Of a stretch of 64,000 nucleotides of DNA, positions 1 through 64,000 are shown one piece after another. The notes beneath the pieces are model-generated. The model was not told where the DNA came from. It did no database searches and saw nothing but the letters and a program-made list of their open reading frames with translations. The stretch is taken from IMG/VR virus record IMGVR_UViG_3300037110_000087, positions 243,125-307,124 of that record. One strand, 5' to 3'. Both the position numbers and the translations under genes were made by a program. Within the stretch, counting starts at the first letter, position 1, and each line of letters opens with the position of its first letter.

Positions 1-399
1 AGTCACGCCAAGGTCGCGCTGAAAGAGAGTCACATTCGCCGCATCACCAAATCCAGCCCAAGTAACTCTTGGATGGGGGTTTAAGGTCATGAGAGTTATG
101 ATTTGAGAGTTACGATGTTTGATCACATGAATATGATCACTGGTGAGTGGATAGATTACGCATTCCGCGTATTCTTTGACCCCATGATTTCCTTCCTTGA
201 TCTTGATGATCAGATCATTAGGTCTGTTCATGGCGTACATTACCAACATGGGAGCTTCCATGCGCTGATCGGCCTGATCCTTGATCAGACAAATCTCAGC
301 ATTCGAATGCTTTGCCCACTGGGCAATGAATTTATCGACGAACTGATCCGCGAAACTATTCTCGCGATCCGGACCTATGACTGCAATTAGTTTACCCAT
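1..399 (-). CDS. hypothetical protein, truncated by window edge
   Basis: Not in ORF track. ATG at 399 with GGAG RBS, open to position 1 (MGKLIAVIGPDRENSF...); co-directional with neighbours. Confidence 0.6.
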   Translation of the reverse strand, partial: MGKLIAVIGPDRENSFADQFVDKFIAQWAKHSNAEICLIKDQADQRMEAPMLVMYAMNRPNDLIIKIKEGNHGVKEYAECVIYPLTSDHIHVIKHRNSQIITLMTLNPHPRVTWAGFGDAANVTLFQRDLGVT

Positions 400-415
400 G
401 ATATCTCCCTCTTCC

Positions 416-967
416 CTAACCCTGTTCTACTTTAACCATGACTTTCGCTCTGGCTTTATCAATAATCTGTTGGAACTTATCATAGAGATGTGCCCTTGGA
501 CTCATTGGTAATCTGACCAATATCAATCCAGCTTCTTCCACTGTTTTGTTACCCTTCTTTTGATTGTGGATCCGGCAGCATGCCACCAGATTCTTCCAAG
601 TGGAGCTTCCTCCACGACTACTTGGGATCAGATGGTCCAGGGTATTCCCGGTTCGGGTACATTGTAATCCAGTGGTTTCATCAATATACTGACATTTATA
701 ATCATCTCTTCTCAAGATACTGCGTGATCCATCACCAAGAAGTTTAACTTCAGGGACCGCAGCGACCTGATGGTAGACAATAATCTCAAATGGTTTGAGA
801 ATGTCTTCTAGTTTGTTTGAGGTAGAAAAGTCATAGGGATTTAAGATAACCGCTCTACCATTGATTATTGCCTTAACACAATGATACCGGCCCAATTCAC
901 AGATAGGAAGGTAGTTTCGATCTAGAGCTATGATTGGGGATCGTTTATGAAATTTTCCCTTGTGCAT
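416..967 (-). CDS. HNH endonuclease
   Basis: CQY...TLDHLIPSSRGG.STWKNLVACCRIHNQKKG motif. Confidence 0.9.
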   Translation of the reverse strand: MHKGKFHKRSPIIALDRNYLPICELGRYHCVKAIINGRAVILNPYDFSTSNKLEDILKPFEIIVYHQVAAVPEVKLLGDGSRSILRRDDYKCQYIDETTGLQCTRTGNTLDHLIPSSRGGSSTWKNLVACCRIHNQKKGNKTVEEAGLILVRLPMSPRAHLYDKFQQIIDKARAKVMVKVEQG

Positions 968-1020
968 TTTAGCTTCTTAAAATATGCTACACTAGAATAA
1001 CCATTATTGATTGTATACGC

Positions 1021-1050
1021 AAAGGCCCCAGCAGGGAAGCCAGGGCCTTT
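1021..1050. terminator. intrinsic terminator-like hairpin
   Basis: AAAGGCCC-N14-GGGCCTTT just downstream of the 1068..1682 gene. Confidence 0.6.
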
Positions 1051-1067
1051 ACGATGGGCGAACCGGA

Positions 1068-1682
1068 CTAAAAGTCTGAACAGTTGGCCTGAACACCCTC
1101 ATAGAACTTCTGGAAGTCCTTGAAGGTCACTTCGATCGTACCAGACTCAATGCGACCATAACGACGATGGTCGATCCCCATGTAGGGGGCCACATCAGAG
1201 GCGCGAAGGCTTCTCTGAAGACGGATCACCGTCATCAGTTCATGGAGAGGACGATTGGCGTTTTCGAGGGCCTCCACCATCTTATTGGCACGTTCGGGGG
1301 TAGTGGAGGAGATCCCATTGACGACACGACTGATGACATCGCGCTTGTTGCCCAGGAGCAAACTGGCGACACGGACGTCAGCATTGGGATTCTGCTTGAC
1401 AGCAGTACGGACGAGATCGACTGGATTTCTGTTGGTTCTGGCCATTTCAGGCTCCTTAGATGCGGCTTCTTCAGCACATTGATTGTAAAGATGTTCGAGC
1501 ATCGTTTCGAATTCCTCTTCCTTATGCTCCATGATCGAAGCGTCAGCGGAATTTAGAAGATCGAGACATTCTTGTGTAGTCAGGCCAAAAACGGCAGTCT
1601 GACCAATATTGAGGGAACGAGCAATTCGTTCGGCTTCAGCCAGATCGACTGGAACCACGAGGCAAATAACACATGAATCCAT
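1068..1682 (-). CDS. XRE-family HTH protein
   Basis: C-terminal IRLQRSLRASDVAPYMGIDHRRYGRIESG HTH_3-like pattern. Confidence 0.7.
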   Translation of the reverse strand: MDSCVICLVVPVDLAEAERIARSLNIGQTAVFGLTTQECLDLLNSADASIMEHKEEEFETMLEHLYNQCAEEAASKEPEMARTNRNPVDLVRTAVKQNPNADVRVASLLLGNKRDVISRVVNGISSTTPERANKMVEALENANRPLHELMTVIRLQRSLRASDVAPYMGIDHRRYGRIESGTIEVTFKDFQKFYEGVQANCSDF

Positions 1683-1700
1683 ACAACCTCCTAGAAATTT

Positions 1701-2420
1701 CTAACCAGGGATAATTTCAAGGAACTTATCAAACAACATTGGGATCTTCGACTGGAGCTGTTTAAAGTATTCGTTACTAACGACTCTCATATCAGGATGA
1801 GCAGTCTTAGGTAATCTAAGTCCAAAGAAATTTCTCAGACTGCGAATATTCATCGTTACCACGAATTCCGTCTTCAGCCCATTGGGAAGAATATCTCTGG
1901 CTTCTTGAGGAGTAAGGCCGTATTCACCTTCTTTATCCACCCAATCGCAGTAGGTCTGTAGACAACCCCACTGCTGCATATACCATTCGCGCTTGAATTT
2001 GTCAGATTTATCATTGATCCAAGCCGGGTAAACAATGGACCCAGCCTTCTTCAGATAGTTCACATAACGAGTGCTTTCCTGAGTATAAGCTGCGATCCGA
2101 TGGCGAACCCATTCGTGACTGACCCCACGATTTGTGGTAACTAGTGCAGTAATACTGACATGTTCAAGAGTGGATTCATGTCCATTTGACAAGATAATAT
2201 TAAGGATCTTCTCATAAGAAGTATCATTAATATTATCTTCGCTCTTATAGGCAACCCGGATGATACGTTCCAGTTTCTTTAGGATTTTGATCCCGTCGAT
2301 TCGTTCACCCAAGAATTTGGTATCTACCTTGGGCAACACAATATCCGCATCACCATCAAAAACTCCGGAACGCTTGTCTCTCCGTAAACTTTCCTTCAAG
2401 TCATTCAAGTCAACTAGCAT
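1701..2420 (-). CDS. thyX: FAD-dependent thymidylate synthase
   Basis: GHESTLEH, RGVSHEWVRHR, QESTRYV, EARDILP, NIRSLRNF motifs. Confidence 0.95.
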   Translation of the reverse strand: MLVDLNDLKESLRRDKRSGVFDGDADIVLPKVDTKFLGERIDGIKILKKLERIIRVAYKSEDNINDTSYEKILNIILSNGHESTLEHVSITALVTTNRGVSHEWVRHRIAAYTQESTRYVNYLKKAGSIVYPAWINDKSDKFKREWYMQQWGCLQTYCDWVDKEGEYGLTPQEARDILPNGLKTEFVVTMNIRSLRNFFGLRLPKTAHPDMRVVSNEYFKQLQSKIPMLFDKFLEIIPG

Positions 2421-2438
2421 TTGTCTCCTAACTAGAAA

Positions 2439-2834
2439 TTAATAGAGTCCTTGAGTAATGGTATCGGGAGTCTTGGTGATTTGTGCCTTACCAGTGACAA
2501 TACCATCTGTGGTATCAGCCAGCGCATATACTTCAACAGGTGCTTCTTCAAAGAAAAGAATCATCCCCGCCTTAAACTGCCCATCGGAATTTTCATAGTT
2601 ACCAACTACCTTGAGGGTCCTGAGAGTAAGACCCTCCTTGTTCTTGATTGAGAAGGTCACATCATTAACTCGTTCTGGATAACAAGCTGTCTCGTCACCA
2701 TATTCAACCACCATGGAAAGATATCTATCAACCAACCTTGCAGAGCAACCAAGTTTAAGCATAATTACCTCTATTCTATTGTACCAGCTCCTATAAGACG
2801 AGGGACCACCCTGGACAGTGATCCCTCTTCCCAA
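2439..2834 (-). CDS. hypothetical protein
   Basis: ORF in operon-like minus-strand run. Confidence 0.65.
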   Translation of the reverse strand: MGRGITVQGGPSSYRSWYNRIEVIMLKLGCSARLVDRYLSMVVEYGDETACYPERVNDVTFSIKNKEGLTLRTLKVVGNYENSDGQFKAGMILFFEEAPVEVYALADTTDGIVTGKAQITKTPDTITQGLY

Positions 2835-2848
2835 TCAGTTCAAGTCAG

Positions 2849-4894
2849 TTATTCACTCTCGTTGATCGCGGCGAACAAGGCTCCCTTAGCGATGGTATTA
2901 AGGGGATCATCAGCCATGACAATCTTGTTGCCGGTCAAGAAGGAAATCTCCCTGGTAGCAGCGATCTTCTGAAATAGTTCCTTGAATCCCTTGGGAATCG
3001 CAGTACCACCAGCGATAGCGATCACAGGGGTATCAATCTCAGGCTTCTCTTCCATCCCATTCCAGGCAGCCGCGATCTGATCAAGCACGTAACCAATGAG
3101 ATGCGTGTAATAGTGGACAACCGCTTCCTGAACGTTGTCCTTGGGGTTCAGGAGATCCGTAGTTTCCTTAGCGCTCATAGCTTTGAGGACGCTCACATTT
3201 ACGGCTCTGGCAACATTTTCATCAATGTAGTCACCGGAGGCCGCGATACTGAAGGATAGCTTTGGCATTTCTTTGCCGAAGACCGCACCACTGACATTCA
3301 TCATACCCGCACCGCAGTTATGGACGCAGACACCAGGAAGAGAAAACGAAGGGTCATTCTCAACTGATAAATCATATACCCATCCGGTGTATTCTTCTTG
3401 CTTTACAGACTTGATCTTATTAAGTCTGTAACCACCAATTCTCTTATGTAGCTCTGAACCAATCGGACTGTCCAGAAGTGACTGAAGCATCCGTTTATTC
3501 GATCCGGTTACAACTACCTCATATACGGTCTTTTTTCCAGAGATCTGTCTTCCCCTGATTAATCCATCATTCCTCGGTTTTCTAGATTTAAATCTAGAAC
3601 TAATTCCCAGGATTCCCAAGGCTTGATGTAAGAAGACCGACAGATCAGAACTAGTGTTGGAAAACGAAATGGTTTCTTGCCCAAAACATCCATCGCTGTT
3701 CAACAGACCATTAACAATCCCAGTAAGAACAGGCAGACTGAGACTTTCGACCTTAAATGGAACCACTTTATTGCCACTATGATAGCAGTGGTTCAAAAGC
3801 CAGCGTGAAAGACCCGCGTAACCCATAGTCAGTCGGATATTATTCCTGTTTCCTCTACTGATCTGAGAAATTTCTCTATCGAAAACAGAACAAGACATCT
3901 TGTAATCTTCCACAAGATCTTGTTCATTTGGACCAAGATCAAGAATTACTGAAGTTTCCCTGGTATCGATATGCCCATCACCAAGGAAATATCCAAGAAA
4001 TTTGCCCAGATTGTAAGACATTTCGAATGTCTTATTGAACTGCTTCCCATTACCAATTCTATCTTTAAAACTGATGAAATTCCTTTTCTGATTGTGATTG
4101 ATTACTGGTTCGCCCACGACATCATCTTTTTTCAGGGAATCCACTCTTTTCCATTTCCAGGACCCACCTTCCAGGACATCTACAAGATGATCTCCAGTCA
4201 GACAAAGTTCTCTACCAGCAATCTTTAGTTTGTAGATTAACTCAGACCGTCCGGTTCTTGTGGTCTTATACACCTGATTCCAAGAACCATTTTTGCTAAG
4301 AACCAAGTCCCCTTCCTCAATGTCCTCAATGTCCTTAACGCCCCCATTGCAGAAGACTTCCTGACCAGGAAGAAGGCAGCTGATGCCAATGCCGGTTAGG
4401 TTCTCATCCAGTAGTTCACTATAGATGACGCAAAGACCCTCACGGAGCGCTACCGGTCTGTAACCAAGCTCAGTAAGCATTTTCTTGAAGACCGCTTCAT
4501 GATAGACCGCATTGAATTCCGCATCCACCGGGTTAGCAGGGACACTGAAATAAAGCAGTTCATTCGGTTCCGCAGGATCACCCAGGACCTGTTTGATGAT
4601 AGCTAGCATGATAGGGGTAGCATTCGGGTCATGAGGATTCAATACGCCCTTAGCCATGGGCCGCTTTGGAGACTGATTAAACGCCTTGGCCAACTGCATG
4701 GCCTCTTCACCCAGGGCGTAAATCTTTCCGTTCATCTGAACGTAAGGAACACCAGCCTTCTTGAGCATACTTAGCACGAGTGGATTTCTATCCAATTCCA
4801 CATACATATTACGAACACGGTTGAAGATGTATTCGTCGTCTTTCATGATTGCCCCGACGACACCGCCGGTACCAATGTCAAGACCCTTTGCCAT
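2849..4894 (-). CDS. actin-fold ATPase (MreB/FtsA/ParM-like) containing an intein
   Basis: N-terminal GLDIGTG (phosphate 1), FSVPA, GIGIS|CGAGMMNV after splicing (phosphate 2), IAGGTAIPKGF (adenosine), DPLNTIAKGAL; 327 aa after intein removal. Confidence 0.85.
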   Translation of the reverse strand: MAKGLDIGTGGVVGAIMKDDEYIFNRVRNMYVELDRNPLVLSMLKKAGVPYVQMNGKIYALGEEAMQLAKAFNQSPKRPMAKGVLNPHDPNATPIMLAIIKQVLGDPAEPNELLYFSVPANPVDAEFNAVYHEAVFKKMLTELGYRPVALREGLCVIYSELLDENLTGIGISCLLPGQEVFCNGGVKDIEDIEEGDLVLSKNGSWNQVYKTTRTGRSELIYKLKIAGRELCLTGDHLVDVLEGGSWKWKRVDSLKKDDVVGEPVINHNQKRNFISFKDRIGNGKQFNKTFEMSYNLGKFLGYFLGDGHIDTRETSVILDLGPNEQDLVEDYKMSCSVFDREISQISRGNRNNIRLTMGYAGLSRWLLNHCYHSGNKVVPFKVESLSLPVLTGIVNGLLNSDGCFGQETISFSNTSSDLSVFLHQALGILGISSRFKSRKPRNDGLIRGRQISGKKTVYEVVVTGSNKRMLQSLLDSPIGSELHKRIGGYRLNKIKSVKQEEYTGWVYDLSVENDPSFSLPGVCVHNCGAGMMNVSGAVFGKEMPKLSFSIAASGDYIDENVARAVNVSVLKAMSAKETTDLLNPKDNVQEAVVHYYTHLIGYVLDQIAAAWNGMEEKPEIDTPVIAIAGGTAIPKGFKELFQKIAATREISFLTGNKIVMADDPLNTIAKGALFAAINESE
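3317..4378 (-). mobile_element. intein (354 aa) with LAGLIDADG homing endonuclease
   Basis: Starts CLLPGQEV (Cys1); block B LTGDH; LGYFLGDG and GLLNSDG LAGLIDADG motifs; VYDLSVENDPSF...VHN end followed by Cys+1. Confidence 0.93.
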
Positions 4895-4913
4895 TTAATT
4901 CTCCTCGAAAAAA

Positions 4914-5222
4914 TTAGAACTCGATTTCATGTCCACCGCAAACGCCACAGATAGAATCATCCCGGCCCATTTCGAACCCATCTCCAGCGAAAGATCTCAG
5001 GGGAAGCCTGACCTCAAGGGTTCGCCCAGAAGTAATTTCGCCCAGCACTCCATCACCGAAGGTATCAGCGATTTCCTGGCATTTATCAGGATATTTCTTA
5101 AGCAAAGACATCCATGACAGCATGCTCATGGTTACAAATTCGACTCTGTAACCACCTCTATCGTAGGCATCCGCCTTAGCGATGATTTCATTGGGGCCAT
5201 ATTTTACTTCAAACTGATCCAT
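4914..5222 (-). CDS. hypothetical protein
   Basis: ORF directly upstream of actin-like gene. Confidence 0.65.
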   Translation of the reverse strand: MDQFEVKYGPNEIIAKADAYDRGGYRVEFVTMSMLSWMSLLKKYPDKCQEIADTFGDGVLGEITSGRTLEVRLPLRSFAGDGFEMGRDDSICGVCGGHEIEF

Positions 5223-5679
5223 TTGGTTCTCCTTTGGATTTTTTAAACTTAGCTTTGAGATCTGCTGCGGACATTCCCTTCTGTTTCGAACTGTCTACTT
5301 TAATATCACTCTCACTAACAGGTTCGAAACTCGGAACAAATACATCACCCGATGGTCCAGAAGGTTTAACCTCTGGTGTGGCTCCCACTACTACCACCTG
5401 CTGTGGCGGAGTGGCCTTAAGTGCACGAATCTCCTCCATCATTTTGGTCTGCATGATCAGCAGTTGTTCCATCATATTATTATCAGCTGGGATCTCAGGA
5501 GCATCTGGAATAAAATCAAACCTATAGATATTATTTAGTTCCTGCCAACCTTTGGGCAAAGAATTAACCGCAACGACAACAGAGTCACCAGGATTAAGAT
5601 AACTGCTAGCGAACCAGCAAGCTATCCCGCCTCCCTTTTGCACCTGATGGCTTATATTGGTTACTCTTACTTGTGTCAT
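5209..5679 (-). CDS. hypothetical protein with low-complexity C-terminus
   Basis: ORF in run; Pro/Val-rich linker and basic tail. Confidence 0.7.
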   Translation of the reverse strand: MTQVRVTNISHQVQKGGGIACWFASSYLNPGDSVVVAVNSLPKGWQELNNIYRFDFIPDAPEIPADNNMMEQLLIMQTKMMEEIRALKATPPQQVVVVGATPEVKPSGPSGDVFVPSFEPVSESDIKVDSSKQKGMSAADLKAKFKKSKGEPNGSV

Positions 5680-5686
5680 TAAACTC

Positions 5687-5956
5687 TCAAAGTTTCCAGT
5701 TATCCCACACCGGGATAACCTCTTCTGCGATAAACGCAGTTTTTATTTTAAACTGGTCTTCAAGAATTTTTTGAATCTGAGTAAAAACAAGGGTATCCTG
5801 GGCCTCTGATTTCGAGAAGTCAATTATTATCAGGTCTTCACAAATGACACAGAGGTCTTTTTTGAAATCAATTCGTATCGGCCATGTTGCTAGACCCAGA
5901 TTCAAGATCTCGTCCCGGTTGGAGTTCCTCTTGATTTTCTTGAACGCATTGATCAT
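5687..5956 (-). CDS. hypothetical protein
   Basis: ORF in run. Confidence 0.55.
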   Translation of the reverse strand: MINAFKKIKRNSNRDEILNLGLATWPIRIDFKKDLCVICEDLIIIDFSKSEAQDTLVFTQIQKILEDQFKIKTAFIAEEVIPVWDNWKL

Positions 5957-6161
5957 CGGGGGTCTCCAATGTAACTACTACCTGAGTTAATTCATTAATT
6001 ATTGATGAAATTGCTTGAACCTGTTCTTGATCAGTTCTTGAATCTCGCTCAATCCAAATTTTAGAAAATTGTCTAAAGTTTTCAACCCCTCGTTCATCCA
6101 GTAGACAGGAGGCTCTAGCTGATTTTAATTCATTTTGAAAGGTAAAAACCAAACAATTCAT
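5868..6161 (-). CDS. hypothetical protein
   Basis: ORF in run; 89-nt overlap with the next gene lowers confidence. Confidence 0.45.
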   Translation of the reverse strand: MNCLVFTFQNELKSARASCLLDERGVENFRQFSKIWIERDSRTDQEQVQAISSIINELTQVVVTLETPDDQCVQENQEELQPGRDLESGSSNMADTN

Positions 6162-6176
6162 TAATCGAGTTCCCTA

Positions 6177-6428
6177 TTAATATTTATATGAGGCATAAGG
6201 GCCTGAAGTACAGAAATAGATACAAGTCTTCCCATCAGTCAGGAAGACCCGCGTCACATCCTCTTCTATCTCAATCTTAAAGACTTCCCAGGTCGAATCA
6301 TCAAGAGGGACCAAAGTAAACATTGAGCGTCTATCACGGACAAGCCAAGCATCACCCCTCTCAGTCCTGAGAGCGCTGCCACCCATGTGCCAGCCATTTA
6401 GTGTGATCTTGGTTCCAACTTGAATCAC
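6177..6428 (-). CDS. hypothetical protein
   Basis: ORF in run, coupled to neighbour. Confidence 0.6.
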   Translation of the reverse strand: MIQVGTKITLNGWHMGGSALRTERGDAWLVRDRRSMFTLVPLDDSTWEVFKIEIEEDVTRVFLTDGKTCIYFCTSGPYASYKY

Positions 6429-6637
6429 CCTCGCTCCAAGTAGAAATCCTCCTTGGTACGTGGGGTACCATCTGGATAGGTGTCACCCAGGCTCTTACAT
6501 CCAGCCGTTTCATTGGTAACCCAGTAACCACCAGAAGGGCGCTTCACCGCCAAAAATTCCTGAATGGTGTGTGCCGAGTTGAGTGTAAGCCCTGGGCAAA
6601 GCACCTGGAATAATATGGCTTTCGGGGTTTCCATCAT
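6425..6637 (-). CDS. hypothetical protein
   Basis: 4-nt overlap coupling, GGAG RBS. Confidence 0.55.
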   Translation of the reverse strand: MMETPKAILFQVLCPGLTLNSAHTIQEFLAVKRPSGGYWVTNETAGCKSLGDTYPDGTPRTKEDFYLERG

Positions 6638-6651
6638 ATCTCCTTGCCAGA

Positions 6652-6906
6652 TTAGCTTACCATCCGAAGATTCTGGTTGTCAATTACCCAGTCAGTCCAG
6701 GCTTTATCCCAACCCTTGGAATCCATCCTTAGACGGTATTCTTTCAATTCAGCCACTTGATTGATGTGGATCTGGACATTTTCTTTGTGCAGCTTCCATA
6801 ATTCGAACTTCAGCCGCTCTCTCTGCGTGTCTTCACTTACTTTTCTGGAATCTATTTCGAGCCGTTCGAGGACTGCATGAAATAGATTGACGAAACAGGT
6901 GCCCAT
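6652..6906 (-). CDS. hypothetical protein
   Basis: ORF in run. Confidence 0.6.
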   Translation of the reverse strand: MGTCFVNLFHAVLERLEIDSRKVSEDTQRERLKFELWKLHKENVQIHINQVAELKEYRLRMDSKGWDKAWTDWVIDNQNLRMVS

Positions 6907-6915
6907 GATTCGCTC

Positions 6916-8421
6916 CTATCGTGTGATATACCTTGGCAAAAAGCTGACTAAATTAGTGAAGAAATTGTCCGGAATTCTTGGATTAGTTACTTCTGGCCGA
7001 ACACCATATTCCTCGATATTATGTCCGGTAAAAATCCTCGCCTTGGACGTAGGGAGTACGCTTCGTAGAGCATGCAGAAGGTCATCCCCTGTTACCCCAA
7101 AGAATTTTTGTGCAGCCAAACTCCGATCCTTCCAGGTCTTGGCAAATTCTTCAAACTCAGGGTTGTCCACTCGATACATGACCGTGTTCACCAGTTCCAT
7201 TTCGAGCGGAGATAGGACCGCTTCCAGGCTGACAAACAAGGCGGATTCCTGAAGTCGTTCATCGTTCACTTCCAGATTCATCGATTTGGAAGGATCAATA
7301 TCCGGGTTGTCCAGCATGGGCAGTTCAGTGACTTCATGGGAAGTGACTTCCCCCTTACCTCTGCTCTTTCCATTGCCGCAATTCATGCAGAAGACGACAC
7401 CTTCATCATCTTCGCGAGAAATTTCCTGACCTGCCTCATTATACCTGATAGTGACGGTCGGTCTGCGCCTTCCAAAACCAGTTCCGTCACAGGCAGGACA
7501 GATGACCGACCTCGATTCCTGCCGCTTGTGACCATTTTCATATTCAACAGCCACGTGATGCATCTGGCTTTTCATGTTGTTCTGCGCCAGCTTCATAGAT
7601 TCGATAGGATCTTCACGATGACTGGTCTTGAGGATGGCTACCCAGGCTTTCTCAGACAGGACATGGGTCAGGACTTCAGTATCCTCGTAGACGTCCCTCA
7701 GACATTTGAAGATCGGTTTCATCACGATCCGCTTGGCGTATTTGAAAATCATGGGATATAATTCCCTGTACCGCTCCATTTCGTCAATCACGATACCGTC
7801 GCGCCAGCTTTCTTCGCATTCAGCTGGGCCAAACTGAGGGACCACCCGCTGCAAATACCACTCGTGCAGCTGTTTCAATTCAGCCCGGTCCACTTCAAAT
7901 TTCTGCGCTGCGAAGGTATAGGAGTTCTCCCACTCTTTGGGAGTGAGGGTCTTTTCTCTCCATACTTCCGACAAGACACGATTGGTGGAGTCATCCTCTT
8001 CATCAGGGATGATATCCACGGTAGTATCCACGGTGACTCGATTAACGATCCGATTCTGATAAATCACATTGAAGAGAGCGCGACTCATCCGAGTCCAGGA
8101 TACATCGAATTTGCAAGCATCCTTAAAAAGTCGATATTCGTCATACCACACATCTGCAGCGATCTTACCAGATTCCAAGATATTCTGGTTATCTCCTTTG
8201 ACCTTCTCGCAGTCCTGGTGCGTGACCTTCCCACTGCCATGCCGCAGGAGGCTATGGGAGATGGCCCGATCAAGGAGAACGACGAAAATGCGGTTGTTCT
8301 TCAACAGCACTTCTGATTCATTCATGAATTTCTTGATGCCGCTCAGAATGGTGTAGCCTCTTCCAGGCTTCGAAGGAACAAAGCGCTGAGGAACGTCAAG
8401 GTTGAAGAGTTGATTTCTCAT
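6916..8421 (-). CDS. large hypothetical protein with DnaJ-type zinc finger
   Basis: CPACDGTG and CMNCGNG CxxCxGxG-like pair. Confidence 0.75.
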   Translation of the reverse strand: MRNQLFNLDVPQRFVPSKPGRGYTILSGIKKFMNESEVLLKNNRIFVVLLDRAISHSLLRHGSGKVTHQDCEKVKGDNQNILESGKIAADVWYDEYRLFKDACKFDVSWTRMSRALFNVIYQNRIVNRVTVDTTVDIIPDEEDDSTNRVLSEVWREKTLTPKEWENSYTFAAQKFEVDRAELKQLHEWYLQRVVPQFGPAECEESWRDGIVIDEMERYRELYPMIFKYAKRIVMKPIFKCLRDVYEDTEVLTHVLSEKAWVAILKTSHREDPIESMKLAQNNMKSQMHHVAVEYENGHKRQESRSVICPACDGTGFGRRRPTVTIRYNEAGQEISREDDEGVVFCMNCGNGKSRGKGEVTSHEVTELPMLDNPDIDPSKSMNLEVNDERLQESALFVSLEAVLSPLEMELVNTVMYRVDNPEFEEFAKTWKDRSLAAQKFFGVTGDDLLHALRSVLPTSKARIFTGHNIEEYGVRPEVTNPRIPDNFFTNLVSFLPRYITR

Positions 8422-8430
8422 GATCCCTCG

Positions 8431-9036
8431 TTAAGTTTTGGATTGTGGTCCAAATAGTTCGTACAGGCTTTTCTTGATCTGCTTGTCGACAATCCTCAAA
8501 CCCTCCAATTTGACTCGCCAAGCTGTCAAAATCTCGTGGCAGTAATCTTCGGTATCAGAACCTTGAGTCTTGGCAATCGTTCGCCAGTCAATATCCTCGC
8601 GTAACTCTACCTCAACGAACCGTCCCAATGTATTTCCAAACTTGTCTAACACAGTGTACCATGCAAGAACCACAGACGCAAGATAGTAGATGTGACTGAT
8701 CTTACTGATATTCATCACTTCTACGAAATTAAGCATCTCAAACATTTCTTTGACTTCTGTCGGAGAGGGATTTTTCAGTCTGATATTTATTTCTTTGCGG
8801 ACCTCATTACCATGAATCTTCTTCTTAGTAGTCAATTCACCAAAATGACTACTAAATCGATGACGGATGGTATCTCCATCAGCATTACGGTAATAAATAT
8901 CTACACCAGATCCCATCTGGTAAGATCCCTTACCAGAAGCGCCTAATTCATCAAAACGACGCAGTGACATTTCAATGTCAGAGCTAACAGTGAATTTAAC
9001 CTCCCTCTCCCGAAGCTCCACGCTGTTTAGATCCAT
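8431..9036 (-). CDS. CYTH (triphosphate tunnel) domain protein
   Basis: EREVKF, DIYY, IRHR, ELTTK, RKEINI, KISHIY, FVEVE motif series. Confidence 0.8.
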   Translation of the reverse strand: MDLNSVELREREVKFTVSSDIEMSLRRFDELGASGKGSYQMGSGVDIYYRNADGDTIRHRFSSHFGELTTKKKIHGNEVRKEINIRLKNPSPTEVKEMFEMLNFVEVMNISKISHIYYLASVVLAWYTVLDKFGNTLGRFVEVELREDIDWRTIAKTQGSDTEDYCHEILTAWRVKLEGLRIVDKQIKKSLYELFGPQSKT

Positions 9037-10013
9037 TTCTGCTCCAATGCTCTCATAGCCTTCATCTTCTTCCTTTCCAGAAAAACTTCAGAGGGCAGAT
9101 AAACCCATCTTAAGATTGAATCAACTCTCTGAGTTGCGATGTAGTAGAAATCTTTGTCCTTCTTCTTATGAATTATTGGATGAAGGGGCAGCAGTTCAAC
9201 AATTTGTTCAATAAATCCAAGAGATGCTGATCCGAAACTAAACGTCCATCTGCCTTTACTCTCCGAGATACACCCATCCCCCTCAATGCAACCCCGGATG
9301 AAATCTCTCTGATATTGTTCTGGTATTTTATCCAGAACTATTTTCAAGCCAGAGGTCTTCCGGGGTACAATCCCATAAGATCGCAGGCTATCATTTAGAT
9401 GATCGGAATAGACGCACCAGCTAGTGGTTTTGAGACGCTCGTTTGATCTACAGGTCCCACCAATGAAGCTATGAAACGATTCAGTGATCTCTTTGTCCTT
9501 AATATTCAGGGAAAGCGTAACCCCACGTTGACCCCTTCGAGTTCCTTTGTCTCTGACACATCCGTCTGTGGCCATCCATCCCAAGGCCCATGCTTTTTCA
9601 GCGCAGTCGATTATATCAAACCAATACTCGTTAACTGGATTTTTCTCTTTTGCCAACTCACTTATAGATTTAATAGGCATCTTTAGTTCATTCAGCCTGT
9701 TTGTGATTGCAATCTGGCTGATACCAATGGTATTGGATATACCCTTTATGCTCTGACCTTTACTATAGAGATCAGAGATCAGATTACTTTGACGACTAAT
9801 TTCCTCAATTCTTTGCTCTGACCTTGACTGGACACCCGCCTTCTTTACGTGGCCCGCTACTGTCTGGCTAGACACACCAAATTCCCGTCCCAGGATGCTC
9901 GGTGATTCCCCATTCACATATCTTTCGACGATTTGGTTAATCTGATCTTTTGATAGCACAATCACACTCCCTGAATTCAGTTTATCACCGAGTCCAAGGA
10001 GTGTGTTTTGCAT
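9027..10013 (-). mobile_element. free-standing LAGLIDADG homing endonuclease with N-terminal HTH repeats
   Basis: AWALGWMATDGC and FIRGCIEGDGCI motifs; IDCAEKA lead-in. Confidence 0.88.
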
Positions 10014-10049
10014 CGTTTAATGCCTCGAATATACAATAACCATCAATGA

Positions 10050-10442
10050 TTAGACACAGCTTTTGGTGTTACCTATGGTCATATGGAAACACTTTTCAAA
10101 CCCGACAGGGGGAAGGGTATAAGGGCTACTCACCGGTAACCCAAGTTCTCTCCTTATTTCTTCCAGTCGTACGCAAAAGATATTCAGCCACCAATATCGG
10201 GAGTCATTCTGAACATCGATGTCGTAAAAGAACCTAATCCGTTCGCCTTCATATTTCCCCCACAATTCCATTCTCGGGGAAGTCTCTTTTCGGACGACTG
10301 AGATATGAGGAGGATATCGTTGCAAATTAATTCTATGCCACTTGGGAATCAGCGACCGGTAGAATAGAGAGATCCCAGGATCTACCTGCACGACCAATTT
10401 GTTATCTCCATAATGGAGAGTCCCAATGGATTCGAAGAGCAT
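10050..10442 (-). CDS. 2H phosphoesterase (T4 57B/Acb1-like fold candidate)
   Basis: Two HxS/T motifs: PHISVV and FHMTIG. Confidence 0.7.
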   Translation of the reverse strand: MLFESIGTLHYGDNKLVVQVDPGISLFYRSLIPKWHRINLQRYPPHISVVRKETSPRMELWGKYEGERIRFFYDIDVQNDSRYWWLNIFCVRLEEIRRELGLPVSSPYTLPPVGFEKCFHMTIGNTKSCV

Positions 10443-10452
10443 TTCTCTCTTT

Positions 10453-10788
10453 CTAAGATTGATAAGCTACGGTTGTATCACCACAAGGAGGTAAAAGGGC
10501 ATATCTGTTATTCTCCAGTAGGAGAAACTGATACCCTTCCTCAGCATCACCATACTGAGCATCGACTGCAGGAACACTGGTTTCAAGAGCTTCAGCCAGC
10601 TGTTCTGCAACCATGGAAGGGACATCATCGATATCCACCCAAACAGCATTATGGAATGGGTGACTCTCGGGGAAGGTGTTGTCTAAAGAGATTTCGTCTA
10701 GGATAGAGTCGCTGAGTTTGATAGCCATGTCCTCTCCTAAGTTCAAAATTATAACAACAGATGACTTTATACAATTGGAGGGCAGCAA
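10453..10788 (-). CDS. hypothetical acidic protein (true start likely MAIKLS)
   Basis: ORF with GGAG RBS before the internal Met. Confidence 0.6.
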   Translation of the reverse strand: MLPSNCIKSSVVIILNLGEDMAIKLSDSILDEISLDNTFPESHPFHNAVWVDIDDVPSMVAEQLAEALETSVPAVDAQYGDAEEGYQFLLLENNRYALLPPCGDTTVAYQS

Positions 10789-10815
10789 TGCCCTCCAATT
10801 CCCTGATCTATCCTT

Positions 10816-11250
10816 TTAGTGCAGGTTCAGGAAAGTACCAATGCAGAGCCAAGCAAGACCATTCCACTTGAACTTAATAACATCCATGGCATTCGCGGTT
10901 GCGGTGAGAGTAGGAGCGGTTCCACCAGTGAACTTCGCACCAACCCAGGTAACGAGTCTTGAACCAACGACATCCTGAGTGAGTTCAAAGGCCAGATCAT
11001 CTTCAGAAATGGAATCAGTGGGAAGAGTAATCTGGATGTTGGCATCCAGAGTCATCTTGACATAATGACCCAGGCTAAGCGCAGGGAGCTGAGCAACATT
11101 GACACCACCTAGAGCATCAATGGTACCAGTGGTAGCAATTGCAGTGAAAACTACTTCATTCTGCTGGGTAGCAGCGTTGAAGATTGTGGTGCTGGTGTAA
11201 CCCTCAGGATTAATGGGCTGCTGGGTTACCTGTGTCTGTAAATCGGACAT
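10816..11250 (-). CDS. putative virion/tail-associated protein, paralog of 11315..12019
   Basis: LGHYVKMTL...FELTQD..GS...W...KF.GG.AP.LT..ANA.D.I.FKWNG shared with neighbour. Confidence 0.65.
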   Translation of the reverse strand: MSDLQTQVTQQPINPEGYTSTTIFNAATQQNEVVFTAIATTGTIDALGGVNVAQLPALSLGHYVKMTLDANIQITLPTDSISEDDLAFELTQDVVGSRLVTWVGAKFTGGTAPTLTATANAMDVIKFKWNGLAWLCIGTFLNLH

Positions 11251-11314
11251 ATTTGATCTCCTTAGGGATAATTTAGTTTATCATGTCTTTTGGAGGAATT
11301 TCAAAAGACGTCGG

Positions 11315-12019
11315 TTAGGTCACGGTTAAGATAGCTGCAGAACTAACAAGGGAACCCATGTAGTTAGTAACTGTCACGGTGTAGGACGATCCTGACATCA
11401 GCACAGTAGTAGCTGGGGTGGTATAGGTAGCAGCAGTCGCACCAGGAATAGCGACTCCAGCCAAATTCCACTGGTAAGCAGGCGCGGGATATCCAGCAGC
11501 AGTAACGCTAAAGGTGTGAGTCGCGGGATGAACAACTGCTGCGGAAGCAGGCTGTACGGAAATTGTAGGAACCATATCAACCAGGATCAGGTTCTTCATC
11601 ACTTCTAGGCACAACCAACTGGTGCCATTCCACTTGAATCTAATCAAGTCCACTGCATTCGCTGCCACGGTGAGAACTGGAGCGGCTCCACCAGGGAATT
11701 TGACAGTGCCAGCCCAAGTAATAACATGAGAACCAGTACCATCCTGCGTCAGTTCGAAGGTCAAATCATCAGAATTAGTGGAACCAGCTGGGAGAGTAAC
11801 AGTCACACTCGCTGTCAGAGTCATCTTGACATAATGACCCAGGGCCAATGAGGGATGCTGAGCAACACTAACACCACCCAGAGGATCAATAGTGCCAGTC
11901 ATAGACTGCTGGGTAAAAATCACTTTATTGGTCTGAGTAGATGGATCAAATATAGTGGTCTGAACGTAACCCTGTGGGTTAATGGGATCCTGAGTGACTA
12001 CTTCTTTAAGATCTGACAT
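11315..12019 (-). CDS. putative virion protein with C-terminal Ig-like domain
   Basis: PTISVQP...TFSVTAAG.PAPAYQW...IPGAT..TYT...YTVTVTN Ig pattern. Confidence 0.75.
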   Translation of the reverse strand: MSDLKEVVTQDPINPQGYVQTTIFDPSTQTNKVIFTQQSMTGTIDPLGGVSVAQHPSLALGHYVKMTLTASVTVTLPAGSTNSDDLTFELTQDGTGSHVITWAGTVKFPGGAAPVLTVAANAVDLIRFKWNGTSWLCLEVMKNLILVDMVPTISVQPASAAVVHPATHTFSVTAAGYPAPAYQWNLAGVAIPGATAATYTTPATTVLMSGSSYTVTVTNYMGSLVSSAAILTVT

Positions 12020-12070
12020 GAGTTCTCCTGGGGAACACTTTTAGTGTAGCATATCCCCAGGAGAGATTTT

Positions 12071-12820
12071 CTAGTTTGTTTTTCTGAGTTCTTTCAGGGA
12101 AGTCTCAAAACGGTCAGCGAAGACCTTGGCCCTATTCAGAACATCGATGGCATAAGCACTACTACCGATGGTATTTCCCCAGTTGTAGTGACCCAGTGCG
12201 TCTTTGATTGCCGCGAGATCATCTAAACCCAGTTCCTTCGCTGCATCCCTAAGATCAGCGAATTCATTCAGGCCGACGATGGCATTTGTGACTGGCTCCC
12301 GCAGATGCTCCCTTGAATATCCACCGAAGAAGAAATTCATATAAGAACGGGCATAGGCTGGCATCGTTTGAAACCAGCCTACCGCTCCTGTTGGGCTATC
12401 CTTGATAGCTGGGTTGAACCTGCTCTCTACCTCTGCGATGGCACAGGCCAAGGGGAGAGGAATATTTCTGGCTTCACAGGTTCGGAAGATGGCATCAGTG
12501 GCCCTGCACTGAGTTTCTGCTGGAAGGGTTGGGGCCTTCTCACGAATAATCTTGAGCAGGACCGCAGGTTCATTCATGACCTGGATGTTTTTCATCAATA
12601 GTTCAATATTTGATCCCTGCTTGTTCATCACCCCTGAGTAATCATGGAGTGTATGAATGACCTTGGTTGCGAACCACACTCCCACACCAATTGTACAAAC
12701 CAAAAAGAATGTCTGTGCCAAGGACATACGCTTAAAGAAGACTGATGCGGTTTTGATTTCATTTCCAATTTCTTTTCGGACATCCTGCTGGAAGGTATCC
12801 AATACTTCCTTGATTCCCAT
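12071..12820 (-). CDS. membrane-anchored lytic transglycosylase (SLT)
   Basis: AIAEVESRFNP (catalytic Glu), GAVGWFQTMP, ALGHYNWG; N-terminal TM helix. Confidence 0.88.
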   Translation of the reverse strand: MGIKEVLDTFQQDVRKEIGNEIKTASVFFKRMSLAQTFFLVCTIGVGVWFATKVIHTLHDYSGVMNKQGSNIELLMKNIQVMNEPAVLLKIIREKAPTLPAETQCRATDAIFRTCEARNIPLPLACAIAEVESRFNPAIKDSPTGAVGWFQTMPAYARSYMNFFFGGYSREHLREPVTNAIVGLNEFADLRDAAKELGLDDLAAIKDALGHYNWGNTIGSSAYAIDVLNRAKVFADRFETSLKELRKTN

Positions 12821-12829
12821 TTGTATCTC

Positions 12830-12955
12830 CTAGTTGAGGATCTTCTGCACAAGCTGGGAAACTTGATGTTTCGCTTGTTTGACCTGGGTGGGATAGTGAT
12901 CCGCAACCCAAATACCACCGCAGAAAATCAGGGCGAGGAAAAGCAGACTTCTCAT
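12830..12955 (-). CDS. small membrane peptide (41 aa)
   Basis: Not in track; MRSLLFLALIFCGGIWVADHY...; immediately upstream of SLT gene. Confidence 0.5.
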   Translation of the reverse strand: MRSLLFLALIFCGGIWVADHYPTQVKQAKHQVSQLVQKILN

Positions 12956-13006
12956 GACTTGCCTCACACGCAAAACCTATGATAACATAGGTCGGGTTGG
13001 ATTAAA

Positions 13007-13216
13007 TTACAAGGATCCCCACAAACAATTAAGACGTTCGATTTCGGCATTAATGCGCTGTCGGGCTTCCAAAATCTCAATCACCAGAATGTCGAAGTCC
13101 CACGCGAAGAATCGATAGCCTTCCTTCCGGTGACTCTCAGGTAGGGATGCCCTGAACTCTTCCAGAGTCTTCCCTCCGATCTTGATTTCAGGTTTGACTG
13201 AGATTGCGGTGGTCAC
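13007..13216 (-). CDS. hypothetical protein
   Basis: GTG start overlapping the upstream TGA. Confidence 0.5.
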   Translation of the reverse strand: MTTAISVKPEIKIGGKTLEEFRASLPESHRKEGYRFFAWDFDILVIEILEARQRINAEIERLNCLWGSL

Positions 13217-13422
13217 TGGATCTCCCTGGCTTCGGCAAGAGCAGACGCACCAACGGCACCCAGCCAATTGAAACGAATGCTGCGATTTTCTTCGTGGATC
13301 TTGGCCAATTCTTCCTGATCAGCAGCAATCCGGCGTTTCAGTATTTTGGCTCTCTTCTCGATCTTCAAACATCGATCGATCCATTTATCCCGGTTGCTAC
13401 CATCAGCACATTTGTATTTCAT
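13213..13422 (-). CDS. hypothetical coiled-coil protein
   Basis: ORF coupled to neighbours. Confidence 0.55.
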   Translation of the reverse strand: MKYKCADGSNRDKWIDRCLKIEKRAKILKRRIAADQEELAKIHEENRSIRFNWLGAVGASALAEAREIQ

Positions 13423-13745
13423 TAGATCTCTCCCATGAACAGGCTTGGACCAAGCATGGTGAAGGGTAGGGGATCATATTCATAAGGATCGTAATCTTCA
13501 TACCACTCCCTCTCCTCCCGTTCCCAGTCTCTCTCCTCCCGTTCCCAGTCTTCGGCCCTGTCACATTCCCAATCTCTCTCCTCCCGTTCCTCAAGACTGG
13601 GCCAGAGATCCGGAGCAACAAAATCACGGAACCAGCCTTCCCGTTCCTCCTGTTCTAGCCGCTGTTCCTCTTCGGCTTCGGCCACCAGATCGCGCACTTC
13701 GAATTTACGCGTCTTCCGATTATCGATGACAGCCAACTTGCCCAT
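13422..13745 (-). CDS. acidic Trp-repeat protein
   Basis: Start MGKLAV with GGAG RBS; EREERDW repeats. Confidence 0.6.
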   Translation of the reverse strand: MGKLAVIDNRKTRKFEVRDLVAEAEEEQRLEQEEREGWFRDFVAPDLWPSLEEREERDWECDRAEDWEREERDWEREEREWYEDYDPYEYDPLPFTMLGPSLFMGEI

Positions 13746-13755
13746 GTTGTTGCTC

Positions 13756-14256
13756 CTACAGGACCAGATTGACGATGGTTTCCATGTCGGCCTGAGCGAT
13801 GTCGAGCGCCTCAAGACCGTTCATGATATCGATGGCCTTCTGGAGATAGGGTTTCCGGATGGGAGAGGCCCAGTTGCTGTTCTTCCAGCCGCAGCAGGTG
13901 AGTATGCAATGGCAGGTCCGCAAGTGGATCACTTCCGCAAGTCTGCAGGTGAACAGGTCAGGAACCACCGGCACCGGCATCTGCCGTTGGGCCTTTCGCT
14001 GATTCCACTCCGTGAGGGTGATCATTTCCGTGTCGATCTGAGGGACCCAGCGAGGAAGGCAATCCTCATGGGTGGGCCAGAATCTCTTGGAAGGGTAGTG
14101 GATGCAGGAGATCTCCCCCATGTTATAAGGGAGGAACTTCCAGCCCTTATTCATAGTGTGGACACAGGAGCCAAGTAGGGAATTGTTGGACCTTTTCAGC
14201 ACGATCCTGGTTTCCATTTCGGGAAGCCAACCAGTAACTATCAGATTAGGCATCAT
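13756..14256 (-). CDS. hypothetical protein
   Basis: ORF in run. Confidence 0.55.
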   Translation of the reverse strand: MMPNLIVTGWLPEMETRIVLKRSNNSLLGSCVHTMNKGWKFLPYNMGEISCIHYPSKRFWPTHEDCLPRWVPQIDTEMITLTEWNQRKAQRQMPVPVVPDLFTCRLAEVIHLRTCHCILTCCGWKNSNWASPIRKPYLQKAIDIMNGLEALDIAQADMETIVNLVL

Positions 14257-14386
14257 GGAATCCTCCTACTTGGGTGAGAAAGTCCAACTGGATTTGACAA
14301 CCACACCATGCTTCTTGATCTCGACAGCATACCATAGGTAGGCCAAAACGACAAGGGCAATCAGAAGCTTGATCATGGAAATCCTC

Positions 14387-14893
14387 CTAGGATTCTGGGT
14401 TGCAGGGATCGTTCGGGATGGACTGACCTTCCACGCTGGCGTCCATCTGTTCCATCAACGTGGGTTTGTGGATCGCAGTCACTTCGCGGAATCCACTGAC
14501 GACGATAGTATATTTCATGGTCGCCCGATTGTAGAGGACATCACCAACACTCATGCTGGTGTGCTTGAGTCCCAGACCAGCGATCAGAGTTCGGGCCTCA
14601 CCCTGCGGACTCCAGACTTCGCCTTGCATCAGGTAGTAGGCGTCATCCTCATCGTCGGCGGTGATCGTGCCGACTTCGGCGTAGTCGCTGTCCAGGTCCA
14701 CAGTATTTTGCTCGTCAGGCACTATGAAGTTCATGAAAGGCGGCTTCTTCTTCGCGTAGAAGATATCGTAGAGGAACCTACCAGTGTGGGGCAGACCAGG
14801 GTATTTGGTGAAGATGATGGCCATGATAGACCTCCTACACGCAGATTCGAAGGTTGTGCTGCTTGGCCAGGGCCAGGGCCATATCCCTGGCAT
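14387..14893 (-). CDS. YodL-like domain protein (true start likely MAIIFTK)
   Basis: KHTSMSVGDVL resembles the YodL [GH]SLSV[SG]DV motif. Confidence 0.55.
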   Translation of the reverse strand: MPGIWPWPWPSSTTFESACRRSIMAIIFTKYPGLPHTGRFLYDIFYAKKKPPFMNFIVPDEQNTVDLDSDYAEVGTITADDEDDAYYLMQGEVWSPQGEARTLIAGLGLKHTSMSVGDVLYNRATMKYTIVVSGFREVTAIHKPTLMEQMDASVEGQSIPNDPCNPES

Positions 14894-15437
14894 TTGCGGC
14901 CTCTGCCGGGAGAGCGGCCTTATCCTTCGCCAGGGTCAACATCTTGTGGACCTTGAGGAGAAGGGCATCCCTCTTCTTGTCCTGGGTGGGGGCCAGTGGG
15001 GGCCAGAGTTGGGTGGAAGGACTGGGTTTCTCTGTGGCATGAGCCACGAACACTCGACTGATTCCAGGACCACGGAAATGGCCGATCACATGGGTCTTGT
15101 CGAAGAGCCAGTCCAGGAAGGATGAGGGGAATCCCTGGTCGTAATAGCGCAGAGCCGCGCCATCGAGATTCAGACGAGCGGATTTGATCTGCTGATGCTG
15201 CTCTTCGCTGATGCTGACCACATATTTGGGCCGATCGTAGCCGCGCCACAGCTTTTCGAGCGATGCGAGAGCGGCTTCCTTAGAGCATTCCCAGGAGGGC
15301 TTCTTGGCCCCGAAGAAGTTGCCGTTGGTCGGCTTGTAGGCGAAGACGCAGCAGTGGGCGGTGACGATCTCGCCGGTCGTCAGACGAACCTGGAGAGTGA
15401 CCTTGGGGCCGAGCAGCCGGTAGACGTAAGCGCCCAT
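14835..15437 (-). CDS. protein with C-terminal DUF2786-like helical hairpin
   Basis: LLKVHKMLTLAKD..A..AEAANA...ALALAKQHNL. Confidence 0.6.
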   Translation of the reverse strand: MGAYVYRLLGPKVTLQVRLTTGEIVTAHCCVFAYKPTNGNFFGAKKPSWECSKEAALASLEKLWRGYDRPKYVVSISEEQHQQIKSARLNLDGAALRYYDQGFPSSFLDWLFDKTHVIGHFRGPGISRVFVAHATEKPSPSTQLWPPLAPTQDKKRDALLLKVHKMLTLAKDKAALPAEAANARDMALALAKQHNLRICV

Positions 15438-15439
15438 GT

Positions 15440-15862
15440 TTATTTCTCCTCAGGTTTGGGTTCGCCCTCGACCTTGTGCATATAGGACTTGTAGTCGGCC
15501 AGATCGGAATCGGTCATGTCGGGATAGGGGGCCAGCTTATGACCATCGAGGGTGTAATGAACACCCTCCTGATCGCACTCACAATGCTGATAGCCACAAC
15601 CGGGGCATTCGTCGGTCATGCCATTGGAGCAGATGACCCGCGCATCGAACCGAACCTGCTGGCAACCACATTCGCAGCAGGAATCGCCGTCCGGTTCCGG
15701 CCACTTGAGGAAGATGCCATAGGCGTAGTGTCCCAAGACGAAGCCCAGTCCACCCAGGTATTTGTAGCTCAGGGAATCCCTGATTCCGGTCCCCGGTTCC
15801 ACCGGAACCCGCTTGATCTTCCCATCCTTGAGCAGAGTCTTGAGGTTCGTGAGGGTTCCCAT
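15440..15862 (-). CDS. Cys-rich hypothetical protein
   Basis: CCECGC, CPGCGYQHCEC; AGGAG RBS. Confidence 0.7.
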   Translation of the reverse strand: MGTLTNLKTLLKDGKIKRVPVEPGTGIRDSLSYKYLGGLGFVLGHYAYGIFLKWPEPDGDSCCECGCQQVRFDARVICSNGMTDECPGCGYQHCECDQEGVHYTLDGHKLAPYPDMTDSDLADYKSYMHKVEGEPKPEEK

Positions 15863-15886
15863 CGGATTTCTCCTTGATGTGTAACT

Positions 15887-15915
15887 ATTTTAACACGACG
15901 AGACTACTGTGTCAA
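15887..15915 (-). promoter_or_regulatory. sigma70-type promoter
   Basis: TTGACA-17-TAAAAT with TG extended -10. Confidence 0.8.
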
Positions 15916-16229
15916 TTACTCAGATGCTCTTCCAGGTAGACTTTGATGCTGGTCTGCATCAAGGCTTTCAAACCGGCCTTTTCGCGCCGGAAGTCAACCA
16001 TTTCCTGCAGATGAGTAGCCTGTGTCCATTGACTCTTCAGGGATTCCATGAGCCAGATTGACCGATAGACGGTCGTGGGCAAGGTGGTCAAAACACCCAG
16101 GGAGTCCATAATGGCGAAGCCACTCACATCCTCCAGGAGGAACACCCGCCAGCGACCACACCTTTTTGTCAGGGCCTGTCTGACCTGTTCTAGCTGTTCC
16201 TGATTGAGGTTTACCAGTGGGAGGTCCAT
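15912..16229 (-). CDS. hypothetical protein (probably leaderless mRNA)
   Basis: ATG (MDLPLV) 6 nt after a TATAAT box. Confidence 0.6.
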   Translation of the reverse strand: MDLPLVNLNQEQLEQVRQALTKRCGRWRVFLLEDVSGFAIMDSLGVLTTLPTTVYRSIWLMESLKSQWTQATHLQEMVDFRREKAGLKALMQTSIKVYLEEHLSN

Positions 16230-16235
16230 ATAACA

Positions 16236-16264
16236 ATTATAACACAATCCTGGTGTGAAATCAA
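16236..16264 (-). promoter_or_regulatory. sigma70-type promoter
   Basis: TTGATT-17-TATAAT with TG extended -10. Confidence 0.75.
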
Positions 16265-16325
16265 TTACGCAAGAATCATGCCAAATCAAATATGGATGAT
16301 CCCATGAAAGATTCATGGGATCCGC

Positions 16326-16682
16326 CTACTCCTCTTGTCCTTGCGCCTTCTCGATCAGAGCTTCGTTCTTACTGGCCAGGGCCTCAAGTTCATCATGCCA
16401 AAAGCCAAGGATACGCAGCATGGTGAGTGTTTCTTGAGCGAGTTTTATCCATTCATTCTTCAGAACGATCAATCGCGAATTCCCCACTACCATTTGGTTC
16501 AAATTAGACCGCAGATTATCCTGAAGCTCATGGAGAACGGAAATTTGTTTATCTCGATTTTCGATGGTCACCTGCTGGATCTTGTGCAGTTTCTCTAGTA
16601 TCTTGTTCTTCCGCTCCGCTGCTCTCCATTCTACTAGGAAGAGCAAACAGAGCGTGAACAGAATAGCAACGAGAAAAAACAT
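16326..16682 (-). CDS. membrane-anchored coiled-coil protein
   Basis: N-terminal hydrophobic helix followed by heptads. Confidence 0.7.
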   Translation of the reverse strand: MFFLVAILFTLCLLFLVEWRAAERKNKILEKLHKIQQVTIENRDKQISVLHELQDNLRSNLNQMVVGNSRLIVLKNEWIKLAQETLTMLRILGFWHDELEALASKNEALIEKAQGQEE

Positions 16683-17953
16683 TATTCAACTACGACAGCT
16701 TCGGTCTTGAGGGTACCTTTCTTGTTAAGGCCCCGGAGCCGATTGCCAATGTTCATCCGAACCATGCCGGGGTTCATCCCAGCATACTTGATCTTGAGTT
16801 CGTCGACAGGCAAGTTGTCTTTGACGATCGGCAGATCCCAGATAGTATCAGGGTCAGCGTTCTTGAGTATCTCCGCGATGGAGTCTCCGCAGTTCTTCTT
16901 GCTCTCGTGCATGGGTCTCTCCTTGGAGGACGTAGCCTTGATTGGCTCGTGCACAAGGGTTAACAGTCCCTTCTTGACCAAAGTTCTGAGCTTGTTGCCG
17001 ATGTTCATTCTGATCATGCCCTGATTCATGCCCACACCAGTTGCATTACACTGTGGGCATGACTTGGCTGGGTGCTTGGGATCAATCTTGATACCCTTGC
17101 ACTTGGTACAGGTCTGTTCCGTATACTGGACCTTCAATTGAATCACAGGGAGATTGGCCTTAACGATTGGATAATCCCAGATGCTCTGGAAATATTTAGC
17201 CTGATCTTTCAGATAGATAGCGATCTCGTCATCGCAATCATCCTTCTTCTCGATGCGACGGAGGCAGTCTTCTACTCTCATCTCAGGAATTACTTCTTCA
17301 GAATCGAGAGAAGGAATACGAGCCATTGCCATCAGCACAGTACGGATGTTGTTGGAATAGCTGTTCATGGCCTTGCGCCAGTTGAGGTCTTCCTTACTCT
17401 TGGGCTTGAGATCATCAGGCTTAACCGGCACCCGGATCTCAAGGGATCTCAGCAACCCATGCAACTGAGAGCGTGAAAGTCCCTCAGTCACGACGACACT
17501 GGTGGGCTTGGCCGAAACTTCCGACTTCTGATACACAGTCCACTTGGCATATCCCTGGGATTTCCACCATTTACCCGTGGGGTCCATGTATAGACAGCGC
17601 TTGGAAGTCGAATCATACAACATCCTTGACTGGTCTTCCATGACCAGTTCAGTGAACCCTTCGGATTCCCCATCAAGGATTCGGAGGGCCTCCAGCTGAT
17701 TTGTTTCAGGATGGAAGACGATATTGGCATTCGGATGAATATCAATATCAAAATCGACCTTGGTAATATCAGCAGCGAAGTATTTCACAAAGGCGATATG
17801 GTGGTCAGAGGCCATGCTCAATTCCGAAGAGTCCAACATGGGACGAGCCTTCTCCAAGATGGCCTGTCGCCTTTTGTCCTGATTCACCGTCTTGATGATT
17901 CCGCGCAGTTCGTCAAGGGGGAAGCAGACGACAGATGCTTGTAGAATATCCAT
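16682..17953 (-). CDS. hypothetical protein with duplicated C-terminal domain and zinc finger
   Basis: IWD.PIVK.NLPV...GMN.GM.RMNIGN.LR twice; CTKC/CPQC insert in the first copy. Confidence 0.75.
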   Translation of the reverse strand: MDILQASVVCFPLDELRGIIKTVNQDKRRQAILEKARPMLDSSELSMASDHHIAFVKYFAADITKVDFDIDIHPNANIVFHPETNQLEALRILDGESEGFTELVMEDQSRMLYDSTSKRCLYMDPTGKWWKSQGYAKWTVYQKSEVSAKPTSVVVTEGLSRSQLHGLLRSLEIRVPVKPDDLKPKSKEDLNWRKAMNSYSNNIRTVLMAMARIPSLDSEEVIPEMRVEDCLRRIEKKDDCDDEIAIYLKDQAKYFQSIWDYPIVKANLPVIQLKVQYTEQTCTKCKGIKIDPKHPAKSCPQCNATGVGMNQGMIRMNIGNKLRTLVKKGLLTLVHEPIKATSSKERPMHESKKNCGDSIAEILKNADPDTIWDLPIVKDNLPVDELKIKYAGMNPGMVRMNIGNRLRGLNKKGTLKTEAVVVE

Positions 17954-17988
17954 TGAATCTCTCCTGGGAAGGTACTAACAATGATCTA

Positions 17989-18723
17989 TTAGAGCAAACT
18001 TGTGTGGGCGTTCGTATCCCCCTTACATTCGGTATCTTCGACATGTTTGATGGCCCAGGATCGGAATTGATCTTTTGAGAGATTGCGCATCTGCTCTTTG
18101 TCCTGGATTCCAATTTCGAGTTTTTCTTCCATAATCTTGATCACGTGCATAAGAAGATTGTACATCACCGGATCGTCCCAGTCAAACTGTACCTCTCCAA
18201 ATGAATTGCGGACACATTCCACTTTCATACTGTAACTCTCGAAATAACGTCCGTGGTATGATCTTACAGAGATCACTAAACCACACAGGGTAATCTTATT
18301 ATCTTCAAATAGACGAACTTCATGCTTCGCAGATTCCAATCTCAGGAGATCTATCTTCTCTTTGATATTTTCCTTCTCCCATTGTGTGGTAAAGGACCGC
18401 TCCTCCTCGATTAATTCAAGTCCGAGGTCGTATCGTGTCTCCTTGATATGGCATTTGAGATAAGGATTCCTAGTAGGGAGAGTGTCCGGATAGGAGAGTC
18501 CTCGTTCAGCCATAAGCGCTCCTTGAGCCTTCCGGGCCACTCTCTCCGACTTGACTTCGGCTTGGGAAATCTTCTCTGCCTTCTTCCCCTTGAGCCAGGG
18601 AATCAGGCCCCCTTGATGAAGAATAGCCAAATAATATATGGCCCCCTTGATGAAGAATAGCCAAATAATATATCCAATAATACCCACGCCCAACAATATC
18701 ACAAACAGCTGAATGGCTGACAT
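17989..18723 (-). CDS. membrane-anchored hypothetical protein whose frame depends on a 34-bp duplication
   Basis: Start MSAIQLF with AGGAG RBS; see repeat feature. Confidence 0.65.
   Translation of the reverse strand: MSAIQLFVILLGVGIIGYIIWLFFIKGAIYYLAILHQGGLIPWLKGKKAEKISQAEVKSERVARKAQGALMAERGLSYPDTLPTRNPYLKCHIKETRYDLGLELIEEERSFTTQWEKENIKEKIDLLRLESAKHEVRLFEDNKITLCGLVISVRSYHGRYFESYSMKVECVRNSFGEVQFDWDDPVMYNLLMHVIKIMEEKLEIGIQDKEQMRNLSKDQFRSWAIKHVEDTECKGDTNAHTSLL
18606..18673. repeat. perfect 34-bp tandem duplication
   Basis: GGCCCCCTTGATGAAGAATAGCCAAATAATATAT at 18606-18639 and 18640-18673. Confidence 0.95.
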
Positions 18724-18742
18724 TGGATTTCTCCTTTTTCGG

Positions 18743-19096
18743 TTAGAGTTTCTCAATAGGTATAGTGAGGGGATCTTTGATTTTCCGGACACCAATGAAG
18801 GTTGAGCCTTTTACTTCCTTAGCGACTTTTGGCAGTTCGTTTAGCATGATATTAGTGAAGTCCCAGATCAGATGGTAATACTGATCGACGGTTGCCTTGA
18901 GATCTTTCCCTTCTGGGACTCTGATGTACCAGAGAGAAAAATCCTGATCCGGTTGGGCCTCCCGATGTGGACGCACCTTGTTACTACAAGAAACGAGGTA
19001 CTTGGTGAGGGTCTTTTCAAAGGCCGGGTACTTCTTTGATACTTTTAGATTAATTGAGCGGGATTCCGCATCTGGTTCCAATTCCACGATTCTCAT
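18743..19096 (-). CDS. hypothetical protein
   Basis: ORF in run. Confidence 0.6.
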   Translation of the reverse strand: MRIVELEPDAESRSINLKVSKKYPAFEKTLTKYLVSCSNKVRPHREAQPDQDFSLWYIRVPEGKDLKATVDQYYHLIWDFTNIMLNELPKVAKEVKGSTFIGVRKIKDPLTIPIEKL

Positions 19097-19273
19097 TAGT
19101 TGCTCTCTTCAAGGTGATCTTCTCATTTATTAGAAGCCCACTGCAGAGATGCTGAACCACTTCAATTTCCGTCATGACAGCCTTGGTGCCGTTAGCGAGG
19201 GAGATTTCAACTTTCTGGTTCATGGCATCCTCAGCAGGCTGGTTGATGTGTACTCCTAGTTTTTATCTAAGGG

Positions 19274-19302
19274 AGTATAACATAGGCCAAACTCTGCCAC
19301 AA
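19274..19302 (-). promoter_or_regulatory. sigma70-type promoter
   Basis: TTGTGG-17-TATACT with TG extended -10. Confidence 0.5.
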
Positions 19303-19304
19303 TC

Positions 19305-20213
19305 CTACTTGCCAAGTTCTCTGACAGTCCAGTGGATCGCATGCAAAATATCAATTCTCCAGAGCAGAGCCTCGTATTCATTCTCCACATCCTCAGCCTT
19401 GCCGATGCTTACAGCCAGCTGTTCCATATTCGGCTTGAGGTTGACCTTGTAGTTACGTTCATCCACGGATAAAAGGATGGACAGCTTCTTGATCCTTGCT
19501 CCCGCCTTCAAGAACTCATTACACTCGTTGTTCAATTCCGTTGCGATCTTACGTGCGGCCATCTTCTGTGTTCCCAGTGCCATATCCAGGGCATCCTGTA
19601 CAGAATAGGTAAGTTCATCAGCGACGAATTCAGGCTTGTCCATGGCGGAGAAATCCATGATGATTCCTTCCTTGACGAGATTGAGGACATTATCCTTGGT
19701 CATCAATTCCATGTCCTCGAATTCCATGCCCAGTCGGCCTAGAATCTGTTCCACCCAGGTGAGGACCTTGCCCTCACAGAAAATAATCTGCTTGCGTAGA
19801 TTCAACGCGACCAGGAATAAAGAGGGGACAGGAGTAGTTTTGGGCATGAGAGTTTCTTTCGCCATCTCTTTCCCAATCTTGAAGTTGAATTTTTTCTCGG
19901 AATGAGCAGCCTTGTGAGCTTCAAAATCGCTCTTGACCTGCATCTCGATCAGGGCCTTTAGAATTCGCTTGAGATCCTGACGGACACCAAATACCACCCA
20001 TCCATCAGCTAGAAAGACATCTCCCATCTGGGGAGCACTGGTGACATCCTTCCAATTGACAATGCCGATAGAGGAATCGGTAGTTGAATCTGCCGGAATG
20101 GGAACGAACTGAGACTGCAAAAGGACACCAAAGATCTGATCCTCCGTGATCCCACTGATCTCTCCAAAGATATTAGCACTCTGAACCTTGACTGAACCTC
20201 GTGCCAGTGACAT
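19305..20213 (-). CDS. RdgC-like recombination-associated protein
   Basis: MSLARGSV start, F.PI...SIG.V, FGVRQD.KRI, L..KTTPVPSLF.V pattern. Confidence 0.55.
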   Translation of the reverse strand: MSLARGSVKVQSANIFGEISGITEDQIFGVLLQSQFVPIPADSTTDSSIGIVNWKDVTSAPQMGDVFLADGWVVFGVRQDLKRILKALIEMQVKSDFEAHKAAHSEKKFNFKIGKEMAKETLMPKTTPVPSLFLVALNLRKQIIFCEGKVLTWVEQILGRLGMEFEDMELMTKDNVLNLVKEGIIMDFSAMDKPEFVADELTYSVQDALDMALGTQKMAARKIATELNNECNEFLKAGARIKKLSILLSVDERNYKVNLKPNMEQLAVSIGKAEDVENEYEALLWRIDILHAIHWTVRELGK

Positions 20214-20387
20214 GAATTTCTCCTATAAGAAAGCATTCTTGATGATGCTACCTACATAACTCCTGCCCATTCTCCCCAGTGCCCCTATCCAATGACGGTT
20301 TGTTGGGACAAAACCTTCTGCTCCATACATTGCCCTCCAGGAAGGTCCTGTTAATCCAAGTGGATCATCCTGGGTGAAGGGAACTAT

Positions 20388-21236
20388 ATGAAAGTTTATT
20401 GGCACTTGAGTGACAAAATTGGTAGCATGACTCCAAAATGGTTGAATACTTTCCGTGAGGAGCTTGATGTCACTGGAGAGCAGCAGGGATTCATTGGTGA
20501 TCACTCTCTCCTGCCTTTGGATTTTGAACCTGAGGTGGTGATTTCATTAGGTGGTGATGGGACCATGCTTAGTGCCATGCGTAGGACCTATCATATGCAC
20601 ATTCCCTATTTTGGAATCAACTTTGGTGGGATGGGATTTCTTAGCCCTCATGATCCTAATCAGCATGCAATGTATGCAAGTGGTCTTAAAGAATATATCG
20701 CTTCACCTAAAGTAATTGGGCAAATGGACCATACAAAGATGATCAAGGAGGTCTTCCAGGGGTCTTACTGTCGTCTTGATACCAAGGATACTTTCCCCCC
20801 TTTCTTCAATGACTGCGTGATTACTAATGAAAATCGTGGTCAGGCTTGCCGTTTCGGATTGAAGATTGATGGGTCTGATTTTGGGACCATCACCGGGGAT
20901 GGCTTGATTATTTCGACTCCAATGGGGTCCACTGCTTATTCATTGAGCGCTGGAGCTTCAATCTGTGATCCTTCACTATCGGCAATTATTATAACCCCTA
21001 TCTGTCCTCATTCCCTTAGTTTCCGTCCTTTATTCGTGAGTAATGATCGAGGAGTGGAGATTTTAATTAAGAGTGATGGATTTATGTATCTTGATGGTCG
21101 GAAGGAAACTCCCGTGTATTCTGGACAGATTCTTAAAATAGGATCCGCCACTATCCCAGTGAGAATTCTTAAGTTTGGTGAACCCCATCTCTATTTCAAT
21201 ACTCTCCATTCCAAACTTGGCTGGGTTGTTGGATAA
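20388..21236 (+). CDS. nadK: NAD kinase
   Basis: SLGGDGTML, GINFGGMGFL, ND, GDGLIISTPMGSTAYSLSAG, TPICPHSL. Confidence 0.93.
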   Translation: MKVYWHLSDKIGSMTPKWLNTFREELDVTGEQQGFIGDHSLLPLDFEPEVVISLGGDGTMLSAMRRTYHMHIPYFGINFGGMGFLSPHDPNQHAMYASGLKEYIASPKVIGQMDHTKMIKEVFQGSYCRLDTKDTFPPFFNDCVITNENRGQACRFGLKIDGSDFGTITGDGLIISTPMGSTAYSLSAGASICDPSLSAIIITPICPHSLSFRPLFVSNDRGVEILIKSDGFMYLDGRKETPVYSGQILKIGSATIPVRILKFGEPHLYFNTLHSKLGWVVG

Positions 21237-21421
21237 TGCCTTTATTTGATTATGAATGTGGATGCGGTCACCGGACAGAAGTGTTGGTTCCTTCTCCGGA
21301 TGTTAAAGAGATTGAGTGTCCTCTATGTCAATGTATCGCACGACAGAAGTTTCCAATAAGTACACCGATTTTTGTCGGTGATGGTTGGTTTAAAGATGGA
21401 TATGCCAAGAAGGGGAAGTAA
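21236..21421 (+). CDS. FmdB-family zinc-ribbon protein
   Basis: MPLFDYECGCGH...CPLC...F.GDGWFK.GY. Confidence 0.8.
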   Translation: MPLFDYECGCGHRTEVLVPSPDVKEIECPLCQCIARQKFPISTPIFVGDGWFKDGYAKKGK

Positions 21422-22599
21422 TGTTGGGAGTACAGAAATACCTGCGTTGTGGAAAGACCATCGAGAACCTCTGTGCTGAATTCAGTATCAAGGCTAGAGT
21501 TGATCCAGCACTTGGTGTAGTCAGCCTAAATTATGACCAAATCAATTCTGTGATGAGCCTTCAGATTGTCCAGGAATGTCGCGCTCTGATTCTTGAGCTT
21601 GATACCTGGGAAGTTCTATCCTGGCCTTTCAAGAAGTTCTTTAACTATGGTGAGGGTCATATTCCAGAGGATTTCGATTGGGGCAGCTTCTCTACTCTGG
21701 AAAAGCTCGATGGCTCCCTAATTTCTCTGTGGTTCAAGAAAGTGAGTGATACACCTGGACCTCTTTATCAGGCTTATTTTTCTACCAGAAGCGTTCCAGA
21801 TGCAAACTGCGGTTACGATGAAAGTGGTGATACCTTTTTGAGTTTGATCAAGAAGACCATCGTCGAAATGGAAGCCAAGTATGGAAATTATAAGGGAGAG
21901 TTCCTCAATCATTTCATGACAGGTTATTCCTATGCATTTGAATTGACTACTCCAGAAAATCAGATCGTCGTTCAGCACAATGAACGCTGCTTGACCCTCA
22001 TTGGAGTGAGGGATCTTGAAACTCTAGAAGAAGTAGACATCTATGAATGGGCTAGGGATACCTACCCATATCCAGTCGTAAAGGGTGTCATGGGACTTAA
22101 TTTAGAGGCAGTGAAGCAAAAGGTGAGTGAAATCAATCCTCTTGATGAAGAAGGATATGTGCTCATCGACGAGAATTTCAATCGAATCAAGATCAAGAGC
22201 GATGCTTATCTCCTGCTGTCTCGTTCACGTGACAACCTGGGTAAATCCGCTCGTGCCCGGTTGGAAATTATCTTAATAGATAAAATGGATGATGTCTGGC
22301 CGATCCAGCCCAAATGGATTCAAGAAAAATTAACCAGCATGAAAGAGGCTATCCGAACTCTAGCTCTTTATATCGATCTTCAGTATGTGCAGGTTTGTGA
22401 TATTGAAGGCCAGAAAGATTTTGCTCTGGAGATCAAGGGTTTACCCTACAAGGATGCTTTGTTCCAGCTGAGGAGCAAGAAGGTGGAATCCGCGATAGAC
22501 TGGGTGAGAAACTATGGACTCAAGAATTCCCGTAAACTTCTTGATTTGTTGAAAATTGTAGTGGAGGATCTTGATGACCAAGAGTCTGAAGAGAGTTAG
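21421..22599 (+). CDS. T4 Rnl1-like RNA ligase
   Basis: CRALIL, WPFKKFFN, EKLDGS (motif I), FEL..PEN.IV, EGYV, RIKIK. Confidence 0.9.
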   Translation: MLGVQKYLRCGKTIENLCAEFSIKARVDPALGVVSLNYDQINSVMSLQIVQECRALILELDTWEVLSWPFKKFFNYGEGHIPEDFDWGSFSTLEKLDGSLISLWFKKVSDTPGPLYQAYFSTRSVPDANCGYDESGDTFLSLIKKTIVEMEAKYGNYKGEFLNHFMTGYSYAFELTTPENQIVVQHNERCLTLIGVRDLETLEEVDIYEWARDTYPYPVVKGVMGLNLEAVKQKVSEINPLDEEGYVLIDENFNRIKIKSDAYLLLSRSRDNLGKSARARLEIILIDKMDDVWPIQPKWIQEKLTSMKEAIRTLALYIDLQYVQVCDIEGQKDFALEIKGLPYKDALFQLRSKKVESAIDWVRNYGLKNSRKLLDLLKIVVEDLDDQESEES

Positions 22600-22677
22600 C
22601 GCACCCGTACCCGTAGAAATGGAAACTGACCGGGTGATCACAGAGATTATTTGCAGGATGGTAATTAAGGGAAAGAA

Positions 22678-23193
22678 ATGAGGACTAGCGATAGTCATCC
22701 TATTGAGGTTAGTTGGCTCCCCTACCTTAATATAGGTTTGACTTTTTGTCCGGGTAAGAAACAAACAAATTCTATGACCGGTGGTTGGGATCGTGATATT
22801 GATAAGGACCTTGACCGATTGAAGGGTTATTATGGAGTAGACCGTATCATTTGTCTGATGGAATCTGAGGAGTTGGAAGAATATGGGATCCCAAACTATT
22901 TTGCAAAAATTGAAGAACACGGTATGCATTGGATTCACCTCCCTTTTCCTAATGACACCTGCCCTCCAGATGCAAGTGCGTTTGTTAGTATTGGCAGGTA
23001 TTTAAATCTTGAAAAGATAACGACTGTCATTCATTGTAAAGGTGGTATTGGTCGGACAGCAATGTTAGCGGCAGTCTGTTTATCGTTCAATAAACACATC
23101 TGTATTGAAAAAGCTCTAGAGGAAATTTCTGAAATAAGACAGGTCATTCTAACGCCAGAACAGCGTAAATGGATGTTGAATAATTTTATGTAA
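22678..23193 (+). CDS. Cys-based (CDKN3/dual-specificity-like) phosphatase
   Basis: IHCKGGIGRT CX5R motif. Confidence 0.88.
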   Translation: MRTSDSHPIEVSWLPYLNIGLTFCPGKKQTNSMTGGWDRDIDKDLDRLKGYYGVDRIICLMESEELEEYGIPNYFAKIEEHGMHWIHLPFPNDTCPPDASAFVSIGRYLNLEKITTVIHCKGGIGRTAMLAAVCLSFNKHICIEKALEEISEIRQVILTPEQRKWMLNNFM

Positions 23194-23239
23194 ACAGGGA
23201 TCCAGGGAGGATCTTTGCGGAATCGACCATGGAGGTCAA

Positions 23240-24343
23240 ATGTACAAAGCTATCGTTTATATTGGAAGATTTCAACCACTCCACAATGAACATTTGCAAA
23301 CTATGAAAGAAGGTCTGCAACTGGCGGAGAATCTGGTAATTGTGTTAGGTTCTTCCTATTGTCCCAGGAACGATTATAATCCATGGAACGAAGATGAACG
23401 TGAAACAATGATCATGGGCAGTCTCTCAAAGGAAGATCGATCAAGAATCTTTTTCATTAAGGCCAGGGATACCAAATACAATGACTCTCTGTGGGTTAAC
23501 ACAATTCACAGTGAATTGACTAAGATCCTGGCCGAACAAGAAATAAAAGATTCGAAATTCCCAACTATTCGATATCCAGCCTATGAGGGCCTTCCCGCTC
23601 AAGGAGTTGCTATCATTGGTTACGCGAAAGATAGCAGTTCTTATTATCTCCATATGTTCCCACAGTGGGACTTCATTGAACGTGTTGATCAAAAAACCAA
23701 ATGCTTCAGCGCTTCGGAGTGTCGGAAGAAATATTTTGTGGACTTAAGGGATAAAGAAGTCGCTGGGTCTGCGATCTCGGAGTTGCTGAATGTTCCCCAA
23801 CATGTAGGAGACTTCCTGGGATTTTGGAAGAACACAGACGCGTATAATTACGTGGTCAAGGAGCTTGAATTCCAGCAGAAATATACGGAACAATGGGAGA
23901 AGGCACCTTATAAGCCGATTTTCGTCACCACGGATGCGGTTGTGATTAAGAGCTTTCATGTCTTGATGGTAAGGCGCAAGAACAACCCAGGGAAGGGACT
24001 CTTAGCTCTTCCCGGTGGATTCCTTGATGCCACTGAAACCATTGTTGATTCAACCATCAGAGAAGTCAGGGAAGAGACCACTATTCAAATCAGTGCGGAG
24101 CAACTGAAAACCTACGTGAAGCAAACTAAGGAATTTGCTCATCCCTTCCGATCTAGACGGGGAAGGACCATCACGTTTGCTTCTTTGATTGCATTAGGCA
24201 ATGGTGTGTTACCCAGTGTGAGGGGTCGTGATGATGCAGCTGAGGCTCTGTGGATTCCTCTGAGTGAGATCCATGATCTCCGTTCTCAGATGTTTGAAGA
24301 TCATTATGACATCATCTGTAATCTTGTAGGAATCATGGAGTAA
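23240..24343 (+). CDS. bifunctional NMN adenylyltransferase / ADP-ribose pyrophosphatase (NadM-Nudix)
   Basis: YIGRFQPLHNEH; Nudix box PGGFLD..E......REVREET; GRDDA. Confidence 0.93.
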   Translation: MYKAIVYIGRFQPLHNEHLQTMKEGLQLAENLVIVLGSSYCPRNDYNPWNEDERETMIMGSLSKEDRSRIFFIKARDTKYNDSLWVNTIHSELTKILAEQEIKDSKFPTIRYPAYEGLPAQGVAIIGYAKDSSSYYLHMFPQWDFIERVDQKTKCFSASECRKKYFVDLRDKEVAGSAISELLNVPQHVGDFLGFWKNTDAYNYVVKELEFQQKYTEQWEKAPYKPIFVTTDAVVIKSFHVLMVRRKNNPGKGLLALPGGFLDATETIVDSTIREVREETTIQISAEQLKTYVKQTKEFAHPFRSRRGRTITFASLIALGNGVLPSVRGRDDAAEALWIPLSEIHDLRSQMFEDHYDIICNLVGIME

Positions 24344-24486
24344 CTATGGACAACAAACTGAGCTTTGAGGAATGGTGGGAACAGCTTCAGAAAGAGGTCT
24401 ATGCCGACATAGACCCAAAAGAATTGGCTCGTGACGCCTTTGAAGCTGGCTCAAGTTATTGTTACTACAATATCAACAGGTGAAAT

Positions 24487-24885
24487 ATGAAAGAAATTTC
24501 AAGATCTGCAACAGGTCGTTTTCCCTCTGATATTCCTAATCAGAGCAATGTACCCAAGACAGACGAAGGACAGACCTTTCTCAGTTCGTTCAAAGCTGGC
24601 TATCCAGAGGTAAGACTTTCTTTCGAAAACTTGGAAGAGCGTGTCATCCGGACCCTTAGTATTCCTGTCGAGCAGATTGATCGTAATAACAATTGGTTCT
24701 CTCAGGAAGCCTTTGAGAAGGCTATGATCCCACTTGAGGACAGTAATTATATCTTCCCAGTTACTGACAAAGACGGAGTTGTTACATTTCATGAATTCCA
24801 GGGTGTAACATTCACCCATTGCCGTACCACTTTTACTGACTCTCATAGAGTCTCGCCAGAAACCATTCAAGAGGAGAAATCTTGA
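24487..24885 (+). CDS. hypothetical protein
   Basis: ORF in plus run. Confidence 0.55.
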   Translation: MKEISRSATGRFPSDIPNQSNVPKTDEGQTFLSSFKAGYPEVRLSFENLEERVIRTLSIPVEQIDRNNNWFSQEAFEKAMIPLEDSNYIFPVTDKDGVVTFHEFQGVTFTHCRTTFTDSHRVSPETIQEEKS

Positions 24886-25199
24886 AACCAACTACTAAGG
24901 CCACCAACCCAGCCACCACATCCGTTAAGGAGAAAGCGGCTACTGCTACTCTGCTCGATGTAGCTCCGTTCAAGGGGGTTATTGACACTTTTGCGAAAGC
25001 CGGGAATTCCTCCTTCGCGATCCTGATCCCCGCCACGTGGTTCATGGAATTGGATGGGGTCAAGGGGGTGAAACTCAATCGCGAAGCTGCCTACCTGGGC
25101 ACCTTGTTTAACAAGGATGTCTATGACACCGATCTGAATCAGATCGAGATCCGGTATACTCGTCCGGATGGCACCAGAGGCATCGAGGTCTATAAGTGA
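24882..25199 (+). CDS. hypothetical protein
   Basis: AGGAG RBS, TTG start overlapping upstream stop. Confidence 0.65.
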   Translation: MKPTTKATNPATTSVKEKAATATLLDVAPFKGVIDTFAKAGNSSFAILIPATWFMELDGVKGVKLNREAAYLGTLFNKDVYDTDLNQIEIRYTRPDGTRGIEVYK

Positions 25200-25419
25200 C
25201 ATGGGCTTCCTTATTGGCTTCTTCGTCTATGTGATCATGATGAGTGCGGTTATGTTCCCGATTAGAGACATGATTACGGACCCTGTTTCCAAAGACATGG
25301 GTCCGATCAGGTTCCGAATGTATCCACTTTGGGTCTATGTCATCTTCGCACCTGTAGTGCTATTAGCCATAATTTTTAATCTTTTGTGGATGTTGCTCGT
25401 TGTGGAGTTGTGGAAGTGA
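25168..25419 (+). CDS. small membrane protein (true start likely MGFLIG)
   Basis: Two hydrophobic segments. Confidence 0.55.
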   Translation: MAPEASRSISDMGFLIGFFVYVIMMSAVMFPIRDMITDPVSKDMGPIRFRMYPLWVYVIFAPVVLLAIIFNLLWMLLVVELWK

Positions 25420-25685
25420 TTGAAGGTTGGATTTCCCTAGTACTCGCAACAATTTTCATGTTGCGAGTACTAGTTATGTTCCTATTCTACCGCAGATTTA
25501 CAATCCACCTTGCAAGCGGAGAATCAATTAAGATTGTTTGTACTTACTTTGCCCTTTCTTATAATGAGAGCGGGACAGTAACCGGTTGGCAGATGTCAAG
25601 AAAAGATAATGGGAAGACGTTGATTTATGCAAATCCTGCTCTCATTATCGCTGTCACTGACGAACTTCCTTATATTTGGGACTAA
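25386..25685 (+). CDS. membrane-anchored hypothetical protein
   Basis: One TM segment then a beta-rich domain. Confidence 0.55.
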   Translation: MDVARCGVVEVIEGWISLVLATIFMLRVLVMFLFYRRFTIHLASGESIKIVCTYFALSYNESGTVTGWQMSRKDNGKTLIYANPALIIAVTDELPYIWD

Positions 25686-25750
25686 GAGGGTTATAATAAA
25701 AGTAGACTCAGGGAGAGTCTACAACTAAATCGATCCAGGGAGGATCACAA

Positions 25751-27127
25751 ATGTCAAATCTTTCTAATTCAATTATCGATGTCGACTCATACAAGTTAAG
25801 CCATTTCAACATGTATCCGGATGAGACTCAAAAGGTCTACAGCTATTTCGAATGTAGAAATGGTGCGACCTATTCGAACCAGAAATTCTTCGGCCTTCAG
25901 TATCTCCTCAGGACCCAGTTGGTGAACCCGGTTACTCAGGAAGATCTAGAGGAAGCCTACGAGATCAGCAAGGAGCAGGGTTTGCCTCTCAACTATGCTG
26001 GTTGGCAGTACATCCTTGATGTCCATGATGGGATGTTGCCTCTTCATATCAAGGCTATCCCCGAGGGAATGGTCCTGCCAGTGTCCAATGCATTAATTAC
26101 CATCGAGAACACGGATACTAACCTACCCTGGCTCACCAATTATGTGGAGACTATGTTGTCCCGTATTTGGTACCCTATCACTATCGCGACCATGAGTCAT
26201 GAGGCGAAGAAGGTTATCAGTTACTTCAACGAGCAGACTGCTGACAATCCCGGTCTGGTCCCATTCCAACTGCATGACTTCGGTTCTCGTGGAGTAACCT
26301 GCCCTGAACAGGCTGCAATTGGAGGAATGGCTCACCTCACAAACTTTTATGGCACTGACACAGTTATTGCTCACCTGATGGTTAAAAAGATATATGGGTC
26401 TAAAAACCCTATTAGTTTTTCCGTGAACGCGACTGAACATAGTATCCAGACTTCCAAGGGCCGAGGAGGTGAGAAACAAATATTTGTGGATCTCCTTCAT
26501 AAATATCCAACAGGAATCCTCAGCGTGGTCATTGATTCTTATGACTATCAGAATTTTATTTCCGGTTATGGACTCGAATTTAAGGAAGAAATCCTTGCCC
26601 GAAATGGCAAGCTGGTCTTCCGCCCCGATTCTGGTGACCCAGTTGCCGTGAGTCTCGATGTGATCTCTCGTCTGGATCGGGTCTTCGGCTCTACCATCAA
26701 CACCAAGGGCTACAAAGTTCTTCATCCCCAGGTTGGAATGCTTTGGGGTGATGGCATCGACATCGAGGACATGGAAGTCATTCTGCAGAATCTCAAGAAT
26801 AATGGTTGGTCTTCGGACAATATTGTCTTCGGGATGGGTGGTGGACTGCTTCAGAAGGTCAACCGTGATACCATGCGGTGTGCTTTCAAGTGCAGTGCAC
26901 AGTTGCAGAACGGTAAATGGGTCGATATTTCCAAGGACCCGCTTGACTCGACCAAGAAGTCAAAGAAGGGTCGGCTCAAGGTAATCGAGACTCCCGATGG
27001 GATCATCACTGTCAATCAGAATGACGAGCGATACACCGACAGTGAAGATCTGTTGCAGACGGTGTTCCTCAATGGCGAGATCACGAAGACCTACACTCTG
27101 GATGATATTAGGGAAAGGAACTGGTGA
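25751..27127 (+). CDS. nadV: nicotinamide phosphoribosyltransferase (NAMPT)
   Basis: DVDSYKLSH, LHDFGSRG, ATEHS, SVVIDSYD, VFRPDSGDP, WGDGI, FGMGGGLLQKVNRDT, KKSKKGRL. Confidence 0.95.
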   Translation: MSNLSNSIIDVDSYKLSHFNMYPDETQKVYSYFECRNGATYSNQKFFGLQYLLRTQLVNPVTQEDLEEAYEISKEQGLPLNYAGWQYILDVHDGMLPLHIKAIPEGMVLPVSNALITIENTDTNLPWLTNYVETMLSRIWYPITIATMSHEAKKVISYFNEQTADNPGLVPFQLHDFGSRGVTCPEQAAIGGMAHLTNFYGTDTVIAHLMVKKIYGSKNPISFSVNATEHSIQTSKGRGGEKQIFVDLLHKYPTGILSVVIDSYDYQNFISGYGLEFKEEILARNGKLVFRPDSGDPVAVSLDVISRLDRVFGSTINTKGYKVLHPQVGMLWGDGIDIEDMEVILQNLKNNGWSSDNIVFGMGGGLLQKVNRDTMRCAFKCSAQLQNGKWVDISKDPLDSTKKSKKGRLKVIETPDGIITVNQNDERYTDSEDLLQTVFLNGEITKTYTLDDIRERNW

Positions 27128-27327
27128 ATATGACATTTAAGAACAGGTTGATATGGATTAGTGTCTCGATTGTGTCTTTCATTCTGCACATGATAGACAA
27201 CTTTATTTACATCCTTTCTTTTACTTCGATCTCTACTGATTTCTCTTATGACTGGCTGGTGTATATATTGGGCGTACGTGTGTCAATTCTTCTAAAAGAT
27301 AAAGAGAAAAGAGCTGATGGATGTTAA
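27124..27327 (+). CDS. small membrane protein
   Basis: Hydrophobic ORF coupled to nadV stop. Confidence 0.45.
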   Translation: MNMTFKNRLIWISVSIVSFILHMIDNFIYILSFTSISTDFSYDWLVYILGVRVSILLKDKEKRADGC

Positions 27328-27417
27328 AGAACACAGCGCCCAAACGGTTCAAAGAACAGAAAGCATCCCTCTCGATTATCAAACGCATGAATGCAATTCT
27401 TAAGCAGAAGAGATATA

Positions 27418-27945
27418 ATGGACGCTGACAAGAAAGCTAAGTTGGAAGCAGCAGGTTGGACTGTCGGTAGCGCCCAGTCATTCCTTGGTCTATCTGACGA
27501 GGAAGCTGACAAGATCAACAAAGAGGTCACTGAGTTGATCAAAAAGAAAAGAAAAGAGACAGTTGTGGTGGTCGGCAAAATGGTCATCCACGACTGTCGG
27601 GATTGTCCCGCTTATTCTGACATAGATGAGTCAGGATATCGGATGCCCTTTTATGATCTCTGCAAATTCAATAATACTCAGATCTTGCATGTGAACGAGG
27701 GAATTCCCAGTGAATGCCCATTCGTGCAAATTCGGCAAACGATGCATGAGGCTTTCCTTTTTACGAGAGAACATGATCCCAAGCGAAAGGCTGATTGGTC
27801 GATTGTTGATAATACAGCCTGTGCCCATCATGTCTTGGCTGAATTCCTCAATGATCAAGATTACACACAGAAACAATGGGAGGATGTCCAGTTTAAGGCA
27901 ATTGCTGCTAATGTTATACTTGATGGACAGACCAAGGAGAAATGA
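27418..27945 (+). CDS. hypothetical protein with XRE-antitoxin-like N-terminus and Cys motif
   Basis: MDADKKAKLEAAGWTVGSAQSFLGLSDEE; DCRDCP. Confidence 0.6.
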   Translation: MDADKKAKLEAAGWTVGSAQSFLGLSDEEADKINKEVTELIKKKRKETVVVVGKMVIHDCRDCPAYSDIDESGYRMPFYDLCKFNNTQILHVNEGIPSECPFVQIRQTMHEAFLFTREHDPKRKADWSIVDNTACAHHVLAEFLNDQDYTQKQWEDVQFKAIAANVILDGQTKEK

Positions 27946-28190
27946 ACGTGGACATCATTGAGTACCTGCATCAGGTTCTCGGTAAGATCGAAGAGGAAGA
28001 TTTCACAGTCTCCCTCAACAACGGAAAAACGACAATCAAGAACCTCAGGGTTTACCGAGGTGACTTGGAAGACACGTTCAGTGAACTAGGTACTGGTTGG
28101 GATTACACAATCAAGCATGTGATTGATGATTTGGAAGGGGAAGACCAGATGGACATCCTCCAGATTGAGATTTTCCAAAAGCCATCCTAA
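27942..28190 (+). CDS. hypothetical acidic protein
   Basis: AAGGAG RBS, coupled. Confidence 0.6.
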   Translation: MNVDIIEYLHQVLGKIEEEDFTVSLNNGKTTIKNLRVYRGDLEDTFSELGTGWDYTIKHVIDDLEGEDQMDILQIEIFQKPS

Positions 28191-28218
28191 CCGGTCTTCT
28201 GAACCTACGGACAGTGTA

Positions 28219-28240
28219 ATCGGCCCCTTCCGGGGCCGAT
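28219..28240. terminator. GC-rich hairpin
   Basis: ATCGGCCCC-TTCC-GGGGCCGAT. Confidence 0.55.
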
Positions 28241-28248
28241 CTGTATAA

Positions 28249-28277
28249 TTGACAGAGATTTCCCCTTGTATTATACT
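28249..28277 (+). promoter_or_regulatory. sigma70-type promoter
   Basis: TTGACA-17-TATACT. Confidence 0.8.
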
Positions 28278-28292
28278 TTATAGTGGGCAATC

Positions 28293-29096
28293 ATGGGAGA
28301 ATTTCCAATGTCTAGAGGCATCCAAGTAATAAAAAATCTGATTAACATCGTTACCCAACAAAGGGAAATAATTAGGAAGGAAGAAAAATTTAAGACCCAA
28401 GAACTAACTGAGCTTCGGAATGAGTTACTCCAGGCTCATAGAATGGAAGTGATAGAACAGAGAAGGTTGCAGAAATCTATCCCCCCTATGGAACGGAGAT
28501 ACTGTATTCTCTCCGCGATGAGAGAAGGCCGTTCAGCTAAGGAGATAATAACTGAATTAGGATTGGGAATCAAATATCAGGATATTCTTTTAGCAGTAGA
28601 CACGGTTTTTACTTATATCTACTGCCCAGGTCCGAAATCAGGAGAAAAGTATTCAAGATTTCTGGAATTTGCACCATTCTATGAGGCACATCCAGAGTTA
28701 AAAATTGATGAAACCCTAAACTGGGAAGAAAGACATTATCGAAGGGAACTCATTAGGACTTGGGGAATGAAGAAACTCCCTGATCGGGCTTACTTTGTTG
28801 TCTCCGCGATGAGAGAAGGTCGTTCAACCAAGGAAATAATGTCTCAATTGAAAATTAATTCAGGGACACTGATTGACTCGGTAGAGAGGGTTTTTTCTCT
28901 TTGTAAACAAGAATTATATTCAGAATTTGTTCCTTTTTTTGACGCGAACCCTGAATTGAAAATACCCGAACATCCTCGTCGCGATTGGGAAAAAGGGTGC
29001 AGTGATCGTTTCGCGGCAGCTTCAATAGCCTATAATGAAGCTGTGATGAAGCGCACTAGAATTATTATGACCTGGGGTGAGAAATGTTCAAGCTGA
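28293..29096 (+). CDS. protein with two tandem HTH-like repeats
   Basis: SAMREGRS.KEI...L twice, also conserved at DNA level. Confidence 0.7.
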   Translation: MGEFPMSRGIQVIKNLINIVTQQREIIRKEEKFKTQELTELRNELLQAHRMEVIEQRRLQKSIPPMERRYCILSAMREGRSAKEIITELGLGIKYQDILLAVDTVFTYIYCPGPKSGEKYSRFLEFAPFYEAHPELKIDETLNWEERHYRRELIRTWGMKKLPDRAYFVVSAMREGRSTKEIMSQLKINSGTLIDSVERVFSLCKQELYSEFVPFFDANPELKIPEHPRRDWEKGCSDRFAAASIAYNEAVMKRTRIIMTWGEKCSS

Positions 29097-29737
29097 TCTT
29101 GGCTCTTGTCTTTTCAGTCACTCTGACCGCGCAGGATAAAGTTGCGGTTTATGCGATGACAGAAGCCACTGGCTATGATGATCAATTGGTGAATCTTTAT
29201 AGAGGCGATAAGCTTCTGGATCGGGATTCGAAGATTCCCGGAATCATGAACGATCGACTCGATGGCAACGAGAACATTACCTGTATATTAGCTCATGAGA
29301 AAGGCTATCGTTATCTGATCTATCTAGAACAGAGCCAGATTCAAAAGACTAACTACGATGTTCCGATTTATACCTACACAATAAATGTCATCGACCTGAA
29401 GGAAATGATCAAACTCAGTCAGACCTACCCAACAATCAAAGAATGTTTTGATCCGCGAATGGTTGACCAAATCCAACGGATAATCGGGATCAAGGATTTT
29501 GGTCACGTAACAGAAGTAATAGGTGACACAATCAGAATCAATAATCCTATATTCCGTGGTGAACACTATCAACATTATCAAATAATCCGTAATTTTTTCA
29601 CTGTCGATCTCAATACCGGTGTGAAGATAACCAAACTAACCATCATTGGGTATGGTGTAGGCACTGACTCCGGTGATATACATTTGATCACTGGGGCCAA
29701 CCTCGTCACTCCTGGCTGCATCGTGAGGGTGAAATGA
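29084..29737 (+). CDS. exported protein (CsgG/FlgT-like candidate)
   Basis: Signal peptide MFKLILALVFSVTLTAQ; family assignment weak. Confidence 0.55.
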   Translation: MFKLILALVFSVTLTAQDKVAVYAMTEATGYDDQLVNLYRGDKLLDRDSKIPGIMNDRLDGNENITCILAHEKGYRYLIYLEQSQIQKTNYDVPIYTYTINVIDLKEMIKLSQTYPTIKECFDPRMVDQIQRIIGIKDFGHVTEVIGDTIRINNPIFRGEHYQHYQIIRNFFTVDLNTGVKITKLTIIGYGVGTDSGDIHLITGANLVTPGCIVRVK

Positions 29738-30603
29738 GATTCCTGCTGAGTCTCCTGTTCTGCCTGGGCCTCTTTGCTCAAAATCCAACCGCGATTGGTG
29801 TGGCCCAGGGCACCACCCCGGAAGCTGCAAATCTGGCTCAAATTGATGCAGTCAAGATGATCCTTATTCAATACCGGGCTTCGGTGTCATCATTCTCCAG
29901 GGATGTGGTCAAGACCGGCTCCGCTGATCAATTCTCTGCCGGTTCTGTGGTTTATGTGGCCTTCTCTGATATCGCTGGCCTTCGAATCAATAAGACCTGG
30001 GTCCAATCCGGGCATTCCTACTGTGAAGCTTCCCTGGATATTCCTACTCTCTACCGAACCACTGAGCAACAGGAAGCGTTACAACGGCATATTATTGACG
30101 GTCTATTAGCCAGCCCATTGGATTCGGACAAGATTGTCTACTTGAAGACCGCTTGGTCCAACTATCTGGACATGAAGCATCAGTCGGAAGTGTTTGGGTT
30201 TAATATCCCATTCAGGGATTACAACCTCTATCCCAGGCTCGAGGATTTCCGGCTCACTTACAAATTTTCAAAAGATTGTGCGAACATAGCACCTAAAAAT
30301 CCACAATGGTGGGCTGGTTCTGCGGTCATTGATCCTCAGACAATCATCCGGATTATTGCCGCGACAGATAATTCCCGATCCACAAGGGTCATGGAACTGG
30401 AGATTATGGGTATGCATGTTGCGAAATCTATGATGCTGTCGCCCTATGTCAACGCTGATGAGATAGCCCTTGATGTATTACTCAATGGAAAGCCACATAC
30501 AATCCGGGAGCGGTTCCTGGCAGGTGATGGATTTCCTTCTGAATCTGACATGATAAGTGTCATGTCCAGGGCGTTAAGGGAGGAACTTGACAAATTGAAA
30601 TGA
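29734..30603 (+). CDS. exported protein, LPP20-like N-terminus
   Basis: Signal peptide; AIGVAQG...A..AQIDA.K. Confidence 0.55.
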   Translation: MRFLLSLLFCLGLFAQNPTAIGVAQGTTPEAANLAQIDAVKMILIQYRASVSSFSRDVVKTGSADQFSAGSVVYVAFSDIAGLRINKTWVQSGHSYCEASLDIPTLYRTTEQQEALQRHIIDGLLASPLDSDKIVYLKTAWSNYLDMKHQSEVFGFNIPFRDYNLYPRLEDFRLTYKFSKDCANIAPKNPQWWAGSAVIDPQTIIRIIAATDNSRSTRVMELEIMGMHVAKSMMLSPYVNADEIALDVLLNGKPHTIRERFLAGDGFPSESDMISVMSRALREELDKLK

Positions 30604-30615
30604 TTGTATTATAAT
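30587..30615 (+). promoter_or_regulatory. consensus sigma70 promoter
   Basis: TTGACA-17-TATAAT. Confidence 0.88.
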
Positions 30616-30654
30616 TTAGTGTGTAGTAAAACCTCATTTCCCAGGAGAAATCCA

Positions 30655-31236
30655 ATGAAAAGGCACCTGCTCACCCTCCTCTCTCTCGTCCTCTTCTTCT
30701 GCGCCGTGATCGTCGGCTGCTCCAAGCCAGCACCAGCACCTGCTCTGACTCCCCAGGCTGCAGTGGTCCAGGAGCAACTCTCGGATGGTCCTCTCCTTCC
30801 GGTGACCACCACCAAGACCAGGAATGCTCCCTACTGGATCGACAATGCCGACAGGGATGGACACCTGAACGCAGTCGGCATCGCGAAGCCCAATTCCAAC
30901 AATGATAAATACATCCAGCGGTCCCAGGCGGTAAACCGGGCCTACGCAGCCCTGGCACAGAAGCTGCAGCAGCAAGTGGACAGCCTCTACCAGGAACTGA
31001 ACACCACGGTCGATACCGGCAAGGTGATGGCGACCACCGACACCAAACTGACGATCCAGACCTTCGTGTCCCAACAGATGAAAGGGGCTACGGTTTCCTA
31101 CTTCTGGACTGACACCGATGGAACCCTCTACGTTCTGGCCAAGCTGAGCGACCACGCCAGCTACGACGTCCTGAACTCGGCACGGCCCGACCTCGCTCAG
31201 GCCATCAAAGAACTCGAAGCCAAGAAGGCCCAGTAA
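30655..31236 (+). CDS. LPP20-like lipoprotein
   Basis: Lipobox IVGC; APYWI, AVGIA, A.NRA.A.LA, YFWTDTDGTLYVL. Confidence 0.75.
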   Translation: MKRHLLTLLSLVLFFCAVIVGCSKPAPAPALTPQAAVVQEQLSDGPLLPVTTTKTRNAPYWIDNADRDGHLNAVGIAKPNSNNDKYIQRSQAVNRAYAALAQKLQQQVDSLYQELNTTVDTGKVMATTDTKLTIQTFVSQQMKGATVSYFWTDTDGTLYVLAKLSDHASYDVLNSARPDLAQAIKELEAKKAQ

Positions 31237-31586
31237 TGGCCACTCCGGAACTCAAAGATATGACCTTCGACCAGCTTGTTGCAGAACAAGCTGGTCGTTC
31301 TCTCATGATGCTGGGTGAAGGGACGAGGATGAAGTCAATCATCTTCTCGGCCATGGATATCGCCCTTCAATGGAGGGCAGAGCGGGATAAGATCACTCCC
31401 TTCCCTGAACTACTCAACTTCATAAAGGCGCGGGATGCAAGGGATGAGGGGACCTCAGGAGGCTTCTGCGCTGACAGATTAGTAGACGCTGAAGCTGACG
31501 CCTATAGCTTCCTCAAAGCCAGGGTCACAGACCCAGCCGAAAACCAAATAGATTTGATGGTAGTATCGCGCAAATTCCAAAGTTGA
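31236..31586 (+). CDS. hypothetical protein
   Basis: TAATG coupling. Confidence 0.6.
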   Translation: MATPELKDMTFDQLVAEQAGRSLMMLGEGTRMKSIIFSAMDIALQWRAERDKITPFPELLNFIKARDARDEGTSGGFCADRLVDAEADAYSFLKARVTDPAENQIDLMVVSRKFQS

Positions 31587-31613
31587 TCCCCAGATTACTG
31601 TCAGCCCCAATTC

Positions 31614-31656
31614 CTCCCCTATTGCTACCAGTCAGTTTTGGTTAGCAATAGGGGAG
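31614..31656. terminator. 14-bp inverted repeat
   Basis: CTCCCCTATTGCTA ... TAGCAATAGGGGAG, intergenic. Confidence 0.6.
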
Positions 31657-31662
31657 AAAAGT

Positions 31663-32037
31663 ATGGAAGATTGGATTGAAGGGTTTAGAGAAGCTCATTC
31701 ACAACTTTTTGAAGGTATTCATCCCTGTAACTACGGCTGTGGAGAGGGATGGAGGCCCATCCTTGAAGAATTGTGTGCCAAAATTGAAGTGCTGGATCCA
31801 ACTGTTAGAATCGCTCAGATCAAAGAGAAGTTCGGAGATCTAAGATTATATATTGATGGTGGAAGCGAAGAGGTCTATGATCTTATTCGTGAAGCCGAAG
31901 AGAGGTCCAGTGTCACCTGTGAATATTGTGGTGCACCTGGAATTAAGGATTATACGCGGTGGATCAAAACTCTTTGTCCTGCATGCATGGCAAAAAGACA
32001 TTTAGAATACAAGGCGGATGGACTCGATGAGCAGTGA
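31663..32037 (+). CDS. conserved phage protein with zinc-ribbon tail
   Basis: GEGW..IL..LC, QIKEKFG.LR.Y, CEYCG, CPAC. Confidence 0.8.
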   Translation: MEDWIEGFREAHSQLFEGIHPCNYGCGEGWRPILEELCAKIEVLDPTVRIAQIKEKFGDLRLYIDGGSEEVYDLIREAEERSSVTCEYCGAPGIKDYTRWIKTLCPACMAKRHLEYKADGLDEQ

Positions 32038-32275
32038 TATCATTCATAACGCAATTAGGGTGGCGTTTGATCGTAAGTTCTTCATTGGGAAACATGTTGA
32101 TCCCAATCCTGGTGATGCGATCAAGCGTATGCAACGTGAGGGAGTAGACTTTTCGGAAGTGACTGCGAAAGACTGTGATGCTCGTGATGAAGACATTAGA
32201 GAGCTAGTCCCTAGCAATGATCTCGATAAAGCGGCAAAATTGGGACGATATTTAAGAAGACAGGATAAGAAATGA
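32018..32275 (+). CDS. hypothetical protein
   Basis: ORF in run. Confidence 0.5.
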   Translation: MDSMSSDIIHNAIRVAFDRKFFIGKHVDPNPGDAIKRMQREGVDFSEVTAKDCDARDEDIRELVPSNDLDKAAKLGRYLRRQDKK

Positions 32276-32304
32276 ACGACTTGATACGAATTGAAAGGTG
32301 ACCC

Positions 32305-32514
32305 ATGGACCGTTATTTCCTATCCATCACCCTGGCAGGTGAGAAGATTGAACGTGAAGTCTCTGTTGAAGAGTTCTGTAAGGCTGAACGCCAAGCTGGG
32401 TTCCGTCCGAAAATGGCAAGTGATAATCCACGCTATATGACCACCCCTGCGATGGGTGGATTTGGTTCTACGATGTCTGGTGTTTCTGGGCGCACGGAAT
32501 ATTCTCCTGATTAA
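32305..32514 (+). CDS. hypothetical protein
   Basis: ORF with AAAGGTG RBS. Confidence 0.6.
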   Translation: MDRYFLSITLAGEKIEREVSVEEFCKAERQAGFRPKMASDNPRYMTTPAMGGFGSTMSGVSGRTEYSPD

Positions 32515-33493
32515 AGAGGTTGTAGTGCATAAACTATTGAAGAAGATTACTACCGTTTATTATCACGCTGGTTGTCCTGATGGGATCGCCAGTCGTGAGA
32601 TTCATAGGAAGTTTGCTTATTTAATGGATTTTGGTCCCATTGAATATCTTCCCTTCGTCTATCCTGGACCTCTGCCCAAGGACATGAAGCCAAATACCCT
32701 GTATGTTGATTGTTGTCCTCGTGATGCGGAAGGAATTAGCGTTACTTTGGACCTTGGTGGTATTATTCTAGACCATCATGATTCTCGTAAGGAACTGCTG
32801 CTGTCCATGAAGGAGAAATACCCCGATCAGGTTGTCTATGGTGAGAACAGTAAATGCGAGTCTGGAGCTACGCTCACCTTTAAGGCTATGCTAAGTCTGT
32901 TCCAAGAGTACTGCCAGGAGAAGGGCTTATCCCTCTTTTTCTCTACGGAGAAATTAATATTCTCGATGGAACGGTATGCGACATTGACAGCAATCAGCGA
33001 CACGTGGCATACTGAATCACCTGAGTTTTCTCGATCCAGAGCATTGGCTCATTACATCTTCCTACAGGGAGATGACTGGGATGGTATTCCTTCAGAATTA
33101 GATATTAACATGTCAGTGTCTATTTATGGTTCCTATTTGAAGAAGCTTGAGCGAGAGGCTGATCGTATTTACACGATTGATCTGTCCTGGATGCCTTGGG
33201 CTTCCGATGGTGGCGGAGCCTTCAAAATAGGGTTCATGTGCGGAGACAACACCAGCGATATTGCAGAGATCCTTCGTAACAGAGGTTATGATCTTGTAGT
33301 TGGATTTGCGATCACTATGGCAGGTGATAAGCCTGTCCTCAGGTATTCATTGCGAAGTAGTAATAAATTGGATGTCAGCAAATTCTGCGTTAAATATGGT
33401 GGAGGGGGTCATAAGGCAGCTGCTGGAATGACTCTTGACTACATTGGTCAGCACCCGATTTATTATTTTGTTGAGTTACTACAGGAGAACTAA
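32456..33493 (+). CDS. DHH/DHHA1 phosphoesterase (true start likely GTG near 32525)
   Basis: YYHAGCPDG, ILDHHDS, ESGATL, YSLRS, YGGGGHKAAAG. Confidence 0.85.
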   Translation: MDLVLRCLVFLGARNILLIKEVVVHKLLKKITTVYYHAGCPDGIASREIHRKFAYLMDFGPIEYLPFVYPGPLPKDMKPNTLYVDCCPRDAEGISVTLDLGGIILDHHDSRKELLLSMKEKYPDQVVYGENSKCESGATLTFKAMLSLFQEYCQEKGLSLFFSTEKLIFSMERYATLTAISDTWHTESPEFSRSRALAHYIFLQGDDWDGIPSELDINMSVSIYGSYLKKLEREADRIYTIDLSWMPWASDGGGAFKIGFMCGDNTSDIAEILRNRGYDLVVGFAITMAGDKPVLRYSLRSSNKLDVSKFCVKYGGGGHKAAAGMTLDYIGQHPIYYFVELLQEN

Positions 33494-33814
33494 ATGCAAA
33501 CAAATACCGAAATTAATACATTGGCTGAGGCACTCGCCACCCCGGAAGCTCAGGCGCAGCAGACCCTTGTCCTTCATACTGATCCTATCCCAGAAACCTC
33601 CGGGATTGGTAATTCAATTCAGATCCTACGTGCACAGGATAGAATGTTCTATCATATGAACAATTGTCCTGGTGATCGCAGGGATGTTGCTGGCACCACT
33701 TATATCATAGGTAAAACTGGTTCCTGGCAGCGAGTGATTCCCAAGGTTCACCGCAAGAAGGGTAAGAAACCCTTCAATTCTGTGCGTAATTCCCGTAAAC
33801 TTATGAAAAAGTAA
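33494..33814 (+). CDS. hypothetical basic protein
   Basis: AGGAG RBS. Confidence 0.6.
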   Translation: MQTNTEINTLAEALATPEAQAQQTLVLHTDPIPETSGIGNSIQILRAQDRMFYHMNNCPGDRRDVAGTTYIIGKTGSWQRVIPKVHRKKGKKPFNSVRNSRKLMKK

Positions 33815-33912
33815 CCACTGGCTAAAATTGAATTGACCCCTGACCGGGGTCAATTCATATAGGTTAATATAATACAAACCAGGGACAAAATCAAGTTCAT
33901 TAGGGAGGGATA

Positions 33913-34248
33913 ATGGGTTCCGAGTGGAACAAATTATTACGGGGTGATCTTGGTGACTTTTTCAAGCCAAGAGCAGAAAAGGAATTGGATTTGATCAAAG
34001 CTGCAAGGGAAGAGGGTAAAAAGCAGAGAGAAGCCGCTGTGGATATCAAGATCCATGTTTATTATATTTTGATTGGCGTACCCTGTGTGGTGCTAGTCCC
34101 AAGCACCAGTGATCATTTTGAGGAAATTCTCAGATATGCCAATATTACCAGTCTTAAATATCCCTTCGTCATCATCCCTAGGGGCCGGTCTAATAAAATT
34201 ACTTCTGCGTTGCAAATACTCAAAATTCTGGAGGATTCATGCAGTTAA
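33913..34248 (+). CDS. hypothetical protein
   Basis: GGGAGG RBS. Confidence 0.6.
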   Translation: MGSEWNKLLRGDLGDFFKPRAEKELDLIKAAREEGKKQREAAVDIKIHVYYILIGVPCVVLVPSTSDHFEEILRYANITSLKYPFVIIPRGRSNKITSALQILKILEDSCS

Positions 34249-34553
34249 CCTATGGCAATGTCGTTGTTTATACTTCAGAGACAGATCCTGAGTATCAGGA
34301 ATTATATCTGGTAGTGGATGAGGAAAAACAGTTAGGTATGAATAGCCTGGGGGAGATTTCCCCAATTACCTTCATTAATCATAGTTCCCATGCTGGGGCT
34401 TCCGTTTATGGAAAGACGGACTCTGAATGGAGAGGGTTCTATCAGCAATTTGTTGACGAATTGACTGAATGGGAAGAATCTGTAAGGCAGGATACGATGA
34501 AAGCCAAATATCATCTGTCCAAAATTGATCCAATTATTCCGAGATGCTTTTAA
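34239..34553 (+). CDS. hypothetical protein
   Basis: GGAGG RBS. Confidence 0.6.
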   Translation: MQLTYGNVVVYTSETDPEYQELYLVVDEEKQLGMNSLGEISPITFINHSSHAGASVYGKTDSEWRGFYQQFVDELTEWEESVRQDTMKAKYHLSKIDPIIPRCF

Positions 34554-34595
34554 CGGGAGTCTCGCCGTAGACTGGGACGCTAAACAAGGAGAACT

Positions 34596-36824
34596 ATGAA
34601 TCCAGTAAGTCGTTATATCAAGTTTGGGCCAAAAGATCTGGTGTTTGTGGAACAGAACGTAACCCATTTCACCACGAAGACTACAAAACCAACCATCTTC
34701 AGCATGAACAACTATTTATTGTTCGATGAGAGCGGATCCATGTATGGGGTGATCCAGACTCTCTGTGATCATATGAAGAAACGCGTCAATACTCTGCCTA
34801 TCGGTGATACAGTCACTCTTGGTTGGTTCAGTGGGCAGGGTAGTTATCGCTTCATTGTGAAGGGTTTCCGCATCAGCACTCCAGCGGACTATGCAACCAT
34901 TTGCAAGATTATTGATCAGAACTGCACGACTCGTGGGACCACTTGTTTCTCCGAGATCTTGTTCGACCTGAATGAAGTGATCGATGAGGTCACCGCTCTC
35001 AACAATCTGCCAAATTCTCTGACCTTCTTCACTGATGGCTATCCGGTCGTCTCCAGCTACAACAAAGAGATCGCGGATATCACCAGTGCGATCAGTCGGG
35101 TTGCATCGAAGATCACTTCTACTCTTCTGATCGGATATGGAAGCTACTACAACAAGCAGCTAATGACCTCAATGGCCGAACTATTTGGTGGCTCATTGAT
35201 TCACAGTGAGAGGATTGGTGAAGAATTCTCCAACCGAATGCACAATTTCACCAGGGACGCACGTGAGAACAGCGGTCGTATCACTCTGGTCGTGACTGGT
35301 ATGAATCCAGAATCTATTGCCTTCAGCATCAATGGTGATCAGATTGTCTACTACAACACCAGCCGGAACGATATTCTCTACACTCCTTGTCAGGGTGAGA
35401 ACTTCATCTACTTCCTAACCACCCACGTGCCTGAAGGAGCAGTAGAATACAAGGGATTCTCAGGTAAGACAGCTGAAGGATTGACGTCTGATTCTTTCGT
35501 GAAGGGAGCGTACGCTCTCGCTTATGCTCTGACTCAGGCGACCAAAACCGATCTGGCTCTGGATCTACTGGTTAAGATTGGAGACATCGCGGTAATCGAT
35601 CGAGTAGTCAATAGTTTCACCAACACAGAATACGGAGTAGCTGAAGCCAACATTTTGGATTGTGTGACCACTCCATCCAAACGCTTCATTGCCGGTCGTC
35701 ACACCAACTACCTTCCCCCTGCGGATGCGTTCTGTCTCAAAGATGCTATTGATTTGCTGGTGAGAGATGACAACGCATTCTTCTATCCCTGCGATGAGTC
35801 GTTCGAATATCAGAGGATCGGAAGAAAGGCAAAAACCAAAGAAGGATACCCGGAGTTCAAGAAAAATATCTCTTCAAAATGTCCTTTGAGTGATCTGGTC
35901 TACCACGAATCTCGGCTTAACCTGAGCATCCGGACCCGAATCGAAGGAACAGTAACATTGGATGAAAAGGCCGAAGAGCAGAATTTCTGCAAGAACTATC
36001 GGACTTTTATCTGGAGAAACTACACGATCGTTAAGGATGGTATTCTCAATCTGACCACCCTGCCTCTGTCAATGAGCAAGGCGACCTTCGACGTACTCCG
36101 GTCTAACGGTATGATTATGGCCGACAAGTGCTCAACACTTACTCCTCCCCCTCCCCAGTGGCAGGAAGGGGAAATTTATTCCGTCAAGCTGGATACCGTG
36201 CCGGTCATGAATCGCAAGATTGCGGAAGGTAACACTTCAGCCAAGTCCCTGGCCCAAGCAGCAGTGAAGGAACTGAAGCTTGAGGCCCAGCAGAAGGTGG
36301 TCCGCAACTTCCTTGGCAAGTACAAGCAGCTTGACAAGACCGCCGTAGGACCCTTCACTGCCGGTCAGAAGACCTATCTGGAAGGCTTCGGAATCACTTC
36401 CAACGGGTTCAACCCGCCTACTGAGACTCTGCCAGCCGAGGACTTCTACGAGGCCCTGGAATTCGAGATCAAAATCAAAGGATTCTCGAGTCTGCCCAAG
36501 GTTCCTGACGTCATCGCGAAAGTGGCAGCCAAGAAGATTCATACTGGTCCAGAACAGCTGATGCTGGCGATGATCAAGGAATGCGAAGATGTTGAAGCCC
36601 TTCATGGTGATAACGCGGCTGTAGCGGTAGCAATCTTCGAGGGAATACTGGCGAAGATCAAACAGGAGCTTGTTGAAGTTCGTGAAAAGATTCAATCGAC
36701 CAAATTTGCGCTGCTTTTAGGCAAGAAGTGGTTTGATGAGTTCAGTTCACGTGATGACTCCAGTTTGACCGTAGATGGCAAAGAAGTAACTTTCTCTCTG
36801 CGTACTAAGCGGGTGGAATTTTAA
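34596..36824 (+). CDS. vWA-domain protein
   Basis: LLFDESGSM (MIDAS), GTT.F, FFTDGYP. Confidence 0.85.
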   Translation: MNPVSRYIKFGPKDLVFVEQNVTHFTTKTTKPTIFSMNNYLLFDESGSMYGVIQTLCDHMKKRVNTLPIGDTVTLGWFSGQGSYRFIVKGFRISTPADYATICKIIDQNCTTRGTTCFSEILFDLNEVIDEVTALNNLPNSLTFFTDGYPVVSSYNKEIADITSAISRVASKITSTLLIGYGSYYNKQLMTSMAELFGGSLIHSERIGEEFSNRMHNFTRDARENSGRITLVVTGMNPESIAFSINGDQIVYYNTSRNDILYTPCQGENFIYFLTTHVPEGAVEYKGFSGKTAEGLTSDSFVKGAYALAYALTQATKTDLALDLLVKIGDIAVIDRVVNSFTNTEYGVAEANILDCVTTPSKRFIAGRHTNYLPPADAFCLKDAIDLLVRDDNAFFYPCDESFEYQRIGRKAKTKEGYPEFKKNISSKCPLSDLVYHESRLNLSIRTRIEGTVTLDEKAEEQNFCKNYRTFIWRNYTIVKDGILNLTTLPLSMSKATFDVLRSNGMIMADKCSTLTPPPPQWQEGEIYSVKLDTVPVMNRKIAEGNTSAKSLAQAAVKELKLEAQQKVVRNFLGKYKQLDKTAVGPFTAGQKTYLEGFGITSNGFNPPTETLPAEDFYEALEFEIKIKGFSSLPKVPDVIAKVAAKKIHTGPEQLMLAMIKECEDVEALHGDNAAVAVAIFEGILAKIKQELVEVREKIQSTKFALLLGKKWFDEFSSRDDSSLTVDGKEVTFSLRTKRVEF

Positions 36825-37003
36825 TGTCAGCGCTCCATGAGACTCAAGAATACCAAGAGGCTTTACACTTCTGTACTAACAATGGAATGGAAATAATTGT
36901 CAGACAGATGGCTAGTGATATGATCAGAATTAAGGAACTTCAGGAACAATTGAAGTACCCGGTTCCAGATCCTGATTCAATCTAATCGAAGATGCCCTCG
37001 TAA

Positions 37004-37348
37004 TTGGGGGCATCTTCATGTCTGTTAAAAAATAGAGGGCTAATTATGGACAAGTTTGTTGGTTATTTGTATGAAAATGGGGACAGAAGATTTTGGGGTA
37101 AAGATCCTTTCAGCTGGACTAAATGTTCTGATGAGCTTCCCCCCAAAGATGAGACCGTGGTCCTCCTGTGGTTTGATAAACTATCCGAAACGGGTGGTTA
37201 TGAATATTGTCACGGTTTTGGCACTCCAGATGAATATGACAATACTCTGGATGCGATTACTGATGGCTGTGTGGTTGGTTGGATGCGGTTACCTGCAAAA
37301 CCCGACTGGTATCCGATGAAGGAAGAGGAATCTAATGATCAGGTTTGA
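37004..37348 (+). CDS. DUF551-like protein (true start likely MDKFVG)
   Basis: WTKCSDELP...V.GWMRLP.KP. Confidence 0.6.
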   Translation: MGASSCLLKNRGLIMDKFVGYLYENGDRRFWGKDPFSWTKCSDELPPKDETVVLLWFDKLSETGGYEYCHGFGTPDEYDNTLDAITDGCVVGWMRLPAKPDWYPMKEEESNDQV

Positions 37349-39716
37349 AAATCTACACATAGAAGGTGGACTTAGTTTTCGTGATTCCGTCGACTTTCCA
37401 CTAGCTGGTCAGGGTTTGACTAAGCTGATTGGTAAGAATCTAGATGATATAGGTAGTAACGGATCTGGTAAGTCCAGCATTGGTGATCTGATGTCTCATA
37501 TCATCTTCGGCACTACAGCCAAGGGAATCAAGAAAAATCAAATTATCTGTAATTATACCGATACTGGTTATCTTGGAATCCTTACTGCTGATATTGATGG
37601 GAAGAAGATTAAAGCTCTGCAGTCCCGGCAGCACAAAAAGGAAGGGACCAAGGTCCAGTTATTTGCGGATACCCTCCCGATGCATGTGAAGGGTCTTGAA
37701 GAGTCTCAGGCCCTGGTCGAGAAGATGTTCAGATTGACTTTGGATGAATGGCATGCTACTACCCATTTCTCAAGAAATGAACCCCATCTGTTCATCAAGA
37801 GTACCGGCAATGACAACAAGAAAGCCATGCTGGCCCGAATCTTCAGCCTAAACTACCAGCAGTATCGGGAGGAGGCCGAGGAAAAACTGAAACTGACCAG
37901 GGAAGAGCTACTCAAGCTCAAGAACAACCTGAGTGCTTCTAAACAACAGTTAGAGACTACCTTGATGGAGATGGGTAATCCTGATCCAACCGTTAAATTA
38001 ACTGAAATTAAGGGTTGGGAAACTGTCATCGCTGATACTAAGAAGATTGTTTTGGATTTACAGAAGGCTATCGACGACTTCGATAAGGCACGGAACACCC
38101 AGATTAAATACAATAGTCTCAAAGAAATGATCGAAAAGAGCCTTTCAAATTTGGGAGAGTGGATTGGCCAGATCCCTACCTATGCTGAGGTTGAAGCAAA
38201 GATCACTACTCTTGCGGACACGATTAAGCAATACAACGAGACTATCGTCCAATATGAGACTTTTATCACTTGCTTAAAGGATCGAGATTTTCTGATCACG
38301 GAGCTTAAGAAATTTGATGTTCCCGGCTTCAATCCTGTCAGTGTCGCAGATCAAATCACAGGGTTGCAGAATTATCTAACCGATCTCAACAAATTTGATA
38401 TCAGTCTGCTGCGGAAGTATAACAACTTGAGGGCTACGCTTGTTCCAACCTCAGATCCAGTTGCTCTAGAAAACAAATGGCGAGAATTAGAGACAGAATT
38501 TGGGAAGGTTCAATATGAGTCTCTCGATCTAAGTAAACAATTTGAGGGGGTTAAATCAGGAATTTGTATCACTTGTGGGCACGAGATCGCGGTTAAAGAC
38601 CTTGGAGAATTGGAAAGTAAACTTGGTAATATCAGACAGAAATTGTCTGAAATAGCAGTGGAGAGTACCAAGACAAGAGAGGCATGGGATAAGGCTAGGA
38701 ATGAATGGTCCTATTACAATCAAGCTAAAGCCCAACTTGATATGTTGGCTCCTACTTATGAGAAGGTGAATGAGGAAGACCTTAATCAATACAAGACCAA
38801 CACTCAGGAGCAAATTAACGCTCTCACTCTCCAGGAGCAGCAGTTCCAATACTGGAAGAGTCTGACTGAACGGTCTGCCCAGTATGTGAGTCTTAAGGAA
38901 TACACGGTCGAGCAATACGAGATTGCTCTATCCGGTGCCAAATCAGCCCTGGATAAAATCAAGAACACCCATCTTGGATATTCTCAGTTGAGACTAACTG
39001 TTAATCAATATGAGATGTTGGATCCAATTGCCATTGATCCAAATTTTGATCCTTTAGTGGTCAGAGCCAAGATCAACGGTCATCAAGAAAGTCTGGAATC
39101 AGGGTTCAACGTCCTAGGAAGACTCAAGAAGGAATATGAACTGCTGATGGACACCCTCAGTAAGCTCAACTCAATCAAAGGGCGAGAGGGCGAGATTACT
39201 GCCCTGGAGAACATGGAGCAGGTCTATAGTGGTCTGACCTACGCCTTTGGTCCAAAGGGTTTGATTGTGGAGCGGTTGGGCGTAATTTGCGAATTCTTGA
39301 CCGAACGGGTCAACTTCTATCTGCACCAGATCATGAAGGATCAGGTAGTGATGAAGTTTTATATGGATGGTGATAGCATCGACTTGGATATCTTCTTTAA
39401 GGGAGAGACTAGGGGATCCGGAAACCTGAGTGATGGAGAACGGGCTAAGGTTGGTTTGGCTTGCATGTTCGGGATGCGTAGTCTGCTTCCTTCATCTCAT
39501 CAGAATAATATCATGATCTTGGATGAGGCAGATGCTAACTTTGATGACTCAATTCGGATAGAATTGCTCGAGATTTTACAGAGTATCATTGATAATTCGA
39601 ATATTGATAGCATTTTTGTTGTCTCTCATGCTGATGTCGTAAAAGATAGCATGTTATTTAAAACAACCTTCGATATCACCAAGAAGGATGGTTGTAGTAC
39701 CCTCAGCGTCTACTAA
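37335..39716 (+). CDS. SbcC/Rad50 (gp46-like) ATPase
   Basis: Walker A GSNGSGKSS, coiled coils, CITCG zinc hook, LSDGE signature, ILDEAD Walker B, VSH. Confidence 0.9.
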   Translation: MIRFENLHIEGGLSFRDSVDFPLAGQGLTKLIGKNLDDIGSNGSGKSSIGDLMSHIIFGTTAKGIKKNQIICNYTDTGYLGILTADIDGKKIKALQSRQHKKEGTKVQLFADTLPMHVKGLEESQALVEKMFRLTLDEWHATTHFSRNEPHLFIKSTGNDNKKAMLARIFSLNYQQYREEAEEKLKLTREELLKLKNNLSASKQQLETTLMEMGNPDPTVKLTEIKGWETVIADTKKIVLDLQKAIDDFDKARNTQIKYNSLKEMIEKSLSNLGEWIGQIPTYAEVEAKITTLADTIKQYNETIVQYETFITCLKDRDFLITELKKFDVPGFNPVSVADQITGLQNYLTDLNKFDISLLRKYNNLRATLVPTSDPVALENKWRELETEFGKVQYESLDLSKQFEGVKSGICITCGHEIAVKDLGELESKLGNIRQKLSEIAVESTKTREAWDKARNEWSYYNQAKAQLDMLAPTYEKVNEEDLNQYKTNTQEQINALTLQEQQFQYWKSLTERSAQYVSLKEYTVEQYEIALSGAKSALDKIKNTHLGYSQLRLTVNQYEMLDPIAIDPNFDPLVVRAKINGHQESLESGFNVLGRLKKEYELLMDTLSKLNSIKGREGEITALENMEQVYSGLTYAFGPKGLIVERLGVICEFLTERVNFYLHQIMKDQVVMKFYMDGDSIDLDIFFKGETRGSGNLSDGERAKVGLACMFGMRSLLPSSHQNNIMILDEADANFDDSIRIELLEILQSIIDNSNIDSIFVVSHADVVKDSMLFKTTFDITKKDGCSTLSVY

Positions 39717-39725
39717 GGAGAATAG

Positions 39726-40130
39726 ATGAAAATCAGACAGGGATTTGTTTCTAACAGTAGTTCCAGTAGTTTTTTGATTTATGGAATAGCTCTAGAGCGC
39801 AATGAAATCATGGACAAACTGAGTAGAGAACTGCTTAAGTCGATGTTCATTGAGAGTCGAAAAGGGACTTATGAGGAAGAATTTGAAATTATTGATGAAG
39901 ATCTCGATAATTTTGATCCCCCTATCTATGATGTTGTCGAACATCTTGGCGTAGATTACCATCATCCCTACGATGGGAGTACCTATTACTTTGGTTTATC
40001 CTGGGATGAGGTGGGCGACAATGAGACTGGTGCCCAATTCAAGAAACGAGTCGAAGATTCCATCAAAGGGGTTTTCATTCTTGACTCTGGTGAGACATTT
40101 GGTACCCATGAAGAGGCGTGGCATGACTAA
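39726..40130 (+). CDS. FVSNSSSSSF-leader protein 1
   Basis: Begins MKIRQGFVSNSSSSSF. Confidence 0.85.
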   Translation: MKIRQGFVSNSSSSSFLIYGIALERNEIMDKLSRELLKSMFIESRKGTYEEEFEIIDEDLDNFDPPIYDVVEHLGVDYHHPYDGSTYYFGLSWDEVGDNETGAQFKKRVEDSIKGVFILDSGETFGTHEEAWHD

Positions 40131-40482
40131 TTATCCCGATGGTGACGTAGAATTCAACCGCATTCACAATGACCCCAAATACAACTCCAGTATTCATTTT
40201 CAGGCTGGGGGTGCTGATGATGTCCTGGTGATTGATAGAGATGGAATGCTCTACAAGGGCAAACGGATCGAGGATGCTGGTGAAGCATATGCAGCATTTA
40301 TGCAGATGATGGGACAGATGAATAATCAGCCGAAGATTCGCGAAGCCGCAAAGAAGCTCTATTATGCTGCCCATTGGTCTGCGGATCGTGATGTGGAAGA
40401 GAACAAACTATGGGAGAACCTACGCGATGCCCTGGGACTGGAGCCTGGGAATTCTCCAGAGGAGATCAAGAATGAAAATTAG
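40123..40482 (+). CDS. hypothetical protein
   Basis: Start MTNYPDG overlaps upstream gene end. Confidence 0.6.
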   Translation: MTNYPDGDVEFNRIHNDPKYNSSIHFQAGGADDVLVIDRDGMLYKGKRIEDAGEAYAAFMQMMGQMNNQPKIREAAKKLYYAAHWSADRDVEENKLWENLRDALGLEPGNSPEEIKNEN

Positions 40483-40870
40483 AAATGGATTTGTCTCAAA
40501 CAGTAGTTCTAGCAGCTTCTGTATTTATGGGGTCTGTGTAGAGCGCGGTGATGAGAAACATGTGTTCAGCGACGAGATCATTAAATCTATTGTTGCAGAA
40601 CAATTAGATATGGTTCCTAGAGAAGTCTCTGACGAGACAATCCGTAATTTCGATCTCACCGAGGTTGACGATCTCGAATATATTCTAGCCAAGAGTATTG
40701 GTACTGATTGCTGGCGAGGTGAGGAAGCCTTTTATTTTGGCCGTAAATGGTGCAGAATTAAGGATGACGAGACAGGTGCACAATTCAAACAGTCCATCGA
40801 AGAAAAGCTCCGTGGAGCCTTTAAGAAAGAACCGAAATTCGAGACTCATGACGAGGTTGTTTACAGTTGA
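40472..40870 (+). CDS. FVSNSSSSSF-leader protein 2
   Basis: Begins MKIRNGFVSNSSSSSF; shares D.ETGAQFK with protein 1. Confidence 0.85.
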   Translation: MKIRNGFVSNSSSSSFCIYGVCVERGDEKHVFSDEIIKSIVAEQLDMVPREVSDETIRNFDLTEVDDLEYILAKSIGTDCWRGEEAFYFGRKWCRIKDDETGAQFKQSIEEKLRGAFKKEPKFETHDEVVYS

Positions 40871-40897
40871 AGGTTGTTAAACAAAGTGAGGTGAAAA

Positions 40898-41113
40898 ATG
40901 GCACAGATCGTTCCTGCCCAGAAGGGCTTTGAAATCGTTGGACTCCCAGATGAGGGGGTCCCCGATATCCGCCAGGGTGCTTGGCTTGATTCCACCCATC
41001 TGAGAGGGGTTAAACGTCGCCAGGGTCGCACCAAGTTCACTCCGCTCCGGTTCCCTGATCAGGCCAGCGCTCTCCGGTATTGTCAGCGTCGGAACATTGA
41101 AATCACCGAATAA
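40898..41113 (+). CDS. hypothetical protein
   Basis: GAGGTG RBS. Confidence 0.6.
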   Translation: MAQIVPAQKGFEIVGLPDEGVPDIRQGAWLDSTHLRGVKRRQGRTKFTPLRFPDQASALRYCQRRNIEITE

Positions 41114-41130
41114 TTTACCATGAGGCAGAA

Positions 41131-42231
41131 ATGCTCAGAATCAGGGAATCCTCTATCATCAAGTCCGTGAGGTCGAAGAACTATAACTTCGATTTCGACA
41201 AGAGGACTGGCTTTTTCGCCCGATGGGGAACGACAAAAGAGGATGATCCCTCCATGGCTCCTGCTCCGGAGATTCTCGATTTTGAGATTTCGTATGGTGG
41301 CGACTGTCTGGGGAATTGTCCAATGTGCTATAAGGACAATTCTGGCCCTCAGCCCACCGTTAATCTCTCATTTGAGGATTTTAAGACAATCCTTGATAAG
41401 ATGCCTCCGCTACTTACCCAGGTAGCGTTTGGCATCATGAATATCTCCACCAATCCAGATTTCTTCAAGATGATGGAGTATTGCAGAGAACGAGGTATTG
41501 TTCCTAATTACACCTGTCATGGTCTGGATGTTACTCCTGAGATCGCTGAGCGAACGGCTGCGCTATGTGGTGCGGTGGCTGTTTCTGTGTATGATAAGGA
41601 GAAATCATACAACGCTATCAAGATGTTTACTGATGCTGGCATGAAGCAGGTCAACATTCATTGCATGCTGTCGGAAGAGACATTCGGCTTTGCCAAGAAG
41701 ATTGTGTATGATATTCATACTGATATCCGGCTGGAGAAGCTTAACGCTATTGTGTTCCTGGCCTATAAGCCAAAGGGCCGGGAAGGTGGCAAGAAGTTCT
41801 TTCACACAATCAAAGATCCTGAGAAGTATAAGGAACTGATTCAGTATTGTACCGATCTGAAAGTGAATTGGGGTTGTGATAGCTGCTCTGCTCCGATCGT
41901 GCTCCAGGCATTCCAAGGAACTGGTCGCTATGGATCGGTGGCTCCCTTCATCGAGCCTTGTGAATCATCTTTATTCAGTTCATACATTAGCGCTGAAGGG
42001 ATGTTCTTCCCTTGCAGTTTCACGGAAGGTGAATCGGGGTGGGAACAGGGACTCGATGTTCTCCATTGTGATAATTTCGTCCAGGACATCTGGATGCATC
42101 CACGAACAATTGCTTTCCGCGAGAATCTGATTGGTAGCTGTGAGGGCTGCTCAGGATGTCATTCTCAAAAAATCTGCAGAAGCTGCCCTGTGTTCGATAT
42201 TACCGGCTGCGTCATTCCACGGGAGGATTAA
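41131..42231 (+). CDS. radical SAM enzyme with SPASM/twitch-like C-terminus
   Basis: CLGNCPMC (CxxxCxxC); GCDSC, PCE...ISAEG.FFPCSF, CEGCSGC...CRSCP. Confidence 0.92.
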   Translation: MLRIRESSIIKSVRSKNYNFDFDKRTGFFARWGTTKEDDPSMAPAPEILDFEISYGGDCLGNCPMCYKDNSGPQPTVNLSFEDFKTILDKMPPLLTQVAFGIMNISTNPDFFKMMEYCRERGIVPNYTCHGLDVTPEIAERTAALCGAVAVSVYDKEKSYNAIKMFTDAGMKQVNIHCMLSEETFGFAKKIVYDIHTDIRLEKLNAIVFLAYKPKGREGGKKFFHTIKDPEKYKELIQYCTDLKVNWGCDSCSAPIVLQAFQGTGRYGSVAPFIEPCESSLFSSYISAEGMFFPCSFTEGESGWEQGLDVLHCDNFVQDIWMHPRTIAFRENLIGSCEGCSGCHSQKICRSCPVFDITGCVIPRED

Positions 42232-42626
42232 TGAGAATCAGATCTGGCTTCGTCAGCAATAGTAGTTCCAGTAGCTTTATCATCATTGGTTTCAAGATGA
42301 ATCCCTACGCACCTGAGGCTGTGGAGTTCCTGAAATCCATGGGTGATACCAAGATTGGGACGTTCGAGGACGAAGATGATGAGATGGACTACATCTATGA
42401 TACCTATACGTCTAAACATTGTAAGAAAGGGACTGAGCAATCCCCTTATCGATTCGCTGATGATTACTTTGGGATCGTTCTATTCAATAAGAGCAACGAG
42501 GGTGACTATATACCCAATGGGGAAATAAGCGCAGAGGATCTCATGCGAAGGTCCATTGAAATTGCCATTAAGTTTGGGAAGGACCTTTCCGAGGTCAAGT
42601 TATACTATGGGACCTATTCCAGCTAG
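42231..42626 (+). CDS. FVSNSSSSSF-leader protein 3
   Basis: Begins MRIRSGFVSNSSSSSF; TAATG-coupled to the radical SAM stop. Confidence 0.85.
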   Translation: MRIRSGFVSNSSSSSFIIIGFKMNPYAPEAVEFLKSMGDTKIGTFEDEDDEMDYIYDTYTSKHCKKGTEQSPYRFADDYFGIVLFNKSNEGDYIPNGEISAEDLMRRSIEIAIKFGKDLSEVKLYYGTYSS

Positions 42627-42635
42627 GAGTTTAGA

Positions 42636-43202
42636 ATGAAGATCAGAACTGGTTTTGTCAGCAATAGTAGCTCTAGTAGCTTCGTGGTTGCATTTTCCTA
42701 CGAGAACCCCACCGTTGAGCAGATCCTTGAGGTTTTTAAGCCTAGGGCTTACATGTCGTATAGTTGTTTAATTACCGGCCAAGAGATCGGCAATGCCCTG
42801 GTGCGTGACACTCAGGAACAGAAAGGTATTTTGATCTGTGAAGACAACCTGGGTGAACTATCTGGTATGGTCAATGATGACTGGGAGTTCAATGAATGTT
42901 TACAGGACCCCTGGTATCAGAAGCTTGCGATTCTTATTAAAGAGAGATTCGCGGAACTGAAGAAAGAGGAACCGGAATCTAGCATTGAACAAGAGGGGTG
43001 GAAGATCAAGCAATTCGTTGATAATTTCACTGACAACCTTGGTAATAGTGACCTGCATAATTGGATCAAGAAGAATGAAAGTCAGTATGCATTTGCCTAT
43101 TCTTACTGTGACGAGGGTGGGGGCTGTGGGAGTGCATTGGAGCATGGTGATCACTGGAATAATGTTCCAAAGGAATCACTCTTATATGAAAGTCATCATT
43201 AA
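42636..43202 (+). CDS. FVSNSSSSSF-leader protein 4
   Basis: Begins MKIRTGFVSNSSSSSF. Confidence 0.85.
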   Translation: MKIRTGFVSNSSSSSFVVAFSYENPTVEQILEVFKPRAYMSYSCLITGQEIGNALVRDTQEQKGILICEDNLGELSGMVNDDWEFNECLQDPWYQKLAILIKERFAELKKEEPESSIEQEGWKIKQFVDNFTDNLGNSDLHNWIKKNESQYAFAYSYCDEGGGCGSALEHGDHWNNVPKESLLYESHH

Positions 43203-43480
43203 TGAAAACTTATGTTGTCATTATCAAAGACCTTGAAGGAGAGAAGATTCTCTTAGAATATGGTCGAGATCTTCTAATTAGCCGATCCATTTTAAATAAG
43301 ACTGAAGAAGAACAGAGTGAGTTACTTTGGTTTTGGGCTAATAAAATGTATTCTAATCTTGAATATCAAATGGGATGGAAGGGAGGTATAATTAATTTTA
43401 CTCCCCCTGATGGTGGACCAGATGATAGAATGACCATTCGTGGTGTATCTTATTTAAATCTTAAAGAGGAGAATAAATGA
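43202..43480 (+). CDS. hypothetical protein
   Basis: Coupled ORF. Confidence 0.6.
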   Translation: MKTYVVIIKDLEGEKILLEYGRDLLISRSILNKTEEEQSELLWFWANKMYSNLEYQMGWKGGIINFTPPDGGPDDRMTIRGVSYLNLKEENK

Positions 43481-43932
43481 AGATCAGACAGGGTTTCGTC
43501 AGCAATAGTAGTTCCAGTAGTTTCATCGTCATCGGCAATAGTGGCAGTTTCGAAGATCTTCCCGATTTTATTGGGCTAGATGACGTTCTTGAATGTGGTG
43601 ACGCAATTGGATCCACCGAATTTGGTTGGGGTCCTGATACTCTGTATGATATGGGTAGCCGGATTAATCTCTGCGCCATACAGGCTCTTAGGAGAGGATA
43701 TTGTGATGAGGGCGAAGGTGAAATAATCAACCAGGAACGGAAAGATAGTATCCTTCGTGTAATTAAAAAGCATAATCCAGAGATCTGTGATATCACATTC
43801 AAATCAGAATGGGCCTATATTGACCACCAGTCCGTCGATGAACTGGCTGAGATGTTCGAATCAGATGACACACTGGAACGGTTCATTTTCGATAGTGGTT
43901 CCTATATCAAACTGGACAACGATAACCATTGA
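43477..43932 (+). CDS. FVSNSSSSSF-leader protein 5
   Basis: Begins MKIRQGFVSNSSSSSF. Confidence 0.85.
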   Translation: MKIRQGFVSNSSSSSFIVIGNSGSFEDLPDFIGLDDVLECGDAIGSTEFGWGPDTLYDMGSRINLCAIQALRRGYCDEGEGEIINQERKDSILRVIKKHNPEICDITFKSEWAYIDHQSVDELAEMFESDDTLERFIFDSGSYIKLDNDNH

Positions 43933-43939
43933 GGGCAAT

Positions 43940-44095
43940 ATGTGGAGTGGTTGGGCTAACCCAAAGTATGATCGAATAATCACGGTGATCTTTGTGGCCA
44001 TTGCTGCAGCTTTTGGATTGGGGATCGTTGCAGCAATATATCTTCCTCAACTATGGCATTGGCTAATACCAATTATTCATCACTGGGCTTCCTAA
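43940..44095 (+). CDS. small membrane protein
   Basis: MWSGW... single TM segment. Confidence 0.5.
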   Translation: MWSGWANPKYDRIITVIFVAIAAAFGLGIVAAIYLPQLWHWLIPIIHHWAS

Positions 44096-44128
44096 AGGTT
44101 ATTTGGAATAGTCCTAGGAGTCAGTCCC

Positions 44129-44884
44129 GTGAATCTGAATGAGAAAGATTACGATATTAAAGGAATCAAGTTCTGGCAGTCTTTCCTTGATCGTCTTGGA
44201 AGTTACAGTGGTGTTACTCATACTGCCGTGGTCCATAAGATCAAATACTGCAGTAATCACATTGAGATTGAGTGCACGAGTCCACGCTCGATTATTACTC
44301 TGTTAAATTTGTTATTCCAGGCATATGAGAAGGATGGAAAGATTATCTTACCTGACGGTGGTTTAGCTGGCTATCGTCAGTTAAAATGTCTGTGGTTGTA
44401 TATGACTGTGCTATTTGAAGATCAAGAGAATAGCTTACTACTGCAAAGTTTCATCAACCACTACTATCCAGGCAGTCTCAGATTGTTCACTACCAGATTC
44501 CTAAAACATTTGAACAAGATTGTTGACCTGGAAGGGATTGTAAGAAGTAGTGGCGTCCAGGATGTAGATTTTACCGAGACTGGGATGCAGTTCACTTGGC
44601 CCATTATCTTCGGGAAGACCAAACAGGAGATTCTTGAGGGGAACATTTCCGGCTTAGTATTCCAGCGGGACGAGACAAGGGAATTAGAAATTCTAGATGT
44701 CAGCTTTGATTTCTGTTGGGCTGCACTATCTGGATCATCCTGGGCCGGGAATATTGATGCTTTATTTGAGGATGAGAGTCTCCCATTCAAGCATCTGAAA
44801 GAGCATGAATTTTCAAAATTGGATAAGGATGACTTTCTCTATTGTAGGGACAAGGTAGAAGATTTAATGAACAATATGATATAA
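44129..44884 (+). CDS. hypothetical protein
   Basis: AGGAG RBS, GTG start. Confidence 0.7.
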   Translation: MNLNEKDYDIKGIKFWQSFLDRLGSYSGVTHTAVVHKIKYCSNHIEIECTSPRSIITLLNLLFQAYEKDGKIILPDGGLAGYRQLKCLWLYMTVLFEDQENSLLLQSFINHYYPGSLRLFTTRFLKHLNKIVDLEGIVRSSGVQDVDFTETGMQFTWPIIFGKTKQEILEGNISGLVFQRDETRELEILDVSFDFCWAALSGSSWAGNIDALFEDESLPFKHLKEHEFSKLDKDDFLYCRDKVEDLMNNMI

Positions 44885-44904
44885 TAAAAGGAAAGGAGTC
44901 CCAG

Positions 44905-45372
44905 GTGGTTAGATTGCACTTTATTGCGACAGTTAAAGAAATCAGCAGAGAAGGTATTAAGAAGAACGCTAGTATTGCTGATGATAATACTTACCTTTAT
45001 TCACGTAAAGAAGGAATGACGGGAGAGCGTATTGTTCGTGATGCCTATATGCAGTGTCCTGAATCCATTTTCCAGAAGGTTGTTGCTTCCCATCTTGAAG
45101 GTCTTGCGGAATACACCGATACCCCTTTCCCGGATTATTTACCCAAAGTCCAAGCAGCTATCCTTACCAGTAATCGCAGAAAGATCTGGATTGCCTTCGA
45201 TTTTGCTGAATCCCTTGGTGAAATGTATACTCTTAAAGAAATGTTTGAGTATATTTTCAATGTAAATATGGGATTTGACATCGATCCAGAATTTCAATCC
45301 TGGATCGAATCTTATACTCCTGCCGAAAAAGATATTGCAATTCTTGAAAAGGCAAGACGCAAGAACCTATAG
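44905..45372 (+). CDS. hypothetical protein
   Basis: AAGGAG RBS. Confidence 0.65.
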   Translation: MVRLHFIATVKEISREGIKKNASIADDNTYLYSRKEGMTGERIVRDAYMQCPESIFQKVVASHLEGLAEYTDTPFPDYLPKVQAAILTSNRRKIWIAFDFAESLGEMYTLKEMFEYIFNVNMGFDIDPEFQSWIESYTPAEKDIAILEKARRKNL

Positions 45373-45402
45373 ACCCCGCCAATTGGCTTAGCAAAGGAAC
45401 AA

Positions 45403-46209
45403 ATGGTTGACTTTCATAACTATCAGTTGCCACCGGGATCTCGATGGCGACAAATGACTTTTTGGGATCCCCTACTTGGTTGTACTCCTGTATCTGAGGG
45501 CTGCAGATATTGTAGTTCTGCTCGTGCTGTTGACGAAGAACTAATCACCTGGAGAGATGGTCTGCCCCATTTCTGTGGCAAGGTCAAATGGGATGAATCA
45601 GCGTATGAAGACGCTGAGTTCTACCCCGAGAATTCCCAGGTTTTTGTCTGTGGCAGAAGCGATTTGTTTCATGAGGCTGTCTCTGATGAGATCATATTAA
45701 GGATCATAGAGGCCGGAAGATTGCGGCCTGACTGTTTATTCTTTGTTATCACTAAACGTCCGGAAAGACTACACGAGATTTGCTCTAGGATTGATGTTCC
45801 TGTGAACTTCTGGCTCGGTATCACTGTCGAGAATCAACGGGTAATTGACCGATTGAAATGCTTCGAAGGGGTGAGAGCCACTCGTGTTGTAAGTGCCAAA
45901 CCTCTGCTCAGCAATATTGATTTTTCTCCCTATATGAATCTGTTTGACATGATTATCGTAGGTGGAGAATACAACTACTTGGATCTCGATCGATCGCGTC
46001 CTATGAGTCTTAATTGGGCGAGATCAATTCGTGATACCTGCGTCAAACACAACAAACCTTTTAGCTTCCATAACTGGGGCAGCTGGATTCCTTGTTCGGA
46101 AAAAGAATCCACCAGGGTTGTTGATGGTCATTTCATGAAGCACCACGATAATTCTGAGGGTGCTTATCTCCTGGATGGTGTCAGTTGGGACCAATACCCA
46201 CAATCATAG
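45403..46209 (+). CDS. DUF5131 (phage Gp37Gp68, radical-SAM-like) protein
   Basis: GCTPVSEGCRYC, FVCGRSDLFH, TKRPER, WLGITVENQ, IVGGE, WARSIRD.C. Confidence 0.88.
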   Translation: MVDFHNYQLPPGSRWRQMTFWDPLLGCTPVSEGCRYCSSARAVDEELITWRDGLPHFCGKVKWDESAYEDAEFYPENSQVFVCGRSDLFHEAVSDEIILRIIEAGRLRPDCLFFVITKRPERLHEICSRIDVPVNFWLGITVENQRVIDRLKCFEGVRATRVVSAKPLLSNIDFSPYMNLFDMIIVGGEYNYLDLDRSRPMSLNWARSIRDTCVKHNKPFSFHNWGSWIPCSEKESTRVVDGHFMKHHDNSEGAYLLDGVSWDQYPQS

Positions 46210-46724
46210 GTTCTTGGGCTACTCACTATTGGTATCCTGAATTTAGAGACAACGGTGATATTGACTGTTATGTTGCACCACAATTTTGCAAATTTTTGCG
46301 GGAAAAGAAATTTGATCCCCAAGCTTACACACGGATCAATGGACTTCTGGATGTTTGCAATTTGGAAGGTCCACTAATAGAAATAGATGGAATCTGGTTT
46401 AAAATAGCCACACCAAAAATGTTGTTGGCTATCAAACGAGTCCATATTTCATTAACGCTCAAATGGTTGAAGAATATCTCAGACTTTGTGTGGCTGGCCC
46501 AGCAAGGCGTCAAGATAGACACTGAGACAGCCAATGCCTTCCACCAAAGAATGATCTACATGCATGAACAATTCTCTGATGAAAATGGAAATGAAGTTAT
46601 ACCCGAGGATATCTCACCCACTGAGTTAGCCACTCTCGTGGAGTGTCGTCGTGTCAGTCCAACTAAAGCTGCAGAAATTTTTATACAGAATTGTGGTCTG
46701 GACTTAAAAGATTACTTAATATAG
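46185..46724 (+). CDS. putative nucleotidyltransferase-fold phage protein
   Basis: IIGS.A, GDIDC (GS + DxD), ATP.ML..IK..H...KW.K...D. Confidence 0.55.
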   Translation: MGPIPTIIGSWATHYWYPEFRDNGDIDCYVAPQFCKFLREKKFDPQAYTRINGLLDVCNLEGPLIEIDGIWFKIATPKMLLAIKRVHISLTLKWLKNISDFVWLAQQGVKIDTETANAFHQRMIYMHEQFSDENGNEVIPEDISPTELATLVECRRVSPTKAAEIFIQNCGLDLKDYLI

Positions 46725-46732
46725 GAGGGTCT

Positions 46733-47020
46733 ATGAAGACTCGCAGCGGTTTCGTCAGCAATAGTAGCTCTAGTAGCTTCGTCATTCTGGGATTTGAGAT
46801 CCCGAATAGAATGGATCCACCAGAGGAGGGTGAATATAGCGTCGTCCAGACCGATTGTGACACGACTGTCTTCGGCTGGAAGATCAACGATGGGGGTGAA
46901 TTCCTGGATTACAATGAGGTTTCCTGGGAGGAATTAACTAAGGAAGCCAAGGCTATCTCCAGTAGGTACAAGATTCCGATGGAGAAGATTAAACTCTATA
47001 CCGGGACCAATAGCAATTAG
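46733..47020 (+). CDS. FVSNSSSSSF-leader protein 6
   Basis: Begins MKTRSGFVSNSSSSSF; ends KIKLYTGT, like protein 3 (EVKLYYGT). Confidence 0.85.
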   Translation: MKTRSGFVSNSSSSSFVILGFEIPNRMDPPEEGEYSVVQTDCDTTVFGWKINDGGEFLDYNEVSWEELTKEAKAISSRYKIPMEKIKLYTGTNSN

Positions 47021-47268
47021 GGTCTAAGCTTGACAAGCTCGTTAAGATTCTCTATCAGCACTCTTTGATGCTGAAGATTTGTAAAAATATCCTGCATAAT
47101 TGAATCTCTAAGAGTACCTGATGAGTATAGGCTAGGACTAGAAACAAACTCAGCCCCACAATTTGAACCTAGCATAGGCTCTAGATTCATAAATACCTCT
47201 TTACTGGGAAGAAATGGTGAGCCTGATTCCGTTTGTCTGGATTTTGCATTCCTGGACACTTTGAGCAT
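47017..47268 (-). CDS. hypothetical protein
   Basis: GGAGG RBS. Confidence 0.5.
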   Translation of the reverse strand: MLKVSRNAKSRQTESGSPFLPSKEVFMNLEPMLGSNCGAEFVSSPSLYSSGTLRDSIMQDIFTNLQHQRVLIENLNELVKLRP

Positions 47269-47335
47269 TGGGACCTCCAGGAAAAGTTTACATCTGGGAA
47301 GCTACGAGGTCAAGTGTTTCTTATTGTGAAATACG

Positions 47336-47357
47336 AAAAGGCCCCTCTGCAGGGGCC
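47336..47357 (-). terminator. intrinsic terminator
   Basis: GGCCCCT-GCAG-AGGGGCC-TTTT on minus strand after the DUF932-like gene. Confidence 0.75.
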
Positions 47358-47386
47358 GGGTTATTAGACTGGCAGCGTAGGTCGGA

Positions 47387-48610
47387 CTAGACCAGCGCGA
47401 GGTTGTCCAGCAGTTCCTGGTCCACCGCACTGTCTTCCAGGAAGAACGGCTTGTTCTTGATCTTGGTCATGCTCAGGTTGGGCTTCTCGTCGCCTTCCAG
47501 GAGCGTGTTCTCCAGGTCGTATTCACTGGAGAGCAGCTGGCCCAGCCACGCCATGAGCCGCTGGGTCTTCCTGGCGTCATCATTGTGATGGCTGGTGAGT
47601 TCGGTGCAGAAGTTGATCAGGTCATAGACCGTGCAGTCAACGTCGATCACCCTGGCCTTCCGGGCGCTGATGGATTCGAAGTTGACCAGCCCATACCGAC
47701 GCAGGGGATTCCCGCCCAGCTTGTAGAGGGCCTTGACGATCTTGAAGTCGCTGGTCTTGCCGCTGGACTCTTCCAGGTCGATGAATTCCGTGAAGCTGGT
47801 GATCTTCTGGTAGAGGCTGTGCAGTTCGCCCAGGCTGGCAGGGGAAGCCATGGCGGTGAGCATCCGCTGATGGATGGCATCGTAGGCTTCCTCGTTGTTA
47901 AAGGTGCTGATGAAGCGGCTGAGCATGACCTGGGGATCTTCCTTGCCCAGATTGATCTCGCTCTTGAAGGCCGGTCCGTAGCCGATCGCACCGTTGGTGC
48001 AGATCTCACGCAGGAGACTGACGAAAGCGGAGGGACGGCCCCAGCCATCGATGGGAGAATCCACCACGAACATGTTGATGAAGCTCTCGCCACCCAGGTT
48101 GACGCTGGTGCCCCGGCTCACGGTGGGCTGATATTCGGAGCGGACCACACCATTGGAGTAGCCGATCTTGGCCACCTGATTGATCTGCGCGATGCGCCGG
48201 GAGTCCTCGACACGGACGATCGGTTTGAGCGGGTTCGACACGGCTAGCGCATGGGTCCGGCCATCGGATTCCTTGGCCAGCGCGAAGCGCCACAGCTTGT
48301 CATCGTGCTTCTCGACCGCCCTGGCGATCACTTCCTCAGGGCTGAACAGCGTGAAGATGTTCTGGCTGATGCCCAGGTTGCTGGTCAGGCTGGTCACGAA
48401 CCGGTCGGTCGGCACGACATCCTGGCCCTCGATCCGGAGCCGCCGGATGGTGCGCTTCTTGGTGGGATCGGTGGAGAGGTCGATCTGAATCGCGTTGAGC
48501 GAAGCGATCGGATATTCCACCTGGGTGGGCAGTTCGTCGCTGCTGCGATGCATCAGGTTGCGATCGGCGCGGGAAACCATGCTCTGGTGCTGATTGCGGT
48601 GGTCGGTCAT
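47387..48610 (-). CDS. DUF932-like protein
   Basis: Start MTDHRN with AGGAG RBS; LLREICTNGAI motif; visibly GC-rich. Confidence 0.65.
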   Translation of the reverse strand: MTDHRNQHQSMVSRADRNLMHRSSDELPTQVEYPIASLNAIQIDLSTDPTKKRTIRRLRIEGQDVVPTDRFVTSLTSNLGISQNIFTLFSPEEVIARAVEKHDDKLWRFALAKESDGRTHALAVSNPLKPIVRVEDSRRIAQINQVAKIGYSNGVVRSEYQPTVSRGTSVNLGGESFINMFVVDSPIDGWGRPSAFVSLLREICTNGAIGYGPAFKSEINLGKEDPQVMLSRFISTFNNEEAYDAIHQRMLTAMASPASLGELHSLYQKITSFTEFIDLEESSGKTSDFKIVKALYKLGGNPLRRYGLVNFESISARKARVIDVDCTVYDLINFCTELTSHHNDDARKTQRLMAWLGQLLSSEYDLENTLLEGDEKPNLSMTKIKNKPFFLEDSAVDQELLDNLALV

Positions 48611-48641
48611 TGGGATGCTCCTAGGCCGAAGGGCCAAAACT

Positions 48642-48670
48642 ATTATAACACCCTGGGGATTCCCTGTCAA
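48642..48670 (-). promoter_or_regulatory. consensus sigma70 promoter
   Basis: TTGACA-17-TATAAT with TG extension. Confidence 0.9.
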
Positions 48671-48705
48671 GTATCCCCAGGATACCCCCTGATAGGATGA
48701 GTGGT

Positions 48706-49071
48706 TCATGATTTCTCCGGTTCCAAGGTGAACAGTTCTTGCGCGGCCTGAATCACTTCAAACAAGGTGTCAGCCCTTTTCCTGGCCCCAGTCAGCAGGG
48801 AACGGATTTCCCAGCCCTGGCCTTCGGGGCTAGAGGTATCAATATCACCCCGGTTGTTGACGATGATGGTGTAGGTCGGATTTATGCTATCAGGCCAGCA
48901 TTCCTTGAATCCATTCTCTGTCAGGGCATCCAGGATTTCTTGGGCGGAGAGTGAAGGGGGATCAGGGGTGCAGCAGGGAAAACAGTGCATGACTGCCCCT
49001 TCCGGCTGGGTGTGACAGACGCAGTGGCATTGTGAGCGATACATAACTTCTCCTCCTAAAAGGTACATCAC
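48706..49071 (-). CDS. hypothetical protein, Cys/His-rich N-terminus
   Basis: CHCVCH...HCFPCC. Confidence 0.6.
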   Translation of the reverse strand: MMYLLGGEVMYRSQCHCVCHTQPEGAVMHCFPCCTPDPPSLSAQEILDALTENGFKECWPDSINPTYTIIVNNRGDIDTSSPEGQGWEIRSLLTGARKRADTLFEVIQAAQELFTLEPEKS

Positions 49072-49092
49072 ATTACCTTTGCTTGGTGAACA

Positions 49093-49350
49093 TCACATTA
49101 CCTTTGCTTTCCATGAGGGTCTGTCGCCATTCATCTTGGCCTGATCGACCACTTTCCTTGCTTCCCGCTTGTTCAGGCCCAGGCCCAGTAGCTTGTTGGT
49201 AGCCCTGTCGATGAGAGTGACTTTCTTCTCCAACGCAGTCAGGTAGCCAATATCCCGCCGACCATCCAACTCCCGGATCGCAAGAGTGAGGGAGTCCTGA
49301 ATCTTCTGCTGGATCTGAGCAGCGGTAAGAGCGATGACTTCATAAGCCAT
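49093..49350 (-). CDS. hypothetical protein
   Basis: Start MAYEVI. Confidence 0.6.
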   Translation of the reverse strand: MAYEVIALTAAQIQQKIQDSLTLAIRELDGRRDIGYLTALEKKVTLIDRATNKLLGLGLNKREARKVVDQAKMNGDRPSWKAKVM

Positions 49351-49747
49351 AATCACCACCTGCAGGTGTGTTGTGGAAGTGAATCGCATCATCAAGTTGT
49401 CTGGCGTCCCATCGGGCCATCCCACAGACCTGATCGACATAGCAGTTGATCCGGCACATGAGCGTTCCGCCTCTGGCATGACCCAGCACAAACCGCCAGT
49501 AGAAGAGCCAGGGCAGTTCATTCCCATCTTTATCCTTGGCTAGAGTGTGGATCTCAGGTCCGATGGCAGCAAGACCTGCCTTGGTTGGGACCACGGAAGG
49601 TGATCGGCCCTCCGCGATGCATTTGTCGATGAAGGCGTTGAGATCGTAGATCTTCTCTCCCTTCCCATTCGTTCTTGCTTGGACGACAGGATCACCACTC
49701 ATAGGACCTCCAATAACCCTTTGGCCCCTTCCGGGGCCTGGGGTCAC
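49340..49747 (-). CDS. hypothetical protein (true start likely MSGDP)
   Basis: ORF in run. Confidence 0.55.
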   Translation of the reverse strand: MTPGPGRGQRVIGGPMSGDPVVQARTNGKGEKIYDLNAFIDKCIAEGRSPSVVPTKAGLAAIGPEIHTLAKDKDGNELPWLFYWRFVLGHARGGTLMCRINCYVDQVCGMARWDARQLDDAIHFHNTPAGGDYGL

Positions 49748-50862
49748 TAGTCATCATTACGCATAAGCTGGGAACGCCTTTTCTTGCGCTTCTTGAAATA
49801 TTCGGGCATGGGAGCATCTGTTGCGCAGATCTTCTCCCTCATGATCACAGCACGTTCATTCACCGCCTTGTTGGACTTGAGGCTCATCCACTGTCCGTTC
49901 TCCACCACCCACTGTTCCCTGGGTGTGGCAGAGCGGACGAAAGGCCAGTGGGTATCCTTGGATTGGACGATCTGCGCGATCTTATCCCCGAACTTGCGGA
50001 ACACCCGGCCACACATCTGAATGGTGGGACCCTTCACTGAGGGACGACAGAACACCGTCTTGAGCGAGGGACAATTCAGTCCCTCAGTCAGCACGAACAC
50101 GTTGAACAGGATGTCTAGCTTCCCCTCTTCGAACGCCTCAAGCTGCGACTCTCGATCGGTCTGCCCGGTCACCACATCAGCCCTGAGGCCAGCCTGATTG
50201 ATGATCTCGCATGCCTGATAGCATTCCTCCATGGTGAGGAAATAGCAGATGCTCTTGCCCCATTTCTTGGGGTCTTCCAGGTAGCAGGTGGTGACGGACT
50301 CAGGGGTCCAGGAATCGAGCATATACTGGTCGAATGCAGCCAGATAGCCCTCTTCGATCAGTTGCCGGTGCCCCGCATCCGTAATCGACTTGTTGAAGCA
50401 GAGCTTCATGTTGTCAGTCCGGTAGGGGGTGGCGGACAGGCCCAGCAGCACCTTCGGATTGCACGAGGTATAGAGTGTGACAGCAGACTCCGCTGCGCTG
50501 TGATGGGACTCATCGAACACCAGGATATCCACCTTGGGCGGGGTCTTGTCGAACATCGACACGAAGTGGATGTTCTCCAGGCTGGTGAACTTGAGGTTCT
50601 CGTCTGCTGCCTGACTCAGGAGGGTTCTCCGCATGGCACACCAGCCAATCTGGATATCCTCCTTCTTCTTGCCGAATAGGGCAGCATGATTGTCGATCAG
50701 ATCCTTGCAGATCGTCAGGCCCATGAGCGTCTTGCCGGAACCCACAGGGGATTCAACATTGACCGCTGCGGTGTGATTCACCGATTTCTCACAGATGTCG
50801 TGGAATGCAGCCACCGACTTCGTGATGATCCGCTTCTGGTAGGGCCGTGATTCGGGTTTCAT
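49747..50862 (-). CDS. superfamily 2 helicase
   Basis: SPVGSGKT, DESHH, GLSATPYR, VLTEGLN.P, QMCGRVFR. Confidence 0.9.
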   Translation of the reverse strand: MKPESRPYQKRIITKSVAAFHDICEKSVNHTAAVNVESPVGSGKTLMGLTICKDLIDNHAALFGKKKEDIQIGWCAMRRTLLSQAADENLKFTSLENIHFVSMFDKTPPKVDILVFDESHHSAAESAVTLYTSCNPKVLLGLSATPYRTDNMKLCFNKSITDAGHRQLIEEGYLAAFDQYMLDSWTPESVTTCYLEDPKKWGKSICYFLTMEECYQACEIINQAGLRADVVTGQTDRESQLEAFEEGKLDILFNVFVLTEGLNCPSLKTVFCRPSVKGPTIQMCGRVFRKFGDKIAQIVQSKDTHWPFVRSATPREQWVVENGQWMSLKSNKAVNERAVIMREKICATDAPMPEYFKKRKKRRSQLMRNDD

Positions 50863-50898
50863 GGAGTTCTCCAGATGATTGAAGGGCCGGAACTATCT

Positions 50899-50928
50899 AT
50901 GATAACATGTGAAATGATTCACTGTCAA
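50899..50928 (-). promoter_or_regulatory. sigma70-type promoter with CRP/FNR-like palindrome in the spacer
   Basis: TTGACA-18-TATCAT; TGTGA-N6-TCACT at 50908-50923. Confidence 0.65.
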
Positions 50929-51077
50929 TAGGTCCAGTTATCCTAGGGGTGATTGCGAAATCTTCCATATAGTTATTTTACCACAGGTTCTGATTTCACA
51001 CAATAGGCAAATCTTACCCATTTAGCTCAGTATCTTCGGAGGGGAACAGGTATGATACACTAGGACCAGGACGATTT

Positions 51078-51530
51078 ATGCATTTGAGACTCACCGCACA
51101 TTTAAAAAGGACAGCCCTGCGATCCTGGCTAGGGATGCCCTGGGATGAATGGCACCGGGAAGGTCCTACTCACAGGGATATACCACCTGAGCGTACGAGT
51201 AACGGTGATTTCATCTTCTACCATGGAACTTCAAAGGATCATGCTAATGAAATTATTAGAGAGAAGAGGATCAGGCCCGATGACATGAATTGTGTTGGGC
51301 TTGGTACTACCCCTTCAGCGGTAAGCACCTACGCCCTAATGAAGAGTATGAAGAAGAAAATGAAGGGGGGTAGCGTCATATTACGCGTAATCGTAAAATC
51401 AGAAACATTAGCTAATCTGACTGTGGGTCATGAATGTGGTGGAAGTGGTTGTAATCAATTCTTATTCAGTACCCTTGATCGGAGTTGGATTGGTATTCCA
51501 GTCGACTCTGTGACCATGGTGATGGGCTAA
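51078..51530 (+). CDS. putative ADP-ribosyltransferase-fold protein
   Basis: FYHGTS....I, VGLGTTP..V..YA, VILRV pattern; catalytic acid not identified. Confidence 0.5.
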   Translation: MHLRLTAHLKRTALRSWLGMPWDEWHREGPTHRDIPPERTSNGDFIFYHGTSKDHANEIIREKRIRPDDMNCVGLGTTPSAVSTYALMKSMKKKMKGGSVILRVIVKSETLANLTVGHECGGSGCNQFLFSTLDRSWIGIPVDSVTMVMG

Positions 51531-51595
51531 TTGATCTAAAACGACAATTGGTTATTGAACTTCTGAAGGGCCTTTCCCCTTTTTAGGAGGTTAAC

Positions 51596-53194
51596 ATGTC
51601 CATCAATAACCGTAGAACTACTCCCCTAGTTCCCTCTGCCATCGCTGTGGCCCAGGCTACCGCCCACAAGAATCATATGGCTGGCAATAGCTGGGAAATT
51701 ACCCCTATCACCCGTCTGAAGTGCATGGCGAGTTCCTGCTTCTTCGGAGAGCCGACCTATTACAACCCCAAAGTGGCTAGCTATGGCCACTTCTACGAGG
51801 GCAGCTTTCTGGGCCAGACCATGTTTGGCAAGGAATGGCATGGTTTAAATCCTGCGCAGAAGTTGGAGAAGGCGATCGATGAGGCCCTCGATTATGATGC
51901 TGAGGCGACTCTCGATTACGCTTTCGAACTGCGTACTCAGTTGAACATCCGTGCCACCCCTCAGGTGATCGCGGTCCGTGCGGCTAATATGGTTTCCCTC
52001 AAGGGTCAGGGAATCCGCCAGTATGCACTGGCTACCATTCAGCGTCCAGATGATGCTGCCACTCAGTTCGCCTACCATGTCGCCAAGTATGGCAAGAACG
52101 CTCCCATTCCCAACGCTCTCAAGAAGGCGTGGCGTGAGTATCTGATCAAGTGCACCGAATATGACTTGGCCAAATACCAGCTGGCCAGCAAGGAAGTCAA
52201 GATGGTCGACCTAATCAATATGGTCCGGCCCAAGAGCGAAGCTATCGACAAGTTCATGAAGGGCACCCTGTCCAACACCGGCAAGACCTGGGAAGCCATC
52301 ATCAGTGGTGGTGGCAGGTGGGATGAAGCGGTTGAAGTGATGGGTCACATGGCTCTGCTGCGCAATTTGCGCAACTTCGTCGAGAAGAGTGATGAAACCA
52401 CTCAGCGTAAGGTTGCTGACAAGCTGGTTGCTACTGCAGCCAAGGGTCATCAGCTGCCTTTCCGCTACTGGTCTGCCTTTAACGCCCTAGTCGAAGGTGG
52501 ACGGAGAGCACCCGGTTTCATGCTGGATGCAGTCGAGAATGCCCTGCGTGTCTCTCTGGGCAATCTACCCCGATTGCAGGGTAACAGCCTAGTGCTGTCG
52601 GACAATTCCGGTAGCGCTCGTCATGCCTTCCAGAGCAAAATGGGTTCAGTCCAGATCTCCACCATCGGTAACCTGCTGGCTGCGATCGTCGGCAAGATCT
52701 CCGATAATGCCAGAATTGGGGTATTCGGTGACCGGCTGTCCTGTGTCGAATCCCGTAAGTCCAGTTCGGTGTTCGATGACCTGAAGACTCTGAATAACCT
52801 AGGCGAAGGAGTCGGCCAGGGAACTGAGAATGGCATCTGGCTGGCGCTCCATCAGGCTATCGCGGAACGCGAACATTGGGATAATATCTTCGTCTGCAGC
52901 GATATGCAAGCCGGTCATGGTGGGCTTTATGGTTGTGGCGTCATCCCCAGCGAATACCTGTGGCGTACCAACAACCAGGGCTATGGTGCGGCCAGCAGCC
53001 CGGTCACCATTGATGTTCCTTACATGCTGCACAAGTACCGGAAGATCAATCCCAATGTCAACGTGTTCCTGATCCAGACCGCTGGATACGAGGACACCAT
53101 CATCCCTGAATACTTCGATCGCACCTACGTGATCGGGGGATGGAGTGATGGGGTGATCCACTTCGCTGATCAGATGATCAAGCTGCGTCAATGA
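51596..53194 (+). CDS. Ro60/Rsr TROVE-vWA RNA-binding protein
   Basis: N.MAGNSW, FFGEPTYY, R..LNIR..P, IQRPDD, MALLRNLRN, QLPFRY..A, VLSDNSGS MIDAS, SDMQ. Confidence 0.9.
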   Translation: MSINNRRTTPLVPSAIAVAQATAHKNHMAGNSWEITPITRLKCMASSCFFGEPTYYNPKVASYGHFYEGSFLGQTMFGKEWHGLNPAQKLEKAIDEALDYDAEATLDYAFELRTQLNIRATPQVIAVRAANMVSLKGQGIRQYALATIQRPDDAATQFAYHVAKYGKNAPIPNALKKAWREYLIKCTEYDLAKYQLASKEVKMVDLINMVRPKSEAIDKFMKGTLSNTGKTWEAIISGGGRWDEAVEVMGHMALLRNLRNFVEKSDETTQRKVADKLVATAAKGHQLPFRYWSAFNALVEGGRRAPGFMLDAVENALRVSLGNLPRLQGNSLVLSDNSGSARHAFQSKMGSVQISTIGNLLAAIVGKISDNARIGVFGDRLSCVESRKSSSVFDDLKTLNNLGEGVGQGTENGIWLALHQAIAEREHWDNIFVCSDMQAGHGGLYGCGVIPSEYLWRTNNQGYGAASSPVTIDVPYMLHKYRKINPNVNVFLIQTAGYEDTIIPEYFDRTYVIGGWSDGVIHFADQMIKLRQ

Positions 53195-53472
53195 CCGAGA
53201 ACACCTGGGCATCCGTCAGGACTGTAGGGGAGATGATCGATTGGTTATCTACGCTTGATCGGTCAACTCCCTTCATTAGACAGACCCCTGGCCATTACTG
53301 TAACACTCGCAAGGCTGTTGCCCATGTTTACTTCAGCACTCAGGTCCAACTGACTGATGTTGGTAGGGTAGAGGGTGAACAATATGCTGGGGTCATCCCA
53401 AGTGGAGAACCAATCCCAGCAGTCCATATGTTCTTCGATACAGATTTCCGGGAGGAACATGTTAGACCTTGA
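53191..53472 (+). CDS. hypothetical protein
   Basis: ATGA overlap with the Ro60 stop. Confidence 0.6.
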   Translation: MTENTWASVRTVGEMIDWLSTLDRSTPFIRQTPGHYCNTRKAVAHVYFSTQVQLTDVGRVEGEQYAGVIPSGEPIPAVHMFFDTDFREEHVRP

Positions 53473-53623
53473 GGGGAATCCGATTAAACCTCCTCCTAAG
53501 TGCATTCACTGCAAGAAGACTGAAGGGGAGCACAACGCCAAGACTAGGGAATGCCCTGTCGGTCTAAAGACCCGGATTGGATATATCAGGTTCGGGCCAA
53601 CAGTTTTCGAAATTAAGAGTTAG
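53375..53623 (+). CDS. small zinc-binding protein (true start likely MLDLEG)
   Basis: CIHC...H...C. Confidence 0.5.
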   Translation: MNNMLGSSQVENQSQQSICSSIQISGRNMLDLEGNPIKPPPKCIHCKKTEGEHNAKTRECPVGLKTRIGYIRFGPTVFEIKS

Positions 53624-53653
53624 AAAAGAGGGGAGCTTCGGTTCCCCTCTTTT
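53624..53653. terminator. bidirectional intrinsic terminator
   Basis: AAAAGAGGGGAGC-TTCG-GTTCCCCTCTTTT. Confidence 0.88.
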
Positions 53654-53864
53654 CGTATAGTATAATAGAATTATCACTTGGGGATGTAATGAAGCTCAAG
53701 TTCAAAGCAGCGACAAAAATTAATATCACTAAGATCCCGACATTAAAGTTTTTAGACTTTTGGGCCGAAGGAGAGACTAAGGCCCTTGGTTACATCAATA
53801 TGCCAGTTGTAGAAAGGGATCTAGCCAGAACCATTCAGAGGGATAACTATCGTCTATTTCGAAG

Positions 53865-54209
53865 ATGACAATAGCTCTCTTGCGTGGACGGTTACGTGAG
53901 ATTGCTTCCTATTCCAAGGGTGTGTGGAAATGTCTGATCACTGAAACAACTGCTTTAGGTAATGGTATACCACCTAGAGGACAAATATTTTGTTTTAAAG
54001 AGGGAGATCACCATCCTGTCCCTGCAGGTTGGTGGATGGACTGGCCTGAGTCTCATTGGGAAATCTCTAAGGCTGAATACAATAGACTACCTGAGAAGGA
54101 ACGTGCTCTATTAGAGTGCAAGGAACAAATTCCGAAAGAGTATGATAGGCTCCGTGAGGAATTTTATCAACCTGAGGAACATGAACGGAAATGGTGGAGC
54201 AAGAAATGA
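53865..54209 (+). CDS. hypothetical protein
   Basis: ORF in run. Confidence 0.55.
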   Translation: MTIALLRGRLREIASYSKGVWKCLITETTALGNGIPPRGQIFCFKEGDHHPVPAGWWMDWPESHWEISKAEYNRLPEKERALLECKEQIPKEYDRLREEFYQPEEHERKWWSKK

Positions 54210-54589
54210 GTGCACTCTCTCCGATTCTCCGATTAGCCCAGGATAATACCCTGATATTCTGGTGTCCTGGCTGCAACAGATCCCATGGTATTAAATTTGG
54301 TAGTGGTCAATGGACCTGGAATGGTGATCCTATCAAACCAACTTTCTCCCCTAGCGTCCTGGTCACGAGTGGTCACTATTCAGATGGAAATAAAACAGAA
54401 TGCTGGTGCAATTTTGAAGCCAGATTTGGAGAGAAGTCTAGCTTTAAATGTTATAGATGTCATTCCTTTGTTGTGGATGGAATGATTCAGTTTCTGGGTG
54501 ATTGTACCCACGAACTAGTAGGTCAGACAGTACCTTTATTTCCTAAATGGTACAATGAAGAAGAGGGATATCACGACAACGTGCGTTAA
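54191..54589 (+). CDS. DUF6527-like protein
   Basis: FWCPGC..SH, W.WNGD...PTFSPSVL, CHSFV.DG.IQFLGDC.H. Confidence 0.75.
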   Translation: MVEQEMSALSPILRLAQDNTLIFWCPGCNRSHGIKFGSGQWTWNGDPIKPTFSPSVLVTSGHYSDGNKTECWCNFEARFGEKSSFKCYRCHSFVVDGMIQFLGDCTHELVGQTVPLFPKWYNEEEGYHDNVR

Positions 54590-54960
54590 CTGTTTCCCCA
54601 CACGCTGCAAGACAATCTGTAAAGGTTAATGGTAAAATAAAGATTCATTAAGGGCAAATTTTCATGATCAACTCTCTACCCAAACAATATTGCATGCCAA
54701 ATTCCATTGAATTTGGTCGTGGAATGCTTGTGTAAAGGGTCTTTCTGAATCTTTTTATGGAAAAGGCCCCTCGTCAAACAGGGGCCTCAACATTTCCGAC
54801 CCTGGTTCCTTAGATTAGTCCGCACAAATCGCAGAGCTACGAACTCTGAGAACGCCAGTTGAAATCTGGCAGGAACCACCACTGGAGCAAGTTGGATCAA
54901 ACAACTAGAAGTTAGAATAGATCCAAGGCAACAATCAAGGTTGAAGCCAAACAGAAGGGA

Positions 54961-54989
54961 TTGACAGAAACGAACAGTCAGGTTAAAAT
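54961..54989 (+). promoter_or_regulatory. sigma70-type promoter heading the ncRNA field
   Basis: TTGACA-17-TAAAAT. Confidence 0.8.
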
Positions 54990-55174
54990 AAAAGACAACC
55001 AACGTGATCATGGTCATATTGGGAATCCTTGGAAAATCAATAGCGTAATAAGTTTGTCGGGCGTTTTAGGACGCCTGAATGGTCCCACATCCTACGCGGA
55101 AGTGGGCAAGTCCATCGAGGCTGTATCCTCCTGTCGTGAGATAACGGGGCTAGTGGATTCAACAGCAAATATCA

Positions 55175-55279
55175 CCAACAGTAGTGATCGGAACGGTTAC
55201 TTCCCTACCAAACAAGAGAAAAACGGGTTCGCCCGTTGTCGTGGGTAAAACCACTCTCCGTTCCCCCTTTCTCTGTTGG
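55175..55279 (+). ncRNA. Y-RNA-like (Yrl-type) RNA, reduced core, copy 1
   Basis: CCAACAG/CTGTTGG outer stem, bulged nt, GGAACGG/CCGTTCC inner stem, GGTTACTTC motif, pyrimidine-rich 3' strand. Confidence 0.65.
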
Positions 55280-55291
55280 AAGCAATTCAGC

Positions 55292-55390
55292 GGCAGTAGT
55301 GATTGAAATGGTTACTTCGGATAAGCATCAGGTGTTGAGCCTGACTGGCGCGGTCGTCGAAGACCGCTACCCATTTCGCCTTTCTCTGTT
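55292..55390 (+). ncRNA. Y-RNA-like RNA, reduced core, copy 2
   Basis: GGCAG/CTGTT, GAAATGG/CCATTTC, GGTTACTTC. Confidence 0.65.
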
Positions 55391-55511
55391 AGCAACATCG
55401 AGGCTTGGCAATCGCTGAGCCTTAACTCCCTAGGGTAGTCAGGATTCAGTTCCTATCATCTTGTGTTGGAAGGGAGCTAGCAACGTAGAGTACACATAGC
55501 GTTGCAACAAT

Positions 55512-55589
55512 CGGCCTTTAGCGCAGTCTGGTTAGCGCGTCTCGTTTGGGACGAGAAGGTCCGGAGTTCGAATCTCCGAAGGCCGACCA
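55512..55589 (+). tRNA. tRNA-Pro(TGG)
   Basis: Full cloverleaf: CGGCCTT/AAGGCCG, TCTCG-TTTGGGA-CGAGA, GTTCGAATC, encoded CCA. Confidence 0.93.
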
Positions 55590-55639
55590 AGTTCGAATGG
55601 ATCTAGCTCCGACCATGTTATACTAAGGTAGGAGTTAGC

Positions 55640-56419
55640 ATGAAATATGAAGAATTGGGAAACAAAGACCAATACCTAGGGATGGTGACCCTAAGGTGTA
55701 CGACCTGCGAAAAGGAATTCGAACGTCAGGCAAAATACGTTCGATCTTCGATAAAGCTCCATCCGCAAGACAACATAGACTGTGGATGCAAGAATATCAG
55801 GAAGTGTTCCTTCTGTCAAAAATCATCACCTGAGGTAAGATTCACAAAGACTCACAGAGTCTGCGTTGATTGTAGGAAGACTTACAATCATGAATACTAT
55901 CAGGAGAACAAAGAAAAAGTGAATTCGGATAAAGTCTTGAGACAGACAAAGACTTACCGGGAGAACTTTGATCGGGTCAGCCAGTACAAAGAATCTCATT
56001 CCTGTGTTGACTGTGGTAGATTTTTCCCGGCTTGTGCGATGGATTGGGATCATCAAAGAGATAAACTACATAATATTTCTGAGATGGTCAAATTTGCGGC
56101 TTGGGATCTGATTGAAGCTGAGATTGCTAAGTGTGAGCTGATCTGTGCGGTTTGTCACAGGATCAGGACCGCGAAAGAAGGCTCTTACCATAGGGTTAGG
56201 GAGCAAAAACCGAAGGCGCGATCCACCAAGGGCTTCCGTCCTCCTAAAGACGAGTTGGTGAAGCTCGTGCAAACATTCTCAATTTCTGCGATCGGTCGCC
56301 AGTTTGGTGTGAGCGACACGATGGTTAGAAAGTGGTGCAAGATCTTTGACATCGACTACAAATTACTCAGCAAGTTCTCGTTGCAGAACATCTGCCCTGA
56401 GGTTTATGGTCCAGAATAA
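55640..56419 (+). mobile_element. HNH homing endonuclease in ncRNA field
   Basis: CVDCG...MDWDH...EIAKCELICAVCHRIRT. Confidence 0.85.
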
Positions 56420-56634
56420 GGACTCACTTTTACGCCCGGCAGTCGAACAAAGGTGAACAACCTCGACATGGGAAAAGCCGAATCTACGTAGCCCTTTGAG
56501 TCCTTCCAATGCGTTGATGGCCTAAATGCCATCGTTCAACGAAACGGTGCTGTGACACTAGCGCCTACATTCACCCTTCTTGAAGGGGGCAGCGGATAAT
56601 AGAATCCGAGTCGGATTGTGTAACCGACACCAAT

Positions 56635-56746
56635 GGGGGAGTAGCTCAGCATTGCATAGAGCGCTGCAGATCAGTCCAGATATCCATGGTTCCGTCTGGA
56701 GGAAATCCGCAGAGGGCGGCGGTATCAAATCCTCTCTCCCCTACCA
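56635..56746 (+). ncRNA. tRNA-like RNA with 41-nt expanded anticodon loop
   Basis: GGGGGAG/CTCCCCT-A-CCA, GCTC/GAGC D-arm, CTGC/GCAG stem, internal TCCAGA/TCTGGA hairpin, degenerate T-arm. Confidence 0.7.
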
Positions 56747-57358
56747 ATAGGTCCAAGTCGAACCTGATGATCGCACATCGAATCGTCTTCCCGTAGTCGG
56801 CACACCCAAGTAATGCGAGAAGTGGTGAAAAGTCGAAACAAAATTCCAGTGGGTCAAGTGGAACGAATTGGTGAAATGCCATAGTATAAATAGCGTGACG
56901 GTCGACCGTCACGCTCCTATCTTGGTTGTGCACAACAACCCATAGTTCTGAGTCCGATCTCGATCTAATGTGGATAAAGGATCTTGCTAGTCCTCCACCA
57001 TCGGGAGAATGCGAGGCCGCTGCAGCCGTTTTGCGCTCAGATAAACAACTTCCAGTGAGACAGGCCCAATGGGTTGAATAACTGGTTGCATAAATAACGG
57101 GACATGCCATTCCCTTTGTCTAAAATCGACCCTGGTTAAGGTAGGTGAGCCTTCCAGGTTCTTTGACATCGCAGATTCCATGAAGCCTATCAGCGAGGGC
57201 AGTCGACAGAGTAATGGAATCTATAGCATAGGTGACACCAATGCCCACTCCAATTTGTCGGTATCGGTTGGGTTAGTGGATTACGAATCCGGGCCTTCTA
57301 GTCGGGCTTAGTATACTGAGTCCTGGGTTAATGCTAGGTGAATCACCCAGGGCGCATA

Positions 57359-57435
57359 GCGGGGGTAGCTCAGAGAAAGAGCAGCAGGGACAATATCCTT
57401 GAAGGTCGGAGGTTCAAGTCCTTCCCCCCGCACCA
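57359..57435 (+). ncRNA. tRNA-like RNA with non-canonical anticodon loop (ACAATAT)
   Basis: GCGGGGG/CCCCCGC-A-CCA, normal D and T arms; no U33. Confidence 0.75.
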
Positions 57436-57492
57436 TTTAAATCAATACCCCCACAAGCGGAGAAGAAATTCTGTGATGCGAGTGGGACCCCT

Positions 57493-57571
57493 GGCGGGGT
57501 AGCTCAGATGCATTAAGAGTACCGGCTAATTAAGCTGGAAGTCAGGGTCTTGCAAACCCTCCCCGCCACCA
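57493..57571 (+). ncRNA. tRNA-like RNA (loop TAATTAA, T-loop CTTGCAA)
   Basis: GGCGGGG/CCCCGCC-A-CCA; CCGGC/GCTGG; altered T-loop. Confidence 0.7.
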
Positions 57572-57579
57572 GTACAAGT

Positions 57580-57662
57580 CTTTCAGCAGTGATTGGAACG
57601 GTTACTTCAAATGTGATTGAGCCGTGGGGCAACCCACTCTCCGTTTCGCTTTTCTCTGAAAG
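57580..57662 (+). ncRNA. Y-RNA-like RNA, minimal core, copy 3
   Basis: CTTTCAG/CTGAAAG, GGAACGG/CCGTTTC, GGTTACTTC. Confidence 0.65.
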
Positions 57663-57725
57663 GTTATTAGGTCCTTGCCATGGAGGCAAGAAGGAAACTT
57701 GGGCATGCACTCCCAACCTATCATA

Positions 57726-57796
57726 GGGCGGGTACCTCAGATGCGATAAGAGGTCCTCCAAGGAAGTCGGTGTGTTGCAAGCACTCCCGCCCACCA
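57726..57796 (+). ncRNA. tRNA-like RNA with vestigial anticodon arm
   Basis: GGGCGGG/CCCGCCC-A-CCA; CCTC/GAGG D-arm; CCT-CCA-AGG mini arm; T-loop GTTGCAA. Confidence 0.7.
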
Positions 57797-57839
57797 ATCT
57801 CAAAATCCTGACCCTGTAGTCTTGCTCCTATAACGAGCG

Positions 57840-58390
57840 CATAAGGCTGGACTGGGCATTGGCACCGGAAACCGCTATAGCAGCTAGGGCCGGAAACGCA
57901 AATGTCATAGCAGGGTCGCCCATCAAATCTCCATGGTGGTGGAGATCAACGTGGCGATTCACAAGAACGAGGGACGGTGAGGGAACGCAGAACGTAATCC
58001 TGTGCACAAGGGTTCTGACTAATCCCAAGAAACGGAGGCATTCTAGATATGCTTCATGGAATAGTTTCCTTCCAGCCACGTGTAATTCTTAGGATACAGA
58101 ACCCGGTAACGGGCTGAAACGAATCGAAGTGGCTTGTGCAAAGATCTCATCCGTAGGGGTGGGGGAGCCGGGAAAGGGTGAAGCGGAAGGTACAACCGCA
58201 GAAGCAACTCCCACGAGCAGAGAGGGCACTCTCACGGAGCCACTATCCTGAGAAGCAAATCCATCCCTGAGAACGGCAATTCAAGGGGAGAGAAACCCAA
58301 GTCCTGTCCTTGCCGGGATAAAACACACGCCACCCTGAGAAGGTGGAAATTCCTAAATAGGGCTGTAGGAGATGAGCGGTGTGAGGGTAT
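57840..58390 (+). ncRNA. candidate large structured RNA
   Basis: No credible ORF; many hairpins (CCCG-GTAA-CGGG, GAGAG-GGCA-CTCTC, CCACC-CTGAGAA-GGTGG); CTGAGAA three times. Confidence 0.45.
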
Positions 58391-58399
58391 ACAATCAAA

Positions 58400-58570
58400 C
58401 GGCGGATAGCTCAGTTGGAGTTATCAGAGCGCCACATCAAGGAAAAGTAGAAGAAAACTTGGGGCAAAAGCTGAGTGAATTCGCGACGATCTCACTGAGT
58501 AGCCTAGAGCAGAGTATTCTAACCAGTACTAGTGTGGAGGGCGGTGGTTCAAATCCATCTCCGTCGACCA
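58400..58570 (+). ncRNA. tRNA-like RNA with 96-nt anticodon-loop insert
   Basis: CGGCGGA/TCCGTCG-A-CCA; CCACA/TGTGG; GGTGG-TTCAAAT-CCATC. Confidence 0.75.
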
Positions 58571-58746
58571 TTTCGGTAGGTAGTTTAAACAGAACGCGGT
58601 GTGCAGGAAGACGAGGAACGAAGCACCAGTACAGCACGTGTAAACTGGCGAGTTGAACCGGGGGCCACTCAGTCTTTTTAGGACTGGTGACGCAAACAAA
58701 CACATTGAGATTGAGGGTTTGAGCCTCATCTACCGTCCAGTTCATT

Positions 58747-58827
58747 GGTGGAGTACCTCAGGGACAGGCAGAGGGACCTCGTAGCACGAGAGGAAAGTCG
58801 GTGGTTCAATCCCATCCTCCACCACCA
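58747..58827 (+). ncRNA. tRNA-like RNA with aberrant anticodon arm
   Basis: GGTGGAG/CTCCACC-A-CCA; CTCGT-AGC-ACGAG 3-nt loop; T-arm intact. Confidence 0.7.
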
Positions 58828-59006
58828 ATGTCAAGAACGGTAATCAATCCGTCGCCTTGTGATCCGGGTATGTTGGATCACCCCTCCACTCTGGGGAAAG
58901 AATCCGGGTAATGGTGGATCAACCGGAAGGCAAAGCAACAGATGCGGCAAAATTGAAAAGGCCCCGCGAGGAAGTCGACTCTAAATGTGCTGTTGCAAAG
59001 TTCAAG

Positions 59007-59145
59007 TTCGGCAGTGATTGTCACAGTTACTCCATGCTAAGGACGAGGATTTGGGATTCGAATTCCCATCGGGGCCTCCAATACAACCATTGGTCCCGTA
59101 GCTCAGGGGTAGAGCGCGTAAAACACTGTGTCGCCTTTCTCCGAA
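59007..59145 (+). ncRNA. YrlA-like Y RNA with circularly permuted tRNA domain
   Basis: TTCGG/CCGAA stem with bulged C, CACAG/CTGTG, GTTACTCC; then T-arm TGGGA-TTCGAAT-TCCCA, loop-closed acceptor CGGGGCC/GGTCCCG, D-arm GCTC-AGGGGTA-GAGC. Confidence 0.8.
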
Positions 59146-59150
59146 TCAAT

Positions 59151-59223
59151 TGGCCCCTCGTCTAATGGAGGACAAGTCCCACACCGGGAAGAAACGCGGG
59201 TTAGAATCCAGCGGGGCCAACCA
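59151..59223 (+). ncRNA. tRNA-like RNA with 5-nt anticodon loop
   Basis: TGGCCCC/GGGGCCA-A-CCA; TCCC-ACACC-GGGA; T-loop TTAGAAT. Confidence 0.65.
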
Positions 59224-59242
59224 AATCTCATAGGAGCGCATC

Positions 59243-59554
59243 GTGCAAATCGATAATCTACCAACCAAAGTTGATCTCAGGGACAGATTCTTGTTTCCTC
59301 CCATTTATGATCAAGGTGAACTCGGATGTAGTGTATGTTGTTCTTCTGCAGCGATCTTGGACATGACGAAAATTAATCAGATGATCGGCAAGAAAGTCCG
59401 AAAGGATAAGAAGCCATTCAAATCAACATTTAAGGTCAACACCGTCAAAGGTGTGGTGGACCATCCCATTCTGCATGTGCCCTGTTTCACCTTCGAAGAG
59501 GATGATTCCTACGTTGAGTGCAGACGGTGCATCGCAGTCGAAGATTCCCAGTAA
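59243..59554 (+). pseudogene. papain-like (C1) peptidase N-terminal fragment
   Basis: LPTKVDLR...PIYDQGELG; remainder of the domain absent. Confidence 0.5.
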
Positions 59555-60057
59555 AAGGTAGTATTGAGGAACGTACCAATAAGTGGCTATGAAGAGCTAC
59601 AGGTGTTCCAGGTGGGTGTACAGTCCTACCACCTTCTTACCTCTTCACAGGGCTGGGAATACGATCGGCTAAGTAGTACCCGAATGCGAACCTTAGCTGA
59701 AGGGGCTTATACTCCTAAAAATAGTTTTAAGATTTTCTAAAAGGAGAAAAAGAGATAATAAAAGATAAGAGATGTACTTGGTATGCAGCTTGGCATTATT
59801 GTATTTATCTTCCATTAGATGATGACAAACTTTATCAAATAGCAATTCCGTATCATGGATATTTTGAACACTTACAAAGACTTGAAATAACTAACGAACG
59901 TAATGCAGATGATAATGATTTGTCTTTCAATTATTAGAATATAGCTTGGATGACTCTACTCGTAAGAATGAGTCGAAAATGTTGGTAACAGCATATAAGT
60001 TCGTAGCTCCAAGCTATTAAAAAATTCAAATTAAGATTCCGATTAGTAAGAATATGA

Positions 60058-60597
60058 CTATTTACAGAGCTTGTTAGCACAAGCCTGGAATTTTCTTTGG
60101 TCATTGTTCTGAATTCCTTCCAGCTTACTCTCTCCATGAATGGGTTCATAATGGAAGATTCCATTTAATTCGAAGGCTAGCTTCAGTGATGGAATAAAAA
60201 TGTCTAGTTCGGAATTGATGGTATCTTTCCGGTTGAAATGAATCTTAAGATTTGGGTACAATAAAGTAATTTGCTCTTCAAGCCATTTCTCTAGTTTGGA
60301 TCGAGTGGTTCCATGAGTCTTATGAAGGTTATTATATCTAGTCCCGCAAGAAATTGAGCAGAACAATCTACCTGATTTCGATTTCTTGAGATCTTTGGGA
60401 TTTTTGGTGATCAGTTCATTACATTGTGAGCATCTAGTGGCAAATGTAGTTGAATAATGGATATAATAACAATCCACACAACAGAAGACCTTTGATTGAT
60501 TATATCCATGATCTCTCTCAAATGGTCTGTTACATTGACAACAAACTAAGTTTACCATTTTTGTCATTTCAGCTCCTATTACTATGGTATCATGCAA
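60058..60597 (-). mobile_element. PD-(D/E)xK-type homing endonuclease with zinc-finger repeats, C-terminally short
   Basis: CxxC...FCSxxC repeats; ELDIFIP..KLAFELNG.FHY. Confidence 0.7.
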
Positions 60598-60658
60598 TCC
60601 AGGGATTCGATTTTCGGTATTCGAGTCCCTCCATTCCTCGTTATTTTGGGTTCGTATT

Positions 60659-60734
60659 GGATCGGAAGCTATATTGGTTTAGCGCTGGCGTGAAGTCCCA
60701 GAGGATGCAGGTTCGAAGCCTGTCCGATCCACCA
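60659..60734 (+). tRNA. tRNA-Phe(GAA)
   Basis: GGATCGG/CCGATCC-A-CCA; loop GTGAAGT; C31-C39 mismatch. Confidence 0.75.
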
Positions 60735-60769
60735 GTTTTGTTCTCAAAACTATTTAACTTGGAGAGTAT

Positions 60770-61063
60770 ATGAAAGGTGCTATTGTTTCTAATGAACCTG
60801 AATGCACGACAAAGAAGCCATTAATTGCGGCCTTTGAGGATGTTGAATCAACAATTGGGGAAACTGAACGGCTCGTGAGTTTGGTTGAGAGGACCTTTAA
60901 TCTACTGCTTGAAATGGTTCCTGGTGGAGAGGAAGAGGAAGGTCTGGGAAAATCGATCGATCGAAATCCAATCCCAATTGTGCAACGTTTGAATATGCTT
61001 GATGGTCGGTTGAGAACAATCAATAAGGACCTATCAGATATCATCGACCGTAGCCACATCTAA
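60770..61063 (+). CDS. hypothetical coiled-coil protein
   Basis: GGAG RBS. Confidence 0.6.
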   Translation: MKGAIVSNEPECTTKKPLIAAFEDVESTIGETERLVSLVERTFNLLLEMVPGGEEEEGLGKSIDRNPIPIVQRLNMLDGRLRTINKDLSDIIDRSHI

Positions 61064-61150
61064 TCGTTGACCAGAAGGGTGACTGGTTAACCTGTAGGAA
61101 GGGCAGCAAGGCAGCGATCTTGTCCCCTGGTCCGGAGCAATCCGGAGTCG

Positions 61151-61188
61151 AGCCAACCTGGGCACTAGTGATAGCCAACCTGGGCACT
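61151..61188 (+). repeat. 16-bp direct repeat
   Basis: AGCCAACCTGGGCACT at 61151-61166 and 61173-61188. Confidence 0.9.
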
Positions 61189-61300
61189 CGTCATTGAACA
61201 CCAGCGCTAATGGGCAAATGGCCGAAGGACGTTCGCGTCCAACAGGTTGAATTAACAACGAATTGGCGCTCCATTAAAAATCTCATGGAGGGGTAACCCG

Positions 61301-61567
61301 ATGAAGTGTGTACAGAAGATCATCAACAAAGAACCCAAGGAAGTCATCATCAAGCGCGTGTCCAACGAACAGGCCGAAAAACTGGTCAGTGAAGGTTGGG
61401 CCTTCGCCTCCAAGAAGGATTGGAAGGCTGCACCCAATACAACCTGGGTCAAGTCCACTACCACTCCCAATGCCATCAAGGAAGCCAAGCAGCGTAGGAC
61501 GGAGAAGCGTAAAACTCCGACTCCGCCCAGGGAGACTGGTTCGCGCCGGTCCAAGGCAACGAAATAA
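61301..61567 (+). CDS. small basic protein
   Basis: GGAGGG RBS; Lys/Arg-rich tail. Confidence 0.7.
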   Translation: MKCVQKIINKEPKEVIIKRVSNEQAEKLVSEGWAFASKKDWKAAPNTTWVKSTTTPNAIKEAKQRRTEKRKTPTPPRETGSRRSKATK

Positions 61568-61686
61568 AGGTTAGAACAGTTTCAGAACTAGTGGTTGAGA
61601 AGTCACTAGATGTTGAGTCGGGGTAAGCCACAGACATGGCCCGGTAATCTAGCCGGAATACAGTTTCTGCGATCTTCGACAAGTTA

Positions 61687-61774
61687 GTAAGGGCTAATGA
61701 CCCATACAAAGGTAGAGCGGCCTCTATGTTAGGCTTGCCGGGGGTCATGATCCGGTGACTAAAACGACTCTACC
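61687..61774 (+). ncRNA. 88-nt structured repeat, copy A
   Basis: GTAAGGG..ATGACCCAT.CAAAGGTAGAGCGGCC...CGACTCTACC. Confidence 0.6.
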
Positions 61775-61984
61775 TCCAATCGACTCCCTGCGGCGGTTCA
61801 ATTTAACCCGCCCTACTGAGCGATGATATGCATACTCGGCGGCGACCGACTTCCGGATGGCCCAGTGAAGTTTCAGTCCGGAGATTTTGAGAAGTCCACC
61901 CACTTAAGACCGTATCCAAGTCTGTAATTGTTTCTCTTTGGGGATCCGACAGATAAGGCTAGTGGATGAAACGGTTTCCTTTTG

Positions 61985-62072
61985 GTAAGGGTCGATGACC
62001 CATGCAAAGGTAGAGCGGCCACCATGCTTGGCCCTCTGGAGGTTTGCTCCGGAGAAAAACAACGACTCTACC
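61985..62072 (+). ncRNA. 88-nt structured repeat, copy B
   Basis: Same motif with compensatory changes. Confidence 0.6.
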
Positions 62073-62479
62073 ATCCATTTCGTGCCTTTCTACCCCGACC
62101 AAGGATGATTGACACGACTCTATGGGGATGAACAGATTCGACAGGTTTATGCCCTGAGTGTAGCGCAGGTAGAGGAAACCGATGGCCTCTCAAAAATCGG
62201 TAAAAACACAACTGCCGAAGACTTTCTTCTCCAGGCTGCGTAAGCAGCATCCTCTAAGCGATCGTTTGGTAGCTTAGTTGTAAGGAATCTCAAGGATGGT
62301 TCGCCTACCGAGAGAGTTCACAAACTAGATTCCGATGAAATGTTCTAGTCGGAATGACACAAAGGACATAAGTCCTCGATTAGAGTTGTCCGGTTTACTC
62401 TACAGAGGTCACTAGAAACGGACTAAACCTGTGAATGAACTACCTTAGGAATTTTCTTGGACAGGACTAGCATAAGTCC

Positions 62480-63043
62480 TCATCTCCACCTTGTTTGGCT
62501 AGTGCGTCCGTCCCAATCACCAAACAGACCGAGCGCATTAGCCTTCCTCATGCCTTCACAGACCACGAGCCAAGCGTTATAAGGCATAATTCCCCTGGTC
62601 ACATTACATCGGTAACAAGCAGGGACCACGTTGCCCTTCGTGTGACCTTTAGAATTGTCAATTCTATCTAATGTCATATTGGTGATAAGGTTGTCACCAC
62701 AGTAAAAGCAAGGATTAGAAATTTGTGCCAAAATAAATTTGACATCCAGATCCGAGACCCTTTTCTTCTTCTTGTCCGCTGATTTACAATATTTGAGAAT
62801 TAAGGCAGCGCGGACTTCTAAATTGGTTGACCTAGTTTCAATCTTCCTCTGAATTGATCTTCTTTGCGCTGCTTCTGGTGTAGTTTTCATTTTCTTGTAG
62901 GATAATCTTCTCAGATTGTCGCAGGTCTTACAAAGAGAGCGAAAGTATCTGACTCCTTTGATGGTTTGGGCGTAAGGCTTAACTTCGGGATATTTCTTAT
63001 TGCAACCAGAACACTGCCAAGATTCTAAGGTGATTCTTTCCAT
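62480..63043 (-). mobile_element. HNH homing endonuclease
   Basis: CFYCGD...TLDRIDNSKGH...NVVPACYRCN. Confidence 0.85.
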
Positions 63044-63622
63044 TGGTGGACCTCTCCATTAAGTATAACATTTCACTAGTCCACCAACGGTTATAATATC
63101 TTTAGGAGTAGTGATGAACAAAATTAGAGTACAAAATCTTTTGACCAGAATTTCTAGGCTCGTTCAGCAGGAACGATTGGACAAACCATCCTTGAGGCAC
63201 CGTTCCATGCCTAACCCGCAGACCCCTCAAGAGTATGCAAGACGGGAGATTGGCTTAGAGGTAGCCATTCTTTAAAGAGTGACAAGGACGATCCATAAGG
63301 GGGTAATCGGTGCGGGGCGACACCCTTGATCCGTTAGCCGAACTCAGTATAAGTCCAGGGGAAGAATAGCGGACAGTCTTCAACAAGTAGTGGGTATTAC
63401 ACCGGTATCCAGTTAAGTCGAACGGGAAGTGTTCAGAACCAATCGGCAGTTGAAGGACCCTTAGAGTCTTTGGTGTAATAACACACCTTCTTGCAGACCG
63501 CTGGTATGGAGCGGAATAAAAGAGTCCATAACAAAGCAGATTCCGTAGTCGTCATCTGAAAAGACCCTCGACTGGAGCGATCAAAGTCTGCCATGTTGGT
63601 TGATCATCTAGACCAATTTCTT

Positions 63623-63735
63623 TGGCTCATACCTCAGCTGGTAGAGGGCTCGCCTGAATCGTTATCGTAGTTTCGGACTGCGAATAACCTGTAGTAAGCG
63701 AGATGTCGGTGGTTCGACTCCACCTGGGCCAACCA
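63623..63735 (+). tRNA. tRNA (Ile-like body) with 44-nt anticodon loop containing an intron-like hairpin
   Basis: TGGCTCA/TGGGCCA-A-CCA; CTCGC/GCGAG; GGTGG-TTCGACT-CCACC; insert GTTAT-CGTAG..CTGCG-A-ATAAC. Confidence 0.75.
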
Positions 63736-63857
63736 GACCCCGCTACGCCTCTGCTAAGAACCTGCATCCTTCACCGGACCAGACCCACTAGCATGCGCAC
63801 CAAGAGAAGCCGGTAACGGAGATCGCCAGGAAGCAAGGCCTGGAATGGGGGGAATCA

Positions 63858-64000
63858 ATCGCTAGTGACCGACTGGTAAGGTCGTCCCTGATGGGGACGT
63901 AAATGCGCGGGTTCGAGTCCCGCTCTTGAAGGTAACTTCGGGATAGCTCAGGTGGTAGAGCCGTCGTGGACGTTAAAATGTGGGTTCAAATCCTGCCTAG
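63858..64000 (+). ncRNA. double tRNA-like element, truncated by window end
   Basis: D1-AC1-T1, acceptor hairpin TCTTGAA-GGTAAC-TTCGGGA, then D2-AC2-T2. Confidence 0.6.

What the first reader, a model, noticed from the sequence alone, without database searches (positions are those of the whole stretch)
2849..4894. Intein inserted in the phosphate-2 loop of a phage actin-like ATPase
Seen: a 354-aa Cys...His-Asn intein with two LAGLIDADG motifs splits GIGIS|CGAG, leaving a 327-aa actin-fold protein. Known: inteins favour nucleotide-binding motifs, mostly in replication and repair enzymes. Inference: a cytoskeletal-type host protein would be an unusual intein site.
Basis: partly seen in the sequence, partly recalled or inferred. 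Interest (0 to 1): 0.65.

Follow-up and report, generated by a model that had tools for sequence, protein, structure and literature searches.

The report
Intein splitting a jumbo-phage actin homologue
A 307-kb peat phage encodes an actin-like ATPase whose ATP-binding loop is interrupted by a complete self-splicing intein with a homing endonuclease; no paper I could search reports this host protein class, yet related uncultured phages often carry inteins at this spot.

Summary
ORF 2849..4894 (-) encodes 681 aa: a 172-aa N-extein, a 354-aa intein and a 155-aa C-extein.

- **Exteins:** they match Pfam Volactin (PF25216) positions 1-172 and 174-321 of 321. They keep all 11 invariant family residues.
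- **Intein:** it has Cys1, TxxH, two LAGLIDADG motifs with both Asp, His-Asn and Cys+1. Its model matches solved intein endonucleases.
- **Site:** the split is in the family counterpart of MamK's DIGAGTTD, the phosphate-2 motif.

"Unusual" is only half right. I found no paper describing an intein in an actin-fold protein. In sequence space, however, this family is an intein hot spot. About 19 of the 150 closest cluster representatives carry inteins, at six positions within about 25 residues. They belong to two lineages, one with LAGLIDADG and one with HNH endonucleases, and include mini-inteins. The seven such loci I inspected (this record included) look phage-like. A natural with/without pair exists, with exteins 75-85% identical.

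Verdict: a canonical, probably active mobile intein in a new host family, the volactin-like actins of jumbo phages. Splicing, cleavage and filament formation are inferred, not shown.

The parts
2849..4894 (-). Whole precursor gene: 681 aa plus stop codon (2849-2851)
4901..4906 (-). GAGGAG ribosome-binding site, 6 nt upstream of the ATG
   Evidence: read from the sequence
4379..4894 (-). N-extein, aa 1-172; Volactin profile positions 1-172
   Evidence: 163.8 bits
4856..4885 (-). Phosphate-1 motif GLDIGTGGVV (family-conserved D6, G8, T9)
4379..4396 (-). N-terminal half of the phosphate-2 motif (TGIGIS); ends at the splice junction
3317..4378 (-). Intein, 354 aa (protein aa 173-526). GC 0.41 against 0.49-0.51 in the exteins
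4340..4378 (-). Intein block A, starting with the nucleophile Cys1 (CLLPGQEVFCNGG)
   Evidence: (C1 invariant)
4181..4207 (-). Intein block B with TxxH (LCLTGDHLV); T61 nearly invariant and H64 invariant among relatives
3971..4009 (-). LAGLIDADG motif 1 (LGKFLGYFLGDGH), catalytic Asp134
3686..3727 (-). LAGLIDADG motif 2 (LTGIVNGLLNSDGC), catalytic Asp229
3317..3385 (-). Intein blocks F and G (GWVYDLSVENDPSFSL, PGVCVHN), ending in His353-Asn354
2852..3316 (-). C-extein, aa 527-681, starting with the +1 nucleophile Cys527; Volactin profile positions 174-321
   Evidence: 80.3 bits
3293..3316 (-). C-terminal half of the phosphate-2 motif (CGAGMMNV)
2984..3022 (-). Adenosine-binding motif (IAIAGGTAIPKGF; family G276, G277)
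5209..5679 (-). Upstream 156-aa ORF, a possible partner of the actin homologue (inference only). Its C-terminal tail resembles the genes upstream of the volactin gene in three other phages

Best explanation
The gene encodes a 681-aa precursor of a phage volactin-like (MreB/MamK-like) actin-fold ATPase, interrupted by a canonical class-1 intein that carries a LAGLIDADG homing endonuclease.

Splicing (inferred from the residues): Cys173 makes the N-S acyl shift. The thioester passes to Cys527. Asn526, helped by His525, cyclises and releases the intein. An S-N shift then joins Ser172 to Cys527. This restores the phosphate-2 beta-hairpin (GIGIS-CGAGMMNV) and yields a 327-aa ATPase.

While the roughly 40-kDa insert sits in that hairpin, the precursor should be unable to bind or hydrolyse ATP normally. 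Function therefore depends on splicing.

At DNA level, the endonuclease domain is expected to cut intein-less alleles of related phages during co-infection and to copy the intein in by repair (homing).

The spliced protein most likely forms nucleotide-dependent filaments that position or segregate phage DNA or assembly sites. That last step is the weakest.
For: Shown by computation:
- The exteins are colinear with the Volactin profile across the insert.
- They keep 11 of 11 invariant and 17 of 18 nearly invariant family residues.
- Intein-free relatives read straight through the site: GISFGAGM in LR756511, LSYGSGM in LR745208, GFSHGAGM in P0002. Many have a native Cys there (GIGISCGGG).
- All splicing residues are present and are conserved in 15 relatives: C1, H64, H353 and N354 invariant, T61 in at least 90%.
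- Both LAGLIDADG Asp residues are present.
- The AF2 model of the intein (pLDDT 89) matches the TliVMA intein, PI-SceI, PI-PkoII and PI-PfuI at E 1e-14 to 1e-17. Its core matches I-DmoI.
- The AF2 model of the intein-free relative P0002 (55% identical, pLDDT 97) matches MreB, MamK and BeeR. The family profile hits MamK at 9e-17 and aligns the site to DIGAGTTD.

Signs of mobility:
- The intein's GC is 0.41 (GC3 0.39) against 0.49-0.51 (GC3 0.54-0.59) in the exteins.
- There is a natural with/without pair in related phages, with exteins 85% and 75% identical.
- Mini-inteins lacking the endonuclease sit at the same sites.
- A near-identical contig from a freshwater sample bridges the C-terminal junction.

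Hints for function:
- Volactin itself forms dynamic filaments in Haloferax volcanii (PMC10869688).
- Four relatives are fused to ParB HTH domains and one to a ParA/MipZ ATPase.
Against: - No experiment shows splicing, DNA cleavage or polymerisation.
- The dimer prediction for the intein-free relative gave no answer.
- This family has Ser where actin, MreB and MamK have the phosphate-2 Asp, so its ATPase chemistry may differ.
- The closest same-site inteins are only 28-44% identical to this one, about as diverged as the exteins. Recent homing of this particular copy is therefore not shown.
- No intein-less allele of this phage was seen, but read coverage was very thin.
- Gene neighbourhoods differ between phages: replication genes in some, tail genes in others. 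The cellular role is therefore uncertain.
Confidence: 0.87

Rival explanations
1. The intein is a domesticated conditional switch. Splicing is held back, for example by the redox state of Cys1, Cys10 or Cys+1, or by infection stage. The phage would then control after translation when its actin homologue becomes ATP-competent. This is compatible with the main explanation and adds a regulatory role to it.
For: - The insert lies in the catalytic phosphate-2 hairpin, so precursor and product should differ in an all-or-none way.
- Cys1 and Cys+1 are both thiols, and a further Cys lies at intein residue 10.
- Inteins are kept at this loop in many diverged phages, including mini-inteins that have lost the endonuclease.
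Against: - Nothing in the sequence requires regulation.
- Intact endonuclease motifs, a with/without polymorphism and deviant GC are what a purely selfish element predicts.
- Cys10 is not conserved among relatives.
Confidence: 0.1
2. The insert is a decayed, splicing-dead intein remnant and the gene is effectively inactivated.
For: Inteins do decay after fixation, and no close intein-less allele of this phage was recovered.
Against: - The 681-codon frame is open.
- Every splicing residue and both endonuclease Asp residues are intact.
- The exteins keep all invariant family residues, which argues for continued selection on the ligated product.
Confidence: 0.04
3. The host protein is a non-polymerising actin-fold (ASKHA) ATPase, for example a chaperone-like or assembly factor of the virion module. 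It would then not be a cytoskeletal filament, and 'cytoskeletal host' would be a misnomer.
For: - In three other phage loci (L004 = LR745208, L006/L007, L015; the first and last are related) the gene sits beside a conserved 369-499 aa gene and a Zn-ribbon gene, with the tail sheath next in one of them.
- The phosphate-2 Asp is replaced by Ser.
- The dimer prediction gave no support (which is no evidence either way).
Against: - The best sequence and fold matches are all filament formers: volactin, MamK, BeeR and MreB.
- ParB-HTH and ParA fusions in relatives point to DNA positioning.
Confidence: 0.2

Closest known systems
Class-1 inteins with LAGLIDADG homing endonucleases (PI-SceI/VMA1, TliVMA, PI-PfuI, PI-PkoII)
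   Same: Cys1, TxxH, His-Asn and Cys+1. A Hint splicing domain with a two-motif LAGLIDADG domain inserted in it. Insertion in a nucleotide-binding loop of an essential-type ATPase. The predicted fold matches these structures at E 1e-14 to 1e-17.
   Different: - The host is an actin-fold ATPase, not a P-loop, replication or V-ATPase protein.
- Sequence identity to solved inteins is only 12-16%.
- At 354 aa it is compact, with no extra DNA-recognition region of the PI-SceI kind evident.
Volactin (HVO_2015, Pfam PF25216) of Haloferax volcanii
   Same: The exteins score 238 bits on the family model against a cut-off of 35, over the full length. Volactin forms dynamic filaments in vivo (PMC10869688).
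   Different: Phage-encoded, from a peat metagenome, and interrupted by an intein. No cell-shape role is expected in a phage. No filament data exist.
MamK, MreB and BeeR bacterial actins
   Same: Same fold in the model of the intein-free relative (TM about 0.7). The profile matches MamK at 9e-17, with the phosphate-2 motif aligned.
   Different: About 17% identity. Ser replaces the phosphate-2 Asp. The Pfam MreB_Mbl model does not hit the window protein.
Multi-site intein hot spots in DnaB, RNR and terminase (Novikova et al. 2016, PMC4760082)
   Same: Several independent insertion points, a few residues apart, in nucleotide-binding motifs. Here there are six points within about 25 residues.
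   Different: The host class is absent from that survey's main text (its supplementary tables were not searched) and from the 2025 actinobacteriophage survey of 19 host genes.
Phage and plasmid cytoskeletal systems: PhuZ tubulin of nucleus-forming jumbo phages, ParM/ParR
   Same: A mobile element encoding its own cytomotive-type NTPase. There is also a possible small upstream partner gene.
   Different: No tubulin is found in this genome. The partner relationship and the function are untested.

Membership tests
Intein (class 1, Hint superfamily) | N-terminal nucleophile (Cys/Ser) at intein residue 1 | tested here: met
   Cys173 of the protein; C1 is invariant in 16 aligned relatives.
Intein (class 1, Hint superfamily) | Block B TxxH | tested here: met
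   TGDH at intein residues 61-64. H64 is invariant and T61 is present in at least 90% of relatives.
Intein (class 1, Hint superfamily) | C-terminal His-Asn followed by a Cys/Ser/Thr +1 residue in the C-extein | tested here: met
   ...VCVHN|C; H353 and N354 are invariant.
Intein (class 1, Hint superfamily) | In-frame insertion in a host protein whose intein-less homologues are colinear across the site | tested here: met
   Volactin profile positions 1-172 and 174-321. Intein-free homologues exist in LR745208, LR756511 and P0002.
Intein (class 1, Hint superfamily) | Hint fold | tested here: met
   The AF2 model (pLDDT 89) matches solved inteins at E about 1e-17. Pfam Intein_splicing is over its cut-off.
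Intein (class 1, Hint superfamily) | Autocatalytic protein splicing | not testable with these tools
   Needs expression and detection of the products.
LAGLIDADG homing endonuclease | Two LAGLIDADG helices, each ending in a catalytic acidic residue | tested here: met
   ...FLGDGH (Asp134) and ...LNSDGC (Asp229). Each follows a helix in the model (H122-134, H215-229).
LAGLIDADG homing endonuclease | Site-specific cleavage of the intein-less allele | not testable with these tools
   Needs an in vitro cleavage assay.
Volactin family (PF25216), actin-fold ATPases | Score over Pfam's gathering cut-off along the full model | tested here: met
   238 bits against a cut-off of 35. The N- and C-exteins scored separately give 164 and 80 bits.
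Volactin family (PF25216), actin-fold ATPases | Actin-fold nucleotide motifs (phosphate 1, phosphate 2, adenosine) and the family's invariant residues | tested here: met
   11 of 11 invariant and 17 of 18 nearly invariant residues are kept. Note that the family has Ser, not Asp, in phosphate 2.
Volactin family (PF25216), actin-fold ATPases | Actin fold of the ligated protein | tested here: inconclusive
Shown for the natural intein-free relative P0002 (55% identical), which matches MreB, MamK and BeeR.
Volactin family (PF25216), actin-fold ATPases | Nucleotide-dependent filament formation | tested here: inconclusive
   The dimer prediction for P0002 gave no answer. Filaments are known only for H. 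volcanii volactin.
MreB/Mbl (PF06723) | Match to the MreB_Mbl model | tested here: not met
   No MreB_Mbl hit at E up to 1 for the window protein. Only 9 of 52 long relatives hit it weakly.

The most novel reading that the evidence does not exclude
Jumbo and huge phages widely encode a volactin-like actin cytoskeleton. Its ATP-binding hairpin is a battleground for at least two intein lineages. In some phages, the obligatory splicing step has been co-opted as a post-translational timer or redox switch that sets when the phage filament system becomes active during infection.
Probability: 0.1. Interest if true: 0.8.

Novelty: new member of a known kind. Interest (0 to 1): 0.5.

Why it matters
- **New host class.** It adds an actin-fold, cytoskeletal-type ATPase to the proteins known to host inteins. 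It also extends the rule that inteins target nucleotide-binding loops from P-loop and replication enzymes to the phosphate-2 hairpin of the actin fold.
- **A system for studying intein behaviour.** The family has six insertion points, two endonuclease types, mini-inteins and a natural with/without pair. This makes it a compact natural system for studying homing, site shifting and intein decay in uncultured jumbo phages.
- **An undescribed phage protein family.** The work exposes a broad family of phage-encoded actin homologues whose role in infection is unknown.
- **A practical use.** A splicing-dead precursor would be a ready-made inactive control for studying such a filament.

Tried and rejected
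- **DNA and single-protein searches:** a distant DNA search of the gene against GenBank phages found no match. A single-sequence scan of IMG/VR with the N-extein found nothing.
- **PHROGs:** no family for either extein. The intein only hits intein-bearing terminase families weakly.
- **Dimer prediction:** Complex prediction on two copies of the intein-free relative P0002 returned 'no answer', score 0.00. This is evidence neither for nor against polymerisation.
- **Reads:** other samples gave only short near-identical contigs. No joint skipping the intein was seen, but coverage is too thin to exclude an intein-less allele. Two contigs from an RNA library lie inside the intein, which does not prove transcription.
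- **More inteins or a tubulin in this genome:** Intein_splicing, Hint_2 and LAGLIDADG_3 scans found only this intein plus one free-standing LAGLIDADG gene. No tubulin was found.
- **Neighbour comparisons:** the 131-aa and 102-aa neighbours do not match the neighbours in L014 and L008. Pfam finds nothing in the small neighbours.
- **Literature:** six searches combined intein terms with actin-like, MreB, ParM or ASKHA, or huge phages with actin. Two intein surveys were also read. None reports this host.
- the joined (spliced) extein was never built, typed or sent to any tool. The exteins were searched separately by reference, and the intein-free state was modelled on a natural relative.

Full report
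**Where the window lies.** The window is the last 64 kb of a 307,124-bp IMG/VR virus record that CheckV rates 98% complete. Its gene content is that of a jumbo phage. It has ThyX, an HNH endonuclease, NAD kinase, an NMNAT-Nudix fusion, NAMPT, RNA ligase, an SMC-like ATPase, a TROVE/Ro protein and six tRNA genes. The source is a peat metagenome. Near-identical fragments occur in freshwater, peat and permafrost runs.

**The observation.** ORF 2849..4894 on the minus strand gives 681 aa and is preceded by a GAGGAG ribosome-binding site.
- The N-extein is aa 1-172 (window 4379-4894) and ends TGIGIS.
- The intein is aa 173-526 (window 3317-4378, 354 aa) and runs from CLLPG to VCVHN.
- The C-extein is aa 527-681 (window 2852-3316) and starts CGAGMMNV.

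The two exteins were always searched separately by reference. The intein-free state was studied on natural intein-free relatives.

**The host protein.**
- Pfam places the exteins in Volactin (PF25216) at 238 bits against a cut-off of 35. The N-extein covers profile positions 1-172 and the C-extein covers 174-321 of 321, so the protein is colinear across the insert.
- An exhaustive HMMER search with the N-extein found 651 cluster representatives at E up to 1e-3. The closest intein-free one is P0002 (326 aa, 55% identity).
- I aligned 54 intein-free members (A1). Against that alignment, the window's exteins keep all 11 invariant and 17 of 18 nearly invariant residues. They abut without gap or overlap at family positions 173 and 174.
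- The family profile hits MamK (5JYG, 5LJV) at 9e-17, then BeeR, MreB and FtsA.
- The AF2 model of P0002 (pLDDT 97, pTM 0.94) matches MreB, MamK and BeeR at TM about 0.7.
- The Pfam MreB_Mbl model does not hit the window protein.
- It is therefore a volactin-like actin homologue, not an MreB.

**The site.** In the profile alignment to MamK, the family's 'GigiS-fGaGmvNvc' lies on MamK 'tiivD-IGAGTTDIC'. By established knowledge of the actin fold, that is the phosphate-2 motif. In the model, the split falls at the end of strand 169-174, just before the Gly-rich turn 175-178 of a beta-hairpin. The family has Ser where MamK and MreB have Asp. The +1 Cys is not a special adaptation, because many intein-free members read GIGISCGGG or GIGISCGAG.

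**The intein.**
- Pfam Intein_splicing (45.6 bits, cut-off 35.8) and LAGLIDADG_3 (40.2 bits, cut-off 22.5) are both over threshold.
- Block A (Cys1), block B (TGDH), both LAGLIDADG motifs with Asp134 and Asp229, block F, and block G ending His-Asn are all present. The Cys+1 follows.
- In an alignment with 15 relatives, C1, H64, D229, H353 and N354 are invariant. T61 and D134 are nearly so.
- The AF2 model (pLDDT 89) matches the TliVMA intein, PI-SceI, PI-PkoII and PI-PfuI at E 1e-14 to 1e-17. Its central domain matches I-DmoI.
- The intein is compositionally foreign. Its GC is 0.41 (GC3 0.39) against 0.49-0.51 (GC3 0.54-0.59) in the exteins.

**How common it is.**
- Among the 150 best representatives, I found inteins at six positions spanning family residues 173-198:

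| Site | Junction | Proteins |
|---|---|---|
| a | S\|C | This window, P0012, P0047, P0053, P0069, P0092, P0120, the mini-intein P0094, fragment P0096 |
| b | YG\|...\|SGM | P0093, mini-intein P0110 |
| c | GAGM\|C | P0018, P0046, P0116, P0138 |
| c2 | GMTN\|C | P0086 |
| c3 | GMVNS\|C | P0041 |
| d | SVAR\|C...\|GDWID | P0102, fragment P0114 |

- A Pfam scan of the 52 long hits finds Intein_splicing in 17, LAGLIDADG_3 in 9 and HNH_3 in 6.
- A tree of the inteins splits them into two lineages with 100/100 support. One is the LAGLIDADG lineage at sites a, b and d. The other is an HNH-type lineage at sites c, c2 and c3.
- The closest relatives of this intein found by word search (44-32% identity) all sit in Volactin-family hosts.
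- The intein-bearing members I could place lie on phage-like contigs. These carry a sheath gene, split PolIII-alpha with RecA, or YopX, and one contig is 234 kb long.
- None comes from a named isolate. IMG labels two of them 'intein/homing endonuclease'.
- A natural with/without pair exists. The volactin gene of huge phage LR745208 reads straight through GMTNCALA. P0086 has a 349-aa intein after GMTN. Their exteins are 85% and 75% identical, and the downstream gene is 62% identical.

**Literature.** I found no paper that reports an intein in an actin-like, MreB, ParM, ASKHA or volactin protein. The main text of the broad survey of Novikova et al. lists no such host; I did not search its supplementary tables (PMC4760082). 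Nor does the 2025 survey of about 800 actinobacteriophage inteins in 19 host genes. The searchable library is incomplete, and InBase was not available.

**Mechanism.** Splicing by the standard class-1 pathway, and homing by the LAGLIDADG domain, are inferred from intact residues and folds. Neither is shown. Because the insert splits the phosphate-2 hairpin, the precursor should be inactive until spliced.

**Likely role of the spliced protein.** The role suggested is a dynamic filament that positions DNA or assembly sites. It rests on three things:
- volactin's filaments in H. volcanii (PMC10869688);
- the filament-forming nearest structural relatives;
- ParB-HTH and ParA/MipZ fusions in cellular relatives.

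This is weak. Neighbourhoods vary between phages, and the dimer prediction gave no answer.

**Verdict.** The feature is real and precisely described. It is a canonical intein in a host class that appears to be unreported. It is recurrent rather than exceptional within that host family. I rate it a new member of a known kind, with interest 0.5.

Noticed in passing
window 5209..5679 (-); L004 2334..2957; L006 9306..9986; L015 877..1458: The gene just upstream of the volactin gene shares a weak but consistent architecture in four phages. It ends in a C-terminal tail of the form 'DVFIPS ... SES ... LKAxxKKS', about 38-41 aa from the end. Overall identity is 18-25%. It may be an adaptor or partner of the actin homologue.
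   Followed up: partly
L004 3995..5556; L006 12218..17352; L015 3716..5257: In other huge phages the volactin gene is followed by a conserved 369-499 aa gene (62% identical between L004 and L015) and a Zn_ribbon_8 gene. In L006 the tail sheath comes next. The actin homologue may therefore belong to a virion-assembly module there, unlike in this window.
   Followed up: partly
P0003-P0150 (relatives): Cellular relatives, from Planctomycetota MAGs and one Euryarchaeota MAG, carry long N-terminal extensions. Four are fused to a ParB HTH domain and one to a ParA/MipZ-type ATPase, which hints at a DNA-partition role for the family.
   Followed up: partly
window 9027..10013 (-): A free-standing 328-aa ORF with a LAGLIDADG_3 domain and N-terminal HTH domains. 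This is a second homing-endonuclease-type gene about 4 kb from the intein.
   Followed up: no
window 416..967 (-) and 1701..2420 (-): An HNH endonuclease gene lies two genes downstream of ThyX. ThyX here has no intein, although thymidylate synthase is a known intein host.
   Followed up: no
window 20388..27127 (+): An NAD module of NAD kinase, an NMNAT-Nudix fusion and NAMPT, with a T4-type RNA ligase in between.
   Followed up: no
window 51596..53194 (+) and 54804..63930: A TROVE/Ro-like protein gene is followed by a loose cluster of six tRNA genes: Arg-ACG, Pro-TGG, Ile-AAT, Cys-GCA, Phe-GAA and Ile-GAT.
   Followed up: no
L006 3199..5943 and 8005..9243: The related phage contig carries a second intein-bearing gene (914 aa, Intein_splicing) and an IS605 OrfB/TnpB-like gene just upstream of its intein-bearing volactin gene.
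   Followed up: no
window 14001-16000 and 48001-50000: Two GC-rich stretches (0.55-0.56) stand out against a window mean of 0.465.
   Followed up: no
window 3135-3353, 3799-3949, 4022-4172: A freshwater contig bridges the C-terminal splice junction with three third-codon-position A>G changes. Two identical 151-nt contigs from a permafrost RNA library lie inside the intein.
   Followed up: partly

What the first reader, a model, noticed from the sequence alone, without database searches (positions are those of the whole stretch)
8431..10442. 2H phosphoesterase and CYTH enzyme pair, separated only by a homing endonuclease
Seen: a 130-aa protein with two HxS/T motifs lies upstream of a CYTH protein, with a LAGLIDADG gene between them. 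Known: T4 Acb1 (57B) is a 2H phosphoesterase that destroys CBASS cyclic nucleotides; CYTH enzymes include CyaB adenylate cyclase and triphosphatases. Inference: a nucleotide-signal manipulation or anti-defence pair, or RNA-end healing enzymes.
Basis: partly seen in the sequence, partly recalled or inferred. Interest (0 to 1): 0.6.

Follow-up and report, generated by a model that had tools for sequence, protein, structure and literature searches.

The report
Phage RNA-repair 2H enzyme beside triphosphatase
In a 307-kb jumbo phage from peat, a small two-histidine phosphodiesterase, a homing endonuclease and a tunnel-type triphosphatase lie in a row as described, but the two enzymes are not a conserved pair: the first belongs to a phage family that sits beside tRNA/RNA-repair genes, and the second has the motifs of a hydrolase, not a cyclase, so this is ordinary jumbo-phage content.

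Summary
Three tightly packed minus-strand genes encode a 130-aa 2H phosphoesterase (10050-10442), a free-standing HTH-LAGLIDADG homing endonuclease (9027-10013) and a 201-aa CYTH/TTM protein (8431-9036). High-confidence models and fold searches confirm both enzyme folds.

The "pair" reading is not supported.
- None of 61 viral loci (42 clusters) with the 2H family has a CYTH gene within 10 kb, apart from one marginal match 9 kb away.
- None of 18 CYTH-family loci has the 2H gene.
- At whole-record level, 1 of 16 and 0 of 9 records hold both.

The 2H family is closest to Pfam 2H-SAK and shows no specific likeness to T4 Acb1. Its recurring neighbours are a CCA-adding-type nucleotidyltransferase, a cREC domain protein and RNA ligases. 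The window itself holds an Rnl1-like ligase and a PTP-SAK phosphatase about 11 kb away. The 2H protein is therefore most likely an RNA 2',3'-cyclic phosphodiesterase used in phage RNA or tRNA repair.

The CYTH protein keeps ExExK, RxR and ExE and lacks the HF motif. By published criteria that makes it a triphosphatase, not a CyaB-type cyclase. Its neighbours vary between phages, mostly nucleotide-metabolism genes.

Verdict: a new member of known kinds, of low to moderate interest.

The parts
10050..10442 (-). 130-aa stand-alone 2H phosphoesterase (HxS at 46-48, HxT at 120-122). It belongs to a jumbo-phage family (phrog_12204) nearest to Pfam 2H-SAK. Predicted RNA 2',3'-cyclic phosphodiesterase.
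   Evidence: ORF. phrog_12204 E 1.1e-17. 201 homologues. Invariant H46 and H120. Model pLDDT 94. Only 2H folds at the top of the structure searches. 38 of 59 family members match PF22547. The query itself scores 16.5 bits, below the cut-off of 27.
9027..10013 (-). 328-aa free-standing homing endonuclease: two N-terminal HTH domains plus a double-motif LAGLIDADG core. Single copy in the genome.
   Evidence: LAGLIDADG_3 and HTH_7 in Pfam. phrog_4645 1.6e-38. About 25% identity over 93% of its length to the endonucleases of Staphylococcus phage K-like phages, one record calling it intron-encoded. No paralogue in the 307-kb genome. No intron RNA found. Its stop overlaps the CYTH start by 10 nt.
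8431..9036 (-). 201-aa CYTH / triphosphate tunnel metalloenzyme with hydrolase-type motifs (E10xE12xK14, T56xR58xR60, E142xE144). Predicted triphosphatase; substrate unknown.
   Evidence: PF01928 above its cut-off. 139 relatives in the exhaustive search. Invariant K14, D46, R58, R60, K71, R80, E82, K112, Y127, E142, E144. Model pLDDT 95.9. TTM fold, Z 16. The family profile's best solved relative is SaTTM, E 2.4e-12. Motif rules come from PMC8233210.
21421..22599 (+). T4 Rnl1-like RNA ligase, the likely sealing partner of the 2H end-healing step. It lies about 11 kb from the 2H gene, so the partnership is inferred, not adjacent.
   Evidence: PF09511 RNA_lig_T4_1, E 6.9e-12, 46.1 bits against a cut-off of 28.3. 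Found through phmmer with the L081 ligase.
22678..23193 (+). DSP/PTP-type phosphatase matching Pfam PTP-SAK, next to the RNA ligase. Likely removes the 2'/3' phosphate from RNA ends (inferred).
   Evidence: PF22784 PTP-SAK 27.2 bits against 27; CDKN3 and Y_phosphatase above their cut-offs.

Best explanation
The three genes are neighbours in a densely packed late or structural-side gene block of a 307-kb jumbo phage, not one system.

(1) The 130-aa protein is a minimal but catalytically complete 2H phosphoesterase. It most likely opens RNA 2',3'-cyclic phosphate ends left by host metal-independent RNases such as anticodon nucleases and toxins. The ends can then be dephosphorylated, extended by the CCA-adding-type enzyme and sealed by the phage's own ligases.

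(2) The 201-aa CYTH protein is a two-metal triphosphate tunnel hydrolase that cleaves a triphosphate-bearing substrate (PPPi, NTP/dNTP or another). It is not a cyclic-nucleotide synthase and acts independently of the 2H enzyme.

(3) The LAGLIDADG gene is a selfish free-standing homing endonuclease that happens to sit in the intergenic gap.

Shown: the folds, the motifs, the family relations and the neighbourhood statistics. Inferred: the substrates and the repair pathway.
For: Folds and motifs.

Family affinity of the 2H protein: 38 of 59 homologues match PF22547 2H-SAK and 4 match 2_5_RNA_ligase2. The Atlas neighbours are viral clusters carrying 2H-SAK.

Neighbourhoods of the 2H family.
- In 17 of 61 IMG/VR loci (9 of 42 clusters at 90% identity) a PolyA_pol-head nucleotidyltransferase lies within 10 kb. 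In 8 of those 9 clusters it is upstream, on the same strand and within 5 kb.
- In 10 loci (4 clusters) a cREC_REC gene lies upstream on the same strand: directly upstream in 7 loci (3 clusters), about 1 kb upstream in the other 3.
- In L020 the three genes abut: 8349-9698, 9643-10014, 9980-10402.
- In phages CBB and Munch the homologue lies 2.5 kb from an RNA ligase and 3 kb from a tRNA nucleotidyltransferase and a Nudix gene.

Own genome: Rnl1-like ligase and PTP-SAK phosphatase at window 21421-23193; an Rnl2-type ligase; a CCA-type nucleotidyltransferase; an AAA_33 kinase 2 kb from that transferase.

Literature: 2H and cRec are proposed to clear 2',3'-cyclic ends in jumbo-phage RNA repair (PMC7824862; PMC9503650).

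No pairing.

CYTH is a hydrolase: no HF before ExExK, both Arg of xRxR kept, ExE kept, judged by the rules of PMC8233210. The best solved relative, SaTTM, is a triphosphatase that makes no cyclic nucleotide. cyaB TIGR00318 scores 34 bits against a cut-off of 58.
Against: - In this genome the 2H gene is not next to any repair gene. The ligase and phosphatase are about 11 kb away on the other strand, and the nucleotidyltransferase and kinase are 43-46 kb away.
- No cREC, Tpt1, RtcB or SIR2 gene was found, so the step that would remove a 2'-phosphate is not identified.
- Most 2H-family loci (33 of 42 clusters) show no repair gene within 10 kb.
- The query itself is below Pfam's 2H-SAK cut-off.
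- Structure cannot separate RNA-end CPDases from Acb1-type nucleases (Z tied).
- One CYTH relative (L081) lies inside a nucleotidyltransferase-Rnl1-Metallophos cluster, so a link between CYTH and RNA repair is not excluded.
- No biochemical data exist for either family.
Confidence: 0.6

Rival explanations
1. One reading: 2H and CYTH form a functional pair for nucleotide-signal manipulation or anti-defence, ancestrally adjacent and split only by the endonuclease insertion.
For: The genes are 987 bp apart on one strand with no terminator between them. Both act on phosphorylated nucleotides. Homing endonucleases do insert between neighbouring genes.
Against: - 0 of 61 2H-family loci have a convincing CYTH gene within 10 kb. 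The one marginal match, in L071, is 9 kb away on the opposite strand.
- 0 of 18 CYTH-family loci have the 2H gene.
- Only 1 of 16 large 2H-bearing records has any CYTH gene, while G000 rang as the positive control.
- 0 of 9 CYTH-bearing records have the 2H gene.
- The closest 2H relatives (66-69% identity) are followed by unrelated genes.
- The CYTH protein lacks the cyclase motifs.
Confidence: 0.06
2. The 2H protein alone is an Acb1-like counter-defence nuclease that destroys CBASS or type III CRISPR cyclic oligonucleotides, or 2'-5' oligoadenylate-like signals.
For: It is a small phage 2H enzyme of Acb1-like size. VIA gives Z 5.7-5.9 to phage FBB1 Acb1 (7t27, 7t26), among the top matches. 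BFVD lists Acb1 models at TM 0.43-0.49. In two relatives the gene follows a T4 gp1-type dNMP kinase; in T4, gene 1 lies one gene (57A) away from 57B/Acb1.
Against: The Z scores are tied with LigT, CNPase, ns2 and CPDase. hhalign against T4 57B gives a probability of 0.9% and aligns non-equivalent halves. No Pfam, PHROG or PADLOC link to Acb1 was found. The family's recurring neighbours are tRNA and RNA-repair genes, not anti-defence genes.
Confidence: 0.15
3. The 2H protein processes NAD-derived cyclic phosphates (ADP-ribose 1''-2'' cyclic phosphate, cADPR-type signals) as part of the phage's NAD+/ADPr network, rather than RNA ends.
For: The window carries NAD kinase, NMNAT-Nudix and NAMPT genes around the RNA ligase. 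cREC and Nudix neighbours occur in relatives. The proposal is made in PMC9503650.
Against: The genome has no Tpt1/KptA or SIR2 gene that would make Appr>p. The most frequent neighbour is a CCA-adding-type nucleotidyltransferase, which points to tRNA 3' ends.
Confidence: 0.12
4. The CYTH protein also belongs to RNA repair, for instance acting on 5'-triphosphate RNA ends or on a by-product, so the neighbourhood with 2H has meaning even though it is rare.
For: In L081 a family member ends an operon-like row: nucleotidyltransferase (3583-4248), Rnl1 (7198-8292), Metallophos (8950-9774), CYTH (9812-10504). Together with the window that makes two independent contexts. Cet1-type TTMs are RNA triphosphatases (Z 11).
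Against: Other lineages place it beside thymidylate kinase, an RNase H-fold protein and a sigma factor, beside QueC, Vut_1 and dCMP deaminase, beside GMP reductase, or beside a helicase. The nearest solved relatives are small-molecule triphosphatases, not the Cet1 clade.
Confidence: 0.1

Closest known systems
Pfam PF22547 2H-SAK ('Swiss Army Knife' RNA-repair 2H domain) / phrog_12204
   Same: Two HxS/T motifs and a length of about 125-140 aa. 38 of 59 family members match the model. phrog_12204 matches at 1.1e-17 over the full length. The viral distribution agrees.
   Different: The window's protein scores 16.5 bits, below the cut-off of 27, and only its C-terminal half aligns. It is a stand-alone protein, not a domain of a multi-domain SAK protein. 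No member has been assayed.
LigT/ThpR-type RNA 2',3'-cyclic phosphodiesterases (E. coli LigT, T. thermophilus TT0787, P. horikoshii PH0099)
   Same: Same fold and catalytic dyad. Z 6.1 to 1iuh, 5.9 to 1vdx, 4.7 to 5ldo. The proposed reaction is the same.
   Different: About 50 residues shorter, 9-15% identity, and no sequence-level match in the PDB.
T4 Acb1 (gene 57B) / phage FBB1 Acb1 anti-CBASS nuclease
   Same: A small phage 2H enzyme. Z 5.7-5.9 over 101-104 residues.
   Different: No specific sequence relation (hhalign probability 0.9%). The gene context differs. Activity on cyclic oligonucleotides is untested.
SaTTM (Saci_0718) and the Pyrococcus PH1819/PH1012 CYTH proteins
   Same: Best solved relatives of the CYTH family (profile E 2.4e-12 to 6.3e-7; TM 0.68-0.70). 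ExExK, small-x-RxR and ExE motifs as in the triphosphatase SaTTM.
   Different: 19-25% identity. The phage clade has an extra insert after the ExE strand (DIDW... region). The substrate is unknown.
Class IV adenylate cyclase CyaB (Yersinia pestis AC-IV, Aeromonas CyaB)
   Same: Same tunnel fold, Z 16.2. Weak TIGR00318 match.
   Different: It lacks the HF motif, keeps the first Arg of xRxR and keeps the second Glu of ExE. All three are against a cyclase by PMC8233210. It scores 34 bits against the cut-off of 58.
HTH-LAGLIDADG endonucleases of Staphylococcus phage K-like phages (phrog_4645; one record annotates it as intron-encoded)
   Same: Full-length similarity (93% coverage, E 1e-15) and the same HTH-plus-LAGLIDADG layout.
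   Different: Only about 25% identity. Here it is free-standing between genes, with no intron RNA detected.

Membership tests
2H phosphoesterase superfamily | Two H-x-S/T motifs, one in each half of an internally duplicated fold | tested here: met
   H46-I-S48 and H120-M-T122. H46 and H120 are invariant and S48 and T122 at least 90% conserved in 59 homologues.
2H phosphoesterase superfamily | 2H fold | tested here: met
   Model pLDDT 94. The top 21-23 matches are all 2H enzymes, Z 3.7-6.1, covering residues 13-130. Unrelated folds reach Z 3.0 at most. Foldseek alone was weak (E 0.16).
Pfam PF22547 2H-SAK | Score at or above the gathering cut-off (27 bits) | tested here: not met
   16.5 bits, E 0.011, C-terminal half only; 13.9 bits in the genome search. 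However, 38 of 59 homologues match at E < 0.01, best 6.1e-7. It is the nearest family, not a strict member.
Acb1 (anti-CBASS 2H nuclease) | Sequence or profile relation to T4 57B / Acb1 | tested here: not met
   hhalign probability 0.9%, aligning the first motif to Acb1's second.
Acb1 (anti-CBASS 2H nuclease) | Hydrolysis of cyclic di- or trinucleotide signals | not testable with these tools
   Needs an enzyme assay.
CYTH / triphosphate tunnel metalloenzymes (PF01928) | N-terminal ExExK motif, basic and acidic tunnel residues, eight-stranded tunnel fold | tested here: met
   E10-R-E12-V-K14. Invariant R58, R60, K71, R80, E82, K112, E142, E144. Pfam 25.0 against 23.2 bits. Z 16 to YgiF, AC-IV and PH1012.
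Class IV adenylate cyclase (CyaB) | HFxxxxExExK; first Arg of xRxR replaced by a small residue; ExE changed to ExA (PMC8233210) | tested here: not met
   N4-S5 stand in place of HF. R58 and R60 are both present. E142 and E144 are both present. TIGR00318 scores 34.1 bits against a cut-off of 57.95.
Thiamine triphosphatase clade | An aromatic residue in W/Y-x-R-x-R | tested here: not met
   T56 occupies that position.
LAGLIDADG homing endonuclease | LAGLIDADG core domain(s) | tested here: met
   PF14528 scores 33.4 against 22.5 bits. Two motifs are read from the sequence, LGWMATDG and IRGCIEGDG. phrog_4645 1.6e-38. Cleavage and mobility were not tested. No endonuclease-free allele was seen in four other runs.
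Conserved two-gene system (2H + CYTH) | Adjacency or co-occurrence kept across independent lineages | tested here: not met
   0 of 61 and 0 of 18 loci; 1 of 16 and 0 of 9 records.

The most novel reading that the evidence does not exclude
The small CYTH triphosphatase is a so far unrecognised accessory of phage RNA-repair modules. It sits next to an end-healing phosphoesterase both here (2H) and in L081 (Metallophos, with Rnl1 and a CCA-type nucleotidyltransferase). It might act on 5'-triphosphate RNA ends or on a triphosphate by-product, and the 2H-CYTH adjacency would then reflect a shared pathway.
Probability: 0.1. Interest if true: 0.5.

Novelty: new member of a known kind. Interest (0 to 1): 0.25.

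Why it matters
The finding does not uncover a new anti-defence pair, so the locus can be set aside as a candidate signal-manipulation system.

What remains useful:
- An abundant family of 130-140-aa viral 2H enzymes (201 word-search homologues, phrog_12204), annotated only as hypothetical, can now be tied by gene context to tRNA 3'-end and RNA repair (CCA-adding-type enzyme -> cREC -> 2H operons).
- Jumbo-phage CYTH proteins of this clade can be annotated as triphosphatases rather than adenylate cyclases.

Both claims can be tested with simple enzyme assays.

Tried and rejected
- Megablast of 8000-11000 against the phage records: no match.
- tblastn of the CYTH protein against the phage records: no match.
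- Word search for the CYTH protein: only itself, which is why the exhaustive search was used.
- Sequence searches of the PDB with the 2H profile and the single CYTH sequence: nothing meaningful.
- Foldseek against the PDB for the 2H model: no hit below E 0.001. It was resolved with VIA-align.
- The search for related loci with the single CYTH protein, the 501-aa neighbour and the endonuclease: nothing.
- Downstream genes of 2H relatives tested as possible CYTH proteins (L001, L006, L007): unrelated.
- 130-aa ORFs near CYTH relatives (L009, L012) tested as possible 2H proteins: unrelated.
- The 501-aa downstream ORF compared with the sigma-like neighbours of CYTH relatives: unrelated.
- PADLOC: no defence-family hit for either enzyme.
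- Intron hypothesis for the endonuclease: no Rfam hit.
- Endonuclease-free variant in other metagenomes: contigs from two runs bridge the junction between the endonuclease and the 2H gene, and no joint skips the endonuclease. Coverage is fragmentary.
- No genetic code other than table 11 was needed.
Full report
**Setting.** The window is bases 243125-307124 of a single 307,124-bp IMG/VR virus record that CheckV rates 98% complete. It is a jumbo phage. The same sequence occurs in peat, permafrost and freshwater metagenomes. The finding lies in a run of tightly packed minus-strand genes. Upstream are an SLT transglycosylase (12071-12820), two tail-fibre-like proteins (11315-12019, 10816-11250) and a 111-aa ORF. 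Downstream is a 501-aa ORF with no family match. Gaps between genes are 9-36 nt or overlaps, and no convincing terminator lies inside the block. In a phage packed this densely, adjacency alone is weak evidence of shared function.

**Observation.** All three ORFs exist as described.
- The 130-aa protein has HIS at 46-48 and HMT at 120-122. Among 59 of its 201 homologues both histidines are invariant and the S/T positions are at least 90% conserved.
- Its AlphaFold2 model is confident (pLDDT 94.1, pTM 0.86).
- Foldseek against the PDB was weak (best hit MHV ns2 PDE, E 0.16).
- The exhaustive VIA-align search put 21 2H enzymes in the first 21 places: CNPase Z 6.0, ns2 5.8, Acb1 5.7, YjcG 5.4, CPDase 5.4, LigT 5.3, Usb1 5.2 and others. 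Each has 92-114 aligned residues spanning 13-130. Unrelated folds follow at Z 2.9. The re-ranking of Foldseek's own list gave the same picture.
- The absolute Z values are modest. The argument rests on the clean separation from unrelated folds and on the conserved dyad.
- The 201-aa protein passes Pfam's CYTH cut-off, models at pLDDT 95.9 and matches tunnel metalloenzymes strongly.
- The middle gene is an HTH-HTH-LAGLIDADG endonuclease. It is distantly but fully alignable with the endonucleases of Staphylococcus phage K-like phages, one record calling it intron-encoded. It is single-copy in this genome and is not inside a detectable intron.

**Is it a pair?** I tested this in both directions and at two scales.
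- An HMM of the CYTH family was searched against all ORFs of 61 IMG/VR loci that carry the 2H family with up to 10 kb on each side (42 clusters at 90% identity). It found only the window's own gene and one marginal hit (E 0.005), 9 kb away on the opposite strand in L071.
- The 2H HMM found nothing in 18 loci that carry CYTH-family genes.
- At whole-record level, Pfam CYTH rang in the window's genome (the positive control) and in only 1 of 16 other large 2H-bearing records, 6 of which are at least 90% complete.
- The 2H profile rang in none of 9 CYTH-bearing records.
- The nearest 2H relatives (66-69% identity) and the 595-kb phage LR756511 have unrelated genes downstream.
- No endonuclease-free allele was visible in four other runs. 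Two of them have contigs that bridge the junction between the endonuclease and the 2H gene.

The adjacency is therefore specific to this genome as far as the data reach. One caveat: the loci were collected with a few peptide patterns, so they are a biased sample.

**What the 2H protein most likely does.**
- Its family is viral and is found in cultured jumbo phages: Bacillus phage G gp116, Rak2-like phages, Atu_ph07 and Phosso.
- It is nearest to Pfam 2H-SAK, the 2H domain of 'Swiss Army Knife' RNA-repair proteins.
- Clustering the neighbours of the 61 loci showed three recurring partners. A PolyA_pol-head (CCA-adding-type) nucleotidyltransferase occurs in 17 loci or 9 clusters; in 8 of those clusters it is upstream, on the same strand and within 5 kb. 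A cREC_REC 'cyclic-phosphate processing receiver' protein occurs in 10 loci or 4 clusters, directly upstream in 7 loci (3 clusters) and about 1 kb upstream in the other 3. An amidoligase occurs in 7 clusters, on the opposite strand.
- In L020 the nucleotidyltransferase, cREC and 2H genes abut or overlap. A single such transferase gene in a 200-500 kb genome would fall within 10 kb of a random gene only a few percent of the time. That estimate is my inference, not a computed baseline.
- In phages CBB and Munch the homologue lies between an RNA ligase and a tRNA nucleotidyltransferase-Nudix pair.
- Iyer et al. already proposed that jumbo-phage 2H and cRec enzymes clear 2',3'-cyclic phosphate ends for RNA repair (PMC7824862; PMC9503650).
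- The window's own genome has the rest of a repair kit, though dispersed: an Rnl1-like ligase and a PTP-SAK phosphatase at window 21421-23193 inside an NAD+-salvage cluster; an Rnl2-type ligase; a CCA-type transferase with an AAA_33 kinase 2 kb away.
- No Tpt1, RtcB, SIR2 or cREC gene was found.

**Acb1.** The Acb1 reading cannot be excluded by structure, because the Z scores are tied. It has no specific support. The profile comparison with T4 57B fails, and none of Pfam, PHROGs or PADLOC links the protein to Acb1. One small lead remains. In L005 and L006 the gene follows a T4 gp1-type dNMP kinase; in T4, 57B lies one gene (57A) away from gene 1. This is seen in one lineage only.

**What the CYTH protein most likely does.**
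- The exhaustive search found 139 relatives. Eight close ones share 36-45% identity. The rest form a larger family of about 190 aa that is common in phages.
- The family profile's best solved relatives are SaTTM and the Pyrococcus CYTH proteins.
- Vogt et al. showed that SaTTM is a triphosphatase that makes no cyclic nucleotide. They gave three determinants that separate cyclases from hydrolases. The window's protein and its family show the hydrolase state at all three: no HF before ExExK, T-x-R-x-R with both arginines, and ExE intact. NCBIfam's cyaB model scores far below its cut-off.
- The neighbours differ by lineage. They are thymidylate kinase, an RNase H-fold protein and a sigma factor in eight syntenic loci; QueC, Vut_1 and dCMP deaminase; GMP reductase; a helicase with a sigma-like protein; and, in L081, a nucleotidyltransferase-Rnl1-Metallophos row.
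- This fits the published view of CYTH and MazG triphosphatases as scattered nucleotide-pool enzymes of jumbo phages (PMC7824862). The L081 context keeps a minor RNA-repair option open.

**Verdict.** Both enzymes are new, unassayed members of known superfamilies in a setting already surveyed in the literature. The modest added value is the nucleotidyltransferase-cREC-2H operon evidence for this particular viral 2H family and the motif-based reassignment of the phage CYTH clade to hydrolases.

Noticed in passing
window 20388-27127 (+): An RNA-repair and NAD+-salvage cluster: NAD kinase (20388-21236), T4 Rnl1-like RNA ligase (21421-22599), PTP-SAK phosphatase (22678-23193), NMN adenylyltransferase-Nudix fusion (23240-24343) and NAMPT (25751-27127).
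   Followed up: partly
L020 8349-10402 (also L017, L021, L025, L028, L030, L032): An abutting three-gene row in uncultured phages: PolyA_pol-head nucleotidyltransferase -> cREC_REC -> 2H-family protein. It looks like a tRNA 3'-end repair operon. An amidoligase gene lies 1.3-3.3 kb downstream on the opposite strand in 7 clusters.
   Followed up: partly
L081 3583-10504: A CYTH-family gene closes a row of CCA-type nucleotidyltransferase, Rnl1-like ligase and calcineurin-like phosphoesterase genes. This is the only other context that links this CYTH family to RNA repair.
   Followed up: partly
window 6916-8421 (-): A 501-aa ORF directly after the CYTH gene. It has two CxxC pairs (CPACDG ... CMNCGNG). 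It matches no Pfam, PHROG, NCBIfam or PADLOC family, and no relative was found in IMG/VR.
   Followed up: partly
window 10816-11250 and 11315-12019 (-): Two tail-fibre-like paralogues with similar N-terminal halves. The longer one ends in an Ig-like (Hoc-like) domain.
   Followed up: no
window 54804-63930 (+): Six tRNA genes spread over 9 kb (Arg-ACG, Pro-TGG, Ile-AAT, Cys-GCA, Phe-GAA, Ile-GAT). An AAT anticodon for Ile is unusual for bacteria and phages.
   Followed up: no
window 8147-8342, 9828-9976, 10177-10478: Contigs identical to the window occur in a peat metatranscriptome library (X3), over the 501-aa gene, the endonuclease gene and the 2H gene. DNA carry-over cannot be excluded, so this does not show transcription.
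   Followed up: no
LR756511.1 (L001 is 263665-272045): The 595-kb uncultured phage has two places that match the 2H family, so possibly paralogues. Only the best place was examined.
   Followed up: no
G000 207125-208759 and 210406-210735 (outside the window): A CCA-adding-type nucleotidyltransferase (545-aa open frame) and an AAA_33 P-loop kinase lie 2 kb apart. This may be a second RNA-repair cluster in the same genome.
   Followed up: partly

What the first reader, a model, noticed from the sequence alone, without database searches (positions are those of the whole stretch)
39726..47020. Radical SAM/SPASM enzyme surrounded by six proteins sharing an M[KR]xRxGFVSNSSSSSF leader
Seen: six ORFs (39726, 40472, 42231, 42636, 43477, 46733) have a near-invariant 16-aa N-terminus and divergent acidic bodies forming subfamilies (1+2 share ETGAQFK; 3+6 share KLYxGT). 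One is TAATG-coupled to the radical SAM stop codon. Known: SPASM enzymes modify peptides and proteins (anSME Ser/Cys to formylglycine, RiPP crosslinks, epimerases), often via a conserved motif. Inference: an undescribed phage protein-modification system with a multi-substrate Ser-rich tag. Alternatives are a pyruvoyl/autocleavage site or a capsid-targeting sequence like those of T4 internal proteins.
Basis: partly seen in the sequence, partly recalled or inferred. Interest (0 to 1): 0.9.

Follow-up and report, generated by a model that had tools for sequence, protein, structure and literature searches.

The report
Phage radical SAM enzyme with tagged proteins
A large phage carries a radical SAM enzyme next to six small acidic proteins that all start with the same 16 amino acids, and this enzyme-plus-tag pairing recurs in hundreds of other phage sequences yet matches no curated family or paper I could find, so it is probably a widespread, unstudied viral protein-modification system.

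Summary
Six + strand genes begin M-[KR]-x-R-x-G-F-V-S-N-S-S-S-S-S-F and flank a radical SAM gene (41131-42231). One of them overlaps its stop codon (TAATG).

The link holds elsewhere. Of 80 IMG/VR loci chosen only by rSAM homology, 76 carry 1-13 tagged genes within 10 kb. All 334 tags lie on the rSAM strand, mostly downstream. Among cultured phages, the rSAM (173 records) and a tagged protein (175 records) occur in the same T4-like genera.

The tag is conserved at the amino-acid level while the rSAMs share only about 44% identity. It sits at residue 1 and is predicted disordered over residues 1-10. It is attached to bodies that show no detectable homology to each other (123 BLAST clusters, median pI 4.5, no Pfam hit).

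The enzyme's nearest structural and sequence relatives are peptide- or alcohol-oxidising twitch/SPASM enzymes (SkfB, SuiB, anSME, BtrN). Only one auxiliary cluster's worth of cysteines is conserved, so "SPASM" is only partly right.

Best reading: the enzyme modifies the tag on many unrelated phage proteins. The modification, its chemistry and its biological role are all inferred. No matching family model or paper was found.

The parts
41131..42231 (+). Radical SAM enzyme, 366 aa. It has CxxxCxxC at C59/C63/C66, a small N-terminal beta domain (residues 1-52), and a twitch/SPASM-type C-terminal part with a CX12GX4C hairpin (C277-G290-C295).
   Evidence: - ORF and translation. SD GAGG upstream.
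- PHROG 7293, E 8e-94. Pfam Radical_SAM 22.7 bits, below the 29.5 cutoff.
- Invariant Cys C59, C63, C66, C252, C277, C295, C352 in 17 homologs.
- AF2 pLDDT 89.
- Foldseek top hits SkfB, SuiB, anSMEcpe, CteB, ChlB, PqqE.
- Profile hits BtrN and SkfB.
39726..40130 (+). Tagged protein 1, 134 aa, body cluster 2 (ETGAQFK ... THEEAWHD type).
   Evidence: The only distant body homolog found (P0165) also carries the tag. Body pI 4.34.
40472..40870 (+). Tagged protein 2, 132 aa, body cluster 2, paralog of protein 1 (43% identity).
   Evidence: SD GGAG upstream.
42231..42626 (+). Tagged protein 3, 131 aa. Its start overlaps the rSAM stop codon (TAATG). C-terminus KLYYGT.
   Evidence: A BLAST singleton at 1e-4. 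Weakly linked to protein 6 at 1e-3.
42636..43202 (+). Tagged protein 4, 188 aa, body cluster 0. This is the most widespread body family. It has C-terminal motifs DE(D/G)G, LEHG and S-H-H, and matches PHROG 7397 over its full length.
   Evidence: AF2 pLDDT 81.9, with residues 1-10 below 50 and S13-F20 forming strand 1. No fold match in PDB or BFVD.
43477..43932 (+). Tagged protein 5, 151 aa, body cluster 11. Its start overlaps the end of the untagged 92-aa ORF 43202-43480.
46733..47020 (+). Tagged protein 6, 95 aa, body cluster 27, C-terminus KLYTGT.
43202..46724 (+). Interspersed untagged genes. They have no homolog in any of the other 120+ loci, so they are not part of the conserved module. 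They are a 92-aa ORF (43202-43480), 251 aa (44129-44884), 155 aa (44905-45372), a DUF5131 protein (45403-46209) and 179 aa (46185-46724).
   Evidence: tblastn of these proteins against all loci hits only the window's own contig. DUF5131 E 3.5e-46.

Best explanation
This is a two-part, virus-restricted module. One part is a radical SAM enzyme with a twitch/SPASM-type auxiliary-cluster domain. The other is a variable set of small acidic proteins that all carry the same 16-residue N-terminal tag, M-K-x-R-x-G-F-V-S-N-S-S-S-S-S-F.

Proposed mechanism:
1. The enzyme recognises the exposed N-terminal tail of each tagged protein. This probably happens before or during folding, because the second half of the tag becomes the first beta strand of the body.
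2. It generates a 5'-deoxyadenosyl radical and abstracts a hydrogen from a residue in the invariant S9-N10-S11-S12 core or its G6-F7 flank.
3. The favoured chemistry is alcohol-to-carbonyl oxidation of a serine (formylglycine type, -2 Da). Its nearest relatives include the radical SAM dehydrogenases anSME and BtrN, and the tag is a run of CH2OH side chains.
4. Other candidates are a Phe-Xaa-Ser type C-C crosslink or an epimerisation.
5. The modification would be a common maturation step for many unrelated phage proteins. Their small size, acidity, copy number and fast turnover suggest host-takeover or counter-defence roles.

What is shown: the motif, its amino-acid-level conservation, its position at residue 1, the tight genomic linkage to the enzyme, and the enzyme's fold class.

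What is inferred: that the tag is the substrate, the chemistry, and the biological role.
For: (1) Linkage ascertained from the enzyme.
- 76 of 80 IMG/VR loci picked only by rSAM homology carry 1-13 tags within 10 kb.
- All 334 tags are on the rSAM strand, 289 downstream against 62 upstream.
- The first downstream tag lies within 30 nt of the rSAM stop in 18 of 68 loci.
- After collapsing to 76 rSAM clusters at 90% identity, 73 still have a tag.

(2) Linkage ascertained from the tag.
- 15 of 28 tag loci have the rSAM within 10 kb.
- At least three of the remaining loci come from contigs where the rSAM lies further away (L022/L080, L025/L111, L004/L062).

(3) Cultured phages.
- The rSAM is in 173 records and a tagged protein in 175.
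- The genus lists are the same apart from two rSAM-only records (one Vibrio, one unnamed). The genes are 20 kb apart in these phages.

(4) The only gene families shared widely among 82 rSAM loci are the rSAM and the tagged genes.

(5) The tag is nearly invariant while the rSAMs share a median 44% identity.
- Ser codons switch between AGY and TCN.
- The tag starts at residue 1 in nearly all of the top 150 of 25,434 profile hits.

(6) Tag residues 1-10 are predicted disordered and accessible.

(7) The bodies are not detectably homologous.
- 353 proteins fall into 123 BLAST clusters.
- hhalign between the 14 largest clusters gives only one pair above 50% probability.
- The shared element is therefore the tag, not a fold.

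(8) The enzyme resembles peptide- or protein-modifying and alcohol-oxidising rSAMs: SkfB 3e-10, SuiB with peptide 6e-09, anSMEcpe with peptide 8.5e-09, CteB and ChlB by Foldseek, and BtrN and SkfB by sequence profile.

(9) One natural isolate (phage KLB1) has lost most of the rSAM and also the tag-bearing half of one tagged gene.
Against: - No modification has been observed, and all the evidence is genomic or predicted.
- No RRE-like leader-binding domain is present: the N-terminal 80 residues are all beta.
- The tag matches no known rSAM substrate motif.
- The Foldseek list also holds small-molecule rSAM enzymes (BlsE, DesII, viperin) at somewhat weaker scores.
- In T4-like phages the genes are 20 kb apart.
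- Four rSAM loci have no tag within 10 kb.
- Phage KLB1 keeps one intact tagged gene without an intact rSAM, so at least that protein may tolerate being unmodified.
- Part of the tag (S13-F16) is buried as a beta strand in the one model made, so a structural role is not excluded.
Confidence: 0.55

Rival explanations
1. Docking-motif (adaptor) model. The tag is not modified. It is a short linear motif by which each paralog binds the rSAM, for example by strand addition to its conserved N-terminal beta domain. The variable bodies then bring different targets (host proteins, nucleic acids, metabolites) to one catalytic subunit, in the manner of F-box adaptors.
For: - One enzyme serves many unrelated, fast-evolving bodies.
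- A one-to-many binding constraint would explain why the tag is far more conserved than the enzyme.
- The rSAM has a conserved extra N-terminal beta domain of unknown role (invariant S15, N19, F22, G27, W32, G33).
- The genomic linkage is the same as for the best explanation.
Against: - A 16-residue Ser-rich linear motif at the extreme N-terminus looks more like an enzyme substrate than a stable interface.
- The nearest structural relatives bind peptides in the active site.
- No precedent for adaptor-guided rSAM enzymes was found.
- The bodies have no recognisable binding domains.
Confidence: 0.15
2. One very divergent protein superfamily. The tag is the N-terminal strand-plus-Ser-rich loop of a shared ligand-, metal- or phosphate-binding or catalytic site. 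The rSAM supplies or processes a small-molecule ligand or cofactor for these proteins rather than modifying them.
For: - In the one model made, S13-F20 is the first strand of the fold.
- Body cluster 0 has enzyme-like conserved polar motifs (D159, G162, E169, H170, S186, H188).
- One member was named 'inorganic pyrophosphatase/exopolyphosphatase' by JGI.
- Small-molecule rSAM enzymes (BtrN, BlsE, DesII) are among the relatives.
Against: - There is no detectable homology between body families once the tag is removed.
- There is no Pfam, PDB or BFVD match, so the DHH lead fails.
- Residues 1-10 are the most conserved yet are predicted disordered.
- Bodies range from 66 to 279 aa with quite different C-terminal motifs.
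Confidence: 0.12
3. The tag is a sorting, timing or stability signal that has nothing to do with rSAM catalysis. Examples would be packaging into the capsid for injection, regulated proteolysis, or localisation. Under this reading, the gene neighbourhood reflects a shared accessory-gene region.
For: - Short invariant N-terminal peptides on unrelated proteins are typical of targeting signals, such as the capsid-targeting sequence of T4 internal proteins (my own knowledge).
- The module sits among non-essential early/middle-type genes.
- Phage KLB1 retains a tagged gene without an intact rSAM.
Against: - It does not explain 95% co-occurrence, strict co-orientation and frequent translational coupling with one enzyme family across rSAMs that share only 44% identity.
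- No other gene family is shared widely with the module.
- The tag has no Glu for a T4-type prohead-protease cut, and it is too polar for a Sec signal (seen directly in the sequence).
Confidence: 0.1
4. Chance, or a DNA-level repeat: a recombination or regulatory sequence that merely happens to be translated.
For: Within the window some tag pairs share exact runs of 20-27 nt.
Against: - Third codon positions are only 53% identical against 89% for positions 1+2.
- Ser positions switch between AGY and TCN, and Arg between AGA and CGN, across 118 tags.
- The motif always lies in frame at a start codon with an SD.
Confidence: 0.01

Closest known systems
Anaerobic sulfatase-maturing enzymes (anSME: AtsB, anSMEcpe) acting on sulfatases
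   Same: - A radical SAM enzyme with C-terminal auxiliary Fe-S cluster(s) that acts on full-length proteins rather than short peptides.
- It acts at a short invariant Ser/Cys-containing motif near the N-terminus, before folding, and without an RRE domain.
- It is a structural match (Foldseek E 8.5e-09, TM about 0.55).
- The tag is rich in the same CH2OH side chain that anSME oxidises.
   Different: - The substrate motif (C/S)-x-(P/A)-x-R is absent.
- The substrates are not sulfatases and share no fold.
- Only one auxiliary cluster's worth of Cys is conserved, against seven Cys in anSME.
- There is no NCBIfam anSME hit.
- The system is virus-restricted, with up to 13-14 substrates per locus.
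RiPP radical SAM maturases with twitch/SPASM domains (SkfB, CteB, SuiB, ChlB, PqqE) and their precursor peptides
   Same: - They are the best structural matches (SkfB E 3e-10, SuiB 6e-09), and SkfB also matches by sequence profile.
- The enzyme gene lies next to co-oriented genes that share a conserved N-terminal recognition sequence.
   Different: - No RRE domain is present.
- The 'precursors' are 66-279-aa folded acidic proteins, not peptides.
- The conserved part is only 16 residues at residue 1.
- No Cys, Trp or Lys crosslink partners are conserved.
- No leader protease or exporter is conserved in the locus.
BtrN (twitch-domain radical SAM dehydrogenase)
   Same: It is the best sequence-profile hit in the PDB (E 4.7e-04). 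It has a single auxiliary cluster, and it oxidises an alcohol to a carbonyl, the chemistry favoured here for a serine.
   Different: BtrN acts on a small-molecule aminocyclitol. The match is weak and covers only the cluster region and the C-terminal tail.
ProcM with the prochlorosin precursors: one enzyme, dozens of substrates with a conserved leader (my own knowledge, an analogy only)
   Same: One modifying enzyme per genome serves many paralogous substrates that share a conserved N-terminal recognition sequence and have hypervariable remainders.
   Different: The enzyme class is different (a lanthionine synthetase). The leader there is long and the variable part short, whereas here the tag is short and the variable part is a whole protein.
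Capsid-targeting sequence of phage T4 internal proteins (my own knowledge)
   Same: A short N-terminal peptide is shared by otherwise unrelated small phage proteins.
   Different: The T4 sequence ends at a prohead-protease site after Glu and has no linked rSAM. The tag here has no Glu and is tied to an rSAM in 95% of loci.

Membership tests
Radical SAM superfamily | CxxxCxxC motif binding the SAM-cleaving [4Fe-4S] cluster, in a partial TIM barrel | tested here: met
   C59, C63 and C66 are invariant in 17 homologs. The AF2 model is an alternating beta/alpha core with pLDDT 89. 73 PDB matches at E<=1e-3; the top 50 shown are all radical SAM enzymes.
Radical SAM superfamily | Pfam PF04055 above the gathering score | tested here: inconclusive
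   The window protein scores 22.7 bits against a 29.5 cutoff. Many homologs carry a precomputed PF04055 hit.
SPASM-domain radical SAM enzymes | Seven-Cys signature CX9-15GX4C ... CX2CX5CX3C ... C, binding two auxiliary clusters | tested here: inconclusive
   - The CX12GX4C hairpin (C277-G290-C295) is invariant.
- The window copy and its closest relatives also have a CX2CX5CX2C block (residues 341-353).
- That block is absent from most family members.
- Only C252, C277, C295 and C352 are invariant.
- This is enough for one cluster, a twitch-like arrangement.
SPASM-domain radical SAM enzymes | Pfam PF13186 (SPASM) hit | tested here: not met
   There is no hit on the window protein at E<=0.1. Only 2 of the 120 listed homologs carry PF13186.
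Anaerobic sulfatase-maturing enzyme system | Substrate carries (C/S)-x-(P/A)-x-R and is a sulfatase | tested here: not met
   The tag is M-K-x-R-x-G-F-V-S-N-S-S-S-S-S-F. 80 representative tagged proteins have no Pfam domain.
Anaerobic sulfatase-maturing enzyme system | Enzyme matches the curated anSME model | tested here: not met
   NCBIfam gives only weak partial hits to MftC (1.9e-07, 30.6 bits against a 265 cutoff) and NirJ2.
RiPP radical SAM maturase clusters | RRE (winged-helix) leader-binding domain in the enzyme or a partner | tested here: not met
   Residues 1-80 of the model are beta strands only, with no helix before residue 81. There is no Pfam domain and no conserved partner gene.
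RiPP radical SAM maturase clusters | Short precursor peptides (leader plus core) encoded next to the enzyme | tested here: not met
   Adjacency and co-orientation are met. But the products are 66-279 aa (median 134), and the one modelled folds confidently.
RiPP radical SAM maturase clusters | Leader protease and/or exporter in the cluster | tested here: not met
   In 82 loci, only the rSAM and the tagged genes are shared by most loci; the next real + strand family is in 15.
T4-type capsid-targeting sequence | N-terminal peptide removed by the prohead protease after Glu, with the protein found in virions | not testable with these tools
   There is no Glu in tag positions 1-16. No virion proteome of a carrier phage was found.
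Pyruvoyl-dependent (self-cleaving Ser) enzymes | Autocatalytic X-Ser cleavage within a conserved fold | not testable with these tools
   Cleavage cannot be tested here. The bodies are not detectably homologous, which argues against one autocatalytic fold.
Glycyl radical enzymes and their activases | R-V-x-G-[FWY] fingerprint in the C-terminal domain of a large enzyme, with an activase that has an N-terminal cluster motif | tested here: not met
   The tag has R-x-G-F at residues 4-7, with different spacing, in a disordered N-terminal tail of small proteins. The Foldseek hits shown are not activases.
DHH phosphoesterases (a lead from one JGI name) | DHH-family motifs and fold | tested here: not met
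   There is no Pfam hit and no PDB sequence hit. There is no fold match: the best Foldseek E is 3.9.
PHROG 7293 (rSAM) and PHROG 7397 (tagged protein); both are annotated 'unknown function' | Profile match | tested here: met
   The rSAM matches at 8.4e-94. Protein 4 matches over its full length at 3.5e-10. The other five match only over the tag.

The most novel reading that the evidence does not exclude
Phages possess their own general protein-tagging chemistry. A single radical SAM enzyme installs a so far unknown post-translational modification on a universal 16-residue N-terminal tag. That tag is carried by thousands to tens of thousands of unrelated small acidic effector families. It would then mark a very large, hidden repertoire of host-takeover or counter-defence proteins whose activity or stability depends on radical chemistry. 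Alternatively, the tag recruits interchangeable adaptor proteins to one radical enzyme, which would be a new organisational principle for radical SAM enzymes.
Probability: 0.45. Interest if true: 0.9.

Novelty: new variant of a known kind. Interest (0 to 1): 0.82.

Why it matters
If the enzyme does modify the tag, several things follow.

- This would be a protein-level counterpart of RiPP maturation that is specific to viruses and very widespread. A profile search found 25,434 protein clusters at E<=1e-3 and 1,447 at E<=1e-10. At least 2,557 rSAM clusters were found.
- It would add a new substrate motif, and possibly a new reaction, to radical SAM enzymology.
- It would give a one-line sequence rule for finding a large class of unstudied phage effectors.
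- It would offer a short genetically encoded tag with a dedicated modifying enzyme, which may be useful as a tool.

It can be tested directly in laboratory E. coli, because phages RB43 and Lw1 carry the enzyme and a tagged gene (two tagged genes were mapped in the relatives KP15, CfP1 and L017).

Tried and rejected
- **DHH/pyrophosphatase lead.** It came from one JGI name. It found no support from Pfam, NCBIfam, PDB sequence search or Foldseek.
- **Fold search of the protein-4 model.** Nothing significant against PDB or BFVD.
- **Pfam on 80 representative tagged proteins.** Only noise at E>0.002. PADLOC found nothing.
- **Homology between body families.** hhalign without the tag gave only clusters 1 and 12 related, at 83%. 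The idea of one diverged fold is therefore not supported.
- **Other conserved partners.** None is shared by most loci in 82 loci. The window's own interspersed genes (DUF5131 and others) recur nowhere else.
- **vWA/MIDAS protein.** It is a neighbour only in the T4-like group.
- **DNA similarity of the region to known phages.** None. tblastn of protein 4 against cultured phages found nothing. The link to cultured phages came from the rSAM and from the 170-aa tagged protein of L016.
- **Scan of cellular genomes with the tag.** It found 136 stretches, almost all on MAG contigs. Three of the 12 loci returned have the rSAM within 10 kb.
- **Literature.** Searches for the motif, accessions, phage rSAM/RiPP terms and KP15-group papers found no description.
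- **Body of protein 1 without its tag.** The only distant relative also carries the tag.

Full report
**Observation.**
The six + strand ORFs at 39726, 40472, 42231, 42636, 43477 and 46733 exist. All begin M-[KR]-x-R-x-G-F-V-S-N-S-S-S-S-S-F.
- A six-frame scan of the 64-kb window finds the full tag only at these six places.
- Each has a Shine-Dalgarno sequence.
- The radical SAM gene (41131-42231) ends in TAA, which overlaps the ATG of the third tagged gene.
- Proteins 1 and 2 are 43% identical and share ETGAQFK. Proteins 3 and 6 share KLYxGT.
- All six bodies are acidic, pI 4.2-4.7.
- The window is the last 64 kb of a 307-kb IMG/VR phage contig. It carries tRNAs, an SbcC-like nuclease subunit, a helicase, an RNA ligase and NAD-salvage genes. 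No DNA similarity to cultured phages was found for the region 39726-47020.

**Protein-level selection, not a DNA repeat.**
- Within the window the 48-nt tags are 89% identical at codon positions 1+2 but only 53% at position 3.
- Across 118 distinct tags from 28 loci, every Ser position uses both AGY and TCN codons, and Arg4 uses both AGA and CGN.
- S9, N10, S11 and S12 are invariant. K2, R4, G6, F7, V8, S13, S15 and F16 are conserved in at least 93% of tags. Positions 3, 5 and 14 vary. These figures come from regex-selected tags, so the invariance is partly imposed by the selection.

**The link to the enzyme holds elsewhere.**
- Starting from the tag, 28 IMG/VR loci were fetched, and 15 hold an rSAM homolog within 10 kb. 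At least three of the others come from contigs where the rSAM lies further away.
- Starting from the enzyme alone, 80 loci were fetched with an alignment of rSAM homologs. Of these, 76 contain 1-13 tags within 10 kb.
- All 334 tags are on the rSAM strand. There are 289 downstream and 62 upstream. The first downstream tag starts within 30 nt of the rSAM stop in 18 of 68 loci.
- These rSAMs form 76 clusters at 90% identity with a median pairwise identity of 44%. 73 of the 76 have a tag nearby.
- The exact string FVSNSSSS occurs only 587 times in all 2.9 million IMG/VR contigs, so the background rate is negligible.
- An all-against-all comparison of ORFs in 82 rSAM loci finds only the rSAM and the tagged genes shared by most loci; the next real + strand family is in 15.
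- The untagged genes interspersed in the window, including a DUF5131 protein, recur nowhere else.
- A further groundwater contig shows the rSAM followed by ten tagged genes in tandem.

**Cultured phages.**
- The rSAM has homologs at about 44% identity in 173 phage records. These are T4-like phages of Klebsiella, Enterobacter, Cronobacter, Citrobacter and Escherichia, including KP15, RB43 and Lw1.
- A 170-aa tagged protein occurs in 175 records from the same genera; two rSAM records (one Vibrio, one unnamed) have no counterpart in that list.
- In KP15 the two tagged genes are KP15_102 and KP15_97. They lie about 20 kb from the rSAM gene KP15_135.
- In one viable isolate, phage KLB1, the rSAM is reduced to a 76-aa remnant and the KP15_102 ortholog to a 52-aa remnant without its tag. 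The second tagged gene is intact. This is a single case. It fits a functional link and shows that the module is dispensable in the laboratory.

**Size and distribution.**
- A profile of 80 diverse tagged proteins was searched against 1.84 billion representative proteins. It finds 25,434 hits at E<=1e-3 and 1,447 at E<=1e-10.
- The weaker hits may include some Ser-rich false positives that I could not inspect.
- In nearly all of the top 150 hits the match starts at residue 1. A few proteins carry two tags and look like fused tandem genes.
- The rSAM family has at least 2,557 clusters at 90% identity.
- In 185,579 species genomes the tag string occurs 136 times. Of the 12 loci returned, 11 are MAG contigs and one is from an isolate assembly; three have the rSAM within 10 kb. 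The system therefore looks restricted to viruses.

**The tagged proteins.**
- 353 distinct tagged proteins were collected, 66-279 aa long with a median of 134.
- With the tag removed they fall into 123 BLAST clusters, 94 of them singletons.
- hhalign between the 14 largest clusters gives one related pair only.
- Bodies are strongly acidic: median pI is 4.5 and 88% are below 5.5, against 30% of control ORFs.
- 80 representatives have no Pfam domain. The six window proteins have no NCBIfam or PADLOC hit of note.
- Protein 4 belongs to the most widespread body family, which has conserved C-terminal polar motifs.
- Its AlphaFold model is confident (pLDDT 81.9). The exception is residues 1-10, which fall below 50. 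S13-F20 form the first strand.
- The model matches nothing in PDB or BFVD. The DHH lead suggested by one JGI name fails.

**The enzyme.**
- Seventeen homologs share C59, C63 and C66 (CxxxCxxC) and four further Cys: C252, C277, C295 and C352. They also share a CX12GX4C hairpin.
- The window copy and its closest relatives have an extra CX2CX5CX2C block, but most family members lack it. Family-wide, one auxiliary cluster (twitch-like) is supported rather than a canonical SPASM domain.
- Pfam SPASM does not hit the window protein.
- The model (pLDDT 89, pTM 0.89) has a conserved all-beta N-terminal domain before the barrel and no RRE-like helices.
- The Foldseek top hits are SkfB, SuiB (with peptide), anSMEcpe (with peptide), TigE, CteB, BlsE, DesII, ChlB and PqqE.
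- By sequence profile, the only PDB hits at E<=1e-3 are BtrN and SkfB, both twitch enzymes.

**Interpretation.**
The most economical reading is that the tag is the recognition and modification site of the rSAM, which serves many unrelated substrates.
- The enzyme's relatives include the alcohol-oxidising anSME and BtrN, and the tag is a run of serines. I therefore favour Ser oxidation to a formylglycine-type carbonyl.
- A Phe-Xaa-Ser type crosslink and an epimerisation are the alternatives. All three are inferences.
- The bodies are small, acidic, multi-copy and fast-evolving, and they sit among accessory genes. This suggests host-takeover or counter-defence roles, which is also an inference.
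- The rivals are an adaptor (docking) model, a single divergent superfamily with a shared Ser-rich site, and an rSAM-independent sorting signal. A DNA-level repeat is excluded.

**Known or new.**
PHROGs 7293 and 7397 already group these proteins, but as 'unknown function'. No Pfam, NCBIfam or PADLOC model describes the system, and none of the papers searched does either. It works most like anSME acting on sulfatases, or like a RiPP maturase with many precursors. It fails the defining tests of both (see the membership table). I rate it a new variant of a known kind, with high interest.

Noticed in passing
window 34596-36824 (+): A 742-aa protein (PHROG 2426, unknown function) is homologous (27% identity, E 5e-64) to KP15_100, a vWA/MIDAS protein that sits between KP15's two tagged genes. 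It recurs next to tagged genes only in the T4-like loci (L010, L011, L016, L017, L112, L124).
   Followed up: partly
PP444686.1 (loci L127 2486-2716 and L128 5142-5300): Klebsiella phage vB_KM5a1-KLB1 has only a 76-aa C-terminal remnant of the rSAM. It also has a 52-aa tag-less remnant of the KP15_102-type protein, 20 kb away. Its second tagged gene is intact. This is a natural partial co-loss in a viable phage.
   Followed up: partly
window 23240-24343 and 25751-27127 (+); KP15_110; L125 1121-2671: NAD-salvage genes (NMN adenylyltransferase/Nudix and nicotinamide phosphoribosyltransferase) recur within 10-20 kb of the module in unrelated phages. This may just be synteny of an accessory region.
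   Followed up: no
window 47387-50000 (-): A GC-rich island (0.56 against 0.42-0.47 on either side) holds minus-strand ORFs (440, 121 and 144 aa) that have no Pfam hit; the 440-aa ORF also has no PHROG hit. It lies directly after the last tagged gene and may be a foreign insertion. A second GC peak lies at 14-16 kb.
   Followed up: partly
window 54804-63930: Six tRNA genes (Arg, Pro, Ile x2, Cys, Phe) are spread over 9 kb, with an HNH endonuclease gene (55640-56419) among them.
   Followed up: no
window 41131-41253: The public gene call for the rSAM is 325 aa and starts at Met42. The 366-aa form is supported by a GAGG Shine-Dalgarno sequence and by strong conservation of residues 10-45 in homologs. 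Annotations of this family may routinely miss the N-terminal beta domain.
   Followed up: yes
database proteins P0166-P0172, P0185: Some predicted proteins carry two tags. The second is internal and preceded by M or V, as if two tandem tagged genes were fused or read through. One (P0185) shows a variant tag, D-F-V-T-N-S-S-S-S-S-Y.
   Followed up: no
window 45403-46209 (+): A DUF5131 (phage Gp37/Gp68 family) protein with an N-terminal Cys-rich motif lies inside the cluster. It is not conserved with the module elsewhere.
   Followed up: partly
window 32456-33493 (+): A genuine DHH phosphoesterase (PHROG 4771, E 3e-26) lies 6 kb upstream. It is unrelated to the tagged proteins, despite the JGI 'pyrophosphatase' name on one tagged homolog.
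   Followed up: no
tagged body cluster 3 (e.g. L083 17124-17516, L125 10530-10907): One recurrent body family has Cys pairs directly after the tag (F-x-C-[DE]-x-C-G), perhaps a zinc ribbon. In several members the tag variant F-I-S-N-S-S-S-T-S-F tracks this family across genomes.
   Followed up: no
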